A stretch of DNA of 63,955 nucleotides, counting the filler, from Craspedostauros australis (lineage: Eukaryota), in the NCBI GenBank assembly GCA_030167865.1. It is 7 parts of 7 records of this genome, joined end to end, with 100 filler letters (N's around TTAATTAATTAA, not from the genome) between each part and the next. Parts side by side here need not be neighbours in the genome. Positions count along the whole stretch, not along the records: positions 1 to 26,783 come from JALAGF010005337.1; 6 more parts are not named here. One strand, given 5' to 3'. This document shows, one piece after another, positions 1 through 63,955 of this stretch (positions are counted from its first letter, which is position 1; each line of letters opens with the position of its first letter). The position numbers were made by a program, and so were the translations under genes. Below the pieces are notes generated by a model. It did no database searches. It was not told where the DNA came from and saw nothing but the letters and a program-made list of their open reading frames with translations.

Positions 1-384
1 GCAGCGCAACGCAGCACACCGCATCAGCCTGAATGCGTCAACAACAACAACAACAAAATCACCGCATCACCGTGAATGCGTCAACACCAGAAACATCACA
101 CGAGAAGCAGCAAAGCACAGAAATCACAGACAGAGAGCACTACTCCCCAGAGTAGATCACACAGAATAACAACAACAGCACGAACAAAACCAAAACAAAC
201 ACCAAAAAACAACGAAAACAACAGAAACAGAAACACAAAGGAGAGAACTAACTAAGTACTCAATAGTAGTAGGAACAAACAAAGTACCATGATGGGTGCA
301 AACCACATATTTATGTCTAATCAAGTACTTAGTCTTGCCAATTCCGACATAAAAAGTAAGCTTTTCTCCTTTTCCGACAACTCC

Positions 385-420
385 CCGTGGGACTCCCAAT
401 GTGAAATGCGATAGGCCTCT
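385..420 (-). mobile_element. Terminus (TIR plus subterminal sequence) of a DNA transposon/MITE of the family seen at 27734-28422; the element extends leftward
   Basis: 398-420 AATGTGAAATGCGATAGGCCTCT is identical to 28400-28422 and is followed by AAT. 385-400 is the near reverse complement of 27754-27769. Confidence 0.7.
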
Positions 421-522
421 AATAACTTCACATCACACACACACACACTACTCGTATCGTCTCCCGATCATCACAAAACCATTCGATCAACAAGTACACA
501 AAGCACCAACAGCAAAGTCACC

Positions 523-1434
523 ATGGTCAAGGTGAGTCTCCCTGAACGATGTTGGTGAAGCCGCGTTGGTTGGTCAGTGTTGCGGACAAGTGTAGTACGA
601 GCAGGACCAATGACTCCGCATGTGGAAGCAGAATACAACGAAACACAATGGCGGTGCGAGGATCTACACGAATCAACACAGATCATCCTGCTTCGCTTTG
701 TTGTGATACTGCCCATCATCGTCTCACCTTGCCTCCATGATTTCTGCAACAACCCGCAGATCGTCCTCATCAGCACATCGGCTCCCATCCTGAAGGAGAC
801 CGAAGAAACCGGCGTCTGGATGGAAGAGATCGCCGCACCGTACTACAAATTCGTCGAGGCCGGATACGAGGTCACCATCGCTTCGCCTGCTGGCGGTGCC
901 ATCCCCGTCGATGCCGGCAGTCTCAGTGATCCCTTCTTCACCGATGCCTCCAAGAAATTCCTGCACGACGCCACCGCCATGGGCAAGTTCATGCATTCCA
1001 AGAAGCTTGAGACGCTCCAATTCCCATCCGACTACGATGCCATCTACATGCCGGGCGGGCACGGATGCTGCGTGGATTTCATCGACAATGCGACCCTCAA
1101 ATCGGCCATCGAGACCATGTACAATGCCGGCAAGATCGTCGCGACGGTCTGTCACGGACCCATCTGCTTGTGCGATTGCGAGACGCCGGATGGAAAGCCG
1201 TTCGTGCAGGGCAAGACGGTGACTGGATTTGCGGATTCGGAAGAAGAGGCCGTGCAGAAGGTCGAGCTGGTGCCGTACCTCATCGAGACCAGGTTCAAGG
1301 AGCAGGGCGCCAACTATGAAAAGGCCGATGACTGGAATTCCAAGGTCTGCATTGACGGCAACCTCATCACCGGACAGAATCCTCAATCGTCGGAGGCTGC
1401 CGCGGAAGCCGTTATCAAGGCGCTGGCTGCCTAG
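523..1434 (+). CDS. DJ-1/PfpI family protein (Hsp31/glyoxalase III-like); exons 523-531 and 760-1434
   Basis: ATG GTC AAG|GTGAGT...CCGCAG|ATC GTC CTC gives MVKIVLISTS. Motifs GVWMEEIAAPY, PGGHG, ATVCHGP (nucleophile Cys-His) and ITGQNPQS. Confidence 0.93.
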
Positions 1435-1782
1435 AGATAGCAAGTGCACTACCGTAGCAATTGAGCTCTGCCAAACACTGTTGTGCTCCGCTGCATTTCA
1501 ATCACTGCAGAAGAGTTGCTGTTTTGCTCGAGGTACTCCACACAACGGATGGCGACCATTAACAGTCACAATGCAAACAGATGTACTGTTGTGCCAAGCT
1601 GCCGTTTTCGCGCAAATTGAGCAATGATGCATCTTGCGGTCGAAGCTCCAGACCAAACATTTCACCACAGGTGGAGGAGCACCATTCTCTATAATACATG
1701 GGCGTTTATGTCTTTAATCGCTTTCCATTCATTTCTATAGCATGCCTGGTCGTGTGCTGCCGTTGGCTTGATCCTGTCCTCC

Positions 1783-4700
1783 TCATTTGTCCTTCTTGCC
1801 ACTCTCGTTCACTGGGCTTGGTGCGACCTGCGCTCTATTTGCCCGTCCCATCCGGAACCCTGGTGCGGCGCTGCGCAACCTTGGAGTTTGAGGCTTGGCG
1901 CCGAAGCTGAAAATGTTCGATTTGCCGCCTTCATCTCCTTTCTTGCCCGCCGCCCCGCCTTTGGAGCCCTTTGGCGTCTTCACATTCGAAATCCCAATGT
2001 CGGACAGTTCGATGGATTCCTCGGTGGCCGCGTTCTTCTGCAACTTCTGGGTTTCCTGGATGTCGGATGACAGGGTCACCTCGATGGAACTTTCGACCGG
2101 CGACATCACGGAGAGTTTCGTGCCAGGTGCGCCACCTTCGGCTTCATCATATGAGGTGCTTGGGCTCTTCATCGGTTCTTCATCACCCATCCCCAACTCG
2201 ACCATGTTGTTGCTGCCTTCGCTGCGGACGACCCTCTTGCCAGCCGCATCGTCGTCTGCGATTTTCAGCAAATCGTCGATCCCTGCCTGCAAAGTCTTGT
2301 CGGTCTCGGCCAGGAATTCACGCATGGAGTCTGGAACGAAGTCCTCGCTGTCCGAGCTGGGTTGCAACTCAACGTTCATCTCGACATCGGCGACGCCGGC
2401 TTGCTTGTTTTCGGATTGCTCCGCCTCTCTTGTTGCATTGTTGGCGACCGCGGGAGCGTTCGTTGTCTCCATCTCCTGCTTTTTGCTGCCATTGCTGTAG
2501 CTCCTGCTTGGAACATTGCCGATGAAGTCTTCGGGACAGGGGGGCTGGCGCTTGCGTGGCTTTGCGGAGGCCTCCTGCTGGACCTTCCGTGCCTTCTCCG
2601 CAAGTGTGGATTGCGGTTGATCACCGGGGGATGCGCTGGTGTTCTTGTCCTGTTCGGAAGGTGGAGCAACTTGGTTGGAAACGGCGTTGTCCAGTGGTTG
2701 GGCTTTTCGTTCATCGACGAGCGCGGGTTCGTCTTCATCAACATCCATCTTGTCCTTCGCTCCGTCACCTCCATGAGCAAGGCCTTCCACTGTTGGCAAC
2801 GTCGCTGCCAACGTGGCCTCCAACTCATCGATGGCAGGTGCCATCACGGCATCGTATTCCTCACTTTCAAATGAACTTTTGTCGGGTTTGGCCGTTAGTG
2901 CCATGACGTCTTCAATTTGGTCCACCATCACCCGGTCGGCGTCCTCGATGAAACTCCTCAGTGATTCTGGAATGTAATCATCGTCGTCTTCATTCTCGCC
3001 CTCATCGTCATGCGCAGTAGTCTTATCGCTGGAGTCGACGTTGTGGCGAATGACATCCTTCCCTTCGTCGGCATCTTCCTCCGCGAACGCACTTTCGCTT
3101 GTGACAACTTCGATCCCAGCCTCCGTCTTCGGAGACGTGGCCTTGCCGGTGGTCGGGGTGCCCTTACCTTGATTGTTTATGAGTTCAGTCTCTGTCGAAT
3201 GCGATTTGATGTTCGATGCAACCTGCCCCGTGTGCTCGTCGGACTGCGACGGCGATTCTTGATCCTTGGTGGTGGCAACAGCGACGGCGGCCTCATCACC
3301 TTTGCTCCTTTGTCGTTGCTCGTCTTGTGTCTTCGCGGCGATTCCGGAATCATCCGTGTAGCTTGGCATGATCGGGAAAGTCCTCCCCTCACGCATGGTG
3401 TGCTCGTGCTCTGTGCCAGCGCACAGTACCGAATCGAACTTATCCGACATGAGCTGGTTGGCCGCCTTGAGGAATCCCTTCAGCGCGCCCGGGACGAAGG
3501 CGTCGTCTTCGCTCACATACGTCTCGATATCGCGTGTCGATCCAGACCAGACGGAGAAGTCTTCGGCTTCATCCTGATCTCGTCGTCCTCCACGCCGCAG
3601 CGATTCGAGATTGTTCTTGAGGTGCTGCTGCAACGGTAGATCGTGCAATTTGTCCGAGCTCGCAGATTCAGATGAAGGTAGTTGTATGGCGTCACTGTTC
3701 CCCTCATCGGCTGCCATGCGCTTGGTGGCCTGTTCCACCTGCGCTTTGATGCGAGCAAGCGCTGCGCTTTCGGCCGCCCGGCGTTCCTCATCCACATCTT
3801 CCGACGTGCTGGGCTGGTCTTGAAGATCTTGGCTGCTTTGGGATTCGATTGTCACTGCATTACTCTCGGGCGATTTCACGTCTTGCTGTTTGATTCCACC
3901 ATGCTGGTCAACTGCAGGAGCCGAAATAGAAGCAAGCGCAGGAGCAGGAGCAGCGGCAACTTGCGCGTAGGACATGCCGCTGCTTGCACGCACTTTACTG
4001 CTTGTCGCCCTGGTCGGTGCAGTTGCATTCGAAGCCGACGTAGCGGCTGAAGCAGCAGCGGGGATGACATCTGAGTTTTCGAATGGCTTCTCCTTTGATT
4101 CTGATTTCTCTGCGATTTCGTCAACCGGCTTGGAGACTGGAGGGGTGATGACGACCGTTGGAGCAGCTGGTTTGGACTCCGTCGGTTTGTTCAGAGCGGC
4201 ATCGTCAATGCTGAATGAGACCAGATTCTCCAACTCCGTTGCGCTGTTCAACAGCTCTTGCTGCAGTATGTCCAATCCTGCAGTCGGATCGTCTACCTCC
4301 GATTCTTCGTTGCCGATGTTGGGCACAGGGGCAGCTTGCACCTTCGGAGGGTTCTCCGCTTTCTTCAGGATACCATCCAGACTCTTTGGCTTCTGCGGTG
4401 TCGTATCGCCGCCGCTGCCATCGCCACGTGATCGCAGTATGGCATCAGCTTGCATCTTGATGTCTTCCTGTTGCATGAGCTTGGAGAGCTCGTCCTCCGC
4501 AGCACGGCAGGCCTTCTCCTCGGCCTCGACGGTGGCTTCTTGCTCTTCCCGCAGCTGTCGCTCATGTTCTTCTTTCATCTTGCGCAGTTCCACCTGAGCG
4601 TGCATCTTGGCTGTCTCCTCAAGTTTGATACGCTCTGCTTCTTTCTTGGCCCTTTCATGCTCCTCCTTCATTGCACGTGCCTTGGCTTCTTCTTCCGCCT

Positions 4701-7700
4701 TGAGCTTGCCTTGCAATTGAGCCTCTGCCTCCAGCTTCTTCAATATCTGTTCCTCCTCCTCCTTTACCTTGCGCTCCAGCTCGAGTTGTCGCTTCTGCTC
4801 TGCCTCGGCCGCTTGTCGCTTGGCCTCCTCCAAAACCGCGGCCGCAGCCACCGCCTTCTTTTGCGCGCTCTGCATCTCGGCTTGCCGCCGTTCTTCTCGC
4901 ATTTCCTCCGCCAGCCTCTCCATTTCCGCGGTCTTTGCTTCGGCTTCCTTCTTCCTTGCTGCCTTTTCTACTTCGCGCTTTCGTGACTCCTCGGCAAGTC
5001 GGGCTTCTTCCGCGGCTCTGGCTTCGGCCTCCCTTTGCTTCTCGATGCGCGTTTGGGCAAGGCGCTCCGTCTTCATGGCGACGCGAGCTGCCTCCGTCGC
5101 CTTCGCGCGTTCTCTTGCATCCTCAGTATTCTTGGCGAGCAGCTGCGCACGTTTCTCCCGCTCGGCCTTCTTCCTTTTCATCTCCCGGGCCTTCTCCACG
5201 AGCTTCTTGCGCTCTTCCCGCTGCCGTGCCTCGTCACGCTTGGTCTTGGCCGCTGCTTCCTTCTCTGCCTCCTGCCGTTTCCTTTCGGCCGCTGCCTTTT
5301 TCGTGCGTTCTTCTCGCTTGATGCGTTTCTCGGCAGCCTCCTGTCGGATCAGCATGAGTTTCTTCTCCTGCGCCGATGTCGGCGTATCCAGCTTTGCGCT
5401 TCGTGTGGAGGAAGGACGGCTGTCTCCGCTGCCTGGGACTCGACGGGGAGACGAAGCACGCGCCGTTTGCGATTTCGTGGAATCTTGAGCGGGGTCACCA
5501 CCAGCTGACATGTTCGTTTGAATTGGATCGGGCCTTGCCCTCGTCGATCCTAGTGGTGGGGCCATCGGCGACCTCGACCTGTCACGATACGGGGACGAAT
5601 CTGACGAACGCAGCGATTTCTCGAAGCTCAATGTGCGCGCTCGAGAACCCAAGCCATCCGCTTCGTATGGTGACAGCCTGGATTTGGTGGGACTCATGTA
5701 CCTTGGTGGTGATGGCGATTGCGAAGGTTCAGCAGCCGACGACGACTGCTTGGTTGCATCGGTTTTTGGCTCACCGGAGGTTGGCTCCGTCTGTTTGGAC
5801 GAGGACGGTTGCTCATCTTGGGGCTTGAGTTCCTCTGCGGGTGTCACTTTTGCCGATGGATCATCCTCATGAGGCTTCTCGCTGGAAATGACATGGTCTT
5901 CATTCACAATTTCAGCGGGCACGGTTGCAGTCGACATTGCAGCGTCGATTGCAGGCTCCGTCGTGGCAGACGCCTTCGCAGAAGCGGTCTCGCTTTCAGT
6001 AGGCGAATGTTGTGCGGGTTCCTTGGTGTCTGTGGCACGCCGGAACTTGGGAACCGGTGGTTTGCGCTTGCTGCGCGCAGCTGGATCCGGTTGGGTAGGC
6101 GTGACCTTCTTGGGACGCTGTCCTGTGTGACGCGGCACAGGTGCTTTCCTTCGGTTGGCACCCATGGGGAGTCGCGACGAGGATGATGCTGCCGTGCTTC
6201 GCTTGGCGTTGACGGAGCGTTTCTTGGGTGCAGTGACCTTCTTTCCGGGCGTGGACAAATCCAGCCGCTGTTTGACCTGCGTTAGATGCCTGCGTCGGAA
6301 TGGCTCGGCGTTTTCGGGACCGATGGAGGCTTCGCCGATGGCAGGTGAATCCATGCCGTTGACGGATGATGCCATGGGACTGTCGGATACAGTCTTCGCG
6401 CGTGGGTGGCCTGTGGATTTGGACTTGATCTCGATGGGGACCGGACGAGGACTGCTGCTGTCGCCGCGTTGCTCACGAGATGCCGATGATGGTGCAAATC
6501 GAGGGCGGATGATTCTGGAAGGAAAGGTGGAGCCGACGGATGGCATTGGCTGTCCGGACCTTGTCGGACTGGGCTGTCTGCCGGATTTGGATTTGATCTG
6601 CGACATCGTCGCCGTGGTCTTCTTCTTTTCCAGCTCCTGCCGACGCACGTGCACTTGCTCCTGATGAAACAGCCGTTCCTGCCTGGCGGCCTCCGCTGTA
6701 TCGCGTTGCATGCGCTGCTTTTCCTCCGCGGAGGGCGATGCCACAATTCCCATTGCCTCTTGCACCGCAGCGTTGTCCGCACATGGATGTGGATACGACG
6801 AGGATTGGTACAGTGGAAAGTAGACGCCGATTTTGCCCGCGTCTCCAATTTTGCTCTCATCTTCTGGCGCTGCTGCTTCCTCGCGTTCGATGTCCGCCTG
6901 AATATCCAGACAAAGCACCGCGAGTCCGCCGAGCCCTCCGAATACCGAATACGGTCGATTGGGAATCTCGAGGAGCGAAGACAGATGATCGGCGGCATAA
7001 TGTAGGTAGTACATGGCCCGTTGCTTCCAGAGCATGGCATCGTCCATCTGGTTGGCTTGAAGGACGTGCGACAAGGCGAGGAAGACGTAGGCGTTGCCCG
7101 TGATGCCGTATCCCAGACCGATGCCCTTCGTGAGCAAGCCACGTTTCCATACCACAGCATGCGCGAGTTTGGCGGCCTGCTGGATGTACTCCGTCTGGCA
7201 CGACTCGTACACCTGCGAGGCTCGCAGCAGCAGCAAGCAATAGCCCGGTGCACCGTGGGACCATTCCACCAGGCGATCCGGGACTGTGGAGTTGAGGGTC
7301 GGTTTCAAGTTCCCGGACTCCTTGTAGACCTGGGTGGACAAGGAGTCGATGGCAAGCCGGATCATGTCGAACGCTCGTGGCAGCTGCTTGTCGAGCTCCT
7401 TCCATTCGTCGCTGGTCATTCCCAGGATCGTGTGTAGGATGCCGACGGTGCCGTGCACTGTGCCGAGGAAGAACTTGGGCGTGTTGCGTGGCGAGGTGAG
7501 GCCAGCGGTGGGCGTGGAACCTTCCCACACCAACTCGACGCTGGATGATTTGGATCGTGCGGTGGCAAAGCCAGTCGTGAGCAAATATCTGGCCTGCGCC
7601 ACAAAGAATGCGGTTCCGTATGCTGGATCCTGCAGTTCCTGGCGCAGCAAGAGGATGGCCTGCAGAGCGCCAGCACGTCCCGACAGCATGTCGTTCGGTG

Positions 7701-8673
7701 GCATCGATGACTGTCGCTGCCGCGATGACATCGATGATGATGACCCTTTCCTGGAGGATGGTATTGGGCAGGATGCCTCGAGCATGTTCAAGACTTCGTC
7801 CGCAACGCTTCGCGCGCGGTCCACCTTCCTCAAACGCACGTAGCAGGCAACCATCATACATCTGGGACCGACCCATTCCGATTGGAGCAAGCTGACGTGA
7901 TGCCTGAGGCGCTTGTTGTTGCTCCCGCTCGATGACCGGCGTTTGGTGCTGTTGGTGGCATTCGTGTTGTGCGTGGCGGTCGAGGAGACGGAAGAAGCTG
8001 ATGATTTGGTGGCAGACCGGCCTCGCAGCATCGGCGGCGGAGACGCGAGGTTCCTCGCCGTGCTGGGCTGGAAGATGAGGGCGTTGGATTGGCAGAAGTC
8101 CGCCGCGTTGCGCGCCGATTCCAGAGCCTGCTGGATGTACTTCTTGTGATTGAGACTGGCGCCATCCTTGAGCATCAAGCGATCGCCCAGCTTCATGGTG
8201 AGGAAGCTGGTGATGCCGATCCCGCCATGGTAGATGTCTCCGAAGTGATTGCCGGCGGCGTGAACCCTGGCAGTGCACTGCGTGTAGTATTCCCTGGCCA
8301 TGTTGGTCCACTTCTCCTTGTTGCGCGACATGTCCTGCAGGTAGTGCTTCTTCTGGAAGGCGTCCAGATCGAGTTCCGGTGGCAGCGGAAAGAACCGCTC
8401 GCTGGGTGGCCTCGCCAACGAGGATCCTTGCGTGACGATGGCCCCTCCGGCTGTGGCAACCGACAGCGTGGACGATGACCCCGATCTGCTGTGGCCATGA
8501 CCTCGCTTGGATCGCAACTCCGCCTGGGCCCGCGACGATGTCCGAGGTCTCGATCCGACCATCATCTTGGATACGACAACACCGCCTGCGTCTGCGGCGT
8601 TTGGATGGGAGGGAATTCGAGTGGGAGAGGCGCGAAAGTGTGCTCTGCTGATGATCTTCTGTGCTTGTCTCAC
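1783..8673 (-). CDS. Giant protein: N-terminal LanC-like (LanCL) domain with degenerate Zn site, Ser/Pro-rich linker, long E/K/R/A coiled coil, acidic low-complexity tail
   Basis: 2296-codon uninterrupted ORF. LanCL motifs ERFFPLP, DMLSGRAG, GTVHGTVGI, EWSHGAPG, WKRGLLTKGIGLGYGITGNAY, RPYSVFGG. Exact start codon uncertain. Confidence 0.85.
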   Translation of the reverse strand: MRQAQKIISRAHFRASPTRIPSHPNAADAGGVVVSKMMVGSRPRTSSRAQAELRSKRGHGHSRSGSSSTLSVATAGGAIVTQGSSLARPPSERFFPLPPELDLDAFQKKHYLQDMSRNKEKWTNMAREYYTQCTARVHAAGNHFGDIYHGGIGITSFLTMKLGDRLMLKDGASLNHKKYIQQALESARNAADFCQSNALIFQPSTARNLASPPPMLRGRSATKSSASSVSSTATHNTNATNSTKRRSSSGSNNKRLRHHVSLLQSEWVGPRCMMVACYVRLRKVDRARSVADEVLNMLEASCPIPSSRKGSSSSMSSRQRQSSMPPNDMLSGRAGALQAILLLRQELQDPAYGTAFFVAQARYLLTTGFATARSKSSSVELVWEGSTPTAGLTSPRNTPKFFLGTVHGTVGILHTILGMTSDEWKELDKQLPRAFDMIRLAIDSLSTQVYKESGNLKPTLNSTVPDRLVEWSHGAPGYCLLLLRASQVYESCQTEYIQQAAKLAHAVVWKRGLLTKGIGLGYGITGNAYVFLALSHVLQANQMDDAMLWKQRAMYYLHYAADHLSSLLEIPNRPYSVFGGLGGLAVLCLDIQADIEREEAAAPEDESKIGDAGKIGVYFPLYQSSSYPHPCADNAAVQEAMGIVASPSAEEKQRMQRDTAEAARQERLFHQEQVHVRRQELEKKKTTATMSQIKSKSGRQPSPTRSGQPMPSVGSTFPSRIIRPRFAPSSASREQRGDSSSPRPVPIEIKSKSTGHPRAKTVSDSPMASSVNGMDSPAIGEASIGPENAEPFRRRHLTQVKQRLDLSTPGKKVTAPKKRSVNAKRSTAASSSSRLPMGANRRKAPVPRHTGQRPKKVTPTQPDPAARSKRKPPVPKFRRATDTKEPAQHSPTESETASAKASATTEPAIDAAMSTATVPAEIVNEDHVISSEKPHEDDPSAKVTPAEELKPQDEQPSSSKQTEPTSGEPKTDATKQSSSAAEPSQSPSPPRYMSPTKSRLSPYEADGLGSRARTLSFEKSLRSSDSSPYRDRSRSPMAPPLGSTRARPDPIQTNMSAGGDPAQDSTKSQTARASSPRRVPGSGDSRPSSTRSAKLDTPTSAQEKKLMLIRQEAAEKRIKREERTKKAAAERKRQEAEKEAAAKTKRDEARQREERKKLVEKAREMKRKKAEREKRAQLLAKNTEDARERAKATEAARVAMKTERLAQTRIEKQREAEARAAEEARLAEESRKREVEKAARKKEAEAKTAEMERLAEEMREERRQAEMQSAQKKAVAAAAVLEEAKRQAAEAEQKRQLELERKVKEEEEQILKKLEAEAQLQGKLKAEEEAKARAMKEEHERAKKEAERIKLEETAKMHAQVELRKMKEEHERQLREEQEATVEAEEKACRAAEDELSKLMQQEDIKMQADAILRSRGDGSGGDTTPQKPKSLDGILKKAENPPKVQAAPVPNIGNEESEVDDPTAGLDILQQELLNSATELENLVSFSIDDAALNKPTESKPAAPTVVITPPVSKPVDEIAEKSESKEKPFENSDVIPAAASAATSASNATAPTRATSSKVRASSGMSYAQVAAAPAPALASISAPAVDQHGGIKQQDVKSPESNAVTIESQSSQDLQDQPSTSEDVDEERRAAESAALARIKAQVEQATKRMAADEGNSDAIQLPSSESASSDKLHDLPLQQHLKNNLESLRRGGRRDQDEAEDFSVWSGSTRDIETYVSEDDAFVPGALKGFLKAANQLMSDKFDSVLCAGTEHEHTMREGRTFPIMPSYTDDSGIAAKTQDEQRQRSKGDEAAVAVATTKDQESPSQSDEHTGQVASNIKSHSTETELINNQGKGTPTTGKATSPKTEAGIEVVTSESAFAEEDADEGKDVIRHNVDSSDKTTAHDDEGENEDDDDYIPESLRSFIEDADRVMVDQIEDVMALTAKPDKSSFESEEYDAVMAPAIDELEATLAATLPTVEGLAHGGDGAKDKMDVDEDEPALVDERKAQPLDNAVSNQVAPPSEQDKNTSASPGDQPQSTLAEKARKVQQEASAKPRKRQPPCPEDFIGNVPSRSYSNGSKKQEMETTNAPAVANNATREAEQSENKQAGVADVEMNVELQPSSDSEDFVPDSMREFLAETDKTLQAGIDDLLKIADDDAAGKRVVRSEGSNNMVELGMGDEEPMKSPSTSYDEAEGGAPGTKLSVMSPVESSIEVTLSSDIQETQKLQKNAATEESIELSDIGISNVKTPKGSKGGAAGKKGDEGGKSNIFSFGAKPQTPRLRSAAPGFRMGRANRAQVAPSPVNESGKKDK

Positions 8674-9583
8674 TCAACTCAACTCGACTCAACTCAACTC
8701 TGATCTGCTCTGTTCGCTCGTTCAAGCCAACTGGGATGACTGAATTTGTTGAAAGTCACGGATGGGAGGAATGGTGAGGACTTCGACAGCACCTCGATGG
8801 ATCGATCCGTTCTCTGCGCCTGCCGAGAATCTGATGCTGCTGCCCAGATGGAATGCAAGTGTGCTCCGCTGCGGATGGACGCAAGATGGCTGCGATACTC
8901 CACAAGATGCCTTCTCCGACTGTCGAGATGGCCGAAGCTGAAGCCTCTCCTGAGTCACGAACGACGGCGGAATTGGATTTTGGACAGAGATCTTTGCGAA
9001 CAGAGATGGTCCTCTGTTCCGGTGGACGGCCAGCTGCGTTGTTTCTATTGTCGATAACGATGTCGATGATGATGCGATGCCGATGATCTGGTGGTCGTCC
9101 AATGTGCTCCTTCACCTGCCTTGCTCTCTTGTGGAGTGCTCTTGCCACCTGCTCTATTATAAGTCGTTGCATGCAACGTGTGGTTCCTCCACGCGTACGC
9201 TGTGATACTCCGCGTGAGTGTTTGGCACACAGAGAGTAATTGTGACTTCAACAGATTTGTGTTGAATCGAGGTGCGCCGATTATTGTTGGATGCAGATGC
9301 GCCTGTGCGAGCTTTTCGGTTTTGAACGAGCGCCAATTTTCGATCTGTCACAGCTAATATCTTCGAAGGCGGGATCGGGAGAAATATTTCGCACCGAACA
9401 CTGGCGCGGATGGTCGATCGTATTCGAACCGTTCGAGTTCAACTTAACGGTCACTTTTCGTTTGGTGCGACTGGTTTGGATCGTGTGGAGATGGTTGGTC
9501 GTAGGATAATCCATCGAGACTAGTCATACGAGAAGAACCAGACTCTACAATGTTCAACTCGTTGTATTGGTAGATATGAGAAC

Positions 9584-12500
9584 TTACGATTTGTTGTTGC
9601 CGCTGTACGCAATGTCCGTGTCCTTCTTGCGCCAATTCTGACCTCGGTGACGACCTCCACCGGACATCTGGCCATCGATGGCGGCAGCTGACGAGGCATA
9701 CAGCTTCTGCGAGCACAGCGGGGTCAGCGCCGCGAATGCTCGGAAGCGGAAGAACGAGGCCAGCTCCTTGCGTGGTGGCAGCTTCAGCTCGGACCGCGCC
9801 GCCAGCGACGAGCCGACGCCGATCTTGTACCCGTACATGTTGTCCCAGTTCGCGGACATCTTCAGCCCGATCCAGCTGTCGACGGGGCCGCGGATTGGCA
9901 GGCAGCTCAGCAGGTGCCTCGCACCCTCCAAGCTCACCACGTATCCCGTCAGGTACCAGACGGAGGTCGGGATCCCAAGTTGCTCGGAGTACGGCACGAT
10001 CGGCGCCGTCTTGGGGCGTCCGTAGCCTAGCGAGCAGAAGTGGAAATCTCGCGGCAGCTCCCGCAGCAGCTCTTGCAGTCGGTCGGTGAATCGGTCCACC
10101 ATCATGGCGTCGTCCTCCAAAATCACGCACACTGGCTGCGGCGCCATCGCTTCGTTTGCGAAGAACGTGGCCTGTCCGCTGGCGTATCCACCAATTCCCA
10201 GTTCACCTGCGATCTTGCGCCGGAGCCTCGTTGTGTCGGCCGTTGCAGCATTGCTACCACGGGCCTCGCTGCCTTCTTTCTCCCCATGTTCCTTCGTAGA
10301 ATCGGTTTCCACGAGCAGCGCTTCCAAACATGCTTGCGCGCTCTGCCACGACTTCAGGTGCGACAGAGCGCATGCTTTCTCCGTCGGGCTGATGCGCACC
10401 TCGTGATCCGTGGCGGGAGCATTCGTATCGAACGCTCGCAAATCGTTGGGCCGCCACTGGGGACGGACTAAGGCGTTCAAGCCGGACAGAGATCCGATCA
10501 GATTCACCATCCTCATCTCGGCTTGTACCATCGAACCTCGACCATCGACGGCGTAGGCTTGCACGGAAGGAACGACACTATCCACGGAGGAGCCGGACGC
10601 ATCGGCCAGTGCTCTCGTCACCATCACCTTCTCTTGCATTGCTTGCGTCATGAATAATGCCATGCGATCCTTCCTCCGTTCCAAATTGATCACGCGAACG
10701 GTCGGTCGGTCCATCAGCAGGGCCATGGTGGATGCCCAACCTCGATTCGACGCAAGATTAGCGGGTGCAATTGCGTTGTCCAACGACAAAGCATGCTGAA
10801 CGATGCGTGACAGATTCTCACCATCCGAGCAGCTTGCGCAGCACCATGCAGCCCAGCACAACAGTCCAAGTCGGGCGGTCGATTCATCAGGCCCCTTCCT
10901 TTGTGTCATTTGAATCGCGAATGTGGAGAGCCGCGTGATGATGCTTTGCTTCGACGATGGGCACAAATGATTGGCCATTGTGATGGATGCATCGCCATTT
11001 GTTGTGTACCGGTAGTATGTCTCCATCTGCCGGATGTGCAGCTGCTGTATGGCATTGGAACATGCGAGCAGGGCCGCCATGCGCTTATTGTCACCGACGT
11101 CGTCCTTCGACTCTGCGAAGATGGATTCCATCACTTCTTGAATCCATCCGAGGTTGCCGCTCAGGATGTATGCAAGTTGCAACGTCCACGAAAGCATGCC
11201 ATCGCTTTGCCTCGAATCTACAGCGTGCAGGGTGGACGAAGCGATAGAAACGATCTCCTTTGCGAGGACACTGGTCGGTCGTCTTTCCTGTGCAGGAAAT
11301 AGCCACGGAAGTTTGTGTTGCAAACGTTCCAAGGCTGCAAGTTCGATGCACGCGAGGACGCGAACACGCTCGTTGCCGTGATGCTGCCGAACTCTGTTGA
11401 TCTCCGCGACGGTTTCCGTGGCAAGGACGAGCATCCGGACAGTAGCTTCTGGCGGCGACGTCGACGTCGACTTGGGAGTGTTGTGTGTCAGAGTTGCACG
11501 GAACCAATCGTCTCCTCTTGATACCATTGGTGGGGACAGCATGGCTTCCAAAATGCAAAAGCTCATCACAGGCGGCCTTCTGCAGCATGCTGGGATGTCT
11601 TCCGTTGTGGTGGAATCTTCGGGGTTGAAGGATGTCGCATTCGCACTGATGTATTCCAGTACGAGCCTTGCTGCCTGGTCGTAATCGCCGCGCTGCAGGT
11701 ACATTTTAATGACCAAATGCACCAAAATGCACCGCTCCACCAGCGCTGCGAGCCGCGCTGCGTACTTCACGGGGATGACTTCCAGCCGTGAACCAGGCCC
11801 ATCCTTGTCTTGGTCTGACTTCGATTGGGCTGACGGTGATTCTGGACCATTGGTATCGCCATTATTGCCAATCGAGTCTTCCGTTGCTGTGCCTGATTTG
11901 TCGAAATCATCAAATTGGGTCGAGGCATTGCTGGCGCGATCGTGCGATGGCCAAACGTGCACAATCTCGCCATGCAATGACGACACGAGCTCCTGCGCGA
12001 GGTGGGAGCAACCGTGATCAGCACGGCCAGGTTGTGATTGAGCTTGCGCCCATTCCATGATGGACGGCGGTTCCAAGTCCTTCACATCCTGGTCCATTTC
12101 GAGCGTCAGTTCCCATATGTGGGTGGGTTGATCCGATGCGGTTGGGGGTTTGAGCGTATCCAAGAAGGAGATGACATGGAAGATGTCATCGCTGATCTGC
12201 TTGGTGGGGTGCCGAGGCATTCTGGCGTTCTTCGGTTGGGCTGCATCCCAGAAACAGGGGAAGAAGTCTTTGCTCATGAAGGGAAAGTACCGAAACTGAT
12301 CTCTTTGCACGAGACCTTTGCTTGCAGCGTGTGTGTTCGATCGTTGCTCGCTCTCTGCCCTGTCATTATTTTCCATGCAGACGATATCCTTGATCCTTGT
12401 TGCATCCTTTAGCAGACGCAGCATGTCGCCCCAAAGTTGCAGCTTCGGAAGAGGGCGCCACAAATGGGTTGGTTGGTGCAAGATAGCATTGTTGCCGTCG

Positions 12501-13600
12501 TTGATACCGTTGTTGCTATCGATTTCGGCATGACCAGTGTTTTGAATCGAATCTTGATTGGTGTGCTGCTGGGTGGAGTTCGCGGGATGTTGGGATGCAG
12601 CATTCACGTCCGCGTCTGGCTTTGCGACGATCTCCATCTTCTCCAATTTCCAGAGAGCAACTCCCAAACGCTGCAATGCTTCCACTGATCTTTGTTGCAG
12701 AATGCGGTCGAGGCTGTTCTCAGCCTTTGATGTCTCTGTGCCTTTGCCGGCATCAACCAGAGCTGTTGGCTCGGCTGGAAGCTTGCGTTTGCGGTTGCTG
12801 GAATGATGCGATTTACATGAGTCGTATGGTTGATGCGGAGTTCCATCCAATCTGCCATGATTTGCACCAGCGCCAGTATCGGCGCCGTCGTCGTCGCTAT
12901 CATCGTCGGAAGAGAATTGAAACATGTGGTCCTCGATGGAGCCAGCGGGTCGATTGTTCTGCTTCGATCCTGCCAGATTCGATGCTTTTCGCTTCGCTCC
13001 CGCTTGCTTTGGGCCGGGCTCGCCTTCACCTGCGTTGGCTTCTTCAGTCCTCTTGGCCTTGCTTTCCTTTTCTATTTGCAGATCCACCTCATCCATGTTT
13101 GCTTCGTGACCATCAGCATCACCATTTGTGCCAATATCATCATCATCACCATCATCATCTGATGAGAAAGATAGGCAAAACTCATTCGAATCGTTGTTGC
13201 GCGTGCCTCTGGGCGCCGTGAACTCATTATGAACTTTGGGAGCTGGGACAGTGGCGCTCGATCGATCGCGAAGAGCTGCTGCAGCGCTAGCAGTGACTGA
13301 CTGTCCATTCGCTGCACTTGGATTGCTCTCCAGCGCCTTGACTCTGACCTTGCATTCCTCCAGCTCCGCCTGGTAGCCTCTGGCACGGTCTTTCCACTTC
13401 TGCACGTCGTAGTCCAAGTTCTCCTGCAGGGCCTGGAAGTACTTGAGCACGGACTTGTTGGATTTCAGAAGCTTCACAAGCGAAGCAGGCGGCGGCGGCG
13501 GTGGCTTTGGCTTCTTCGTCGTGCTCTGTTTCGTGCCGCTCCCAATACTGTTCCGTGGGCGCTTCCTCGAACGCCGCGCTGCTGTGGCTGGCGGCGCCAT
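9584..13600 (-). CDS. Large protein with C-terminal glycosyltransferase family 25 domain and N-terminal basic stretch plus coiled coil
   Basis: 1338-aa ORF. GT25 motifs VINLERRKDR, ACALSHLKSW, VILEDDA, GYVVSLEGARHLL, PVDSW. Confidence 0.82.
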   Translation of the reverse strand: MAPPATAARRSRKRPRNSIGSGTKQSTTKKPKPPPPPPASLVKLLKSNKSVLKYFQALQENLDYDVQKWKDRARGYQAELEECKVRVKALESNPSAANGQSVTASAAAALRDRSSATVPAPKVHNEFTAPRGTRNNDSNEFCLSFSSDDDGDDDDIGTNGDADGHEANMDEVDLQIEKESKAKRTEEANAGEGEPGPKQAGAKRKASNLAGSKQNNRPAGSIEDHMFQFSSDDDSDDDGADTGAGANHGRLDGTPHQPYDSCKSHHSSNRKRKLPAEPTALVDAGKGTETSKAENSLDRILQQRSVEALQRLGVALWKLEKMEIVAKPDADVNAASQHPANSTQQHTNQDSIQNTGHAEIDSNNGINDGNNAILHQPTHLWRPLPKLQLWGDMLRLLKDATRIKDIVCMENNDRAESEQRSNTHAASKGLVQRDQFRYFPFMSKDFFPCFWDAAQPKNARMPRHPTKQISDDIFHVISFLDTLKPPTASDQPTHIWELTLEMDQDVKDLEPPSIMEWAQAQSQPGRADHGCSHLAQELVSSLHGEIVHVWPSHDRASNASTQFDDFDKSGTATEDSIGNNGDTNGPESPSAQSKSDQDKDGPGSRLEVIPVKYAARLAALVERCILVHLVIKMYLQRGDYDQAARLVLEYISANATSFNPEDSTTTEDIPACCRRPPVMSFCILEAMLSPPMVSRGDDWFRATLTHNTPKSTSTSPPEATVRMLVLATETVAEINRVRQHHGNERVRVLACIELAALERLQHKLPWLFPAQERRPTSVLAKEIVSIASSTLHAVDSRQSDGMLSWTLQLAYILSGNLGWIQEVMESIFAESKDDVGDNKRMAALLACSNAIQQLHIRQMETYYRYTTNGDASITMANHLCPSSKQSIITRLSTFAIQMTQRKGPDESTARLGLLCWAAWCCASCSDGENLSRIVQHALSLDNAIAPANLASNRGWASTMALLMDRPTVRVINLERRKDRMALFMTQAMQEKVMVTRALADASGSSVDSVVPSVQAYAVDGRGSMVQAEMRMVNLIGSLSGLNALVRPQWRPNDLRAFDTNAPATDHEVRISPTEKACALSHLKSWQSAQACLEALLVETDSTKEHGEKEGSEARGSNAATADTTRLRRKIAGELGIGGYASGQATFFANEAMAPQPVCVILEDDAMMVDRFTDRLQELLRELPRDFHFCSLGYGRPKTAPIVPYSEQLGIPTSVWYLTGYVVSLEGARHLLSCLPIRGPVDSWIGLKMSANWDNMYGYKIGVGSSLAARSELKLPPRKELASFFRFRAFAALTPLCSQKLYASSAAAIDGQMSGGGRHRGQNWRKKDTDIAYSGNNKS

Positions 13601-14238
13601 GCTGCACCAGAGACGTCGATCTCGATCTCAATGTTCCTGCGAGTGCACCGTACGAGGAGAGTGGGACAACCTGATGATCTGCTTGTGTTGATGAACTTGA
13701 CATGATGGGAAGCGACGTGTTGTTTCCGCTTGAATCCTTGTGCGGGTGCAATGGGTGGTCACGATGGCGTCGTTGATGTCTGCTTCTGCCAATAAAATAT
13801 CAATTTGCGAAATTGTTGGAGAAATTGATGTGTTCGGATTGAACAGCCTGAACTGCCAGATGGACTCGTACGACTAAAGAGTCTGACAAAAAGGCTATTC
13901 TGACGATCGTTGGAGAAGATCTTTATGATTCAGGAACCTTCAGGAACCTTCATGGGTCGACGAGAACATGTTGCGATTCCGCCTTCTGTGGGCGGATTCT
14001 GATGCGGCAGTACCATCAATCGTGGAATCTTACTGGAGAGATGAGACTTTGCGATCGCAACTCCAATGCATTTGTACGGTGGTTTACGACGGAACCATGC
14101 GAGGGGTGGCTATGATCGGGCATGTTGAGCATCACTATCGCCACCTTTCACATCACATGAGTGCATCTCTCATAAAGAAAACGAAGAGCAAGAGCAACAA
14201 ACCCAATCGCAACAGCAACAACCACAGCCCAAAATCTC

Positions 14239-15390
14239 ATGAACATCGGACGGCTCTCCATCACGCTCCTTGGTCTCATGAAATTCGCCCGACTCTCTCG
14301 CTCTGTCTCTTCATTTGCATTCGTTCATCGCTCATCCAGCCACATTTCACTCTCACTCCTTTCGTCTGCGAGTTTCGCATCACACATCTCTCACCTTCCA
14401 GCAGTGCTTTCGACTTCCCCCACAAGCTTCAACGCAAACAAGAACATCATCAACAGCAACCGCATTAGCGCCAACATCAGCTCCAGAGCCATGTCAAGCA
14501 CAACAAATCCAGCGCCCGACGCCGAAAAAGATTCTTGGAGGATCGAGGCCACTGGGTACAAGAAGCACGCCCAACGTTTCACCGGGAAGTTCGCGACGAG
14601 CGCTGTCCAAGAGCTGGTCGGTGCTCGGTTGAAGAGCAAGGTGCCTTTCCCGAAGGACGAGATCCGCTGCCTCGACATCGCCGCCGGGACTGGGGCGGCG
14701 ACTCTTGCCACCGTCGATGCGATCCGCATGCATGACGGGTTCAAGGATCGTCCCATCCGGCTCACGGCGACCGACCTGAGCGCCGGCATGCTGGAGCAGC
14801 TCGATGCCCAGTTGCCTGAGCGGGTCGATGCCAAATACAAGGACGTCGAGGTGAAGACGTTGGTGCAGGACATGACCGATCTCAAGGACATCCCGGATGG
14901 ATCCATCGATATCTGCACCATGGTGTACGGCATCATGTTCCCCGATGATCCCATCAAGGCATTGAAGGAGGTCAAGCGCGTGCTGGACCCCAACGGTGGC
15001 GTGGCCACCATCGTGTCTCACTCCTGGAACACCTTCATCCAGCTCTTCCAAGAAGCCACCTTCGACCAAGGAAAGATCGACAACATGGCCGACTACGACC
15101 TCCCCTACACTGACATGGGCCACGAGCATCACCTCCGCATCGCCGCCGGCACTGCAGGCTTCACCAAGATGCGCGTGTCGTACGTCCAGCACCACGGGGT
15201 GGAGATCCCCACGGCCTTCCTTGCCCACAGCATGAACAACAATCCTGGGCTTGCCAAAATCCCTCGTTTGGACCAGGCCAAGTTTGAGGCCTTCCTTATG
15301 AAGCGCAGCGCCGGTACCAACAAAGATGGCCCGTTCGTGCTCTGCGGTGGTACAGCTCTCTGCCTCCAACTTGGCTTGGAGAATGAGTAG
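14239..15390 (+). CDS. Class I SAM-dependent methyltransferase with Ser-rich N-terminal extension (possible organelle targeting)
   Basis: Motif I CLDIAAGTG, motif II TATDLSAGML, and MFPDDPIKALKEVKRVLDPNGG. Alternative starts at 14278 or 14491. Confidence 0.88.
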   Translation: MNIGRLSITLLGLMKFARLSRSVSSFAFVHRSSSHISLSLLSSASFASHISHLPAVLSTSPTSFNANKNIINSNRISANISSRAMSSTTNPAPDAEKDSWRIEATGYKKHAQRFTGKFATSAVQELVGARLKSKVPFPKDEIRCLDIAAGTGAATLATVDAIRMHDGFKDRPIRLTATDLSAGMLEQLDAQLPERVDAKYKDVEVKTLVQDMTDLKDIPDGSIDICTMVYGIMFPDDPIKALKEVKRVLDPNGGVATIVSHSWNTFIQLFQEATFDQGKIDNMADYDLPYTDMGHEHHLRIAAGTAGFTKMRVSYVQHHGVEIPTAFLAHSMNNNPGLAKIPRLDQAKFEAFLMKRSAGTNKDGPFVLCGGTALCLQLGLENE

Positions 15391-15851
15391 AATGAATGTC
15401 ACGAGGCAACGAGGCAACGAGGCAACGAGGAAAGGTGTCAAGACTCTCCGATGGCTGCACACAGAGTACTCGTGCCTTCGCCAGCGCATCCTCTACAAGT
15501 GGATCCGCAAATGCAACTGTCCGACTCTTGAGTCGAGTAGAGCAAAGTAGAGTGGAGCCATGCACTCTACTACAAGCATGATTACATACGAGTACTGCAG
15601 TACAGTACTAACTTTAGCGAAACAGATTACATCAACATATTCGTCGATCGTAATGCAGTGAAATGCTGCTACTATCTTATTTGTTGCATTCGCACGTCCT
15701 CTCTCGATTTGAGTTGAGTTGAGAAACTTGTCTCAGGGTGTATGGTACCTACGCCATTGATGCCGATTAGATGATCATTCCGTTCCCTCCGCCCAAATGG
15801 AAGCACGCTGATGCTTGTTCTTGCTTTTGTTCCGTTTACTCCTCAAGATGC

Positions 15852-16358
15852 TCAACCCATCATGGACATGCAAACGGCGAAGGTCTGGGACTCGATGAAA
15901 TCGCCTGGCCCGTCGGCCTCCAAACGAACCTGCCACCCCACGGGGTAGGTGACGTTCGGAGCCAGGAGTGGACCATCGTAGGCGATGATGGCCTCCATGT
16001 TCCCGGAGAGACGCAGCCATCCGCCGCCGGTGGCGACCGAGCCTTCGGGACACACGGCGACCTGAGGACCATCATTCTGTCCATCATCCTCCATCCGGAT
16101 GGTCTGACCGGCGACGTAGGTGATGTTGGGTTGGAAGGTTTGCTTCCACGGCAGTTCGGTCACCGTCTTGGAAGGGCAGGAGGAAACGGATGAGTCGATG
16201 AGGGACAGCTTCTTACCGCAATCGGCGACGCAGATGATGAGGTCTGCCTCATCCGCGGTTTCCAATGGGCAGGTGTCGGAGCTCTTGTGATGCAGCTTTC
16301 GCACTTCTGCGGCATGCGCGATTGCGATGACAGCAAGGAGCTGGAGGTAGACGTGCAT
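15852..16358 (-). CDS. Small secreted Cys-containing protein (168 aa), function unknown
   Basis: Signal peptide MHVYLQLLAVIAIAHA-AE. C-terminal module AVCPEGSVATGGGW...GWQV...FAVC. Coding-like composition. Confidence 0.72.
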   Translation of the reverse strand: MHVYLQLLAVIAIAHAAEVRKLHHKSSDTCPLETADEADLIICVADCGKKLSLIDSSVSSCPSKTVTELPWKQTFQPNITYVAGQTIRMEDDGQNDGPQVAVCPEGSVATGGGWLRLSGNMEAIIAYDGPLLAPNVTYPVGWQVRLEADGPGDFIESQTFAVCMSMMG

Positions 16359-16589
16359 GGTGATGATGATTGCTGATACTCGTGGAGTGCTATGGTAGAG
16401 ACTTGATGACTTTCGCTTTTGCGTTTTTATGAGCACTCTATCCTGTTGTGCTCTGCAACCATGAGTCAACCCCTACAACGTATCCCACAATCGCAACTTT
16501 CGTGGGAATGCAATGTAACAATCAACGGCTCGTTCTTACGCGAATGAATTCCTTCTTTAGTATTAACAAACTGATTCGACGTTACATCT

Positions 16590-19070
16590 TTATATGACAA
16601 CGGCCTGCGGCGATGCCGGTGGCATCTGAGACGGGAAGCTCTGGACGTCCATGGGGTTGTTGGGATCCTCGTCATTGTCGCTGGCGTCGTAGGTTGACAT
16701 GTGCTGCAGCAACGCGTCGACGTAGTCTCCGCAGGTGTCCGGGAATTGTTCCTTAGCCAGTCGCAGTATCGACTCCGTCTGCGATCGTGGCAGTTGGGGG
16801 AGGTTGGCTCGTGGTTCGCAGTTGGTCATGGCAAAGAGGGCATGGCAGCCGGCTTGCTGCACGGACTCCGACGACGGATGGGAGGACAGTCCGTTGATGA
16901 TGGCGGTGACGCCCGACACCGATGCCACCACGGTCGCGCGGTCCGGACCTCCGGTCTCGACGATGGCCGCGACTGCCTCGCATGCGTGGTACTGGACGGT
17001 GGCATCGCCGATGTGGGCTTGCATGGCACCGATCATGGCGGTGACGGCACCGGATGCCACCATGCTGACCTCGCGACAGCCATCGGCGGGGGCCATGCTC
17101 TGCAAGGCCAGGCAAGCCTTCTCCTGCACGATCATCTCGTTGGGATGCGCCTTCATGGCGTTGACGACCGCCGCCACGGATGTCATGGCGAGAAGCTGGA
17201 CGCCCTCGATGTTGTTGTTCTTGAGGCAGTTCTGCGCCATGCGCGAGATGGCGACGGAGCCAAGCATCTGCACGCCAGCGTCCTCCTCGTGCGCCCACAT
17301 GCTCATAACAACCTCGGAGACGTCCGCGGATGCACTCTGCACGAGCATGATAGCGTCGTACTCTTCATCTTCGACAACGCCATCTGCTTCGTCCGGCGAG
17401 CTGTCCGCCTCGTTGCCTTCCGTCATTCCGATGGCGCTGCGGAGTGCCGGATGACGCTGCAGATCGATGTGCTGCACCGCGGCTTCGTAGGCGAGGTAAA
17501 GGGACTTGATGCCTCCTCCGATCCATGGTTTGCCCACATCCACCGCCAGGGAGAGCGGGTACTGGCCGTTGCCGTCGGGCATGCTGGCGGCCTCCGGGAA
17601 TTTGTAGAGCAGCTCGTCGATGACGTACTTTGTGTAGAACGATGGGTAGGACGCGCGTTGGTTGGTTGCAGAGCCTTGTTCGCTGCGGGGCGAGAAAGCG
17701 GAGGCACCGCCCACCTTGGTCGCGGCCGCGTAATGCAGCGGCAGGTTTCCGTATCCATCGACGCGCGCCATGTCCTGGGCGTTGGTTTCGACGATGTACC
17801 TGAGGAGATCGGGCGGCGTCTCGACCTGAACCGCCCTGTGGACGATGCCCGACTGAGCATCGGGTGCCTGCTGTTGCTGCTGCGCGTCGTTCTCCATCGA
17901 GCTGTTTGTGTTGGAGACGGCGCCATTGATGGCACCGGTCGATGCGTTGGTGGGCCCCGTGAGAAGAATCTCGATGCACTTCCACGTGTTGCCCGCCGCC
18001 GTCTTGTAGCGACGCCGGTGCTCCACCACCATGGGTCTTGAATTGTCGCCCGCGAAGAATTTCTCTGAAATGTCGAACTGCCTAGTGAAGCGACGGTAGA
18101 GCAGGCCGAGCGGCTTGTCTCCGTCGGAGGCGTTGCCCATGCCGGCATGGTAGGGGTACGCACGATGCACCACCTCCACGTAGTCCACGGAGGGCCCGAC
18201 CGGATCCATGTCATCGGGCAGCACCTGCAGCACGCGGTACAGGGGCGTGCAGGGTCCGCTGGCGTCGCTGCTCTCGTAGCGGATGTTTGATTTGGAGAGG
18301 TAGGCTTGCGCAGTTTCGTAGTCACTGTCAATCAAGTGACGCACGACCGCAGCACGTTGCTTCCAGCTGAAAGTGTATCTGGAAGCGCCCTCCAATGCCG
18401 CGCGGCCTGCGGCCTTCGGTGCCGTCTCCTCCTTCTTCTCCTCGTGCAGCGGCGCCATGTTGGAACCTCCGTTGCCGCTGCTGGCGCTGAAGTGCGTCGT
18501 CGGCGAGATGGCGTAATGCAAGGGAAGATGGCCACCGGCGTCCACCTTGGCGAGCGACTCCCTGTGCACCGCGATGAGCGAGCGGATGATCTGGAACAGG
18601 GTGGACTCGATGGACGAGGCGGAGCTGTTGCTGCCCGTGGACGTGGGGGTGGCATTGGGCGTTCCCACCACCTCCGAATCCAGCAACCGGCAGGCCAGGT
18701 GCAAGGGCGTCGATTGAGTGGTGGGGTTGCAGAACGCCGCCGCCGACGGCTCCTGCTGCACGTGCTCTAGAGCCTGGCGCAGGTACATCTGTCGCTCCTG
18801 GTGGTTGTGGGAGCAGGCATGCGCCTTGATGAGCAGCTTGTAGAGGCGCTCTGGCTTGCTGGCATGGATGGTGGCCGAAATGGCGGAGGTGTCATCGTCA
18901 TTGCCGCGACTCTGGTGCTGCTTGGCATTCTTCTGCTTCTGCTGCAGCTCTCGATCCCTGTCCTGGCGCTGTTGGACGGAGGATGATGGCGAGATCGGCT
19001 TTGACTGAGGCTTGCGTCCCGAGTTGTCATACGTCGCCGTCTCGAGCTCCTTGCTGCTGTTGCATCCCAT
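16590..19070 (-). CDS. Ankyrin-like repeat plus C-terminal armadillo-repeat protein, probably N-acylated
   Basis: ANK-like TPLHLAC, GHLPLHYA, GNLPLHYA, GQYPLSLA. ARM-like VVNAMKAHPNEMIVQEKACLALQ, AMQAHIGDATVQYHAC. MGCNSSK N-terminus at 19070. Confidence 0.85.
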   Translation of the reverse strand: MGCNSSKELETATYDNSGRKPQSKPISPSSSVQQRQDRDRELQQKQKNAKQHQSRGNDDDTSAISATIHASKPERLYKLLIKAHACSHNHQERQMYLRQALEHVQQEPSAAAFCNPTTQSTPLHLACRLLDSEVVGTPNATPTSTGSNSSASSIESTLFQIIRSLIAVHRESLAKVDAGGHLPLHYAISPTTHFSASSGNGGSNMAPLHEEKKEETAPKAAGRAALEGASRYTFSWKQRAAVVRHLIDSDYETAQAYLSKSNIRYESSDASGPCTPLYRVLQVLPDDMDPVGPSVDYVEVVHRAYPYHAGMGNASDGDKPLGLLYRRFTRQFDISEKFFAGDNSRPMVVEHRRRYKTAAGNTWKCIEILLTGPTNASTGAINGAVSNTNSSMENDAQQQQQAPDAQSGIVHRAVQVETPPDLLRYIVETNAQDMARVDGYGNLPLHYAAATKVGGASAFSPRSEQGSATNQRASYPSFYTKYVIDELLYKFPEAASMPDGNGQYPLSLAVDVGKPWIGGGIKSLYLAYEAAVQHIDLQRHPALRSAIGMTEGNEADSSPDEADGVVEDEEYDAIMLVQSASADVSEVVMSMWAHEEDAGVQMLGSVAISRMAQNCLKNNNIEGVQLLAMTSVAAVVNAMKAHPNEMIVQEKACLALQSMAPADGCREVSMVASGAVTAMIGAMQAHIGDATVQYHACEAVAAIVETGGPDRATVVASVSGVTAIINGLSSHPSSESVQQAGCHALFAMTNCEPRANLPQLPRSQTESILRLAKEQFPDTCGDYVDALLQHMSTYDASDNDEDPNNPMDVQSFPSQMPPASPQAVVI

Positions 19071-21179
19071 GTTGCTCAACTCTCTGGGGAGTATAACTAT
19101 GAATTTGGAGTATGAACTTGGAGTATGAGTGCGATGGATTGTGTTGAGTCGATTAAAGTTGAGTTGAGTTGAGTTAGCAGAGTGCAGCAGAGTACAGCGG
19201 GGCAGGGTGAAGTACGTTGCTAATCGAGTTGAGTTGGGTAGAGTGGAGTAGAGTAGAGTAGAGTAACTGCCCTCGAAGTCTCTTGTGCACTTGATTGATC
19301 GATTGACGTTGCGTTGATTGATGAATGGTTGATTGATGAATGGTTGATTGATGAATGGCTGATTGGTGACTGGTTGATTGGGTTGGAGTGAGTGTGAATT
19401 TCGTCAAGCAATGTTGATGTTGCTGATGTTGTTGTTGCTGATGGTGGCACTGTCGATAATCTCTGGAGAGAGAGAGATCCGTTGCGATGGACAAAACTTC
19501 CTTCGATGTGATGATCGCAGCGATCCTTGCAGAGTATTATACTTCAGTTGTGTTCGCGTCGGTGGGCGGAACAATGATTCTTGAGCAACTGGTTGGCGTC
19601 CTTGTCCGCGTTGCTGTGGATGATGTGGATGATGTTGGTGTTGCTGATGTTGTCGTCTTTCGGTGTGAGTGGGGGCACCTCTCTCGTTATCTGTCCTCTC
19701 TGTTGTTGTTCTGTTGGTATCTGTTGCCTCCTCCCTGTTGGTCCATCGTGTCCTCTCTGTCCGCAGCGCTGTCGCTGGTGGTATCCGCTCTCCGTCTCTC
19801 CTTTGTCGTTCATCCTCCCTTCTTCGCAACAGCGCAGCTCATTGCAGCATCTCGGGAGTTGTCAGGTGCATCCATCATTGGTTCCGATGATCGATGAGGA
19901 TGATGGCGTGCGTATTCGTTGAAAAATTCAGTTGTGAGGTGTCACACGCATGTCTCCAACGTCGCATTGGATTCGAAAAGTAACCGTTGCTAATGATAAT
20001 ATTCATGCTTGAATATAATTCAAAGATCAATCGGTCATTGATGTAGATAGTGAAACGAAAGTAGATTCGAACACGTGATTCATTGTTGGAACGAGTCGTG
20101 CAAACAACAAGAGCCGAAATAGCGCGCAGTCCCCAACGAGCTTTTAGCGACACGCAACGACACAAACGGTGTTCTGGTGGTACCAAAGCGTGGCTGGCTC
20201 GTGGTGGATGATGCCGTTGTGACACAAACGCGTCATGTCGATATTTATCATTGTTAGTTGTTGCGCACGCAGGCGGCGAATACGAGTTGTACAATGTCGA
20301 TGTGACGTCACGAAGGGGAAATACGATCACAGTCGAGCAAAAAGACCCTCGGATTAACAGTTGCGCGGATTTGTTGTTGTGGCGGAGAAAGCCCGACCGA
20401 AGCGGCAGAGAGACAAAACGCAAGGTCGCACTGATGGGGACGGAAGCACGGCGCCAACAGCTACTCCGAAAACCACAAGGAGAGCGACAGCAACGAGAGT
20501 TGGAACAAGAAGAGCGCGATGGTGTGTGTGCGAACAAGGGAGATTCACAACCGAGGCACCACCCAACACTCTCACACCCCATCCACACCCTTGACAAGAA
20601 GCATCCTCGCAACATACTCATGCTCGTACTTGTGCTTGTGCTTGCAGCGGTGGAGACTTGAAGCAAGGCAACAACAGAGCAACAACAGAGCAACAACAGA
20701 GCAACAACAACAACGCAGCATCTTTCTCTCTTGTCTTGAAACACGGCACGAAACACAACGTGAAAGACAACACGCTCACTCAACACCGCAGGCACTTTTC
20801 TTCCGTCGTGGATTGAGAACCACCGACGGCCATTTCCTCTGGCAGGCGCAACAATCGCAGCAACGAGACCATCATCAACATCAACCACATTGTGTATCGC
20901 ATCGCATCACATCACCCCGTTGCCTCAAGAATCACTGGAGAGAGAGAGAGAGAGAGAGAGTAGATCCACCACTGGACATTGGATACTGGATACTGCGCCA
21001 TCAGCAATCACGTTAGTCGCAATAGGCCGCCCACTCAACATTGAGCATTGAACGATTGAACGACTGAACGAAGCAACAGAGCGGATCATTCCCAAAACAA
21101 CACAATACAATACAACACAACACAATACAACAGAAGACAACACAACAGAAGACAACACAACAGAAGACAACACAAATCG

Positions 21180-22965
21180 ATGGAAGACAACAGATTCCCA
21201 TTCACCAGCAAGGCTTCACGGTCGTCCTCCTCCACGTCCGGCATTGAACGCAAGACCGGTCACCAGTACGGCCGCAACTCTGCGCCCTCACCAAGCTCCA
21301 TGTCGTCATCGGCAGCATCATCGCCCACCGGCTACGCCTCCGCCTACACCTCCAAGTACATGGACGACCTGGGCAGCAAGCAGCAGACCGTGTACGGCGA
21401 TGACAATGAGGCAGAGTTCTCTATGCACTCGCAGCAGGACTTCGACGCCGACATGGTGGACTCCATCAGTGCGAGGAGGGTGGTGGACAGCGACGAGGAG
21501 CCCTTCNNNNNNNNNNNNNNNNNNNNNNNNNNNNNNNNNNNNNNNNNNNNNNNNNNNNNNNNNNNNNNNNNNNNNNNNNNNNNNNNNNNNNNNNNNNNNN
21601 NNNNNNNNNNNNNNNNNNNNNNNNNNNNNNNNNNNNNNNNNNNNNNNNNNNNNNNNNNNNNNNNNNNNNNNNNNNNNNNNNNNNNNNNNNNNNNNNNNNN
21701 NNNNNNNNNNNNNNNNNNNNNNNNNNNNNNNNNNNNNNNNNNNNNNNNNNNNNNNNNNNNNNNNNNNNNNNNNNNNNNNNNNNNNNNNNNNNNNNNNNNN
21801 NNNNNNNNNNNNNNNNNNNNNNNNNNNNNNNNNNNNNNNNNNNNNNNNNNNNNNNNNNNNNNNNNNNNNNNNNNNNNNNNNNNNNNNNNNNNNNNNNNNN
21901 NNNNNNNNNNNGACCGATGGAGGCTTCGACGAGTTCACAGACGAGGACGACTCCATGCGAGACGACTCCTTTCGTGACGAATTCCGTTCCACATCTGACC
22001 AGCGCCCACGTGCGATCGGAACATCTCCCAACACCACCAACACCGCGCCGTCCAGGACGTCCCAGCCGGCCAGAGGCAGCCCCAACGCCTCCTCCAACGG
22101 GGGCTCGTCCTTCGGCTTCTCCGCCGCCAAGAGGATGTCCTCCATCCGCCAGGAAGGTGGATTGGAGCCAGTCGTCGAAGGCGAGGAGGGTGACGAGACG
22201 GAGCGACCATCCACCAGAACTGTCAACAAACGCAAGCCAGGCGAATTCGGTGCCCATTCCAATGGGGATTCCGGGATCTTCTCCTCCATGGTCTCCGCCA
22301 AAAATGACGGCACCCAGCGCACGGCCGCCACCTCCAATTCATCCAACAGCAACCATGGCAACCAGGACTCCACCAACTCCCTTTCCAAGGAATCCAACCA
22401 CAGCAATGTGGACATGGACATGGATGGTGAGGATCCAGCTTCCGCCAAAGACCCAACATCAACCTACATCTCCACATCCGCCAATCGCCTCATGAGCGGC
22501 AGTTCCGCTTCAGCCGGAGTGGTCTTGGACAAAAGCCAATCCACTCATTCCGCCATCCTCCTCAACGAGACCAACGACACCAANGAGGACATGCCCACCC
22601 AGCTCGTCTCGCGCACCAACTCCATCGAAATATCCATCACTCCCATGATTCCCACAACTGATCCGGAGCAAACCATCAATCAAGATCCACCGGTCAAGCA
22701 GCTCACGCGAAAAGAATCCATCGGACCCTCCAAGGGATCCAGCCAGCATCTCGATCCGAAGAACGTGGTCGAGCAGGACACCGGCAACACCACAAGCATG
22801 CATTCTGTCGACATTGAGGCACAGACGGCCACCACCGCCACCACAAAGCCGACGATGCAGCAGGAACCAGCACCGAACAAAAGCACCAACATGGTCCCCA
22901 TCGTCATCGTGGCTGTCCTCATCATCGGCGGTGGCATCGCAGCAGGCGTCGTGNTGGCGGGCTGA
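21180..22965 (+). CDS. Ser/Asp-rich disordered protein with C-terminal transmembrane anchor (interrupted by a sequence gap)
   Basis: Reading frames on both sides of the N gap 21507-21911. It ends in hydrophobic MVPIVIVAVLIIGGGIAAGVV. Confidence 0.65.
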
Positions 22966-23396
22966 AACATCAGTTTTGTTTTGCGACTCTCGCTGCCGAC
23001 GCCTCTGACTTTCGTTGACCGCAAGTCAAGCATGCCGATCGCCGGAGATAGAGTATCCCAAATAGTAGTATCGTATCATCGTGACTCTCGTTGCTTTGTT
23101 TGGTGTTGACGGTGTGTGGTTTCTTGTCGTTGCGGATGCATCACTGTTGTGGTCTTTGCAGGAACACGTACGGGAATACACATGGGTGCTACATACACAA
23201 ACTCGATTCGCTTGCAGTCAGTGGAGTTGGATGAGAGTAGTTGTCCTACAGTTGTTTAAGGTGATACAGTATCGCATCAATCATCGATACACCTTTCTTT
23301 GCTTTGTGAACACCAATCAGAAGCTCCGCCGCTTTCACGAGTGTGGCCAGTTGGCTGCCAATTTCATTGAAGGCCCATGATCTTATCGCTGCAGCG

Positions 23397-24755
23397 CTAT
23401 TTCTTCTGTCGTTTCCGATCATGAAGCTCGGCACGACGATCGTCCCATGTCTGTTTCAACATCTCACTGCACTGTAGCAGAAGATGGAAAGTCTCGTTCG
23501 TGGTACCCATTGGATCAATTCTACTCCGACGTTTGTTTGTTCTCATCAGCATCTTCCCAAACAGGGACAGCGGCCTCGACCATGTCGGAAGGGAACACAG
23601 CATTGATCTCATCTTGTTGCAATAATTTCGATGCAAGGTACGTTCAACAAGTGCATGGGACCAATGGTCATGTTTGTTGGGCAGGCTTGGATAAATGTCG
23701 AGATGGGTGAGTTGGGTAGTCTCCTCCAAGGCTTGCTCAAGTGCTTCCATTTGTGCTGGGAGGATCTCGGGCGGAACCTTAGGTATGCCAAGCTCCCCAT
23801 AGTAATGGCATGCCAGAGATGACAAGCTCTTGTTTCCCAGAAGCGATATCAAAGTGTCGAACCAGGTATCTGGCTCTTGTGGCCATGACTCGTACCAATG
23901 ATTGGAAACCTTGAGCTTCTTCAGGTGTGATGCATCTGAAAGGAGTTTGATCATCTGGTCGATTTCTTGTGGTGAGGAGAATTGTTGAGAGTTGTGGACC
24001 CGACAGAACATGATGCGGAGTTTGTTGATGCGCTTGTTTGACTGGAATAGCTTTGCCAAGGTATCACAAGTGATACGGGTGAATAAAATGGATACTTCGG
24101 TGATGCTGCAATTGTTTGGAGACAGCCATCTGCACAAATCAGCGCCCCCATTGGCGAGCTTGCAGGCGCTAAACACAACCCATTTCGAGTGTTGGGAGAT
24201 GTTGAACATGAGCTTGTCGCAATCAACAAGATCACATGAATACAAATTCACATAATGTGTCACAAGAGGGATATCGTGGAGCTGCTTCATCTTGGCGAAG
24301 CTCCGACTCAAGCGGATGCGTTCGGATGAAGATTCGGGTGGATGTTCAGCAGCCAATCGAACTACGAAGCGAATCGCTTGCTTGTCTTCTTCTCCAAATT
24401 GGTTGTCACAACCAAGTTCCAGATTCAGGGATCGAATACATATTATCCCGAATCCGTGGTGAAACGAACCGCTCAGTAAAATACAAGGTGATATTGCAAC
24501 GTACTCGTACCGCTGCTTCACCATCGATTTCAAGTCAGCAAAAGTGAATCCTGCTTCGATGGCCATGTCCCAGTATTCCATCCGCTTGGGTGTGACACTG
24601 TAGCAGTCGATCTGTTTTGCTCGTGGGTAGCGCAGAGCGAACACGGTCTTCGGTGGCAGCTCTTTTCCATGGAGTTGTTGCCAGAAAGTCTTGAAGTCTG
24701 GATCATGATGGCTGTTGGTATTGGTGTTGGTGACACCATCCATGTTGAAAGCCAT
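23397..24755 (-). CDS. Intronless hypothetical protein with degenerate leucine-rich (RNI-like) repeats
   Basis: 452-aa ORF with LxxLxL-like units (INKLRIM, LKKLKVS, LSSLACH, LTHLDIY). It appears more AT-rich than neighbouring genes. Confidence 0.65.
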   Translation of the reverse strand: MAFNMDGVTNTNTNSHHDPDFKTFWQQLHGKELPPKTVFALRYPRAKQIDCYSVTPKRMEYWDMAIEAGFTFADLKSMVKQRYEYVAISPCILLSGSFHHGFGIICIRSLNLELGCDNQFGEEDKQAIRFVVRLAAEHPPESSSERIRLSRSFAKMKQLHDIPLVTHYVNLYSCDLVDCDKLMFNISQHSKWVVFSACKLANGGADLCRWLSPNNCSITEVSILFTRITCDTLAKLFQSNKRINKLRIMFCRVHNSQQFSSPQEIDQMIKLLSDASHLKKLKVSNHWYESWPQEPDTWFDTLISLLGNKSLSSLACHYYGELGIPKVPPEILPAQMEALEQALEETTQLTHLDIYPSLPNKHDHWSHALVERTLHRNYCNKMRSMLCSLPTWSRPLSLFGKMLMRTNKRRSRIDPMGTTNETFHLLLQCSEMLKQTWDDRRAELHDRKRQKK

Positions 24756-25881
24756 CCTGCTATGTGTTGTCGATGCTGGTTATGGTGGGGACTGTCGATA
24801 GTATTGGTTGCACAGCAGCAGAGCAGGCAGAGTATGTGGTCCCAAATCAGTTGCGCTTGGATGGCGATTATGAGCTCATCTGCTGAAGTTTGCTGTCTTC
24901 CATTTCATGATCCTGTGCATTGATCACGAAGGGATCTACCATCAGTCAACACGCCTGCATGGACTTGCGCACTTCCACCAAGGTGTGTGGTGTGGTATGG
25001 CAGGGTACGACCGTGGATATTCACATCATGATCCGAAGCTGGCTAGCTCGCTCACACGATACGACCTTCGATGGTGCCCAACTTGGCCGCACTGTGCAGT
25101 TGTGCTTCTTCATGTGATACCATAGGTTGTGTAATATGAGTAGGCACATCCTTCTGTGATGGTCTTGGGGGAGTCAACCATTATGCCATACGAATGCATA
25201 CTATTATAGTAGTATGTACTTGGGCAGTTGGATGTCATCGAACGACCGCAATGGGTAGATCCACGATGTGACAAACCCACCATGACGACTTCTTCGGTCA
25301 ACATCAGAGGCGTTTCTCTTGTTTTGCCAAGGAGGATGATGGCGATGACGATGGTGACATCACTCGTGTTTCAATCGACAACAAACGTATCCAGGACTCA
25401 TCTCGCTTCACCCAATCGTCACGACCAACAATCAGTCGTGAATGAATCAACTATCAGTCCCGTGTGTCACCACAAACGATCGAGAACAGATTCGTCGCGA
25501 GACGATGGTGACGGTGGCCATGGTGGTGTTGCAGACATCGCTACAGAATACTGATGCAGATCGTCACAACCGCAATGCTCACATGACGATCACTGTCACC
25601 ATCAAGTGTCTATCCACAGAGCACGTACTACTATGCCAACACACACACTCTCTCTCTCTCTCTCTCTGCTTCTGGAGAGAGACTTCGAACGATGCCGGCT
25701 GGTTGATTTGGTTCCTCACTCATTGATCGCCCAACCACAGAGACAGCCACAACCAGAAGAATCGCAGCAACGGCAGCAATGGCAGCAATGGCATCGTTGA
25801 TGCATCAAAAGAGGATGATTGGTGTCATCTGCATCGCGTGCATGGTGGTGGCAACGGACTCACTGTCATCACCATCCCCGA

Positions 25882-26614
25882 CACTTTTCTTCCGTCGTGG
25901 ATTGAGAACCACCGACGGCCATTTCCTTTGACAGGCTCAACAATCACAACGGCGACACCATCATCAACATCAACCACATTGTTGTATCGCACTGCATCAC
26001 ATCGCATCACCCCGTTGCCTCAAGAATCACTGGACAGAGAGGGAAAGAGAGAGAGAGAGTAGATCCACCACTGGACATTGGACATTGGACATTGGATACT
26101 GGATACTGCGCCATCGGCAATCACGTTAGTCGCAATAGGCCGTCCATTCAACAATCGACATTGAGCATCGACCATTGAACGATTGAACGATTGAACGATT
26201 GGAGGATTGAACGAAGCAACAGAGCGGATCATTCCCAAAACAACCCAACCCAACCCAACACAATACAACAGAAGACAACACAAATCGATGGAAGACAACA
26301 GATTCCCATTCACCAGCAAGGCTTCACGGTCGTCCTCCTCCACGTCCGGCATTGAACGCAAGACCGGTCACCAGTACGGCCGCAACTCTGCGCCATCACC
26401 AAGCTCCATGTCGTCATCGGCAGCATCATCGCCCACCGGCTACGCCTCCGCCTACACCTCCAAGTACATGGACGACCTGGGCGGCAAGCAGCAGACCGTG
26501 TACGGCGATGACAATGAGGCAGAGTTCTCCATGCACTCGCAGCAGGACTTCGACGCCGACATGGTGGACTCCATCAGTGCGAGGAGGGTGGTGGACAGCG
26601 ACGAGGAGCCCTTC
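25882..26614 (+). repeat. Near-identical duplicate of 20793-21506 (upstream region plus 5' coding part)
   Basis: Direct alignment: 3 substitutions in the shared 327 coding nt, with indels in upstream microsatellites. Confidence 0.92.
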
Positions 26615-26783
26615 GACGAAGGCCTGGATGAAGGCCTGGACGACGACATTGACAGCGACAACAACAGCGACGACGATGAAGGTGCCGACGCCAACAGCTG
26701 CAGTCGCAGCCACAGTCGCAGCCAGAGTCACAACGTCAGCGCGGGTGCCGCCGCCAACACGCAGCAGATAGATGACGACATCC
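26288..26783 (+). CDS. 5' part of a second copy of the 21180 gene, truncated at the contig end
   Basis: Same MEDNRFPFTSK... sequence. It continues past the point where the first copy enters its gap. Confidence 0.65.
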
Positions 26784-26827
26784 NNNNNNNNNNNNNNNNN
26801 NNNNNNNNNNNNNNNNNNNNNNNNNNN

Positions 26828-26839
26828 TTAATTAATTAA
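26828..26839. other. Artificial contig linker TTAATTAATTAA (also 31439-31450, 50537-50548, 54938-54949, 57988-57999, 62358-62369)
   Basis: Identical 12-mer with stops in all six frames, each time embedded in N runs. Confidence 0.97.
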
Positions 26840-26883
26840 NNNNNNNNNNNNNNNNNNNNNNNNNNNNNNNNNNNNNNNNNNNN

Positions 26884-27687
26884 GGTGCATGGAGCGATAG
26901 AGAGTGATTGCGATGTCGAATATGCTTGTAAGCTTCACATATGATATCTGCGCGCAAGTATCAAAGGGCCCCTTCATGATCCAGCTGAGGAATCTTTGCT
27001 CATATCCTATTTCACCCGATACGACATCCGCGGCGTGTTCCTGATGCTCTGAGGATTAGTGTAGTCAGATACGACCAGGGACTTCGACCAACGGACATTT
27101 TGCATCCTTTGGAGATCCTGACTGCCATATCGGAAGTCGTTGGTGGTCTCCAATCACCCCAACATGCAATCGCAATAGTTCTGTGTAGACTGCGTGAAGA
27201 GCTTCTATTGGACAACAAACTGCTGATCTATCTCCATAATACGGTGATCAAGAGGTCTCTGCCATCGACATTGGCAACAGAGCCTTGAACAAGCCGTGAA
27301 TTAGCAGGGACGAAGTGCTTGCGCATCTGTTGCCGGACCTCTGTTAGTGGCAAAGTTGAGACAGAAGAGATGGCAACGAACCTCTCACAACACGAAACTC
27401 CTAAGAGGAGAAAGAGGGAGGTGCGTTGCGTACGACTCAGAGCACACCCATTAACGATCCTACCATCCTTTGGTCTCAACAAGTGATGCGATAACCTGCA
27501 ACGAAGCATTCAGATCATNNNNNNNNNNNNNNNNNNNNNNNNNNNNNNNNNNNNNNNNNNNNNNNNNNNNNNNNNNNNNNNNNNNNNNNNNNNNNNNNNN
27601 AGTCACGAGTACCAATGTGAAATCCGAACGTGAGTGCCACATGTGACATGAATGGAGGGGTGTGAATGTGAAATGCGATATCCCTCT
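26884..27687 (+). mobile_element. Partial non-autonomous DNA transposon (MITE), left end lost in a gap
   Basis: 26884-26938, about 27400-27518 and 27601-27687 match the copy at 28031-28422. It ends in AATGTGAAATGCGATATCCCTCT followed by ATT. Confidence 0.75.
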
Positions 27688-27733
27688 ATTCACGCCTGTG
27701 TGCCTGTGTGTGTTTGTGTTGCACACACACAAT

Positions 27734-28422
27734 AGGGGGATATCGCATTTCACATTGCGAGTCCCACGGTACAAAATAACCTGATAATGACATTTTTAGA
27801 GGGGCGACATGCGAACTTCCCCCTCGGAAAGTGAAACTCGATTGCGTTTTAGGAGCCAAAAACACAATTGAGTTTCACATTGCAGTCCCGGCAATCCAAC
27901 CTTCCACGTGTTGGAACGAAACCAACGACCAATCATTTCTCTTCATTTGCAGCAATGTTGAGTCGTCCTTGTCGTGCTGATGATATTTTTTTGAGATGCT
28001 AATGATGATGAAACTAGCATTCCGAACGAGGGGTGCATGGAGCGATAGAGAGTGATTGCGATGTCGAATATGCTTGTAAGCTTCACNNNNNNNNNNNNNN
28101 NNNNNNNNNNNNNNNNNNNNNNNNNNNNNNNNNNNNCTAAGAGGAGAAAGAGGGATGTGTGTTGCGTACAACTCAGAGCACACCCATTAATCATCCTATC
28201 AACCTTTGGTCTCAACAAGTGATGCGATAACATGCAAGGAGCATTCATATCAGAGCAGTCTAAACTAGAGCTCTATTCTACAGAAGAGAACCCGATTCAG
28301 TCATGTTGGTCGTCTTTCTGAGTAGGTCACGAACTAGTCACGAGTACCAATGTGAAATCCGAACGTGAGTGCCACATGTGACATGAACACAGGGGTGTGA
28401 ATGTGAAATGCGATAGGCCTCT
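27734..28422 (+). mobile_element. MITE with 23-bp imperfect TIRs and 3-bp AAT target-site duplication (PIF/Harbinger-like, tentative)
   Basis: Left TIR AGGGGGATATCGCATTTCACATT (27734-27756) matches the reverse complement of 28400-28422 at 20/23. AAT flanks both ends (27731-33, 28423-25). Confidence 0.8.
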
Positions 28423-28664
28423 AATGAGTCGAGTTGAACAAAGAAGATCTGACAACGTGCGTGAAGAGATGAACAAATGACACCATCCAGGCGCATGCAC
28501 AGTACCATCTCATCCTCCACTCGAAGGAAGACACAACAACAGAGACGAGGATGGTGGATAGACACCGTCCTTGAGCAAGGATCCATCCGATCGATAGTCG
28601 TACTTACTCTCTCTCGCTCTCTCTCTCTCGAGGAATAACGCAGCGTGCACACTCAATCGTCATC

Positions 28665-30806
28665 ATGGCGCACTGGTGGCTGGTGATTCTGCTTCTATTC
28701 GTCCCGCACACGTCCTCATTCCACCTTGGGCTGAGGCATGCAGCCGATCCGCCGTCGCCAGCAACATCGTCATCAGGAGCACCACCAGCAACAGCACTGC
28801 GATTGGTTGCCGATGACGACATCAGCGATGCTGAGCTCGAGGATGACCTGTTTGGCATGGACGAGGCTCATCAGTTCAGCGAGAAGATGCGGTCACAGCC
28901 GTGGCCACCACAGAAGCCACCGCGAACATCATCGACATCACCATCGCAACAGGAGACGCCACTCCCACGAAAGAAGTGGAAGAACAAGCGATATCTCATG
29001 ATGAAAGACGTCCAGGATGCCATTCGACGCAAGGATCGCAAGGCTCCGGAAAAGGCCAAGGCGCTGATCGAACGCATCGAGCGCATGCACGATCGGTACG
29101 ACATGGACGTGTTTTGGAAGCCCAACACGATGTCCTACAATCTGTGGCTGCATGCCTTGGCCAAGTCGGGACGTGCCAATGCGGGGAGATCGGCCGAGGA
29201 TGTGCTGCGTCAAATGGAAGCGGTGGGTGCGATTCCAGATCTCATCACGTATTCGACCGTGCTGGATGCTTACGCCAACTCGGAGGATTCGTCATCGGTC
29301 AAGGCCGAGGCCATGCTGAAGAAGCTGCTGGACGCCACGGCGCGCGAGACCAATGTCAAAGCGTCGACCGTCACGTGCGACACCATCCTCAACGTATGGG
29401 CCAAGGAGGGCACGCAAGAGGGCGCGGAACGAGCGCAGGATATGCTGTTCCGGTTGGAGACCTTGCAACGGGACGGAATCCGTCCGACCATCTATTCCTA
29501 CGCCACGGTCATCAATGCTTGGGCGGAGGTCGGAAGTCGGGATGCGGCCGAACAAGCCGAGTATTTGCTGGACCATGCCATCCGCAAGGCAATGGATGAG
29601 GCGAAGCGCAAGCCGAGGGGTAGGGATGAAGACGACGAACCGCTGCGTTTGGACACGACGACCTTCAATGCTGCCATCAAGGCGTGGGCCAATTCCAAGG
29701 ACCCGCAGGCAGGGTCCAAGGCGACCGCGCTGTTGCAGCGAATGGAGGAGCTGTCCAAGTCCGACGTTTCTGACATCCACAATGCCGTTCAACCAGATAT
29801 TGTGACGTACAACACGGTGCTGTCCACATGGAGCCATTGCGGGCACATGAACGCAGCATTGCAGGCCGAGAAGGTGCTCGCAGCAATGCAACGCAATGCC
29901 AAGCGTGGTAACGGCGCAACATCGGAGGCCAAAGTGCTGCCGGTCCCCAACACGATATCCTTCAACTCGGTGCTGCATGCCTGGTCAGTCTCGCCGCTGG
30001 AAGGAGCGGCCATCCGTGCGCAGAAGATTCTGGATTTCATGATCGTGTCATCACAGCGACAAGAGAAACGCCGTGACAGCAAGGCTGCGGAGAATGTGAA
30101 GCCGGACATCATCTCCTTCACTTCCGTCCTCAACGCGTGGGCCAAATCAAAGGAACCCTACAAGGCACGCAAGGCGCGCGATTTGTTGGATCGATTAGAG
30201 GTTCTGTGCGAGGACGAACGACAGCAGCAGCAGAAGAAGACAACCAACAAAGATAACGGCGCCGCTGGATCCTTGCAACCCACGGTGTTTGCGTACAACA
30301 CGGTTTTGAACGCCTGCGCATTCTCCGCTCTCGGAACGCAAGTCGACGAACAGCGCGATGCTTTACAAATCGCCGTCGGCACCTTCGGGCAGCTGCGACG
30401 CAGCGCCATCGCGCCGGACACCGTGACCTACGGCAACCTGCTCAAGTGCTTTGCCAACCTCATGCCAGCGGGCCAGAGACGCACCCAGATGGCGTTGCAA
30501 GTCTTCGACAAATGTCGCGAAGACGGCATGGTGGGCGCGTTGGCATGGAACGAACTGCGCCGCGCCGTGCCGAACCGGGCATTGGTGGATGCCCTGGAGC
30601 TGTCGCGGTTGCCACATGAGGTGCGGGATCTGCCGTGGCAATGGCGCAGGGCAAATCTGAAAGACAAGAACGCTCCGCAAAAGAAGCAGCAGCAGCAGAA
30701 GCGACAGCAGAAAGGGAAGAAGAACGAGGTAGGAACGAGGCAACGGGCGAGGCAGCGTGGATTCTTTGTGACGGAGTCAATGGCGGAATCTGGAAAGGAT
30801 CTGTAG
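28665..30806 (+). CDS. Pentatricopeptide-repeat protein, probably plastid-targeted
   Basis: Repeats PNTMSYNLWLHALAKSG, PDLITYSTVLDAYA, PDIVTYNTVLSTWS, PDIISFTSVLNAWAKS. Signal peptide followed by TSS-F (ASAFAP-like) and a Ser/Pro-rich transit region. Confidence 0.93.
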   Translation: MAHWWLVILLLFVPHTSSFHLGLRHAADPPSPATSSSGAPPATALRLVADDDISDAELEDDLFGMDEAHQFSEKMRSQPWPPQKPPRTSSTSPSQQETPLPRKKWKNKRYLMMKDVQDAIRRKDRKAPEKAKALIERIERMHDRYDMDVFWKPNTMSYNLWLHALAKSGRANAGRSAEDVLRQMEAVGAIPDLITYSTVLDAYANSEDSSSVKAEAMLKKLLDATARETNVKASTVTCDTILNVWAKEGTQEGAERAQDMLFRLETLQRDGIRPTIYSYATVINAWAEVGSRDAAEQAEYLLDHAIRKAMDEAKRKPRGRDEDDEPLRLDTTTFNAAIKAWANSKDPQAGSKATALLQRMEELSKSDVSDIHNAVQPDIVTYNTVLSTWSHCGHMNAALQAEKVLAAMQRNAKRGNGATSEAKVLPVPNTISFNSVLHAWSVSPLEGAAIRAQKILDFMIVSSQRQEKRRDSKAAENVKPDIISFTSVLNAWAKSKEPYKARKARDLLDRLEVLCEDERQQQQKKTTNKDNGAAGSLQPTVFAYNTVLNACAFSALGTQVDEQRDALQIAVGTFGQLRRSAIAPDTVTYGNLLKCFANLMPAGQRRTQMALQVFDKCREDGMVGALAWNELRRAVPNRALVDALELSRLPHEVRDLPWQWRRANLKDKNAPQKKQQQQKRQQKGKKNEVGTRQRARQRGFFVTESMAESGKDL

Positions 30807-31494
30807 GGTGTCTCGAGGCAGAGTACGCGTATGCAGTCGTAGTGGAGTGCGTATTGTATGTACCATACCATATAATAGGTCGTACGTATGATAGGTTGCG
30901 CGTAGGCGTCACGATAGGTTGTATAACATCAGGTTGAACGATTGAGTTGTGGTGACGGATGTTATCGGAGTGGGGGTGCTGCGATAGGATGGTCCCTTGG
31001 ATCACAGTCATAGTACTAGCTGCACTCAATGTAAAACGGTGTCGCGATATCACTAGTTGTGGAGTTTTGGCCCCTTGTTGCCACTGGTTTGCTTGCTTTT
31101 GGGAGAAACGGCGATTGGATATTTAGAGCTATTTCGTGTTTACTCTCGCTGATCCGTCTTCTACGTCACATGGAACGGATTCCACGTCATGAAAAACGAG
31201 TCACAACAGAGGAAGAGACATCGTGTGACTCTTCCTCTGCAAGACACGATGATGACTGCGCGCGGCAACAACAAAATTTGCCATGCCAGGACAGCCAACA
31301 ACACTCCACGTTGACCAGTCTCACAATGGAAACCAGCAACATCCAATCGTCTCGGAATTCGACGAAGCGCATTGACGAGCTGTCCGACGCAGACNNNNNN
31401 NNNNNNNNNNNNNNNNNNNNNNNNNNNNNNNNNNNNNNTTAATTAATTAANNNNNNNNNNNNNNNNNNNNNNNNNNNNNNNNNNNNNNNNNNNN

Positions 31495-32410
31495 GGATCA
31501 CGAAAAATGGTCTGTAGAATCTAGTACATTTTCTACGTAAGTCCCGAACGAAAACAGGCCAGAAACAGCATCAACCGTGGTCCAACTCTCCGCACTCAGC
31601 TCGTATGGGCCATCCTGTACTCATATTTAAGTTATAGTATCGAATAGTGTTTATATATACCATCCTTAAGTTTGGTGGCTGTTGCTCTCTTTCTCGGTGA
31701 GCACTGATGCCATCCATCAAGCACCCCCATCATTCACGGACGTTTTTTGGCTTCTGGTTGGCGTGTTTTCATGGTCGAGTTGTTCCAAAGAAGTGTCCCA
31801 ACCGTCCATGACGTCATAATGACGCAAGCGTTGGAACCAGAATTGACCAAACTTGCCACCGAAATTGGGGATCCGAGTGGTCAAATATCAATCCGACCTC
31901 CATGGGAGCACTAAACGCAAGCATACCTCCATACCATCGCACTCAAACATAATATAGATCATATAGTTGTGACCGCCTCGGAGAGAGTATTCTGAAATGA
32001 TATCTATTGTACAGATTGAGCCAAAGAATGCTCAGCGCGGAGACTTCAAAGATGGAGGGTCGAATTTCTCGAAACAAGAGGCCAGATCCTACCAGACCCC
32101 TGTAGAATCCTACTTGTAGCCAAATGTAGCCAATGAAAACCCGGTCCGTCCTTCGTCCGAAGGCAAAACCACACCAAGGGGGTCAACAAACACAAAAAGA
32201 TCGATGAGATGGTAGTAACAACATTATAATGTTAACACTTGCCTGGATAGCCCTGGCTCTTAAGTTTACGTAGATGTGAAGAGATGTTGGATTGAGTGTC
32301 TATAAAACGAAGGCGGAGTTTGGGAAAAACTGATCCAAAATCTGTAGCCAACTGTAGCCAATAATCGCCAATAATCGCCAATTTTTGGGGTCCGTTTGTT
32401 TGAGGCACTA
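31495..32410 (+). mobile_element. hAT-like MITE, copy 1 (right end intact, about 56 bp of left end missing in a gap)
   Basis: About 800 bp nearly identical to 49697-50492. It ends in GTTTGTTTGAGGCACTA (32394-32410), the exact reverse complement of 49641-49657. Subterminal TGTAGCCAA and AATCGCCAA repeats. Confidence 0.85.
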
Positions 32411-32467
32411 TCCCCCACTCGACAACGATCACCATCATCGTTATCATCACCAAGACTACGCTGGAAG

Positions 32468-33357
32468 ATGCCATCGATGGCGTTGCATGAGGAAGTTGCG
32501 GCCATCCTGCAGGCTGCCGTCGGCGGATTCCGATATGGAGTCAAGATACGCGCACCTCACGCGCTGGTGATGGTCTGCCTGTTTCGTCGATCGTTGTCAG
32601 CCAAACAAAAGCTGCAAACCATCATGAACTTGACCTTTGAGCATGCAGGCCATTTAGCGCAGTTTGCGGCGCTGTACAAGGTGAGACATGTGATGATGCT
32701 GCTGCTGCTGCGTTACTCTGCATGGCATACTGATGTGTAACAATCCGTTGGAGGAAGAATGTCTCACACAGCACCATACTCATACAATCACCAATCACCA
32801 ATCGCCCACCACCAAATCCAAAAACAACAACAACTGCATAGACGTTGCTGAGCGCATTTAAATTCATCTCGGTTCATCTGAGCAATCATTGGATTGGTTG
32901 CAACGAACCGATTGAGAGATACATTGGCCGCATCTTGATGTCGATGCTGGTGGATGGACGCGTGCTGCCGCAAACATCATACGTAGACGATACGGTCCAC
33001 GTTGCGCCTGCAGGCTATCCACAATCGGCGTTGCAATCGTTCCTTGCTGGCGGCATCGGCGGGTACCTGGTCTGGGGACGGTACTCTTCCATCAATTCAC
33101 AGATCGTCATGTATCTGGTCAGCCGTGTTCTGTTGGGACTGTATAAGAGATTGGCCGAGCTGAGATTGGCACAAGCGGGGATTGCAGTGACGGATGATTC
33201 CATCTCACGGGCGATCTCCGCCTCGAACACCAACTCCTACCCATTCGTCGCGGCTCTGACATGGGCATGCGTCATGGCGCTGTTTGAAGAGACGCCTCAT
33301 GTATTGCAACGGTCGTTGAGACAGAGCATGGATGACATTTACAGATTTTCATTATGA
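32468..33357 (+). CDS. PXMP4: Peroxisomal membrane protein 4 (PMP24); intron 32681-32841
   Basis: GFRYGVKIRAPHALVM, HAGHLAQFAALYK|TLL, FLAGGIGGYLVWG, INSQIVMYLVSRV, WACVMALFE, SMDDIY. Frame-preserving GT..AG intron. Start at 32468 or 32477. Confidence 0.9.
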
Positions 33358-33629
33358 AGGAGATCCTCAGTGCATCACTGCCCTTCAATTTCCCGAAGAG
33401 GAAAAAAACGGTCCTGACACAACCACCCATGGTGGCATTGTTGGAGATGCACTTGTAAAGCATCTGAGAATGGCGTGCTGATGGTCAACTGACTTTGGAA
33501 CATATTATACTAATCGAGGGTGCTCTATTGATGCAATGCGGTGTTACATTGTATGGGAATATGAGGAGAGTACCATATGAGTATTAACAATCTCGAGTGG
33601 ACTCTGCTCTGCCACAGAAAACGGGCAGT

Positions 33630-34981
33630 CTATTTGATGTCAGAGTTCCCAGATATTATGTCGAACAAACTGGCCAGAGAGGTCTTCGGTTGTCGTGCCT
33701 CGTCTCCTTCGTACCAAAAGTCTCCTTCGTAGTTGGCTGCAGGAGTGTTTGCGAGTTTGATTTGAAAGGATGTGGGTGGAATAGGTGGAAGTATGCACAG
33801 CAGGTGAGCAAAGGGAATGGCAGGCAACTGTTAATCTGCGAGGCCAGGTGCCACGCATGTGACACGCAACTTCAAGAAACATCCCGCCACAGCATGAACG
33901 CCAAGCAAGCAAAATCGCACTGCACCGCACCGCACTGCTGATCACACGTACCAACTGCCGGCCAGTCATCGACCGACCGAAAGCCGTACCGCGCCTTGAG
34001 TTCGCTGAAACTATCGGATCCGCTTGGTCCCAAATCCACGACGTCGACCCCATCCGATTCGATGGATCGTCGCACGAGATCATAGACGGAATGGAACCAG
34101 ACGTATTGCTTCGCGGCTTCGTCATTTGCGTAGAACCACTGGCCGCGCACAGTGGTTCCCTTGCGCACCTCATGCGCAATCGCAATGACCTCGTTGTTCA
34201 CGTTGCGGTACTCTCGAATCTCACCCGTCATGCGCGTCGTGCCGACGTATCGATTGATCGCCTCGCCCAGCGCATCAAAGAAGCCTTCGGCACCCCACGA
34301 CAGCAGCCGCACCTCGTGCGCCACAACGCATCGGAAGTGCGCCAGCGAGGAATGCGGCGCGGGCTGTCCACCCATGATGGGCCGATGCGCGACAGTGAAG
34401 TTCTGCTGCAGCGCTTTCTTGATGGTGCGGCGGCATCCGCGCGGCAAGGTGGCAACCCAGTCATCGACGTGCTGGAACTTCCCAATCTCCAGCAGGGCAT
34501 GCGGACGCGTCTTCCACTGTCCCGTCCACTGCGCCGCGCCCATGGCACCCAGCGATGCGTACTCGCGATTCCCCAACGAGATGGGGTCTCCGCAGAGCTC
34601 CTCCTCCTGAGGTGCGGATCGCAAGGCCTCCTTGGCCAGCAAGGCGGGATCGCTATTCTCCGGCAAATCACCGAAGATGGCGGCGATGGCAAGCATCAGG
34701 TTGTTGTAGCGTGGGTCGCCCAGGAAAGCGCGAGACACCCAGGCAAAGAGCGTCGTGACGCGTTCGTCATTGAGTTCGGTGCTGAGTGCGACAGTCTGCT
34801 TGTCCTGTTCGGCAAACAAAAGTGTCAGTGTGCGGGCGATGCTAAAGCTGATGCTGTTCTGATTGTTGATAGTGGGGCGAGCCTGGATCTGAACATCAGT
34901 GGATTTGATCACGAATCCATTGGCGCCGCCCGCCAGAAAGAACAACCCCAAGAGGTGAAGGAATGGTGACAGAATTGGCAT
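33630..34981 (-). CDS. Probably plastid-targeted protein with GNAT/FemAB-like acyltransferase features; exons 34981-33952 and 33736-33630
   Basis: Signal peptide plus ANG-F. Motifs DDWVATLPRGCRRTIKK and VVDLGPSG...LKARYGF. Splicing G|GTACGT...CAG|CC gives WPAVANYEGDFWY. Gene well supported, fold assignment tentative. Confidence 0.7.
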
Positions 34982-35732
34982 CTTGTGATGTATTCTATTG
35001 TAATGTATTGTATTTTATGGATGAACTTGTGCGAACAATGTGCTACTCCCACGCAGCAGAGTGCGGCTCTGATCTTGCAAGATGGACGGGCGCTTCTCCG
35101 AAGATCTTTGCGCGCAAGTATCCACGCTTGTGCGCGTGCAAATACTACTATTATGAGCTCATGGTCGGAACGCAGTTGGAGGAGTCGGAACAGGATTGAC
35201 AGAACAGTCCAATTCTTTGGATCTGATTTTTCGCAACTGTGTGTGTTGTTGTCGTGGCCGACGTCAGCATTTCTTCTCTTCTTGTGGCGAAGAAAGCACT
35301 TTTCAGTCACGCAGAATATGACTCGTGACTACCGTGTTGGACACGCTGGATTCACACGACTCCTCAAAACCAGAACGAGATCAGAACAACGCGAGAGAAC
35401 GGCGAAAAAGGCCGCGTGTTGATGTGCAACAAGGGGAGATGTGGAAGGCTCACAAGTCAGCCTTGACACCGACACCTTCGTCCCCATCCCAATCTCGATC
35501 TCGTCCATCTCTCTCAGTCCACCCTGCCTCCATTGAGACTAGTCGCACACTGCCATCCAAACAGAGAGCTCTGCCTTTGTACTATTCTATATTCCTACGA
35601 CTATTCGTGCAAATAGAATAGAGTCCTCTTGCGTAGAGCAGATTACTCGAGTCTGTGATCCCAGACAACAAGCGATAGCAACCAGCAACAACCACCCAGC
35701 GATAGCAACCAACTTGCTCATACTCCGAGAGG

Positions 35733-37079
35733 ATGCAATCAGCACAAGGACAGCCAAACCTTCCACCTTGGCAGGAAGGAATGCCAACCCCATCCAATGC
35801 AATGCCGAATCCAGGCAGCCGTCCGAACACACCAGGTGGTGGGATGGAGGAGCTTTTGCCCCTCGTGATGCAGCTGACGAACGCTGAACAGGTGAGGCAT
35901 CTGCGTGAGCGAGAGCGTGAGCATTCATCGTGCGCTTTGACAACACGCATTCAAGTATCCTCGTTGCGCAGTGCCAATGGCACAGGCTGACATCATCATC
36001 ATCATCGTCATCTCACAAGCAATTACAACGACTCTAATCTGTATCTCTTCGCTATCTGCTTCGATGTCTGGGGTGGTTGGAAACCAATGGTGACCAATGA
36101 TGACCAACGATATCCAATGATATCCAATACAACCATTCCGCGCTTTGCTTACTTCCGTACTTACGTTCGTGCTACTATACTCCGCCCACGTTTGCAACTA
36201 TCGGCGGCTGCGAAGAGGGAAAGCGTCTTGCTGGAGCTTTCCAAGAAACGCGAATCGTTTGCTGACCTTGCTCCCATCCTGTGGCATTCGCCGGGGACGA
36301 TCGCTGCGCTGCTGCAAGAAATCGTCTCCATCTACCCGCTTCTGGCGCCGCCCACCCTCACGTCCATCGTATCCAACCGAGTTTGCAACGCTCTGGCATT
36401 GCTCCAGTGCGTTGCGTCGCACTCTGACACCAGGCAGCCGTTCCTGACGGCGCAAATCCCGCTCTACCTCTACCCATTCCTCAACACCCAAAGCCGGTCG
36501 CGTCCCTTCGAGTACTTGCGGCTGACGTCCTTGGGGGTCATCGGGGCGTTGGTGAAGGTGGACGATACGGAGGTCATTTCATTTTTGCTCAGCACCGAGA
36601 TCATCCCGCTCTGCCTCAGGATAATGGAAACGGGCAGCGACCTTTCCAAGACCGTCGCCACCTTCATCGTGCAGAAGATCCTCCTGGAGGACACCGGTTT
36701 GAACTATGTCTGCGCCACCGCCGAACGCTTCTATGCTGTGAGCACCGTCCTTGGGAACATGGTCAAGCATCTGCAGGGACAGCCAAGTGTACGTCTCTTG
36801 AAGCATGTGGTGCGATGCTACCTGCGGTTGGCGGATCACCAGAGAGCCCGCGAGGCCCTCCAAACGTGCCTGCCACAAAGCTTGCAGGACAACACTTTCG
36901 TGCCGCACCTGCCGAATGACCCGACCGTGCAAAAGTGGCTGTCGCAGCTCCTGAAGCTTGTGGGGCCGACAGGAGGCGACGCCGCGGCTGCCGCTCCCAA
37001 TCCAGGCCAACCCGACTTGTCTTCGGGTGGTCCCATCAACCGCGGAGTTTTGGGTGGTGTGCTCATGGACAAACCATGA
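35733..37079 (+). CDS. CNOT9: CCR4-NOT subunit 9 (Rcd1/Caf40); exons 35733-35891 and 36216-37079
   Basis: [71 protein letters not shown]. Confidence 0.97.
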
Positions 37080-37544
37080 GGGGGGCGTTGCGTGACAACG
37101 CCTGGTGTTCGTATGCAGGCAATACAATTAACATGGAGTACTATCGCTCTAAATGCATTATGTCATGTGAAATGATACGATTCATACCCCGGTGGAGAGA
37201 GAGTTCATGGCATTGCATGAAGCGTAGGTACCAATAGAGTACATCGCTTCGTTGTTGGTTTTCAATCCAAATATATATTTAATCGCGTAGACTTCCCTGA
37301 AACGTGGTTGCCACAATTGATTCACGAATACAAATCAATCACGCTCTTCTTCGACTTGAATCTTTTCACTTCGTTTTTGATTTTTTGTTCTCTCTCTCTC
37401 TTTCGCCTTCGAATCCAAACGAGAAAACGATCAACAATCGCGATGCAAACAACGAAGAGTCAAAAGAGAGAGCGCGGCTAAGTTGCCTTCAGACCGCACA
37501 AAATCAGCCTTCCATCGCTCGATCAACTATCCATCCATCCAACC

Positions 37545-38582
37545 ATGTCGTCTTTCAAGGTATGTGCACCCCGCCCTGCTCTTCTGTTTGTGTCGATGCC
37601 TGTGTTTGTATTATGCATGACAGGTGGGATGGCTCAGAATCACGATGACGCCTTCTCGCATTCGAACCACCACGATGACATGTAGAAAAGAACGCTATCG
37701 CATTGACTCTTGGATACTTGACTGCCTCAATGAATGCATGAACTCACCCCGCCGATTCATCGACATCCACTGTCTTCTACGCTTCCATACATCCACACAT
37801 CCAACACATCCAACCCTTCTAACACATCCAACACATCGACAACCGTGAACACTCACAAACGATAGAAATTCCAAACCGCCGTCCAGGAAGAAGCCTTTGC
37901 CGTTCTCAAGAATGGAGCCGCGAAGATTGAATCTTTCCAGGCCGAGTGCGCCACGCACTTTGCCTACCCCACCCTGTCCAAGGCCACCGAAGAGTTTGCA
38001 TCCGTCGGTGCGGCCGCCACCAACCCAAAGATGACTGCCTGCGTCTCCAGCACGCTGGATGTCATGGACGCCGTCGGCAAGGACCTGCAGCTCATCGAGA
38101 CCTTTCTCAACATGCACATTCCAAAGATGGAGGACGGAAATAACTTCGGTGTCACCGTCCAGCTCGCCCTGCTGAAGCAGATCTCTGACACGCAAGAGGC
38201 CCTCGGAAAGAACATCGAGTCCCTGTCGGGATACGCGGCGAGCCGCGCTGACGTGCTGGACAAACTCTCCCTGCCATCGTCTTCCAGCACGACGACCAAA
38301 TCCTCGTCGTCCACCACCACCGACGGAAAGAAGGAGGACAAGAGCAGCGAATCCACCGAAGAGAAGCAGACGGCGGGCAATCCATCTTCCGTGTCTCACA
38401 CCGCGCGGCTTGGGGCATTGGTCACCGTGGACTCGCTGTATTACTCCAAGGCACAGCGCGCGGCACTGTCCGCCATCGCATCCTACATGGCCGTGCTGGA
38501 TTTCCTGGAAAAGAACCAAGAAAAGCTCAAGCAGCCCAAGGGATCCGCTGGCTCGCGCAGCGCCTACTCGGGCATGTACTAA
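37545..38582 (+). CDS. Proteasome activator PA28/REG family protein; exons 37545-37559 and 37866-38582
   Basis: Activation loop HIPKMEDGNNFGVTVQ and C-terminal KLKQPKG...GMY. MSSFK|GTATGT...TAG|AAA is in frame. Confidence 0.93.
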
Positions 38583-39017
38583 GCACTCTAGGCACTAAGT
38601 GCACCCACCTCTGTCTAGAGAACCACTGTACTCTATGTCCTCTACCGATGCTCTCTCGCTTTTCAGTTGTATGTACACTCACGATGCCAAAGTCATAGTG
38701 AGCTTGCGCACCATACATCACCGATTCGAACGAAGCAAGAAGGTGAACCCCCCAAACCCCACTACTCTACTGCAAGCGTCATCAAGACCTGTGTCCACTC
38801 TATCCATGATCCGAAGACGGCCACAGGCCAGATGAAACATGTACGACTATGGTACGCACAAATAGATATCTATCGCGTTTATTGTCGTGTTCACTAACTG
38901 AATACCCAAGGAAGGGAATTGGACAAACGCGTGGATGGGTAGATCAGTTGGCCGGTAGAGAGATGGATGCGGGATGAAGCGATGGCGATGATGGTGACCC
39001 ACGACAATGATGCCGAC

Positions 39018-42014
39018 TCAGTTGAGACAGTTGCCATTGCAGCAAGCACAGGTCAACCCGCAGTCGTAGCGGAGCGTGGCGCCCAAAGTGCAAATGCCTG
39101 GCGGAATCGAACCGACCAACCTGTTCTGGGTGAGGCTCAAGTAGTCTGTCAATCGGAGGGTGAAGGACGAAAGTGATGAAGACGGATGAACAGTTGGAAC
39201 GTGTGCGCATCGGAGATATAGTTCTTCTGTGAGTTGGGACATGGTGTGTGATGTACTCGTACTAACTGATACGTGTCAATGTGCTCACTCACGCACCCAA
39301 TTTCTCACGCCAACAGCTTAGCAGTTCAACAGTTCGACGTACCAAGGCTTGCCATATTCCCGAGCTCAGCTGGAAGCTGACCGTTGAGATCGTTGCCATC
39401 CAGAACCATCTGAGTCACCTTGTCAAGCTTCCCGATCTCGGACGGCAACCTCCCCGATAACTTCGTGAATGCGAGCTGCAGCTTCTTCAAGTTCGAGAGC
39501 TTCCCCAATTCGGATGGGATGTTGCCTCCGACATCTCCACCGAAAATCGCGAGTCCCTCTGTTGGAAAAGAAAGCGAGCAAGGGAAGACAAAGTCAACAA
39601 AGAGTATGCGAGGCAGCACAAAGCAGAGCGTGAGCAAGTTCATTGTCCCAAACCATCGGCAACAACAAAGCAAGTACGATTACTCTGAGGTTGTTCCCAC
39701 AAGCACAACAACACAGTGGTGGACGTACCGAGCTTTCCCAAGTTTCCCAATTCTGTTGGCAACGTGCTTTCGATGACTGCCGATGTGATCACCAATTCGC
39801 CTATCGTTTTGGAACCCACATGATACAGAAGAAGAAGAAGGAAAAGGAAAAGGAGGAGAAAAACGAGAGAGAGAGAGAAAGATACGGTCATGAAAGTGAC
39901 TGTGAGCCTTGTGGATGTCGTCGACGAAGGATCCAACGGAAGAAGGCGATGCCACCCACATCAGATCATATGGCAGTCGAGCAGCCGGACGTACGCAGAT
40001 TCTCCAACGCTCCGAGTTCGCTTGGGAGATCACCGGTCAAGTTGGAATCCAAGAAGACCAATGCCTCTGGAGGTTGCGGATGGGCGTATCATGCGAGCCG
40101 TGTGGAAGTGGAGTGTGAACATGAAAGGAAACATCGTGATTGCAGTCGAGAGAGATGTGAGGCGAAGTTGGATGGCTGTGTTGTTGCTTTATGAAGTCTT
40201 GGTCAACACAGGAGTACAGCATGGCGCAGTACACCGTGGTACAGCATGCGTACAAGTATGTAGCATTCCGCATACAGAAGGAGCTTCGTACCGAGAGATG
40301 TGAGAGACGCTATCTCAGTTGGGATTGATCCATTGAATGGAGACTTGGAAGCTTGGAAATAGACTGGAAGCAAGGAGGGTTGGCGACGGATCAAGGAGCA
40401 GAACAGATCGGTGGTTGAAGTGCAAGAAGAGCAGCAGAAGAAAGGATGGTGAGGGGCCATGGTCGTGCTTCCAGATGCCACATTTGCACACACACTAAGT
40501 ACTCTGCGTGACTTTCCAAACGACTTACCGAGATTGGGCCAGGAAAGAATGTAATCGAAGATCTTTCCTGTCAACCCAAAGGACGAGAGCATGAAGATGC
40601 TCTCTGTGCCCAGCGTGTGTTCGAAGATGGAGTTGATGAACGATGTGAACATGAGAGCAGGCGGGAGAGGCGAAAGAGTGAGAAGCAAGGTGAGAGAGTG
40701 GGGAAAAACAAAACAACACAAAACAAAAAGCGATCTTGCGGATGACAGTGTTCGTGAGATGGATGTCATGTCAAAGTCAAGTTGTTGCCAAGCCCGAGCT
40801 CTGTACCGTTCGATGAGTCCTGTGTCAATCGCAACGCGTTCCTTCTTACCGAGATTCGTCAGCTGCTTCATGGCTTCAGGCAGACGTCCTGGCTGGACAG
40901 TACCACTCAAGTCGAGAACCTTGAGGCTCGTCAGTCTTCCAATCCGATCATCGAGCTTCAATGCAAGCTCCGTACTTCTCACGTCAAGTGTGGCTGGCAG
41001 TTTGTTGTGATGACGGTGATGCGATGGTTGGGATTACGCGAAGAATAGTACAGACGATACACAGTGAGTGATAGTAGGTTGTGTGAGTGGAATCGAAGAA
41101 CAGGAGCAGAGCAAGATGACGACTCGATCCATCGACCAGCTGCAGAGCCAGCCAAGCCGCAAGACGAGACACCGGCATCAGCGCAAACGCGACATCTTAC
41201 CGAGGTTGGTGAGGCCGTACAGTGCATCCGGCAAGGTTCCTTCGAGAGCATTGGAACCGACGGAGAGCGTGGTCAACGCCCGAAGAGTACCGATCTCCTC
41301 CGGCAAGGTCCCCGAGAGCCCGCGTTGGAAGAGCTGCAACTGGACCACCTCCAGACTCTCGTTGCACACGATGCCTTCGAATGTGCACTCGTGCTGATGC
41401 GGGACGTCCTGCCACATACGTCGCATGCTCCAGAGATGTCCGTTGGCGGAGAATGCGAGTGTGAGGATGGCGTATCGTTGCACCAGGTTGGAGGACGAGG
41501 GCGACTGGATGACCGTGTCTTCGTTGGCAAGCCAATTGACAGCCTGGGACTGCGGGGATTGGTCGTCCACCAAGCTAGCAGGACCGCTCACGTCTTCCGC
41601 CATGGCCTGGAGGAAAACGAGCCGCGCGCCAACGTCCTTGCGCGGTTCGAGTGGCTCTGGTCTTGCGGGAGATCCAGTGACGGCAGAGCCGCCGTTGTTC
41701 TGCTGCGACCGAATCGCCATGTACGCTCCCGCTGACACCAACACCACCAAGAGCACCGTGGCGCTGAGCACGAACGCACGTAGGCGCGACGTGCCTCGCT
41801 TCGTCATGGACGCACCATGATCGGACATGCAGCAGAGCTTGCGGAGGAAGCCATCTCGAGGCGCGGCTCCGTAGGCATCGCCTCTTGCCGTGTCCCATGG
41901 TGCCCTCGACGGTTCCTCGCCGCCGCCATCGACCACAGTGACCGGAGCGTTGATGATGGCCGTGGCGACCTCTACGTCCTCGGTGTCCTTGCGAATGCTC
42001 GGATCGATCGACAT
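39018..42014 (-). CDS. Membrane-anchored LRR protein (24-aa plant-type LRRs, Cys-rich C-cap). Eight exons: 42014-41201, 40993-40850, 40603-40529, 40363-40292, 40066-39995, 39800-39729, 39558-39343, 39145-39018
   Basis: TM segment FVLSATVLLVVLVSAGAYM; SPQSQAVNWL...QRYAIL; HECTFEGIVC N-cap; LSGTLPEEIGTLRAL-type repeats; DCGLTCACCNGNC end. All seven introns GT-AG and frame-consistent. Confidence 0.9.
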
Positions 42015-42799
42015 TCTATCGGAGGTGCGCGCAGCTACGAGATTGGCAGCGTACGGATGCTGAATGGAATGAGCTTTCGGCTGAGGCTTGTATAGAAGCA
42101 GGAGAGTTGGCGAAGTCTGCAATTATGGTATAAGTGCAATGCCTATGGCCGGACGGTAAGGAGGTGAAGGGATAGAGATGGATGGAGAGAGAACGGAAGA
42201 GACGTTACGCGATGGCAACCGCGGGTGCCATTGATCGTTCGTGAAGCACATCGCACTCGTACTCGGCTGGTGTTTGTTGCACCTCTCTCCGCAAAGGCAT
42301 GGATCGCGCCAAACCAATTTCAAGCTTTGAGAAGGTACGCACAACGTGACTCGAGCATCTTGAGAAGGAAGTCATGTGGCCAAGGTGCCATTGCATATTC
42401 GTTGACCGATGCGGCATCTTGCTGGACGTCCCTGCCCTTGCAGCTTTGGCGGCGGATGGTCGCGAAAGGGGACGACGAGGTGCGGCGCACCATTTTGTGG
42501 GCGAACAAGTTGTCGAGAAACCTTCTCAAAACGCGGTGAATGCCGATGGGACAAATTGCATGTGTGTGATGATACGTGTTCGTCTTGGTACGACTTATTT
42601 GGTACTACGAAGGTATTCAAGTTGATATCCCTACTATAGTACTTGTGTATGCGATACTACGCTCGATACGACATCAAACAGCCAACGTCGGTAACAGTGG
42701 CAACAACACCGACCACGACAAGGCAACACCAACAACAATGATGACAAGAACAAGACAGAGGGATCAACACAGAAGAACAAAGCACATCGGCAACTTCTG

Positions 42800-42842
42800 C
42801 CATCCATCCATCCATCCATCCATCCATCCATCCATCCACCCA
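42800..42842. repeat. (CATC)n microsatellite upstream of NDUFS6
   Basis: Tandem CCAT units visible directly. Confidence 0.9.
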
Positions 42843-42915
42843 CCCAAGAACACTCAAACTTGACCCTCCGATCATCGGACGACAGAGATCAACATTATAT
42901 CATACGAGGACGACG

Positions 42916-43335
42916 ATGTTTGCCAAGATACTCCAATCCAGAGCACCGAGATCCTTTGCCACGGCGGCAACCCGCTCAGGCTTTGCCGCTGTGAGATCTT
43001 TCGCCATCACTTCGTCTCCTCCTCCTGTGGCGCCCGCGAAGACCCCGTTCGGTGAAGATCCGGAGACCTTCGAGCCCACTGCGGAAGAGAAGCGCCTCCA
43101 CTACCGCACCTACTCGGAGTCCAAGTACAAGCTCGGCAAGCACCGTTCGAACGCCCTGGAGCTCATCGAGAAGGTCCCGATCATTGAGGTGGAGGGCGAG
43201 ATGGCCGTCTGCGATGGTGGCGGCGGCGCCCTGGGCCATCCCCTCGAGTACATCAGTCTGCAGCGTCCCGGAGAGATTGCGAGATGCAAGTACTGCGGCC
43301 TGCGTTTCAGATCCACGTCCTGGGATAACCACTAA
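42916..43335 (+). CDS. NDUFS6: NADH:ubiquinone oxidoreductase 13 kDa-A subunit (zf-CHCC)
   Basis: AVCDGGGGALGHPLEYISL...CKYCGLRF and an Arg/Ser/Ala-rich mitochondrial presequence. Confidence 0.95.
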   Translation: MFAKILQSRAPRSFATAATRSGFAAVRSFAITSSPPPVAPAKTPFGEDPETFEPTAEEKRLHYRTYSESKYKLGKHRSNALELIEKVPIIEVEGEMAVCDGGGGALGHPLEYISLQRPGEIARCKYCGLRFRSTSWDNH

Positions 43336-43821
43336 TGCGAGCGCCGAAGCAAGCAGTGGTAGAGCAAGCGCAAGCGCAGGAAGCTCGCAATCTCTTCTGC
43401 ATCTGTGTCAATCTGGATGGTGCGCGTGCTGCCGTGCAAAGCACTCCATCATCCGACGAACGGCAGGCAACATCACAGACACACACACATGAATGAATGC
43501 ACTCATTCATGCATGCATTGGAATGGAGGTCGAGGTGGAGAGCTGAGCCGCACGGATGAGTGGACTGTTCGTACGCCGTGCAACGCTCAGCAAGCATCCC
43601 ATCCTGATCCACACCAGACCAATAATCAACTCAAGCTGCACCCGACCCCGTCCGCTCTCTTTACCTTTGATAACAAAAGTAAGAAAAAGCAAACAAAGCA
43701 ACAACTGCACAGACGAGGCATGCAGTGATTTCATGTGAAGAGAGGAATCTCCCACTCTTCGTAACTGTCTACGACGATTGGAGACGTTCTGTTAAGCTCT
43801 ACTTGCACCATGCTCGAATGC

Positions 43822-45806
43822 TTATTTGGAACCGACAGTGAAGAACTTGTGTTGCAATGCCTCCTGCAGTGATCCCGGTAAGGTTGGCAGGTTCGTGGGG
43901 CGGTTGGTGGAGTTTCGTTGCACACAATGATGTAAATGCAGACCGTGGACATTGTATCGAACGATGCAGAGAGCAGGTCTGGTCGTGTGAGCGTCATGGA
44001 ACATACTGGTACCGGTCGAATACATGACGAGATCATCGTGTCTGCGCTTCACAATCGCAATCATCTTCATTGACATCGACATCGACACATTTCATCATCA
44101 CCAGCCCAAATGCAACGTACCTTGACCGGAATTCGTCGAGTCGGATCCAACGCCAAACTCTTGCGCAGCAGGTTTTCGAACTCCACCACCAGCGCGAGGC
44201 TATCGCTCTTGGACTTGGCCTTCATGATGATCGTCTTGAGATTCGGCGACATGTTGTTCATCAGCGTGTGCTTGCGGACCTTGTGCTGCGTGACGGGGTC
44301 GACAGAATCCTCCAGAAAGACAAAGTTGGCGGCCTGCTGCGCGAAGTGCTCCGGCAGCGGATGCTTCTTCACTTGCACCAGATGCTGTCGGATGACGCGG
44401 TTGGGGACAGGTCCCATGGCCTCCATGAACTTCTTGAGCATGTGGTTGTTCGATCCACCGTGGAACATGAGACGGCCGAGAAAGAGCTCGCCGACCGTCA
44501 CGGCGATGCTCCAGAGGTCGATGGCGTAGGTCGGGATGAGGCCCAGGATGATCTCGGGGGCTCTGTAGAAGCGCGAGACGAGGTAGGGGGTCACCATCTC
44601 CGCCGCTGCACTGGATTCGACGGCGCTGCCGAGGTCGCAGATGTGGACGACGGAGAAGTCGTGATTGACCAGGATGTTGTCCGGTTTGAGATCCGAATGG
44701 ACGATGCCGTGCTGCTTCAGATGGGCGCAGGCGGAAAGAAGCTGCTGGAAGTAGGATCGCACCGCCGTCAAAGACAAGCCGACATTCTTGCCGAACTTCT
44801 TGAGGACGTCCCTCAGGTTGTATTGCACGTGCGGAAAGGCGAGGAGGACATGACCTCTGAATTCCAACGGGGCGTTGTCCGTCGGGAATAGCAGCGGGAT
44901 GATACCGGGGCATTGCTTGAGCTTCTGCAGGAACTGTACCTCGTTCTGCGCAGCCCTGGCCATGGTGTCGTTGTGCCGCACAAATTTGATCGCCACCTGT
45001 GGCGGCAGTTTGATGGAGGAGCTGTTGCTCTCCGTGGAGCACTTGAGCACCGTTGAGAAGACGCCCTTGCCGATGACGCCCATGACCCGAAATTGGATGT
45101 TGGCCGAAGTCTTTGGCACGTCGACGCTGATGATCTCCCCTGGTGTTGCCTTGTAGTAACCATCGACGTCATCAAACTCCTGCTGGTCCTTGCTGGCGCC
45201 ATCGGGCACGGCCCTCTGCCGTTGGTTGGATGGAGCGGCCGCCTTTTGTATGGCAGTTGGAGAGATCGATTCTGCGAACATGTCGAAATCGTCATCATCG
45301 TCATCGTTGCTGTTTTCTTCTTCGTCATCTTTCTTTTCCATGGCATACTTTTCATTTTGAGCATCGGATGAGCTTGCAATCACGGCCGCACCGCGTCGGC
45401 CATCATCGGCGGATTGATCACGTCGCTCTTTGCGCGATTTCTTCTTGCTCTTGTTGGTCGATGGAGATGTCGCTTTTGTGACCAAGGGCTGCTCCTGCTC
45501 TGACTCTTTGTTTGCCTGCTGCAACCGTTTTCTGCGTTGCGCGCGGCGAGCTTCCGCGGCCTTCTCGCTCTGTTGCTCCGAACTGAGGAAGCTGTCGCCT
45601 GCCACGAACTCAGCAAGCTCTGCATCTTCCGCTTCCTTTGGCACGGGTGATGGCTCTTTGTCTGGAGCCGGCACAGTCTCCACCTTCACTGGACTTGGCT
45701 TGGATTGCTCCACCTTCTTTGGCGATGGCTTGGCCTCTTGAGTCTGCGCAGCTGGATTCTCGGCATCTTTGGAACGCCTGCGCTTCTTGCCGCTGCGCTT
45801 TCCCAT
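43822..45806 (-). CDS. PRP4: PRP4-family CMGC Ser/Thr kinase; exons 45806-44121 and 43863-43822
   Basis: FDDVDGYY, IGKGVFSTV, YNLRDVLKKFGKNVGLSL, HSDLKPDN, TPYLVSRFYRAPE. Spliced end RIPVK|EALQHKFF. Confidence 0.93.
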
Positions 45807-46609
45807 TGTTCTTTGTGATGCGTTCTGCTGAACCGAGATACTCGTAGAATACTAATATGTTGGGAGTACCGTGTTCTTACTGATGTGTCTGGACTTGTGT
45901 CTGGACTTGTGCGACGAAGAGTAGCGATGATTGTGCGTTGGTGCTCTCTAGCTCGTATTATGAATAAAATGATGATAATAACACCAAAGTTGATGTTGAT
46001 GTTGATGCCGATGTGCGATGTTGTGGTTGGATCTCCTTGGCGTGTTCGATGGATTTGGATGAGGTGATTTGTTTGTTTGGTTGGTGGTCGCGGAGTTTCC
46101 CTTTTGGCCTGGCATAGGGACTTTGGTACATTGTGTACGTGGAAATAGGTATCTAAAATGGCGAATGTAACAACACTTTAGCCAGTATTTAACTCATATT
46201 GTCTGAATGATATTTTTGAAATAGCTTGAAATACGAATAACCGGGGTGAAGAGATGGCGGCAAAGACAACGAGAACGTGCGCTGCAAACACAAGCACAAA
46301 CAAAGACACACAAGAGCGAACACGGGACGACTACAAACGCACAACTCCAACCAACACACAGCACAAGACAAGGCAAGGAAACTACGCGAACCCACATCAA
46401 CCACAGCTCAACCACAGAGCTCAAACAGAAGCAACAGAAGCAACGGCGTCGACGAACGTTGGGGCGGTTCTTCCAGCCGCAAGCAACATCCACTCACTTT
46501 CGCGCGAAGCTGGTTGATCCCATCGCAGCATCAGCATCAGCATCAGCATCAGCTACAACAAACAAACAATAGAGTAGACTGCCATAGATCGCACGAAAGC
46601 CCCAGCAAC

Positions 46610-47595
46610 ATGCCACCAACTTCAACAGGAACATTCCAACCTTTGCGCCACCGGACAGGTTCGATACGAGAAAGGCTCCATGCCTACACCAAGAGCACTT
46701 TAGGTGCTGGAGGAAGCTACAACGAGGCGGTGAGTGCTTCATTGTGGTGGAACAATTAAGGACACTGATGGATGCAGCAGCACATGCTATCATATCATAT
46801 CATGGTAGAGTAGCATTCTACATGTGTCCGACGCTGCGCCGAGATGTGCCTTTGCGGAGGCTTTGTCATTGCCAAGCAATCACAATTGCCATTTCCATGT
46901 CCGTGCTTTAGCTATTGTCATGCTGTAGCCATCGAACCGACTCGCCGTGCTCACATCATGCCGCCGCTTCATTTCTGTGCTTCGCCGTTCACCCACAATG
47001 CATAACGACTGCGCTCCCGCAATGACAGGTTGCGCTGCCGTCGGGAGAGTCATGCGCCGCATGGGTCGCCGTCCATGCCATCGACTTCTACAACGACGTC
47101 AGCACGATCTGGGCCGTCATGTCGTCCGATCCCTACCTCAATTCGTTCCGACCAGGTGAGGGGTTTCCATCGGGCGTGGAGTACAGATGGTCCGATGAGC
47201 CTGGCGACGCCGTCTCCGTCTCCGCCCCGATCTACATCGAGAAGGTTCTCGCGTGGATAGCGGAGCAGATCAACGATCAGAGCAAATTCCCAGACGACGA
47301 CAACGAGGCCGAGGCCCTGCGCGTCTTCCAAACTCCGCAATTCGCCGCGCTCTGTGGCCAGATTTTCCGTCGCCTTTTTCGCGTGTACGGAATCATCTAT
47401 TCCAGCTTCTTCGGCACACTCGAGGCCTTGGACATGGCGCCGCATCTCAACACGGGATTCAAGCACTTCATGTTCTTCTGCACAGAATTCGGCCTGCTCC
47501 CGGAGCGAGAGATAGAACCGCTGGAGGTCTTGGTCAAGCCCATACGAAAAAAGTACTACGCCGCCAAGCAAGGCGCCACAGTTCCGGGTAGATAA
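46610..47595 (+). CDS. MOB kinase activator family protein (divergent); exons 46610-46729 and 47029-47595
   Basis: KSTLG...EA|VALPSGESCAAWVAVHAIDFYN, EYRW, SAPIYI, IFRRLFRVY, HLNTGFKHF, EIEPL. Confidence 0.92.
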
Positions 47596-48469
47596 TGAAC
47601 AGCTGTCTGCCATGCTCTACGTATTCATGCATGCCATACTCGCACATTACTATACGTACTCGTACAATTCATCGCGAACCCAATGCATCGAAATGAGCGG
47701 CAAAAGACCACCAATCGTTGTGACTTGATGGATGTTGCCATGACAATGGTCGGGGAGAAATTTAAATCGAGCAGACCATTCAGAACACTCGTGCAATAGG
47801 ACAATACAGTAAAGTACAGCAAAGTACAGTACAGTACTCTTTGTTCACTCCAACTCTGCACATACATGCTCCGAAGTCTCTCTCTCTCTCTGGGGAGTGA
47901 TACTCTGTTGGCATTACTTCACTCCTCTCTCCAGAGGCAAATGCAGCAAATTCAACTTGGAACAGCAACGATGGTGATGACGACGACAAGGACAGAGCGA
48001 TGCTCTCACACCATTGTTCCATAGAGTACTCAACAACAATCTATGGATTCTGCGAATTATATTTACGCTCCTCCTTGCAGTCGCATGTCTGTGTTGTCCG
48101 GATGCTTCGATCTCCAGCAGGAGCGCGACCCGGGATGAGCTTGTCATGTTTGATCTATACTCGCGCACCTTAGCCACTCTCGCCAACGCTGTGTATGACT
48201 CACTCGACCGTGGCGTCATCTGATGCCAACAACAAAAACACCCACAACAACCCACGTGAAGAACAATTTCAAAAAAACGACTTTGTCCAACGCTCCCCCA
48301 ACACACCTCTGTTCCAAGATGACGAACAAAGACCATCACATCATTGTCAAGAGCAAGTGCCTCTGCCGCCGACCTTCCTATCTCCTCTCGATCCTTCAGA
48401 TTCGCAATCGCATCACCTACGACCCATCACACCTGATAAGCAAGGCAAGCAACCGAAGCAGTAACAGCG

Positions 48470-49102
48470 ATGGACAGCAGAGACTTTCCTTCGACGCTGG
48501 AGGATGAGAGCATCAAGAGCGAAGAAGGCGAGCCACACCATGAGTCATATCACGAACATGAGTACTTGAACGAAGGCACGGGGTTTCGCAGCGGCAGCGC
48601 AAGCGCCCGAGACGTCGATGCATATGGCAAGATGGAACAGAACACGTCCTCCGACCCACCTGCTCGACCACAGCGTCCAACATCGCACAGCCAGGATGCA
48701 GAATTCGTGCAGGACAATGGGACTGAAAAGGCCAGGATCATCCAGGCCCTCAAAGAAGAATACCAGGCATCCCTGCAGGAGGAGCAGATGCTGATGCAGT
48801 CACAAATGCAGATGGTGTCGCAGCTCAACAAGCTGAAATCGTACGTCGCGAGGATCGAAAGCGACACGCAGCTGGCGCGGTTGGCAACGGAGCAGGCGCA
48901 AGTGGCACGGCTGATGCATCGCACGGCGCAGACCGATGATGGTACCAGCAGCGACGGCGGTGAGTTAGCCAGGCTGCTGGGGTCGCTGGCAGTGGATGGG
49001 AGTTTGGTGCAGCCCCCCAACACTGAAGGCGATGATGATGTGGGAGGCGCCCTCACCGTCGGCGACGACGATGATGTTGTCACCATCGAGGTCAGGTTCT
49101 GA
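48470..49102 (+). CDS. Hypothetical protein with a coiled-coil segment
   Basis: 210-aa ATG-initiated ORF with coding-like codon usage and a helical IIQALKEEYQASLQEEQ...KLKSYVARIE stretch. No family recognised. Confidence 0.6.
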   Translation: MDSRDFPSTLEDESIKSEEGEPHHESYHEHEYLNEGTGFRSGSASARDVDAYGKMEQNTSSDPPARPQRPTSHSQDAEFVQDNGTEKARIIQALKEEYQASLQEEQMLMQSQMQMVSQLNKLKSYVARIESDTQLARLATEQAQVARLMHRTAQTDDGTSSDGGELARLLGSLAVDGSLVQPPNTEGDDDVGGALTVGDDDDVVTIEVRF

Positions 49103-49640
49103 TGTTGCGTCGCCCATTCAAGGTGGCGAATGTAACATAATCCTTGGAGAAAAGACAGCTCCAGCATCCCACACTTCTACTCGCACGGATCAGTGCGCGT
49201 ATGGTAAGAAGATGTACTCTATGTATGGTACTAGTACGATCATTACAAAGTATACCGCAATATTCTGGGGCGCCATTTCTATTCCATCTTTCCATTTCAG
49301 CAGAGCATGGTACGAGCTATGTGCCTATGCGTTGCGAACAAGGATCGGCGCCGCCAACCATCGCAGCAAAGGAACTGCAGTTCGCTACTAACCGAGGGGA
49401 TTCCACACTGTTCCAGGCATCCGTCTGTACAGACATCCATTCCATCACTCATTCCATCACCCATTCCAGATCCTTCATACTCGTACATACGAGTGATGGT
49501 GCAGCACGAGATCCAGGGGCGTTGTTCTGTCGAAGCTGTGGCAGAGCGAAGCTTCAGTGAGACGCCACAGCATGGGAGAATACTTTCGATGCCTCATCAA
49601 CGTACCATACTCGCGTGTGGTGGGATGCGCCTTCCCCCTC

Positions 49641-50492
49641 TAGTGCCTCAAACAAACAGCTGTAGCCAACGCCATTGGCGATTTTTGGCGATTTTTGGAT
49701 CACGAAAAATGGTCTGTAGAATCTAGTACATTTTCTACGTAAGTCCCGAACAAAAACAGGCCAGAAACAGCATCAACCGCGGTCCAACTCTCCGCACTCA
49801 GCTCGTATGGGCCATTCTGTACTCATATTGCAGATATAGTATTGCATAGCGTTTATATATACCATCCTGAAGTTTGGTGGCTGTTGCTCTCTTTCTCGGT
49901 GAGCGCTGATGCCATCCATCAAGCACCCCCATCATTCACGGACGTTTTTTGGCTTCTGGTTGGCGTGTTTTCGTGGTCGAGTTGTTCCAAAGAATTTTCC
50001 CAACCGCCTATGACGTCACAATGACGCAAGCGTTGGAACCAGAATTGACCAAACTTGCCACCGAAATTGGGGATCCGAGTGGTCAAATATCATTCCGACC
50101 TCCATGGGAGCACTAAACGCAAGTATACCTCCATACCATCGCACTCAAACATAATATAGATCATATAGTTGTGACCGCCTCGGAGAGAGGATTCTGAAAT
50201 GATATCTATTGTACAGATTTAGCCAAAGAATGCTCAGCGCGGAGACTTCAAAGATGGAGGGTCGAACTTCTCGGAAAAAAGAGGCCAGATCCTACCGGAC
50301 CCCTGTAGAATCCTACTTGTAGCCAATTGTAGCCAATGAAAACCCGGTCCGTCCTTCGTCCGAAGGCAAAACCACACCAAGGGGGTCAACAAACACATCA
50401 AGATCGACGAGATGGTAGTAACAACATTATAATGTTAACACTTGCCTGGATAGCCCTGGCTCTTAAGTTTACGTAGATGTGAAGAGATGTTG
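49641..50492 (+). mobile_element. hAT-like MITE, copy 2 (left end intact, right end lost at contig end)
   Basis: Begins TAGTGCCTCAAACAAAC (17-bp TIR, 5'-TAG). Body nearly identical to 31495-32290. Reconstructed length about 970 bp, no transposase ORF. Confidence 0.85.
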
Positions 50493-51115
50493 NNNNNNNN
50501 NNNNNNNNNNNNNNNNNNNNNNNNNNNNNNNNNNNNTTAATTAATTAANNNNNNNNNNNNNNNNNNNNNNNNNNNNNNNNNNNNNNNNNNNNTCATTTGT
50601 CACAACTCTGTTCTATGCAGGTCTACCTCGAGATCAAGGGGCGTGACAATTCTCACAGAATTCCTTACTTCTTACTCTTCTACTAATCCTATTAGTCAAA
50701 TACTGGTCGGGGGCTGTCTTCGGACAGCACTCACAAATAAACAACAAGAGCTCCGACCAGGGCATGAAACAACGGGCCAATACATCTTTTGTAGTTACTT
50801 GCACTGTTTGACATCCACCACAAAACACACACACACACAAACAACACGAAAGAAACACGAAGAAGGAATGTGTGCGATCGAACTCGATGTTCTGTAGTCC
50901 ATTGAGTCATTCGATAGTCCCTGCGTGTGCGTTGTGTGCGACCATGACAGCTTTTGCATCATGCTTGTTCCGCCAAGAGTTCGCATGCATCACGATTGAA
51001 CTCCATCTCGATCATCATCGGGATGGCTCGACACGAACAGCATGGTACCCAATACTATCATATCACAGACAAGAATAATCATGACGCCGAGTTGCGTGCT
51101 CTAAACGACGTTGCA

Positions 51116-52579
51116 TTAAGTTGCGGCGAGCGCGTTCTGTCTCTGCGTCTTGAGATCCAGGATGCACTCCGTGAGCTTGGTCTCGAGACGTTGCTGGTAC
51201 GTGTACTGCGATTCTAGCATGGAGCTTTGGATCTTGGTGAAGGGGACGCCGTTGTGGGTCAATCTGTCGTAGCGTTCCGTTGCCGTCAACGGGACGTAGT
51301 TGTGATTGTAGGTGCTGTAGATGGTGTCCGAGGCGGTGCTGTTGGCCAACGCCGGCGGTGGCTTGCCGCTCCTGTTGCGCATCTTGGCAGCGTGCTTGAC
51401 GTAGTCGAGGTAGTTGTCGATCTGCATGACCCAGTGACCTGACGCCTTCCATTGCATGGTGAGCGCCGGTCCGCCCGGGACGGGTTCCACGCCGACCGTG
51501 GTGGGATGTTCGAAGACCTCCACAACTGAGAATCGAACGGAAGGACGCACTGTCTTTGTCTTGCGCATGCTGCTGCGCGATGCTTGCGTTCGCTCGTCAT
51601 CTTCGTAGGAGTATTGCGAGCCGTTGTCGTGCGCGTATTGGTTGTAGACATCGTACTCACCGATGGCATTGTCGAGATTCGCATGGTACACCTGTCCGTA
51701 ATCCNGCGCGCAACGCGGATCGTTGATGACCGGGGGACCGTTTCTGAAGTGCTGCGGTGGCAGACGGGGTCTCATCTGGTTTGCAGGATGGGCGCGGTTG
51801 TGCATGTGGTACTGTTGCTGCAGCTGCTGAAGCTGACGCGGATCGGAATGGGCGCGATGAGGCACCGCACGACGTCCCATCATGGCGGATGGGTGGTGTC
51901 GCTGTGGTTGTTGTTGTTGCTGGTATTGCATCATCATCATCTGCTGTTGTTGTTGCTGCTGCATCACGGTCAAAGAATCGGAATGAAACCGCTGCGGCGG
52001 CTGCCTGCGTCCCACACGTCGTTGCGTGGTGCTGCGGCGCTGCGTGGGACCGGGTTCGCTGAAGCGCACTCTGGGTCGAGACGTGGATCGGCTGTCACTG
52101 GATGCGTACGTGCTGCAGGTGGATGCCGTGGTGGCCGTCGTCTCGCTGCCTGCCACGCTGGTGTTGCTATCGAGCTCGGGTTGCTGCTGCTTCGATGTGC
52201 TCGTTCTCTTGAGGCGTCGGCGCAAGGGCCTGGGCTCACCCGGCCGCCGGCTCTTGTCCGCGGAGGTGGATCGGTTGCGGCTGGGACAGTCCGTGCGTTG
52301 CCTTGGTGCGGCTCCGGAGGATCGGGATCGTCTGCGCTGCGTGTCTGGTTGCGATGAAGTTGTGGAAGTCTCCTCGTTGAGAGGCAGGGTCGCTGGCATG
52401 TCCGTTCTGGATGATCTGCTTGATCTGGATTCCTTCTTCTGCTGCGGACTGCGGTTGAGCAGGCGTTGGACGTTCTTCCTCAGCTTGCCTGGCGACAGCG
52501 ACATCGACTTGTTGCCAGACGATGAGGAGGAGGCTACTGTTCTGCTGCTTCTGGGAACAGCGCCATGGTGGGTTGGCAT
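51116..52579 (-). CDS. Low-complexity (Ser/Arg, polyQ) protein with a C-terminal VRF-containing motif block
   Basis: 487-aa ORF. Block SVRFSVVEVFEHPTTVGVEPVPGGPALTMQW...ERYDRL, plus a second RVRF motif. Confidence 0.72.
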   Translation of the reverse strand: MPTHHGAVPRSSRTVASSSSSGNKSMSLSPGKLRKNVQRLLNRSPQQKKESRSSRSSRTDMPATLPLNEETSTTSSQPDTQRRRSRSSGAAPRQRTDCPSRNRSTSADKSRRPGEPRPLRRRLKRTSTSKQQQPELDSNTSVAGSETTATTASTCSTYASSDSRSTSRPRVRFSEPGPTQRRSTTQRRVGRRQPPQRFHSDSLTVMQQQQQQQMMMMQYQQQQQPQRHHPSAMMGRRAVPHRAHSDPRQLQQLQQQYHMHNRAHPANQMRPRLPPQHFRNGPPVINDPRCAXDYGQVYHANLDNAIGEYDVYNQYAHDNGSQYSYEDDERTQASRSSMRKTKTVRPSVRFSVVEVFEHPTTVGVEPVPGGPALTMQWKASGHWVMQIDNYLDYVKHAAKMRNRSGKPPPALANSTASDTIYSTYNHNYVPLTATERYDRLTHNGVPFTKIQSSMLESQYTYQQRLETKLTECILDLKTQRQNALAAT

Positions 52580-53019
52580 GGTACTGCTGCTGCTGCTACT
52601 TCTTTTGATCCTAGTGGAGCTGTGCTGTTCTGATTGATGTAGCAGTAGCAGTCGATGTGGATGATTGAGAAGTTATGTTGTTGCTATGTTGCTGTACGAC
52701 TGCTGTTCCACTTGCTGGTCAACTTGATGGTCAACTTGCTGGTCAGGTTGAAGTGTTGGTGCTGACGTTCCAGAGAAGGAAGGAAGGAAGGAGAGCGATG
52801 CGTCTCTGTTTGGCTCTGCGTTCGCTGGTGTAGCAGCAGCAACTCGTGCGAAGCAATGGACCAACTCCGATCCAATTCCTCTGATCGCAAGACCGGATCT
52901 CGATGCGGCAGATCAGGCAATTCAGCACCTTCCGTGAAAGATTCGATCGCTGAGGATAATTGAAGGAACGAGAACGGCAATGAGGCCCACGGAGATGGAC
53001 ATTGACAGAATACAGTAAG

Positions 53020-53410
53020 CATAATAGAGCCCAAACGTAATGGCTTATCACTTGTTAGCTGTTGTTGGCTGTAGAGGCTTGATTGGCAAGCGGGTCTGAA
53101 CGAGAGTCTTCTGTTCCACAAGTAGTCAATTGAGAATACTGGTAGATGGTGAAGAAACGTGCGGATTATGAGATTAGTGCTNNNNNNNNNNNNNNNNNNN
53201 NNNNNNNNNNNNNNNNNNNNNNNNNNNNNNNAGAAACGTGCGGATTATGAGATTAGTGCTATGGTTCTTCCCTTCGAGGGGGATCTCCTGTGGTGTCCTG
53301 ATTGACAATGCGTGTGGGTTGTGTAGCCCGAGTACCGTGGGTCGAGATCCGTTGTCTGAGTTCTGTGAGAGACAATGGGCNATGATGCGCGTTGCTGTGG
53401 CTTTGGTTCC
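53020..53410. repeat. Unclassified interspersed repeat; diverged reverse-complement copy at 58044-58345
   Basis: 53131-53181 matches the reverse complement of about 58181-58228, and AATAGAGCCCAAACGTAATGGC matches the reverse complement of 58321-58342. Confidence 0.8.
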
Positions 53411-53722
53411 GTGCGTCGGCGTTTTGGCNATGGTGGGTGTCAGAAACTTGGTTATCGGAACCCTGTTGGTTCCCTGACACGAATTCCGAAGATCTACTTC
53501 AAGGTTCTGGATCTGTCCCCAAACGTGGGGGCCGGTGACGTATTCGTTCGACCTACTGGAATGCTGACGAGTCGGATGATTCGTAGTCTCTCTCGCTAAG
53601 ATGGCTACTAGTTTAGCTCTATTACTCCCCTTCATCTCACGTCGAAACGTGAGTTGACTGAAAGCAAGAAACCTAATCGTAGTGCTGTTTGTTCCGCCGC
53701 CCAAGATGGCGGCGAGCGGGCT

Positions 53723-54613
53723 TCATTCGGGCCGTTCGTTGTTGACGTTGTCGCCACGGCCTTGGTGACGGATGGTACGCATGAGTTCCAATGCCTCGTT
53801 CAACAAGGAGGTGATGCTGACCTGTTGGACGTGGTTGATGTGGTCAAGCCCTCCTCGAAAAAGGATATCGGCGAGGGCTTGGATGACCAGGGGTGTCCTT
53901 TCGTCGTTTTGGAGGACGGCCTTGATCTGGGCCGTGGGGTTGGGTGACATTTGAAAGAAGGATGGTTGCGTCATTGTTGGTCCTCGGTTGCTGGACATGA
54001 CATATCCGGACCGAAGACGTCGGGGCGACGGGTATGCGATCGCTGGTCGAGGCTCCGTCCGAGCCTTCTTTCTCATGTTGCTGGTCCCTTGCGTATCCGG
54101 TGTCGATGGTAAGGGGGGACTCAGGACGTGGGGCTCGCGAGTGTTGATGTCCACATACTCGTTGTGGTTTATAGGTGCCGGGTACGCGGTTGCCACCGGC
54201 ACGTCATCATCGGTTGGTTCCTCCGGTAGTGTAGGGACCTCTGGTTGTTCATCCTGGGTTATGGGGGGCACCGGTTCTGTTGCCTCGGTGGGTTTCTCCG
54301 CGGCCGCGATGGGAGCCATTTTCGTGTTGATGGTTCCACCTGTGGATTTCTTGGCGGATCTGGCCTGTTTGATCATCTCGATTCCCGACATTCCCAAGGA
54401 AATGGTTGAGTCCTCGGATTCATCGAAGAGCCCCTTTCTCTTGGGGCGGTTGCTCTGCTTGGTCGGCTTGCCTTCTGGTCGATAGACGGACTCAGAATCG
54501 TCACTGTCACCGAGCTCTGGGGCGGACGCGCTGTCCACGGAATGGTCGGTTGGGATCACGGGCTTTGGCCGTACCTTGTCGATATACCCATGTCCATCTC
54601 GCGTGGCTGTCAA
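53723..54613 (-). CDS. Hypothetical Pro/Thr-rich ORF, probably part of the adjacent repeat/TE
   Basis: 296 open codons without an ATG start, followed on the same strand by further broken ORFs running into the repeat. No recognisable domain. Confidence 0.35.
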   Translation of the reverse strand: MTATRDGHGYIDKVRPKPVIPTDHSVDSASAPELGDSDDSESVYRPEGKPTKQSNRPKRKGLFDESEDSTISLGMSGIEMIKQARSAKKSTGGTINTKMAPIAAAEKPTEATEPVPPITQDEQPEVPTLPEEPTDDDVPVATAYPAPINHNEYVDINTREPHVLSPPLPSTPDTQGTSNMRKKARTEPRPAIAYPSPRRLRSGYVMSSNRGPTMTQPSFFQMSPNPTAQIKAVLQNDERTPLVIQALADILFRGGLDHINHVQQVSITSLLNEALELMRTIRHQGRGDNVNNERPE

Positions 54614-55088
54614 GATTTTGGACGCTGGTGATGGTCGTGATGATCGCCTGAGGGGGGTCTGGGGTGGCTGATTACCGCTCCACTTGCGATCTCTGCTTCC
54701 ACGTCGATCACGCTTCCTGGGTCCTGCGATTCTTGATCTCCATCGTGAGACTCCTCGAATTCATGATGGCTGGCTTCTTCTGCGGTCATCTTTTTGTCGA
54801 AGTATCCATCAGGGATCTCATCCAGGAACCTGCTCTCTGGTGTCTCTCCCTCTTCGAGACTGGGACGGGTGTCTTCGAGGGATGGTATTCCGTNNNNNNN
54901 NNNNNNNNNNNNNNNNNNNNNNNNNNNNNNNNNNNNNTTAATTAATTAANNNNNNNNNNNNNNNNNNNNNNNNNNNNNNNNNNNNNNNNNNNNGTCATCA
55001 AATTCGTCCTCATCTTCCTCTCGTTGAAGAGCTTCCATTGCTTCTGACGCGCTCATTGTCTCTCCTCTACTACATCCAGGGCTAGCGT

Positions 55089-57000
55089 TCATGACCTACT
55101 CTTCGATGGTTGCTGCTTCTTCTCCTCTGAATTATTTCTCCTCTTATCTCCGATCGGTTCTTGATAAGTGTGTGTCAGGCTTGCTTCCGCATGTTGCTGC
55201 TCGCCTCTGATAGTTTCTTCGATTGCAGGTGCTTTGCTGTCCGTGCCTGCAGTTGCTCCTGCTGTTTTTTCTCCACTGCCATTTGCTTCTCCACCTTTGG
55301 CGGGTACAGTCTCCACAGCATTCGGCACTGCTGCTGCTAACTTCTCCCTTCCGAGCTGCGCTTGTACCTTGTCTGCCCACCCTGCTTCATCTTGGTGAGC
55401 AATTTGGTGGCAAGAGTTTTGTATGATCACCGCATCCTCTCCTTTTGCGACTTTCTTCAAAGCCACAGTGGGTGCGATGCCACATTTCTTCAGCCACTCC
55501 TGTCTCTCCCGCTTCATGAAGCCACAAACATGAATGTAGCACCCAGGGCAAATCCATCTCGTCCTGGCTGAACATATAATGCAAGTTCCTCTTCTGTTCG
55601 GGTTGTACCATGATATGTGCTCTCCCTCTTGTAATTGTTTTGGAAGCTTCGTCTCCTCCTCCGAATGCAGGGAGGAGGACGAGCATACAAAGGGAATGAA
55701 TTGCACAAACATTGTATTGGTTGACATGAGGACAAAGTCTGGCATGGTTGTAGTAATCGCGATTCGAAGGAAGGAGCAGGTAGGAATAGCAGTTCTGAGT
55801 GACGCAAACACGCTCACCGATCACCAAAACATTCCCTTTCACACCATATATAAATGTGATATGAAACCTGCAGCATCTCTTCATCTGCTTTGATCAATGC
55901 TCGATATGAAGGGCAGCGCGACTCCAAGAATATGTGGATGGTGCTTGGGATGCCATGGACCCAGTGTGCTTTTGTCTGATGCGCCTCTTCCTCCCTTTGC
56001 GTTTCGGCTGTTGTCCTTGTTTTCATTTCCACGATATCAGCTTCGTCTGTTGCATCGCCTATGGGGTCTCCAACAATACCGATGAAGTTGGCAGATGCAC
56101 AAGTGTAGCCTTTGCCGCCCTTCTTCACCAGGCCCACCCTAAATGCTGCACTGAATTGGCTGCTTCCTCCAAGCATGCCCTGGCAGTCCATTGCCACTTG
56201 CATCAGTGGCTCCTCATTCATGTGGCCGAGTCTGGCATACCTGTTCGCCCGACCTTTCTGTGGTGTCATGAATCATGGCATCAGCGCTGTTTTGGCATGC
56301 TTTTCAGGATCTTCAGGTTCTGGAAGTCTGTGGAGCAATGGACCTCTGCCACGTCCAGATTTGCATCGTCTGCTGTCATGGTCATCGACCCGGCCACCAG
56401 AGGATCACTGGCTGCGGCTGGTGTCGCTGATGGTGCAGTAGTTTGTGTAGATTGGTTCGTTTCGATGATGCTGGTGTGGGATTGATTGTTGGTGGAATAC
56501 TCCTCCTCTGCTCCCACCTTGTCAGTCTGCGATGCTTGCTCATCGTCTTCCAATGCAACCGGATTCATAGATCTGAACTCTGCATTTGCGGAGTGCGATC
56601 GACATGTCTGAGAGCTGCCATGCCAAGACGAGGCAGAGATCCAAGACCTAAGATCAGGTTGATCAACTGGGTATTGAAATGGATGGGTTGGGGGACCACA
56701 ACAATCTGTGGTGGTACAGCTGAGTTGATGAACCTCATCAAGAAGCAATTCGTATATGTACCGACCGGCATTCCCCACCGAAACTGGGAACTCTTCATTG
56801 TCGGGATCAAGAAGGAGCCAACGAGGATCCATGCTTGCCAGCCATTCTGCCTCTGATTGGTTGTGCCCTTTGCATGGGGTGCTTGTGTTCATTGTGGATG
56901 CAGCATCACCTGCAGTAGTTGTGCTGAAATTTTTGGTAGAGGCATTGGCGGTTGGCGTTGTCATGGATGGAAGAAGGTTTCCTCATGATCCACCCTTGGC
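55089..57000 (-). pseudogene. Degenerate DNA-transposon-like gene: YqaJ/lambda-exonuclease-like domain followed by a piggyBac-type Cys-rich zinc ribbon
   Basis: ARLGHMNEE, VGLV...CASAN, IVEMKTR (55814-56269). RRGTCIICSARTRWICPGCYIHVC...CHQIAH (about 55400-55595). In-frame stops and frameshifts. Confidence 0.6.
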
Positions 57001-58339
57001 AATGTAGGAATCACCACTTCGATCAACATCAGCATCAATGTTATCAGCGCTGATGGCGTTGGATTCCAACACGCTATGAATGTCCTCGTCGCTTTCAGCC
57101 ATCAGGAGAACGAAGTACTCGATCACTGTCAAAGGTGTCATCAACGCAGTTGGGGTCGAGGTGGTTGTCGTCGCTGTCGTCATCAGTCCAGTCAACACTC
57201 TGTTTCACGAGGGATAGAAGGGATGTTGAAGCATGCATGATGCAGCAGAGTGATACAGAGTGTAGAAGGCAGCAATGGTTCGTAGGTATGCAGACGACAG
57301 TGTGGAACAAGGATCGGAANNNNNNNNNNNNNNNNNNNNNNNNNNNNNNNNNNNNNNNNNNNNNNNNNNCGGATGCAGATGGAGAAAGATGAAATCCAAC
57401 GGGTGTGTAGAAGACACTGACAGGCAATGCGAAAGGGAGATTGCGAGGCGAGCGATGAAGCTGCGGAGCGCAGTCTTGGTTTTGCTGGCTGGCAACAGCT
57501 GGATCAAGCCATGGCCCATCGCGGAGGCGAGTCTGGTGTGGTGACAGATGATGACGCCCGGAAAGCCTGGCTGCGATTTGGTTGGGTGGTGCGAGACAAA
57601 GTTTTGTTTCATGGAAGTGCGCAGAGCGGTGGAAGGTCTGGGCTGGAGGGTGGCATTGAGCGGTCTGATGGCGCAGGGCAGGCAATGGGGGATGAGCGTG
57701 TGGGTGACTACAGGACTGGACAGAATCGGATTGGACAGGAGGCCAGGAGTCCGGACGGCGACACCCACGTCCGCACATGGGCTATGGGGGTGACTCACTG
57801 CAGGTCAGCTGGGGGTGCGTGCATTGTGGCCTGGTGATGGTGCTCCAGGATACAAGGGCCACCTCCAGCACCCTGTGTGGGGCTACACAATCCCCCAGGT
57901 TGCGCAGTGTACAGGCACCTGGGTCTGTGGCTGTTAAAACGCGNNNNNNNNNNNNNNNNNNNNNNNNNNNNNNNNNNNNNNNNNNNNTTAATTAATTAAN
58001 NNNNNNNNNNNNNNNNNNNNNNNNNNNNNNNNNNNNNNNNNNNAACAACGAGCATCATCGCCCATTGTCTCTCACAGAACCCAGACGACGGATCTCGACC
58101 CACGGTACTTGGGCTACACAACCCACATGCATTGTCATACAGGACATCACAGGAGATTCCCCTCGAAGAAAAGAACCATAGCACTAATCTCATAATCCGC
58201 ACGTTTCTTCACCATCTACCAGTATTCTNNNNNNNNNNNNNNNNNNNNNNNNNNNNNNNNTCCGGATCGCTTGCCAGTCAAGCCTCTGCCTACAGCTAAA
58301 GAACAGCCAACAAGACAACAGCCATTACGTTTGGGCTCT

Positions 58340-61300
58340 ATTACTGGCAACGACCAGAATCCTAATCATGAGAGACATGACATGGATGGATCAGTCAATG
58401 GGCGATTTGAGAGTATTAAGAACGCCAACAGGTCAGTACTGATAGACCTGGGAAATGACGACTCTACATCGGGGAATGTTTCCCCAAATAGATGAGTGAC
58501 TTGGGAGCGACGATCGGATACCATCCAAAGCATGGAGACTGACGACGCTGATCAGAGCAGAAGAGCCAGAGACGATACAGATACAGAAGACGCTGCTCGC
58601 GGGCAAGATGACTTGCTCCCTACCCAAGGGGACAATGAATCGTACGATAACGACGACGATGAATCCGGAAGGGACGATGAGACGGGACGAGACGATATGG
58701 TCGAAGGCGAACCAAATACGGTCCCAATCGCAAGACCTGTTGCGCGCATGCCGAGGATGCTGAATGCTCTCGCGGGGTACAATAATACACCCATCCAAAG
58801 GAGGAGCGAGAACTTGGATCAAGTGGAGAATCAGAATCAGAAAGATGATGAGGGTTATGACACCACTCAAGAGACGACTACCACACTACCGGCGACAGGA
58901 GGACCCAACCATCATATTGATGGGTCAACATTCAACAGAGATATCGCAGGTATGATGAATGACACCACTCATGAGAGGATGAGTCTGGGTGACTTCATCA
59001 CTGCGAACCAAGCATTGAACTATCAACAGAACAAAGAGGGATCCGAGCAAGCAAATGACGCAATGATGCTGGATCCAACCACAATTGACGAATGACGGGG
59101 TCATGTGGATCCCGAGAAGAGCAATGAATGGCGGGAGGCCATGATAGTACGGTTCAGTGATATAGCCATGGCGTGAGCATGGGAGATGATCAAGAAGAAC
59201 CGGACGCCGAATGATCGGCGAGATACCACAAGCACAGATATGAGATCGGTGTGCGATGAGAATGAAATCGACGAGAGAGACTCGGATCTGGAAAGGATAC
59301 AGCTATGAGAGCGTGAGCCACGGAAGGCAGACTCCAGATACAGTGAGTCTAGATACGTCGATATACGATCAATGAGAGAGACGCGGGCATGTNGGATGAA
59401 GAATCGAATGACAGAGCCGGAAGGGAGGAACCTCAGATGAATGAAGGATGAATGGCAGGAGGCCACCAACAACTCCCATGACGAAGAAGCTGCAGCATGA
59501 TGAATCGATGCTATCCAGAAAAGGATGAAGGCGATCGACAACGCGGTTGCAAGGCAACACGACAACAGAGCTGGCAGCTTATTACAATGTGCCAACACCC
59601 AACGAGGGTGACGAACGAAGCATCAGAATCAGGAGATGACGATGACTACGCAACTGCACAGGAGACGAAGACTGCTCCAGTGGCAACAGACGGACCCAAC
59701 TTCGACCAAGACGGGTCAATCATCAACAAGGACGTCGCAGGTACGAGGATTGATGCTATCCTATGAAGGATGAGAGTGATTGACTTCATCGCTGCGAGTC
59801 AGGATGTTGAGAGCGAACGTGACAGCGAGAGAGATTCGTGCACATCAACACTGGAATGATGCCGAGTCTATATGCGCCTAAGGAATGATAGGATCATGTG
59901 GATCCTGACGAATGGAAGGGACGAAGTACGAGTGACTCGGAGGCAAGCTTCTGAAGGCACGGACCTCGAGTACTATCCCATGAGATCAGTGGCAAGGATG
60001 CCACGGATGCTACGCGGCTTGGCACCGCACAACAACATGCCAGAACACCACTCCGACACAGATTCAAGCAGTGGAGGTGGTGAGTCAGCTGAGGAAACAG
60101 AGAAGACCTCAGCAACCACAAGAGAGGGGTTAAGACGTCTGAAGCATGCATACACGGCTATGATGTTGGACCCCACCACATTTGGAGAATACTGGGATCA
60201 TGCGGATCCAGCGAAGCGAAAGAAATGGCGAGATGCCATCAATAAGGAGTTCTACAACATGGTCAGACGAGGAGTCTGGCAGAAGATCAAGAAGAGTGAG
60301 ATGCCAAGAGATCGGCGATGCGTGAAGACAAAGGGGGTATTCAAGGAGAAGAGGAACAGCGTATTCATCGCCAGACTCATTGCATGCGGATACTCGCAGA
60401 TCGCAGGAGTCGACTCCTCAACGCAACACACCCATGATGCATGACGCAACCTACCGCGGAATGCTCACAATGAAGATGCTACTGAACATTGGACAGCACC
60501 ACTATCAACCTTGAGACTGCATTTCTACATGGAGATCTCGAAGAGGAGGTCTACATGCTTTGCCGGAAGGGCATGGAGCATGTTAGGAATCAAGGGTACG
60601 ACTTTGTCGGAATACCCGTGATTGCCGCACCTCCCAACATTATTCGTCACAGCTTTGAATACTATTCGTCACATGTNNNNNNNNNNNNNNNNNNNNNNNN
60701 NNNNNNNNNNNNNNNNNNNNNNNNNNNNNNNNNNNNNNNNNNNNNNNNNNNNNNNNNNNNNNNNNNNNNNNNNNNNNNNNNNNNNNNNNNNNNNNNNNTA
60801 AGGGTACGGACGTGATTGACACCTGTACTACCGCGAGGAGGATAGCCTGTCCTCCAGTAACGCAAGGACGACACCTATGGCGAGTCAGGAGGTCCCGATA
60901 CCGCGCCAACCATGGCAACCATCCAGAAGACGATCAACGGACTCGTGCAAAGGGCAAGACAATGGAAGAAGCTGGTCGACATCCTACTCNNNNNNNNNNN
61001 NNNNNNNNNNNNNNNNNNNNNNNNNNNNNNNNNNNNNNNNNNNNNNNNNNNNNNNNNNNNNNNNNNNNNNNNNNNNNNNNNNNNNNNNNNNNNNNNNNNN
61101 NNNNNNNNNNNNNNNNNNNNNNNNNNNNNNNNNNNNNNNNNNNNNNNNNNNNNNNNNNNNNNNNNNNNNNNNNNNNNNNNNNNNNNNNNNNNNGATCGTA
61201 TCCAACCACGACGTGATGCAACTGCAATGGTACGGTACACCAGGAACACCAGGGCAAAGCATCCAAGAGGGATAGCGATTCACCCAAGGTGGACAGAGAC

Positions 61301-62033
61301 CGATACAGCAGATACCGAAGTGGAGTAGGTATGCTGCTATATCAAATGAAGCACTTCCAACCCGACATCACCAATGCAACGCGAGATCTGACCAAGATGT
61401 TGGATGGAGCNNNNNNNNNNNNNNNNNNNNNNNNNNNNNNNNNNNNNNNNNNNNNNNNNNATGCTGCTATATCAAATGAAGCACTTCCAACCCGACATCA
61501 CCAATGCAACGCGAGATCTGACCAAGATGTTGGATGGAGCCAACAGCTGCAGCATACAAGGAAATGCTGAGGATCATGAAGTGCATGTCGGACAGGAAAG
61601 AATATGGACTACGGATGAAGCCAAGTCCATTGGAGAACGATGCATGAAAGATTGTGATCTACACCAACAACGAATTCGGTGGTGACAAGGACAATCGCAT
61701 CAGCATGGGAGGACATATCGTCCTACTACAAGGAGTGCCGATCATCTGGAGATCGAGGGCACAGCACAGTATGACACTCAGCTCAACGGAGGCAGAGCAC
61801 GTTGTACTATAGGAGGCTGGAAATGAGATCCGCTTCCAGACTCAACTGATGAACAACATCGGGTTGAAAACACAAGAGCCACACCATCTGATTGTGGTTA
61901 GCAATGGATTGATGACGATGGTGAGAGAGAGGGAAGTAAAGGTGAAGAAAGAAAGAGAGAGAGAAGTAATGGTGATGAGAGTCAAGGGAGTATGAAGTCA
62001 GAATGATATGTTGTCGATGCGACAATGGAAGGG
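58340..62033 (+). mobile_element. Degenerate Ty1/Copia LTR retrotransposon pol region (pre-RT linker, RT, RNase H)
   Basis: DPTTF..WDH..KWRDAINKEF..M..GVW, FIARLIACGYSQIAGVD, ETAFLHGDLEEEVYM, YRSGVGMLLY, GGDKDNRIS, WRSRAQ..TLSSTEAE. Many frameshifts and stops. Confidence 0.92.
60581..60676 (+). mobile_element. Start of an LTR-like sequence interrupting the Copia RT region
   Basis: TGTTAGGAATCAAGGGTACGACTTTGTC...GATTGCCGCACCTCCCAA is nearly identical to 62034 onward and begins just after the EEEVYM motif. Confidence 0.65.
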
Positions 62034-62313
62034 TGTTAGGAATCGAGGGTACGACTTTGTCAAGATACCCATGATTGCCGCACCTCCCAAAANTATCAAT
62101 CACGACTGAAGTCAACTCTTGTTGATCACACCTTTGAGTCCTATTCATCACACCCGTGACTCAAGACGAACGTGACTGATCTCAGTCTTGACAAGAAAAC
62201 AAGCCTGTCCTCTCTGAATCAAGAAAAGCCACGACATCGAAAAACAGGATGTCCCAACATCAAGCATGACATCGCGACGATCCAAACAACGACGTCACAG
62301 GAGAAACATCGAT
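62034..62313 (+). mobile_element. Probable 3' LTR of the Copia element (truncated at contig end)
   Basis: Starts with TG directly after the purine tract GGAAGGG, downstream of RNase H. The first ~57 bp are repeated at 60581. Confidence 0.7.
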
Positions 62314-62413
62314 NNNNNNNNNNNNNNNNNNNNNNNNNNNNNNNNNNNNNNNNNNNNTTAATTAATTAANNNNNNNNNNNNNNNNNNNNNNNNNNNNNNN
62401 NNNNNNNNNNNNN

Positions 62414-62960
62414 GAGGCGGATGCGCTGTTGGAATGCCCTTTCGTAGGGATCCCCAGTCATGCGCACGATGTAGGCACTGTCAACACTGTCAACACTATC
62501 AACACTGTCAACACTGTCAACACCATCAACAAAGCATGCTGCTGCAGCTGCATGGAGCATGTCACTATCATGCGGAATGTAGTTGGCGCACTTGATAGAA
62601 AGGCGCATGACTGTCNGTCTTGGCTTTCTCAGCACCTGAACCATGTATGCCATTGCCATTGTGAGGCAGTTGAAACCTGAGGTCGAACAGAAGTCGTGGT
62701 CCTGGCGGACGTTCATGGGCAGAGAAGTGGGCCTCATCGAAGATCAGGTTGCCAGCGGTCTTGATACACCCCGAATCCAAGTCAATATATTTATGGAGCA
62801 TGGGTGTGGCAGTATGACCCACAAAGATGCTGTCGCAGGTATGGATGTCCAGCTTTGCGGCAGGATGGCTGCGCTTGCACACAACCACTCTGGAACCAAG
62901 ACTTGCGGGTGGCTCAGGTTGGGCTTTATGCCATGAGGAAGCTGGTACAGAGTGGTGTCA
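62414..62960 (-). mobile_element. Ty1/Copia post-integrase (SH3-like) remnant of a second element
   Basis: GIKPNLSH...AKLDIHTCDSIFVGHTAT...YIDLDSGCIKTAGNLIFDEAHFS. Confidence 0.75.
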
Positions 62961-63109
62961 ATGATGGAGTGNNNNNNNNNNNNNNNNNNNNNNNNNNNNN
63001 NNNNNNNNNNNNNNNNNNNNNNNNNNNNNNNNNNNNNNNNNNNNNNNNNNNNNNNNNNNNNNNNNNNNNNNNNNNNNNNNNNNNNNNNNNNNNNNNNNNN
63101 NNNNNNNNN

Positions 63110-63738
63110 GTTACGATTCTGTTTGCTATTTCAGTATGTTGCTCCGATGCCTCTCGGAGTCTCCCAATGCTCTTGGTGTCTCCCAACTATGAGTTGGCAC
63201 GCGAGATGCTCTCTTGCTGTTTCTTGTATTCTCTCTCTCTTGCATGTTGGTACTACGCAATATTCCGTACTCGATATGTACTCCGTATTCGATACGTAGT
63301 CAGTCCGCTCATCNNNNNNNNNNNNNNNNNNNNNNNNNNNNNNNNNNNNNNNNNNNNNNNNNNCCATGAGGAAGCTGGTACAGAGTGGTGTCAATGATGG
63401 AGTGCCAAAGCCTATTCTTGACATACACCGCATGTGCAAGGGCACAAACTTGGAACTTGGGATGCAGGGTGTTGGCAAGTTCCGTTCATGGATGCTCTTG
63501 CGACTGTTGACGATGGTGGTGGTGGTGGTGGTTACGATTCTGTTTGCTATTTCAGTATGTTGCTCCGATGCCTCTCGGAGTCTCCCAATGCTCTTGGTGT
63601 CTCCCAACTATGAGTTGGCACGCGAGATGCTCTCTTGCTGTTTCTTGTATTCTCTCTCTCTCTCTTGCATGTTGGTACTACGCAATATTCCGTACTCGAT
63701 ATGTACTCCGTATTCGATACGTAGTCAGTCCGCTCATC
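63110..63738. repeat. Near-identical duplicated segments flanking gaps (63110-63313 vs 63530-63738; 62931-62971 vs 63364-63403)
   Basis: Direct match differing only in a CT microsatellite length; each copy abuts an N run. Confidence 0.85.
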
Positions 63739-63955
63739 CTCCACTGGCCCACTACTCTGCGTGTAGTTGCCAATATCTCGTCCAAACTCCTCCTTGCATA
63801 TCCATGATCTCTATTGGCAAGTTCTGCTCATGGGTATTCTTGTGATTGCATACGACGGTGTTGGTGGTGGCGGTGGTTACAATTCTGCTTGCTATTTCAT
63901 TGCGTTGCTATTCCAATTCTGTCTCGGAGTCTCCCGACTATGAGTCGGCACGCGA

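Follow-up and report, generated by a model that had tools for sequence, protein, structure and literature searches.

A LanC-like domain lacking its zinc ligands heads a giant protein with a charged helix and repeated tail motifs in the diatom Craspedostauros australis

An open reading frame with a LanC-like head

The window, meaning the whole 63,955-nucleotide stretch of C. australis DNA that was analyzed, carries on its minus strand an open reading frame (ORF) at positions 1783 to 8673 that encodes the whole protein described here. The frame runs over 2296 codons to a stop codon at 1783 to 1785. No stop interrupts these 2296 codons, versus 44 and 57 stops in the other two same-strand frames over the same span, which bears out the intact frame of about 6.9 kb in the preliminary description of this locus. 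The 2296-aa protein given there holds only as the length of the open frame. The ORF as listed opens with GTG shortly after an in-frame stop upstream of 8673, and the first ATG, the probable start, is codon 36 (8566 to 8568), from which the protein is 2261 aa long and about 55 Ser/Arg/Gly-rich residues precede the first domain. No tandem DNA repeats were found within the ORF. Near its 3' end lies a convergent ORF of the DJ-1/PfpI type; a 1764-base contig from one sequencing run spans window positions 1500 to 2486 and extends over this convergent ORF.

GC3 was 0.56 to 0.75 within the ORF versus 0.41 to 0.50 in the flanks, and it was raised along the head, the helix, and the tail. In the linker that follows the head (aa 624 to 1104), GC was nearly equal at the three codon positions, so the coding signal is weak there. 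This weak stretch favors a reading in which the long ORF is artefactual, being either a pseudogene or a chance read-through across at least two genes or exons, with head and tail never forming one protein. Against it stand the absence of stops, the elevation of GC3 through head, helix, and tail, and three independent database proteins (2033 to 2369 aa) in which the parts follow one another as they do here, and we regard it as very improbable. Because three database proteins have the whole same layout, we take the ORF, on sequence evidence, to be one real gene. It is also not a split tandem-LanC gene, since the window holds no second LanC-like domain in any frame and the upstream ORF (9584 to 13627) gave only a weak match to Glyco_transf_25.

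The first domain is a LanC-like alpha/alpha barrel spanning aa 92 to 623 (6805 to 8400, minus strand), as delimited by Pfam PF05147, a profile of our own, and an AF2 model. The LANC_like search proposed in the preliminary description was run on the whole 2296 aa and returned a match with an E value of 1e-23 (83.9 bits versus a cut-off of 23.2). LANC_like was the only Pfam family found in the 2296 aa, which contain no kinase or lyase match. The profile built here was matched at positions 5 to 418 of 425, covering the whole domain, and phmmer aligned the protein to LanCL2 (6wq1) with an E value of 1.6e-24. The LanC-like scaffold reported initially is kept, with all of its motifs on the minus strand: ERFFPLP (8380 to 8400), DMLSGRAG (7669 to 7692), GTVHG (7450 to 7464), WKRGLLTKG (7123 to 7149), GNAY (7087 to 7098), and RPYS (6946 to 6957).

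Structure prediction, also proposed at the outset, indicated that the LanCL fold is kept. The AF2 model of aa 88 to 605 had a pLDDT of 85.4 and a pTM of 0.87, and VIA superposition gave a Z score of 43.0 with GCR2 (root mean square deviation [rmsd], 2.2 Å over 374 residues), 42.1 with LanCL2, and 41 with LanCL1. Across these superpositions, rmsd was 2.2 to 2.5 Å over 374 to 386 aligned residues at 24 to 26% identity. As modeled, the head is a double-layered alpha/alpha barrel of seven helix pairs of the LanCL type. It is interrupted by a Ser/Thr/Asn-rich low-complexity insert at aa 206 to 250 (7924 to 8058, minus strand) that is predicted to be disordered (pLDDT below 50 at model residues 119 to 163).

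The head thus belongs to the same Pfam family as human LanCL1 (3e6u, 8czk, and 8d0v), human LanCL2 (6wq1), and Arabidopsis GCR2 (3t33), with the barrel extending across the whole domain. It shares with them the N-terminal Arg, the His of GxxHG, the His of WxHG, the Lys of KG, and GNAY. Unlike these proteins, it carries low-complexity inserts and has replaced the three Zn ligands and four of the seven glutathione contacts, and it is part of a protein of about 2260 aa, compared with chains of 396 to 409 residues. A word-indexed protein search with the head returned P0002 as the sole match, and a scan of metagenome contigs returned only two weak loci, 31 to 35% identical across short segments, neither of them a close orthologue.

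The zinc site and the Zn-less clade

LanCL chemistry, the Zn-activated addition of glutathione to dehydroamino acids, was structurally worked out in 2023 (PMC9934072). That study gives Cys276, Cys322, and His323 as the Zn ligands of LanCL1, His219 as the catalytic acid, and His277 as a peptide contact, and it lists Arg4, Lys317, His274, His323, Arg364, Asp367, and Glu374 as contacts to glutathione (PMC9934072). When the head was aligned by phmmer to 6wq1, 3t33, 8d0v, and 3e6u, WCHGAPG lay opposite WSHGAPG (7243 to 7263) and G[IL]CHG lay opposite GLGYG (7105 to 7119). Ser472 (TCC, 7258 to 7260) therefore occupies the position of Cys276, and Gly521-Tyr522 (GGA TAC, 7108 to 7113) occupy those of Cys322 and His323, all on the minus strand. 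These codons lie at least 4 base changes from Cys/Cys-His, so the substitutions are not a single read error. The alignment to LanCL1, LanCL2, and GCR2 and the codons together confirm the earlier observation that all three Zn ligands have been lost, Cys to Ser and Cys-His to Gly-Tyr. At the level of sequence, no alternative conserved set of Cys or His was found among the four closest proteins.

Other active-site positions were examined in the same alignment. Both His407 (7453 to 7455, minus strand), equivalent to the catalytic acid His219, and His473 (7255 to 7257, minus strand), equivalent to the peptide-contacting His277, are kept. Besides the Zn ligand His323, which corresponds to Tyr522, four of the seven LanCL1 glutathione contacts are replaced: His274, Arg364, Asp367, and Glu374 correspond to Glu470, Glu569, Asn572, and Gly579, respectively. 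Arg4 and Lys317 are kept as Arg93 and Lys516. The Arg364 column is variable even in canonical domains, being Arg in 16 of 94.

Among 129 full-length LanC-like domains taken from the best database hits, 94 had the Cys/Cys/His ligands and 33 lacked the site. In a tree computed without the ligand columns, the 33 Zn-less domains formed one clade (SH-aLRT, 96), and all of its named members are Bacillariaceae diatoms. Loss of the Zn site arose inside the eukaryotic LanCL tree. The position of His219 is His in 14 of the 33 Zn-less domains versus 93 of the 94 canonical ones. Lys317 persists in 15 Zn-less and 93 canonical domains, and Asp367 persists in 0 of the former and 82 of the latter. Of the 33 Zn-less domains, 26 retain the peptide-contacting His277. 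These counts indicate that catalytic positions are relaxed within the clade. The Zn-less domain still appears to be constrained, since the clade has conserved residues of its own (Gly151, Gly418, Trp424, and Pro432 in 28 to 30 of 33 members). Loss of the Zn site is old and kept, not a private accident.

Within the clade, the sister group of the C. australis head is P0060 plus P0098 (SH-aLRT, 92). P0098 is a 590-aa partial cluster-mate of P0156, and P0156 and P0160 are not themselves rows of the tree. The residue aligned with His219 is Arg in P0060 and P0069 and Met in P0156 and P0160, which are the proteins that have the same architecture or lie closest on the tree. The C. australis head is the most enzyme-like of its clade, keeping His407, His473, Lys516, Arg93, GLL..KG, and GNAY; GLL..KG and GNAY are lost in most Zn-less members.

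Linker, charged helix, and tail motifs

In the preliminary description, the frame passed from the LanC-like domain into a coiled coil of several hundred residues. The head is followed first by about 480 disordered residues, a Ser/Pro/Thr/Arg/Lys-rich linker at aa 624 to 1104 (5362 to 6804, minus strand) that was defined by composition in 100-aa blocks and has no Pfam match at E values up to 5. A charged, helix-type stretch does follow, at aa 1105 to 1400 (4474 to 5361, minus strand). This segment is 24% Glu, 20% Ala, 15% Lys, and 13% Arg, with no Pro and one Gly, and is ER/K-like. By our own crude score, hydrophobic occupancy of a/d positions in the best register was 0.265, versus 0.292 ± 0.018 in shuffled sequences, so that on this measure a hydrophobic heptad pattern is no more evident than after shuffling. 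By a similarly crude score, pairs of opposite charge at i/i+3 and i/i+4 reached 0.287, versus 0.181 ± 0.017 in shuffles. On these scores, the segment resembles an ER/K single alpha-helix more closely than it does a heptad coiled coil.

ER/K single alpha-helices are described as tethers, an example being the "coil" of INCENP (PMC4571873, PMC5812594). As these sources present it, that segment is likewise a long Glu/Lys/Arg-rich helix first taken for a coiled coil, and it likewise has a binding module on one side and further interaction sites on the other (PMC4571873, PMC5812594). The C. australis segment, putatively monomeric, is unrelated to it in sequence.

The tail contains three copies of a motif composed of an acidic run, FVP or YIP, and an amphipathic helix, all on the minus strand. 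Copy 1 (FVP) covers aa 1714 to 1765 (3379 to 3534), with a helix at aa 1729 to 1763 (pLDDT, 51 to 63). Copy 2 (YIP) covers aa 1888 to 1939 (2857 to 3012), with a helix at aa 1903 to 1928 (pLDDT, 61 to 78), and copy 3 (FVP) covers aa 2100 to 2151 (2221 to 2376), with a helix at aa 2115 to 2143 (pLDDT, 77 to 84). The single-sequence AF2 model of the tail had an overall pLDDT of 45 and a pTM of 0.19, and the motif copies were its sole confident helices. A D[FY]VPxSLRxFL profile built from five copies recovered further copies that had not been supplied, with E values of 8e-15 to 6e-9. The motif is unannotated. Pfam gave no match to three pieces of the tail at E values up to 5. Searching the PDB with a profile of the three copies produced hits no better than chance (E of at least 0.22), and the tail had no usable match in the ESM Atlas. 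A word-indexed search with aa 1700 to 2296 found none at E values up to 0.01 among 8000 candidates of 1262 to 4018 aa.

The architecture had initially not been recognized. It is not unique, since the whole layout is common to three uncharacterized database proteins: P0060, an unnamed ENA protein of 2033 aa; P0156, Cylindrotheca closterium CAJ1935898.1, of 2148 aa; and P0160, Bacillariaceae sp. (metagenome-assembled genome [MAG]) SGBAC_005814, of 2369 aa. In each, as in C. australis, a Zn-less head is followed by a disordered linker, a long charged helix, and one to three copies of D[FY]VPxSLRxFL. Diatom relatives with both the lost ligands and the tail, which the preliminary description had called for, are thus represented by P0156 and P0160 (Bacillariaceae). 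The head of the C. australis protein is only about 30 to 32% identical to theirs and keeps the acid His, where the three have Arg or Met. They also carry three to five copies of a second repeat, LPGSGxKVRLTRxAxLK, whereas a strict pattern search of the window found none.

Possible functions of the head

A literature search, thin on subscription journals, found nothing on diatom LanC-like proteins or LanCL pseudo-enzymes. Our preferred reading, to which we give a probability of about 0.55, is that the head is unable to perform LanCL chemistry and has been retained for binding, mounted on a long tether or scaffold. The gene product, about 2260 aa long, would reside in the cytosol or nucleus of a raphid pennate (Bacillariaceae-type) diatom. 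Its true eukaryotic-type LanCL barrel has lost the thiol-activating Zn site and, judged from sequence, has a rebuilt pocket at the end where LanCL1 grips the gamma-Glu moiety of glutathione. With the fold and the peptide-contacting His retained, the head would most likely serve as a non-catalytic peptide- or protein-binding module. Its tether would consist of the disordered linker and the single charged helix, whose roughly 296 residues would span about 44 nm if fully helical at 1.5 Å per residue. The three copies of acidic run, [FY][VI]P, and amphipathic helix would probably dock partner proteins.

The initial label of probable pseudo-enzyme gains support from the replacement of four of the seven glutathione contacts and from the Arg or Met at the acid-His position in the proteins of the same architecture. 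Zn-ligand loss does not prove it, because class III synthetases are reported to cyclize without these ligands (PMC10604976). According to that work, the cyclase domains of class III LanKC enzymes function without Zn ligands, and ThurKC is active with Ser726, Phe770, and Asp771 at the three positions (PMC10604976). Like ThurKC (8sam and 8sao), SalKC, and PneKC, the C. australis head combines a LanC fold that lacks the canonical Zn ligands with a Ser at the first ligand position (PMC10604976). The activity of these cyclases and the retention of His407, His473, Lys516, and Arg93 all count against a non-catalytic head.

On this evidence, the head may be a metal-independent enzyme in the manner of class III cyclases, adding another thiol or nucleophile to dehydroamino acids or catalyzing some related reaction on substrates that the tail delivers. 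Such an enzyme could draw on acid His407, on His473 as an enolate and peptide contact, and on the Ser at the first ligand position. The closest proteins of the same architecture have nevertheless replaced the acid His, which occurs in only 14 of 33 clade members. Class III synthetases are bacterial fusions of lyase and kinase domains that act on leader-bearing peptides, whereas the C. australis protein has no kinase or lyase domain. Structural similarity of the model to class III cyclases is also far lower (Z of 19 to 24, with ThurKC at 23.8) than to the LanCLs (41 to 43). Finally, the loss of the Zn site originated inside the eukaryotic LanCL tree, from which the C. australis domain, unlike class III cyclases, descends. 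Taken together, these data make a metal-independent enzyme unlikely.

Ligand-binding roles have been proposed, and disputed, for LanCL2 and GCR2. The barrel could similarly be a small-molecule receptor whose rebuilt pocket accepts not glutathione but some metabolite or lipid, with the tail signaling to partners that the pocket is filled. The glutathione-pocket residues are replaced rather than deleted and the predicted barrel is confidently folded, as such a receptor would require. Pocket positions vary widely across the clade, which is a poor fit to one conserved ligand, and we consider a receptor doubtful.

The binding-module reading can be extended, as a speculation that we hold to be equally doubtful, to the whole Bacillariaceae Zn-less clade. 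Its members may be enzyme-derived "reader" modules for modified protein sites, e.g., dehydroamino acids or precursor phospho-sites, with the barrel and the peptide-contacting His kept and the thiol-activating site discarded. The single-head giants might then act as molecular tethers, in which the ER/K helix keeps clients that dock on the D[FY]VPxSLRxFL helices some 40 nm away from the bound target. LanCL proteins occur throughout eukaryotes, and a clade that lost the Zn site while its barrel was kept, tandem-duplicated, and mounted on giant tethers would be a natural experiment revealing which role the LanCL barrel has beyond catalysis. Diatom cell biology would gain an uncharacterized protein family as well as an unannotated tail motif. 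Two further members of the Zn-less clade, the "lanthionine synthetase C-like protein" of Nitzschia inconspicua (KAG7339083.1, P0004) and P0008 of Cylindrotheca fusiformis, are also long and have disordered linkers. Proteins of this type have two or three LanC-like domains in each chain and lack D[FY]VPxSLRxFL, whereas the C. australis protein has one domain.

Reading frame and fold of the LanC-like head

The LanC-like gene occupies a single open frame on the minus strand, running from 8673 to 1783 with its stop codon at 1783-1785. Across this interval 2296 codons are open, while the other two minus-strand frames contain 44 and 57 stops, bearing out the preliminary description of a frame intact for 6.9 kb. 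Third-position GC is 0.56 to 0.75 within the frame versus 0.41 to 0.50 in the flanks. The first ATG is codon 36 (8566-8568, minus strand), and therefore the product is probably 2261 amino acids long, counted from that codon. Another minus-strand frame overlapping the LanC-like domain is open for 632 codons (6857-8755), probably as a by-product of GC-rich coding sequence.

All eight motifs listed in the preliminary description were recovered where it had placed them, on the minus strand, and the LANC_like search that it proposed returned a clear match. When the whole protein was scanned with Pfam, the N-terminal head matched LANC_like (E 1e-23; 83.9 bits against a cut-off of 23.2) and no other family was found anywhere in the protein. 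A LanC-like profile of 425 positions, made from 52 relatives, aligned to aa 92-623 over positions 5-418, and a six-frame scan found no further LanC-like domain in the window. Among PDB sequences, phmmer matched the head to LanCL2 (6wq1, 1.6e-24), GCR2 (3t33, 2.7e-21), and the LanCL1 entries 8d0v, 3e6u, and 8czk (about 4e-19).

An AlphaFold2 model of aa 88-605, built with a 52-row alignment, had a mean pLDDT of 85.4 and a pTM of 0.87, and only a Ser/Thr/Asn-rich insert (aa 206-250) fell below a pLDDT of 50. Foldseek ranked LanCL2, LanCL1, and GCR2 at the top (E 1e-17 to 1e-14). With VIA-align, the model matched GCR2 with a Z score of 43.0 (rmsd 2.2 Å over 374 residues), LanCL2 with 42.1, and LanCL1 with about 41, far above bacterial NisC and MadC (27 to 28) and class III ThurKC (23.8). 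The head is a LanC-like family member by sequence and fold, and because of this structural ranking, it is modeled as a eukaryotic-type LanCL barrel.

Zinc site, glutathione pocket, and the Zn-less clade

In phmmer alignments to LanCL2, GCR2, and LanCL1, WSHGAPG of the head lies opposite WCHGAPG, and GLGYG lies opposite G[IL]CHG. In LanCL1 numbering, the replaced positions are Cys276, Cys322, and His323; the 8d0v chain numbering is offset by 20 residues, as verified through its C264A change in the alignment. PMC9934072 names these same three residues as the zinc ligands of LanCL1. The head carries Ser, Gly, and Tyr there, as the preliminary description had claimed, and thus the defining feature of Zn-dependent LanCL enzymes is missing. 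The three codons (TCC, GGA, and TAC) are at least 4 base changes from the canonical site, which rules out read error as the cause. The same paper assigns His219 as the acid, His277 as a peptide- and enolate-contacting residue, and Arg4, Lys317, His274, His323, Arg364, Asp367, and Glu374 as glutathione contacts. Arg93, His407, His473, and Lys516 of the head are kept in the LanCL1 alignment, so that both active-site histidines are still present, whereas Glu470, Glu569, Asn572, and Gly579 stand in place of His274, Arg364, Asp367, and Glu374, respectively. Because these ligand and contact residues are replaced, the head is predicted to have lost both the metal site that activates the thiol and the part of the glutathione pocket at the gamma-Glu end. 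The preliminary description had allowed for other Cys/His residues rebuilding the metal site; no such set is conserved among the nearest relatives, and Cys133, which is conserved among them, is yet also present in canonical (Cys/Cys/His) domains.

Searching 1.84 billion representatives exhaustively with HMMER, with aa 36-640 as the query, returned 1282 matches at E values up to 1e-3, and the survey of related domains rests on the best 150 of these. Applied to 155 collected proteins, the profile yielded 180 domain matches, from which 129 covering at least 300 of the 425 positions were retained and 51 partial ones were dropped. Among these best matches, 94/129 domains have Cys/Cys/His, one has Cys/Cys/Tyr, one has a gapped site, and 33, from 26 proteins, lack the zinc site (Zn-less). 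The usual substitutes in the last group are Ala/Ser/Thr, Ala/Ser/Met, and Arg/Lys at the first, second, and third positions. In a quick IQ-TREE analysis (LG+G4, with the three ligand columns left out), the 33 Zn-less domains formed one clade (SH-aLRT 96) nested among canonical domains, which points to a single old loss rather than a private mutation. Catalytic positions appear relaxed within the clade: His219 is kept in 14/33 domains versus 93/94 canonical ones, Lys317 in 15/33 versus 93/94, and Asp367 in 0/33 versus 82/94. The position of the peptide-contacting His277 is kept in 26 of the 33. Since the clade also conserves residues missing from canonical domains (Gly151, Gly418, Trp424, and Pro432, each in 28 to 30 of 33), the barrel is still under constraint, though apparently not for thiol addition.

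Named clade members are all Bacillariaceae diatoms (Nitzschia inconspicua, Cylindrotheca fusiformis, C. closterium, Pseudo-nitzschia multistriata, and a Bacillariaceae MAG); the majority of the clade consists of unnamed metagenome or assembly proteins. Two domains apiece come from seven proteins, and the database relative P0002 has three LanC-like stretches. P0002 (1519 aa) and P0003 (961 aa), assigned to one 10,381-base contig, hold five Zn-less stretches between them and may be neighbors or one split gene forming a tandem barrel array. Two otherwise canonical relatives carry single changes, GLFHG in P0009 (second Cys to Phe) and GLCYG in P0032 (His to Tyr).

Charged helix, tail motifs, and proteins of the same layout

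The head is followed by a Ser/Pro/Thr/Arg/Lys-rich linker without a Pfam match (aa 624-1104) and then by a 296-residue charged segment (aa 1105-1400; 24% Glu, 20% Ala, 15% Lys, 13% Arg, and no Pro). By two crude scores of our own, which are not validated predictors, the best heptad register of this segment showed no excess of a/d hydrophobics (0.265 versus 0.292 ± 0.018 shuffled), and opposite-charge i/i+3 and i/i+4 pairs were enriched (0.287 versus 0.181 ± 0.017). These values suggest an ER/K single alpha-helix signature rather than a coiled coil, a mislabeling for which the INCENP "coil" is a precedent (PMC4571873). Of the coiled coil of several hundred residues proposed earlier, the long charged segment stands, but it looks ER/K-like and begins only after the linker. 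Within the final 600 residues, a motif consisting of an acidic run, [FY][VI]P, and an amphipathic helix occurs three times (aa 1714-1765, 1888-1939, and 2100-2151). When aa 1714-2151 were modeled with AF2 from the single sequence, overall confidence was poor (pLDDT 45), and the most confident parts were the three motif helices (pLDDT 51 to 63, 61 to 78, and 77 to 84).

The nearest tree neighbors of the head are the relatives P0069, P0060, and P0098 (SH-aLRT 92). In P0060 (2033 aa), a Zn-less head (22-420) is followed by disordered sequence, a strongly charged stretch (about 800-1400), and the tail motif in triplicate; its third copy lay outside the profile-building set and scored E 8e-15. P0156 (Cylindrotheca closterium CAJ1935898.1, 2148 aa), the full-length member of the P0098 cluster, combines the head with a helix of Ala/Glu/Lys repeats and a single clear copy of the motif (E 6e-9); in P0160 ([quoted passage not shown] 2369 aa), two motif copies (E 1e-12 and 7e-10) accompany the head. 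Because the part order is common to four independent sequences (the window, P0060, P0156, and P0160), it is very unlikely that the long frame stems from a fused gene model or from read-through by chance, and we give little credence to its being an artifact. A second repeat, LPGSGxKVR[LM]TR[SA]AxLK, occurs in 3 to 5 copies in the disordered linker of P0060, P0156, and P0160; in the window, a strict pattern search for LPGSGxKVRLTRxAxLK gave no match. In these relatives, the first ligand position is Trp, Ser, or Ala and the third is Phe or Lys, and the acid-His position is Arg in P0060 and P0069 and Met in P0156 and P0160. Their database labels are only "hypothetical," "unnamed," or "lanthionine synthetase C-like," and our literature search, with most subscription journals outside its scope, found nothing on LanC-like proteins in diatoms or LanCL pseudoenzymes.

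A LanCL barrel without its zinc site and most of its glutathione pocket is thus conserved atop giant proteins whose remaining parts include one long charged helix and several repeated short ones. We favor, at a probability of about 0.55, a reading in which the head would bind a peptide or protein rather than catalyze, with His473 as the retained contact, the charged helix would be a spacer of about 44 nm (296 residues at 1.5 Å per residue), and the tail motifs would dock partners. The main rival, metal-independent catalysis by the head, draws on class III synthetase (LanKC) cyclase domains, which are active without the same ligands (Ser726/Phe770/Asp771 in ThurKC; PMC10604976), and on the window's copy being the most enzyme-like of its clade. 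However, proteins of the same architecture do not conserve the acid His, kinase and lyase domains are absent, and the domain descends from eukaryotic LanCLs; the protein is not a class III synthetase, and catalysis of this kind is unlikely. A small-molecule receptor role for the head is less likely still. Zn-less head proteins would make a new uncharacterized scaffold family in diatoms, one that would be moderately surprising for LanCL specialists.

Genomic neighborhood

A DJ-1/PfpI-family frame (559-1434, plus strand; Pfam E 7e-18) is convergent with the LanC-like gene, their stop codons lying about 350 bases apart, and one public contig covers it along with the final 234 codons of the LanC-like frame. 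Immediately upstream of the LanC-like gene, and likewise on the minus strand, is a frame of 1347 codons (9584-13627) whose only annotation is a Glyco_transf_25 match that is weak and short (E 2e-7, about 25 residues). By Pfam, the window also encodes a SAM methyltransferase (14176-15390, plus), an ankyrin/ZER1-like protein (16590-19403, minus), a PPR protein (28575-30806, plus), Rcd1/CNOT9 (35991-37079, plus; E 1.5e-119), and a protein kinase (44067-45851, minus). These ordinary nuclear genes fit a eukaryotic nuclear origin, not an organellar or bacterial one. Positions 21507-63363 contain 31 N runs totaling 1769 bases, none inside the LanC-like gene. Several are pairs of 44 Ns set 12 bases apart (e.g., 26784-26827 with 26840-26883), and the runs look like masking or scaffold gaps.

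What the first reader, a model, noticed from the sequence alone, without database searches (positions are those of the whole stretch)
39018..42014. LRR receptor-like gene built from symmetric, repeat-sized exon cassettes
Seen: all seven introns are phase 1 and fall at the same register of the LRR (after LxxL). The internal exons are 144, 75, 72, 72, 72 and 216 nt, i.e. exactly 2, 1, 1, 1, 1 and 3 repeats, so any exon can be skipped, duplicated or swapped without frameshift. Every other gene in the window has 0-1 detected intron. Established: repeat-sized LRR exons with shuffling are described for brown-algal ROCO genes and proposed as an immune-diversity mechanism. Inference: a diatom cell-surface LRR family (N-terminal TM, no kinase, Cys-rich cap) able to generate combinatorial binding surfaces.
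Basis: partly seen in the sequence, partly recalled or inferred. Interest (0 to 1): 0.72.

Follow-up and report, generated by a model that had tools for sequence, protein, structure and literature searches.

The report
Diatom LRR surface-protein gene, repeat-sized exons
This is a diatom gene for a membrane-anchored leucine-rich-repeat surface protein whose introns all cut at the same point of the repeat, a tidy but already known kind of gene architecture with no sign here that it is used to generate diversity.

Summary
On the minus strand, 42014..39018 reads as an 8-exon gene. All seven GT..AG introns are phase 1 and follow the last L of LxxL. Internal exons are 144, 75, 72, 72, 72 and 216 nt. 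No RNA run was listed, so the introns are inferred. Support comes from GTA[AC]G donors, codon usage and gap-free alignment of the spliced product to an intronless homologue across 6 of 7 junctions.

The product has an N-terminal membrane anchor, a plant-type N-cap, 12 LRRs of 24 residues, a six-Cys C-cap and no kinase. It belongs to the known diatom plant-type LRR receptor-like proteins.

Nothing here indicates active shuffling:
- introns are unrelated to each other;
- repeats are only 16-50% identical;
- there are no cryptic LRR exons and no paralogue in the window.

Same-register phase-1 introns recur in two other environmental family members, one at the position of intron 7. I read the structure as an old, partly eroded repeat-per-exon architecture. 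It parallels brown-algal ROCO and Tetrahymena LRR genes but differs in phase and register. Interest is modest.

The parts
39018..42014 (-). Whole coding region, start codon to stop codon: 8 exons, 530 codons with the 39145 acceptor
   Evidence: The first ATG of the open frame is at 42014 and the TGA stop at 39020-39018.
41201..42014 (-). Exon 1 (814 nt): cytosolic tail, membrane anchor, stalk, N-cap, LRR1-2. Ends in phase 1 after ..TNL.
   Evidence: Residues about 192-271 match the N-caps and first repeats of plant LRR receptor ectodomains.
41718..41774 (-). Core of the single hydrophobic segment (residues 81-99), preceded by K/R-rich residues: signal anchor, N-terminus inside
   Evidence: mean Kyte-Doolittle hydropathy 2.2 over 19 residues, the only such peak. 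Five relatives inspected have the same N-terminal anchor.
41349..41558 (-). N-terminal cap of the LRR domain (WLANED..VQRY..C..GIVC), with two Cys
   Evidence: Aligns to the same region of P0006 and the L001 ORF and to plant LRRNT regions.
40994..41200 (-). Intron 1, 207 nt, GTAAGA..CCAG, phase 1
40850..40993 (-). Exon 2, 144 nt = LRR3-4
40604..40849 (-). Intron 2, 246 nt, GTAAGA..ACAG, phase 1. Its length is a multiple of 3 and it has no in-frame stop.
40529..40603 (-). Exon 3, 75 nt = LRR5 (25 residues)
   Evidence: The one-residue gap against L001 falls here.
40364..40528 (-). Intron 3, 165 nt, GTAAGT..CCAG, phase 1. Its length is a multiple of 3 and it has no in-frame stop.
40292..40363 (-). 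Exon 4, 72 nt = LRR6
40067..40291 (-). Intron 4, 225 nt, GTACGA..CCAG, phase 1
39995..40066 (-). Exon 5, 72 nt = LRR7
39801..39994 (-). Intron 5, 194 nt, GTACGT..ATAG, phase 1
39729..39800 (-). Exon 6, 72 nt = LRR8
39559..39728 (-). Intron 6, 170 nt, GTACGT..ACAG, phase 1
39343..39558 (-). Exon 7, 216 nt = LRR9-11
   Evidence: LRR_1 27.1 bits against a cut-off of 20.6; plant LRR-RLK ectodomains, E down to 1e-88.
39146..39342 (-). Intron 7, 197 nt, GTACGT..ACAG, phase 1. Alternative in-frame acceptors would end the intron at 39227 or 39266.
   Evidence: The 39146 acceptor gives gap-free LRR periodicity against L001 and P0006. The L011 relative has an intron at the same position.
39018..39145 (-). 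Exon 8, 128 nt: LRR12, C-terminal cap and stop
39021..39095 (-). C-terminal cap, 25 residues with 6 Cys (C..DC..C.CC...C); the protein ends here
   Evidence: The same cap is present in P0006, P0011, the L001 ORF and L011.

Best explanation
What it is. A protein-coding diatom gene for a type II membrane protein, with the N-terminus in the cytosol. A single anchor helix displays the ectodomain outside the cell. The ectodomain has a plant-type N-cap, twelve 24-residue LRRs and a disulfide-rich C-cap. There is no kinase or other signalling domain.

How it most likely works (inferred). The concave beta-sheet of the LRR solenoid binds an extracellular protein or peptide. Any signal passes through a partner, or the protein acts as an adhesion or recognition molecule. 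This is what has been proposed for other diatom LRR proteins that lack a kinase.

The gene structure. Each intron sits in phase 1 between the last L of one repeat and the two residues before the next beta-strand. Exons therefore hold whole repeats: 2+cap, 2, 1, 1, 1, 1, 3, 1+cap. I read this as an old repeat-per-exon (class 1-1) architecture that has been partly eroded by intron loss. The 144- and 216-nt exons would be fused units, and some relatives have lost every intron in this region. I do not read it as a device in current use. Skipping or duplicating an exon would keep the frame, but that is only a permitted consequence of the structure and is not shown to happen.
For: Gene model:
- All seven donors are GTA[AC]G at one register.
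- Codon usage separates exons from introns.
- The spliced product aligns to the intronless L001 ORF over residues 75-524 (E 6e-52). 6 of 7 junctions lie in gap-free alignment. The seventh lies inside a 24-residue stretch, one extra repeat, that L001 lacks.
- Collinear alignments to P0006 and P0010 agree.

Family:
- P0006, P0011 (Seminavis robusta 'Leucine Rich Repeat'), and the ORFs of L001, L015 and L011 share the N-terminal anchor and N-cap; four of the five (not L015) also show the C-terminal Cys cap.
- The seven Atlas clusters shown at score 0.91 or more for the L001 ORF are commonest in Bacillariophyta.
- Exons 1 and 7 match plant LRR-RLK ectodomains.
- Diatom plant-type LRR proteins with a membrane helix and no kinase are described in passages of 10.1101/2024.04.15.589526 and PMC6261938.

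Old rather than active:
- Introns have no mutual similarity; the best match is 14 nt at E 0.12.
- Repeats are 16-50% identical.
- There is no cryptic LRR unit outside the exons.

Shared positions:
- L014 has 4 introns, all phase 1, and 2 of them are at exactly this register.
- L011, L012 and L026 have one phase-1 intron at this register, directly before the exon for the last LRR and the C-cap. That is the position of intron 7 here.
- The L001 homologue is intronless.
Against: - No transcript evidence exists for any splice site (one search listed no run).
- ORF logic leaves many formal GT..AG alternatives.
- Introns 2 and 3 could be read through in frame.
- The relatives with shared intron positions are only about 25-30% identical and of unknown species. 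Homology of intron positions, as opposed to repeated gain at a favoured site, is therefore not proven.
- The other 23 fetched loci gave no credible same-register intron (L019's two hits look false), and some of them, with G+C above 0.6, may be bacterial.
- Function, topology and ligand are inferred from family resemblance only.
- The source genome is not held, so paralogues, the real test of shuffling, could not be examined.
Confidence: 0.6

Rival explanations
1. Active diversity generator. The symmetric cassette exons are skipped, duplicated or exchanged among paralogues to give a repertoire of LRR surfaces, as proposed for brown-algal ROCO genes.
For: - All internal exons are class 1-1 and repeat-sized. 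Every split codon starts with G or C, so any skip stays open.
- Donor sites are uniform (GTA[AC]G), which would allow any donor to pair with any acceptor. The register scan finds 4 in-frame, in-register skipping combinations.
- The gene has exactly one more repeat than the L001 homologue.
- ROCO genes with this layout do show alternative LRR isoforms (PMC11378527, passages).
Against: - Introns have no mutual similarity and repeat units are only 16-50% identical, so there has been no recent duplication or exchange within the gene.
- Unlike Ectocarpus ROCO genes (PMC3341825, passage), the introns hold no non-coding LRR relics.
- There is no paralogue in 64 kb.
- No RNA data are available.
Confidence: 0.1
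2. Parallel intron gain. The introns were inserted independently, and repeatedly in different family members, at a favoured sequence context that recurs once per repeat. They would then not be inherited from a repeat-per-exon ancestor.
For: - Intronless relatives exist (L001).
- Introns are unrelated in sequence and similar in size, 165-246 nt.
- Every exon ends in an L codon plus one base, G in 6 of 7, giving G|GT at the donor.
- L014 also has phase-1 introns at two other registers.
Against: - Seven gains at one register in one gene, with none elsewhere in 530 codons, requires a very strong site preference. The context CTCG|GT is not the classical MAG|GT proto-splice site.
- The position before the exon for the last LRR and the C-cap is shared with L011, L012 and L026.
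- The introns show no sign of a mobile introner family.
Confidence: 0.2
3. The gene model is partly wrong, or the locus is a pseudogene. For example, introns 2 and 3 could be coding, giving one exon along ORF 40203..41033, or another acceptor could be used for the last intron.
For: - Introns 2 and 3 have lengths that are multiples of 3 and no in-frame stop; the ORF is listed.
- Two further in-frame acceptors exist for intron 7.
- There is no RNA evidence.
Against: - Shuffled sequence of the same composition stays open in 5.6% and 19% of trials, so the open frames are unremarkable.
- Codon-usage scores of these introns are -0.04 and -0.18 in frame, against 0.22 to 0.33 for exons 2 and 3 and -0.02 for exon 4.
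- Both start with GTAAG at the repeat boundary.
- Homologues align across these junctions without insertions.
- The frame is intact over all 8 exons.
Confidence: 0.1

Closest known systems
Diatom plant-specific-type LRR receptor-like proteins without kinase (Pseudo-nitzschia MRP2/MRM2, Seminavis robusta 'Leucine Rich Repeat' families; classification of Schulze et al. 2015, which I saw only as a citation)
   Same: - Diatom origin.
- The 24-residue NxLxGxIP-type repeats.
- A single membrane helix and an extracellular LRR domain.
- No kinase.
- N- and C-terminal Cys caps.

   Different: - The anchor here is N-terminal. The MRM2 clade is described with a C-terminal membrane helix, so this is not an MRM2 orthologue.
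- In the papers I searched and read I found no description of a repeat-per-exon gene structure for diatom LRR genes.
Brown-algal ROCO (LRR-ROC-COR) genes with shuffled 72-nt LRR exons (PMC3341825, PMC11378527)
   Same: - One 24-residue LRR per 72-nt symmetric exon.
- Stramenopile host.
- Frame-neutral exon skipping or duplication is possible.
   Different: - ROCO exons are phase 2 and begin at GxxP; these are phase 1 and begin two residues before LxL.
- ROCO proteins are cytosolic GTPases; this is a membrane-anchored ectodomain with no ROC-COR.
- ROCO genes show recent shuffling, intronic LRR relics and isoforms. None of these is seen here.
Tetrahymena LRR genes with arrays of 90-bp exons (PMC6564038)
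   Same: Repeat-sized exons with an extreme bias to a single intron phase, read there as clonal expansion of an exon-intron unit.
   Different: - The exons are 90 bp and phase 2.
[quoted passage not shown]
- Here there is one gene with 72-nt phase-1 units and diverged repeats.
Plant LRR receptor kinases and receptor-like proteins (FLS2, GSO1, MIK2, PEPR1, SERK ectodomains)
   Same: These are the best solved-structure matches for exons 1 and 7: the same repeat class and N-cap.
   Different: - Plant receptors are type I: signal peptide, then C-terminal membrane helix and kinase or short tail. This protein is anchored at the N-terminus and ends at the C-cap.
[quoted passage not shown]
- That SERK genes carry one LRR per exon is my recollection; searches did not confirm it.
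Vertebrate gonadotropin receptor LRR exons
   Same: Classic case of one LRR per exon with all introns in one phase, read as exon duplication (cited in PMC11378527, passage).
   Different: Phase 2, an animal GPCR context and a different LRR class.

Membership tests
Diatom plant-type LRR receptor-like proteins (no kinase) | 24-residue plant-specific LRR consensus (LxxLxLxxNxLxGxIPxxL) | tested here: met
   12 units were laid out in register, 11 of 24 residues and one of 25. Exon 7 passes Pfam LRR_1 at 27.1 bits against a cut-off of 20.6. Exons 1 and 7 hit plant LRR-RLK ectodomains. Several units replace the N by S, T or G.
Diatom plant-type LRR receptor-like proteins (no kinase) | Single membrane-spanning helix with the LRR domain outside | tested here: inconclusive
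   There is one hydrophobic segment, residues 81-99, with K/R on its N-terminal side, which predicts N-in/C-out. The 8 Cys in the two caps fit an extracellular location. The topology is not shown experimentally. A downstream ATG could in principle make the segment a cleaved signal peptide.
Diatom plant-type LRR receptor-like proteins (no kinase) | No kinase or other signalling domain | tested here: met
   Pfam finds only LRR families in exons 1, 2 and 7, and nothing in exon 8. The protein ends at the C-cap. The kinase ORF 2 kb upstream is a separate gene with its own stop, and another ORF lies between them.
Diatom plant-type LRR receptor-like proteins (no kinase) | Diatom origin and diatom relatives | tested here: met
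   The neighbouring Rcd1 ORF is 86% identical to Phaeodactylum, and other named hits are Thalassiosira, Skeletonema and Cyclotella. A Seminavis homologue was found. The L001 homologue falls in Atlas clusters commonest in Bacillariophyta.
MRM2 clade (pennate mating-type LRR proteins) | C-terminal membrane helix; orthology within family HOM02SEM009752 | tested here: not met
   The anchor here is N-terminal, whereas the preprint describes a C-terminal helix. Orthology itself was not tested because no MRM2 sequence was on hand.
Brown-algal ROCO exon-shuffling genes | ROC-COR GTPase domains after the LRR array | tested here: not met
   Pfam was run on exons 1, 2, 7 and 8 only, and no such domain was found. 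The LRR array is followed only by the 25-residue C-cap, which ends the protein.
Brown-algal ROCO exon-shuffling genes | 72-nt LRR exons in phase 2, starting at GxxP | tested here: not met
   3 of the 6 internal exons are 72 nt. All introns are phase 1, and exons start two residues before LxL.
Brown-algal ROCO exon-shuffling genes | Signs of recent shuffling: near-identical exons, intronic LRR relics, alternative isoforms | tested here: not met
   Within the window, units are 16-50% identical, introns are unrelated and there are no cryptic units. Paralogues and isoforms could not be tested.
Plant LRR-RLK / LRR-RLP | Type I layout: signal peptide, LRR, C-terminal membrane helix, with or without a kinase | tested here: not met
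   There is no hydrophobic segment after the LRR domain, and the only one is N-terminal. There is no kinase.

The most novel reading that the evidence does not exclude
The diatom uses this symmetric class 1-1 cassette structure as brown algae are proposed to use ROCO exons. Regulated skipping, or unequal exchange of single LRR exons among paralogues, would give a variable repertoire of surface recognition proteins. That would be an independent invention of exon-level receptor diversification in a unicellular alga with few introns.
Probability: 0.1. Interest if true: 0.7.

Novelty: new member of a known kind. Interest (0 to 1): 0.35.

Why it matters
Diatom LRR surface proteins are candidates for mate, bacterium and pathogen recognition, yet none has a known ligand. 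This gene shows that at least some of them keep a strict repeat-per-exon layout: phase 1, class 1-1. I recall from Patthy's work, and did not check here, that this class is typical of extracellular modules spread by exon duplication.

Intron positions are shared with distant family members. That gives a concrete handle on how the family's LRR arrays were built and then lost introns in these gene-dense genomes. It also shows that repeat-per-exon LRR genes arose more than once in stramenopiles, since the phase and register differ from ROCO.

If exon skipping were ever shown, the gene would become a candidate diversity mechanism. On present evidence it is a neat example of a known architecture.

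Tried and rejected
- RNA evidence: no RNA holder was listed for 38900-42150.
- Whole genome: none is held, so paralogue and exon-phylogeny tests were impossible.
- Representative search with exon 1: dominated by giant multi-repeat LRR proteins. No close orthologue appeared, and identities in the list peak at 45%.
- Word-indexed search restricted to the N-cap region: nothing found.
- Introner or tandem-duplication idea: all-against-all blastn of the seven introns, and of the introns against the window, gave only chance-level matches. Rejected.
- Cryptic LRR exons: an HMM of the gene's own units found nothing outside the exons beyond two hits of 8.0 and 6.3 bits elsewhere in the window. The hits on the exons themselves are circular.
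- Fusion with the upstream kinase, as a reversed receptor kinase: rejected. The kinase ORF (44067-45851) has its own stop and looks by eye like a PRP4-type nuclear kinase. A plus-strand ORF lies between it and the LRR gene.
- Crude window-wide intron census from donor and acceptor motifs plus codon usage: 125 candidates, recovering only a minority of the model introns. Too noisy, and not used.
- Earlier scan notes: three look-ups returned nothing.
- Literature on plant one-LRR-per-exon genes: no usable passage. One search failed because a search term was too short, and I did not repeat it.
- No structure prediction was run. The spliced protein cannot be handed to that tool, and the fold of the parts is clear from sequence matches.
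Full report
**The observation**

On the minus strand an ATG at 42014 opens a frame that can be carried to a TGA at 39020-39018 through eight exons. In one search I set the last exon start 4 nt off; one search corrects it.
- Exon lengths are 814, 144, 75, 72, 72, 72, 216 and 128 nt.
- The seven introns are 207, 246, 165, 225, 194, 170 and 197 nt. All are GT..AG, with donors GTAAG (3) or GTACG (4).
- Every intron is phase 1 and follows the last L of LxxL (..TNL|, ..TNL|, ..PNL|, ..TSL|, ..ENL|, ..GKL|, ..ASL|).
The unit in exon 3 has 25 residues.
- Each split codon begins with G or C, so no combination of skipped internal exons can create a stop or a frameshift.

**Are the introns real?**

No RNA run was listed, so this rests on inference.
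- ORF logic alone does not fix the sites. Within 60 nt of each junction there are 11, 31, 26, 13, 12, 20 and 17 frame-preserving, stop-free GT..AG pairs, the model's own included.
- Codon-usage log-odds, trained on eight other long ORFs of the window, are highest in the proposed frame for 8 of 8 exons and positive for 6 of 8. They are at most 0.04 in all 21 intron frames.
- A scan for phase-1 GT[AG]..AG introns flanked on both sides by units matching the LRR consensus in register recovers 6 of the 7 introns. Intron 2 is missed because of the 25-residue unit. The scan gives 10 hits in the window, against 2 each in the phase-0 and phase-2 controls.
- The spliced product aligns to an intronless homologue on a 19-kb metagenome contig (L001 ORF, 588 codons) from residue 75 to 524 (30% identity, E 6e-52). 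Six of the seven junctions lie in alignment without gaps. The first junction lies inside a 24-residue segment, one whole repeat, that L001 lacks.
- Alignments to P0006 and P0010 are likewise collinear.
- For the last intron two other in-frame acceptors exist. Only the one that starts exon 8 at 39145 keeps the repeat period and the alignment.
- Introns 2 and 3 have lengths that are multiples of 3 and no in-frame stop (ORF 40203..41033). Shuffles stay open in 5.6% and 19% of trials, their codon scores are not coding-like, and homologues show no insertion there.

**What the gene encodes**

- Residues 1-78 form a tail with no recognised domain.
- Residues 81-99 are the only strongly hydrophobic segment, preceded by K/R residues.
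- After a stalk comes a cap region (WLANED .. VQRY .. C .. GIVC). It aligns with the same region of the homologues and with the N-caps of plant LRR receptor ectodomains.
- Twelve LRRs follow. Exon 7 alone passes Pfam LRR_1 and hits GSO1, FLS2 and MIK2 ectodomains.
- The protein ends with a 25-residue cap holding six Cys.
- No kinase is present.
- The upstream kinase ORF (44067-45851) is a separate gene, and another ORF lies between them.
- P0006, P0011 (named 'leucine Rich Repeat [Seminavis robusta]' by its source) and the ORFs in L001, L015 and L011 share the N-terminal anchor and N-cap; all but L015 also show the C-terminal Cys cap.
- The neighbouring Rcd1/CNOT9 ORF is most like diatom proteins, with Phaeodactylum at 86%.
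- The L001 homologue falls in Atlas clusters that are commonest in Bacillariophyta.

**What is already published**

- Diatom LRR proteins with a membrane helix, plant-type repeats and no kinase are in the literature. MRP2 and MRM2 of Pseudo-nitzschia are proposed as pheromone receptors or adhesion molecules (PMC6261938, passages).
- The MRM2 clade is described across pennates (10.1101/2024.04.15.589526, passages). That preprint cites Schulze et al. 2015 for the 'plant specific' diatom LRR class; I did not see that paper.
- LRR families are expanded by tandem duplication in Seminavis (PMC7335047, passages).
- LRR receptor-like genes are regulated during sex in Pseudo-nitzschia (PMC5485032, passages).

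**Is the cassette structure in use?**

Every test possible inside the window is negative.
- The seven introns share no similarity with each other or with anything else in the window. The best pair is 14 nt at E 0.12, which excludes recent tandem duplication and an introner family.
- The 24-residue units are 16-50% identical, essentially the consensus positions only.
- An HMM of the units finds no further unit in introns, flanks or the rest of the window; the best outside hits score 8.0 and 6.3 bits. In Ectocarpus ROCO genes, by contrast, non-coding LRR relics sit in the introns (PMC3341825, passage).
- There is no paralogue in the 64 kb.
- Paralogues elsewhere and isoforms could not be examined.

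Of the 27 metagenome loci fetched with exon 1, most carry LRR arrays in a single frame. Some, with G+C above 0.6, may be bacterial. Two unrelated loci show the same kind of intron.
- L014 is a two-module gene of the family. It has four short introns of 69-86 nt, all phase 1. Two are at exactly this register, one lies two codons later, and one lies inside the first repeat.
- L011, L012 and L026 are near-identical copies. They have one 106-nt phase-1 intron at this register, directly before the exon that holds the last LRR and the C-cap. That is the position of intron 7 in the window gene.
- The two L019 hits in that scan are 216 and 441 nt with weak sites. They are probably in-frame LRR DNA.
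- L001 is intronless across the whole region.

The simplest reading is an old class 1-1 repeat-per-exon structure with differential intron loss. The 144- and 216-nt exons would be fused units. Repeated gain at a favoured site remains possible.

**Comparison with known systems**

Repeat-sized LRR exons with a single intron phase are well known. The examples are:
- brown-algal ROCO genes (72 nt, phase 2, exons starting at GxxP; PMC3341825 and PMC11378527, passages);
- Tetrahymena LRR genes (90 bp, more than 96% phase 2; PMC6564038, passages);
- gonadotropin receptors (phase 2; cited).

The present gene differs in phase (1) and in register (the boundary lies before the beta-strand, not after it), and it encodes an ectodomain. 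It is therefore an independent instance, not a relative of those.

A search for papers holding 'diatom', 'exon shuffling' and 'LRR' found 10, of which 9 were listed. By title and abstract none concerns diatom LRR exon structure. In the one I opened (PMC7335047) the phrase is a general remark. Searches gave nothing further. The supplementary tables of these papers were not opened and might list gene structures.

**Verdict**

- The family assignment is right.
- The diversity mechanism is unsupported.
- The gene is a new member of a known kind of architecture within a known diatom protein family.

Interest 0.35. The bold reading, active cassette use, keeps about 0.1 probability.

Noticed in passing
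window 26784-26883, 31395-31494, 50493-50592, 54894-54993, 57944-58043, 62314-62413: There are six identical linkers: 44 N, then TTAATTAATTAA (a stop in all six frames), then 44 N. The window is therefore a scaffold of artificially joined contigs, and gene order across these points is not assured. The LRR gene lies in one unbroken stretch, 31495-50492.
   Followed up: partly
window 40604-40849 and 40364-40528 (ORF 40203..41033, minus strand): Introns 2 and 3 have lengths that are multiples of 3 and no in-frame stop. Retaining them would insert 82 and 55 residues in frame. Shuffles stay open in 5.6% and 19% of trials, so this may be chance.
   Followed up: yes
L014:1-3998 (+): An environmental gene of the same family has two cap-LRR-cap modules followed by membrane helices. 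Its four introns of 69-86 nt are all phase 1, and two sit at the same LRR register as in the window gene.
   Followed up: partly
L011:5749-5854 (also L012:1599-1704 and L026:392-497): A 106-nt phase-1 intron lies directly before the exon for the last LRR and the C-cap. This is the same position as intron 7 of the window gene, in an otherwise intronless LRR array.
   Followed up: partly
L009:~500-700 (and L010); L014:530-598: Two different family members appear to share an intron inside the first LRR, just after its beta-strand. The window gene has no intron there. The L009 junction was read from ORFs only; the splice sites were not checked.
   Followed up: no
window 41130-41345 region (residues 266-289 of the product): Compared with the L001 homologue, the window gene has exactly one extra 24-residue repeat. 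The extra repeat straddles the exon 1/exon 2 junction.
   Followed up: no
window 42745-43335 (+), 44067-45851 (-), 35991-37079 (+): Three neighbouring genes:
- a small ORF that by eye resembles a mitochondrial NDUFS6-type zinc-finger protein (not tested);
- a kinase ORF with a K/R/S-rich N-terminus that by eye looks PRP4-like; Pfam reports Pkinase only, and the last 30 or so profile positions are missing, so a 3' intron is possible;
- a single-ORF Rcd1/CNOT9 gene.

   Followed up: partly
window 1783-8673 (-): An unbroken 2296-codon ORF carries a LanC-like domain at residues 320-595 and has nothing else recognised.
   Followed up: no
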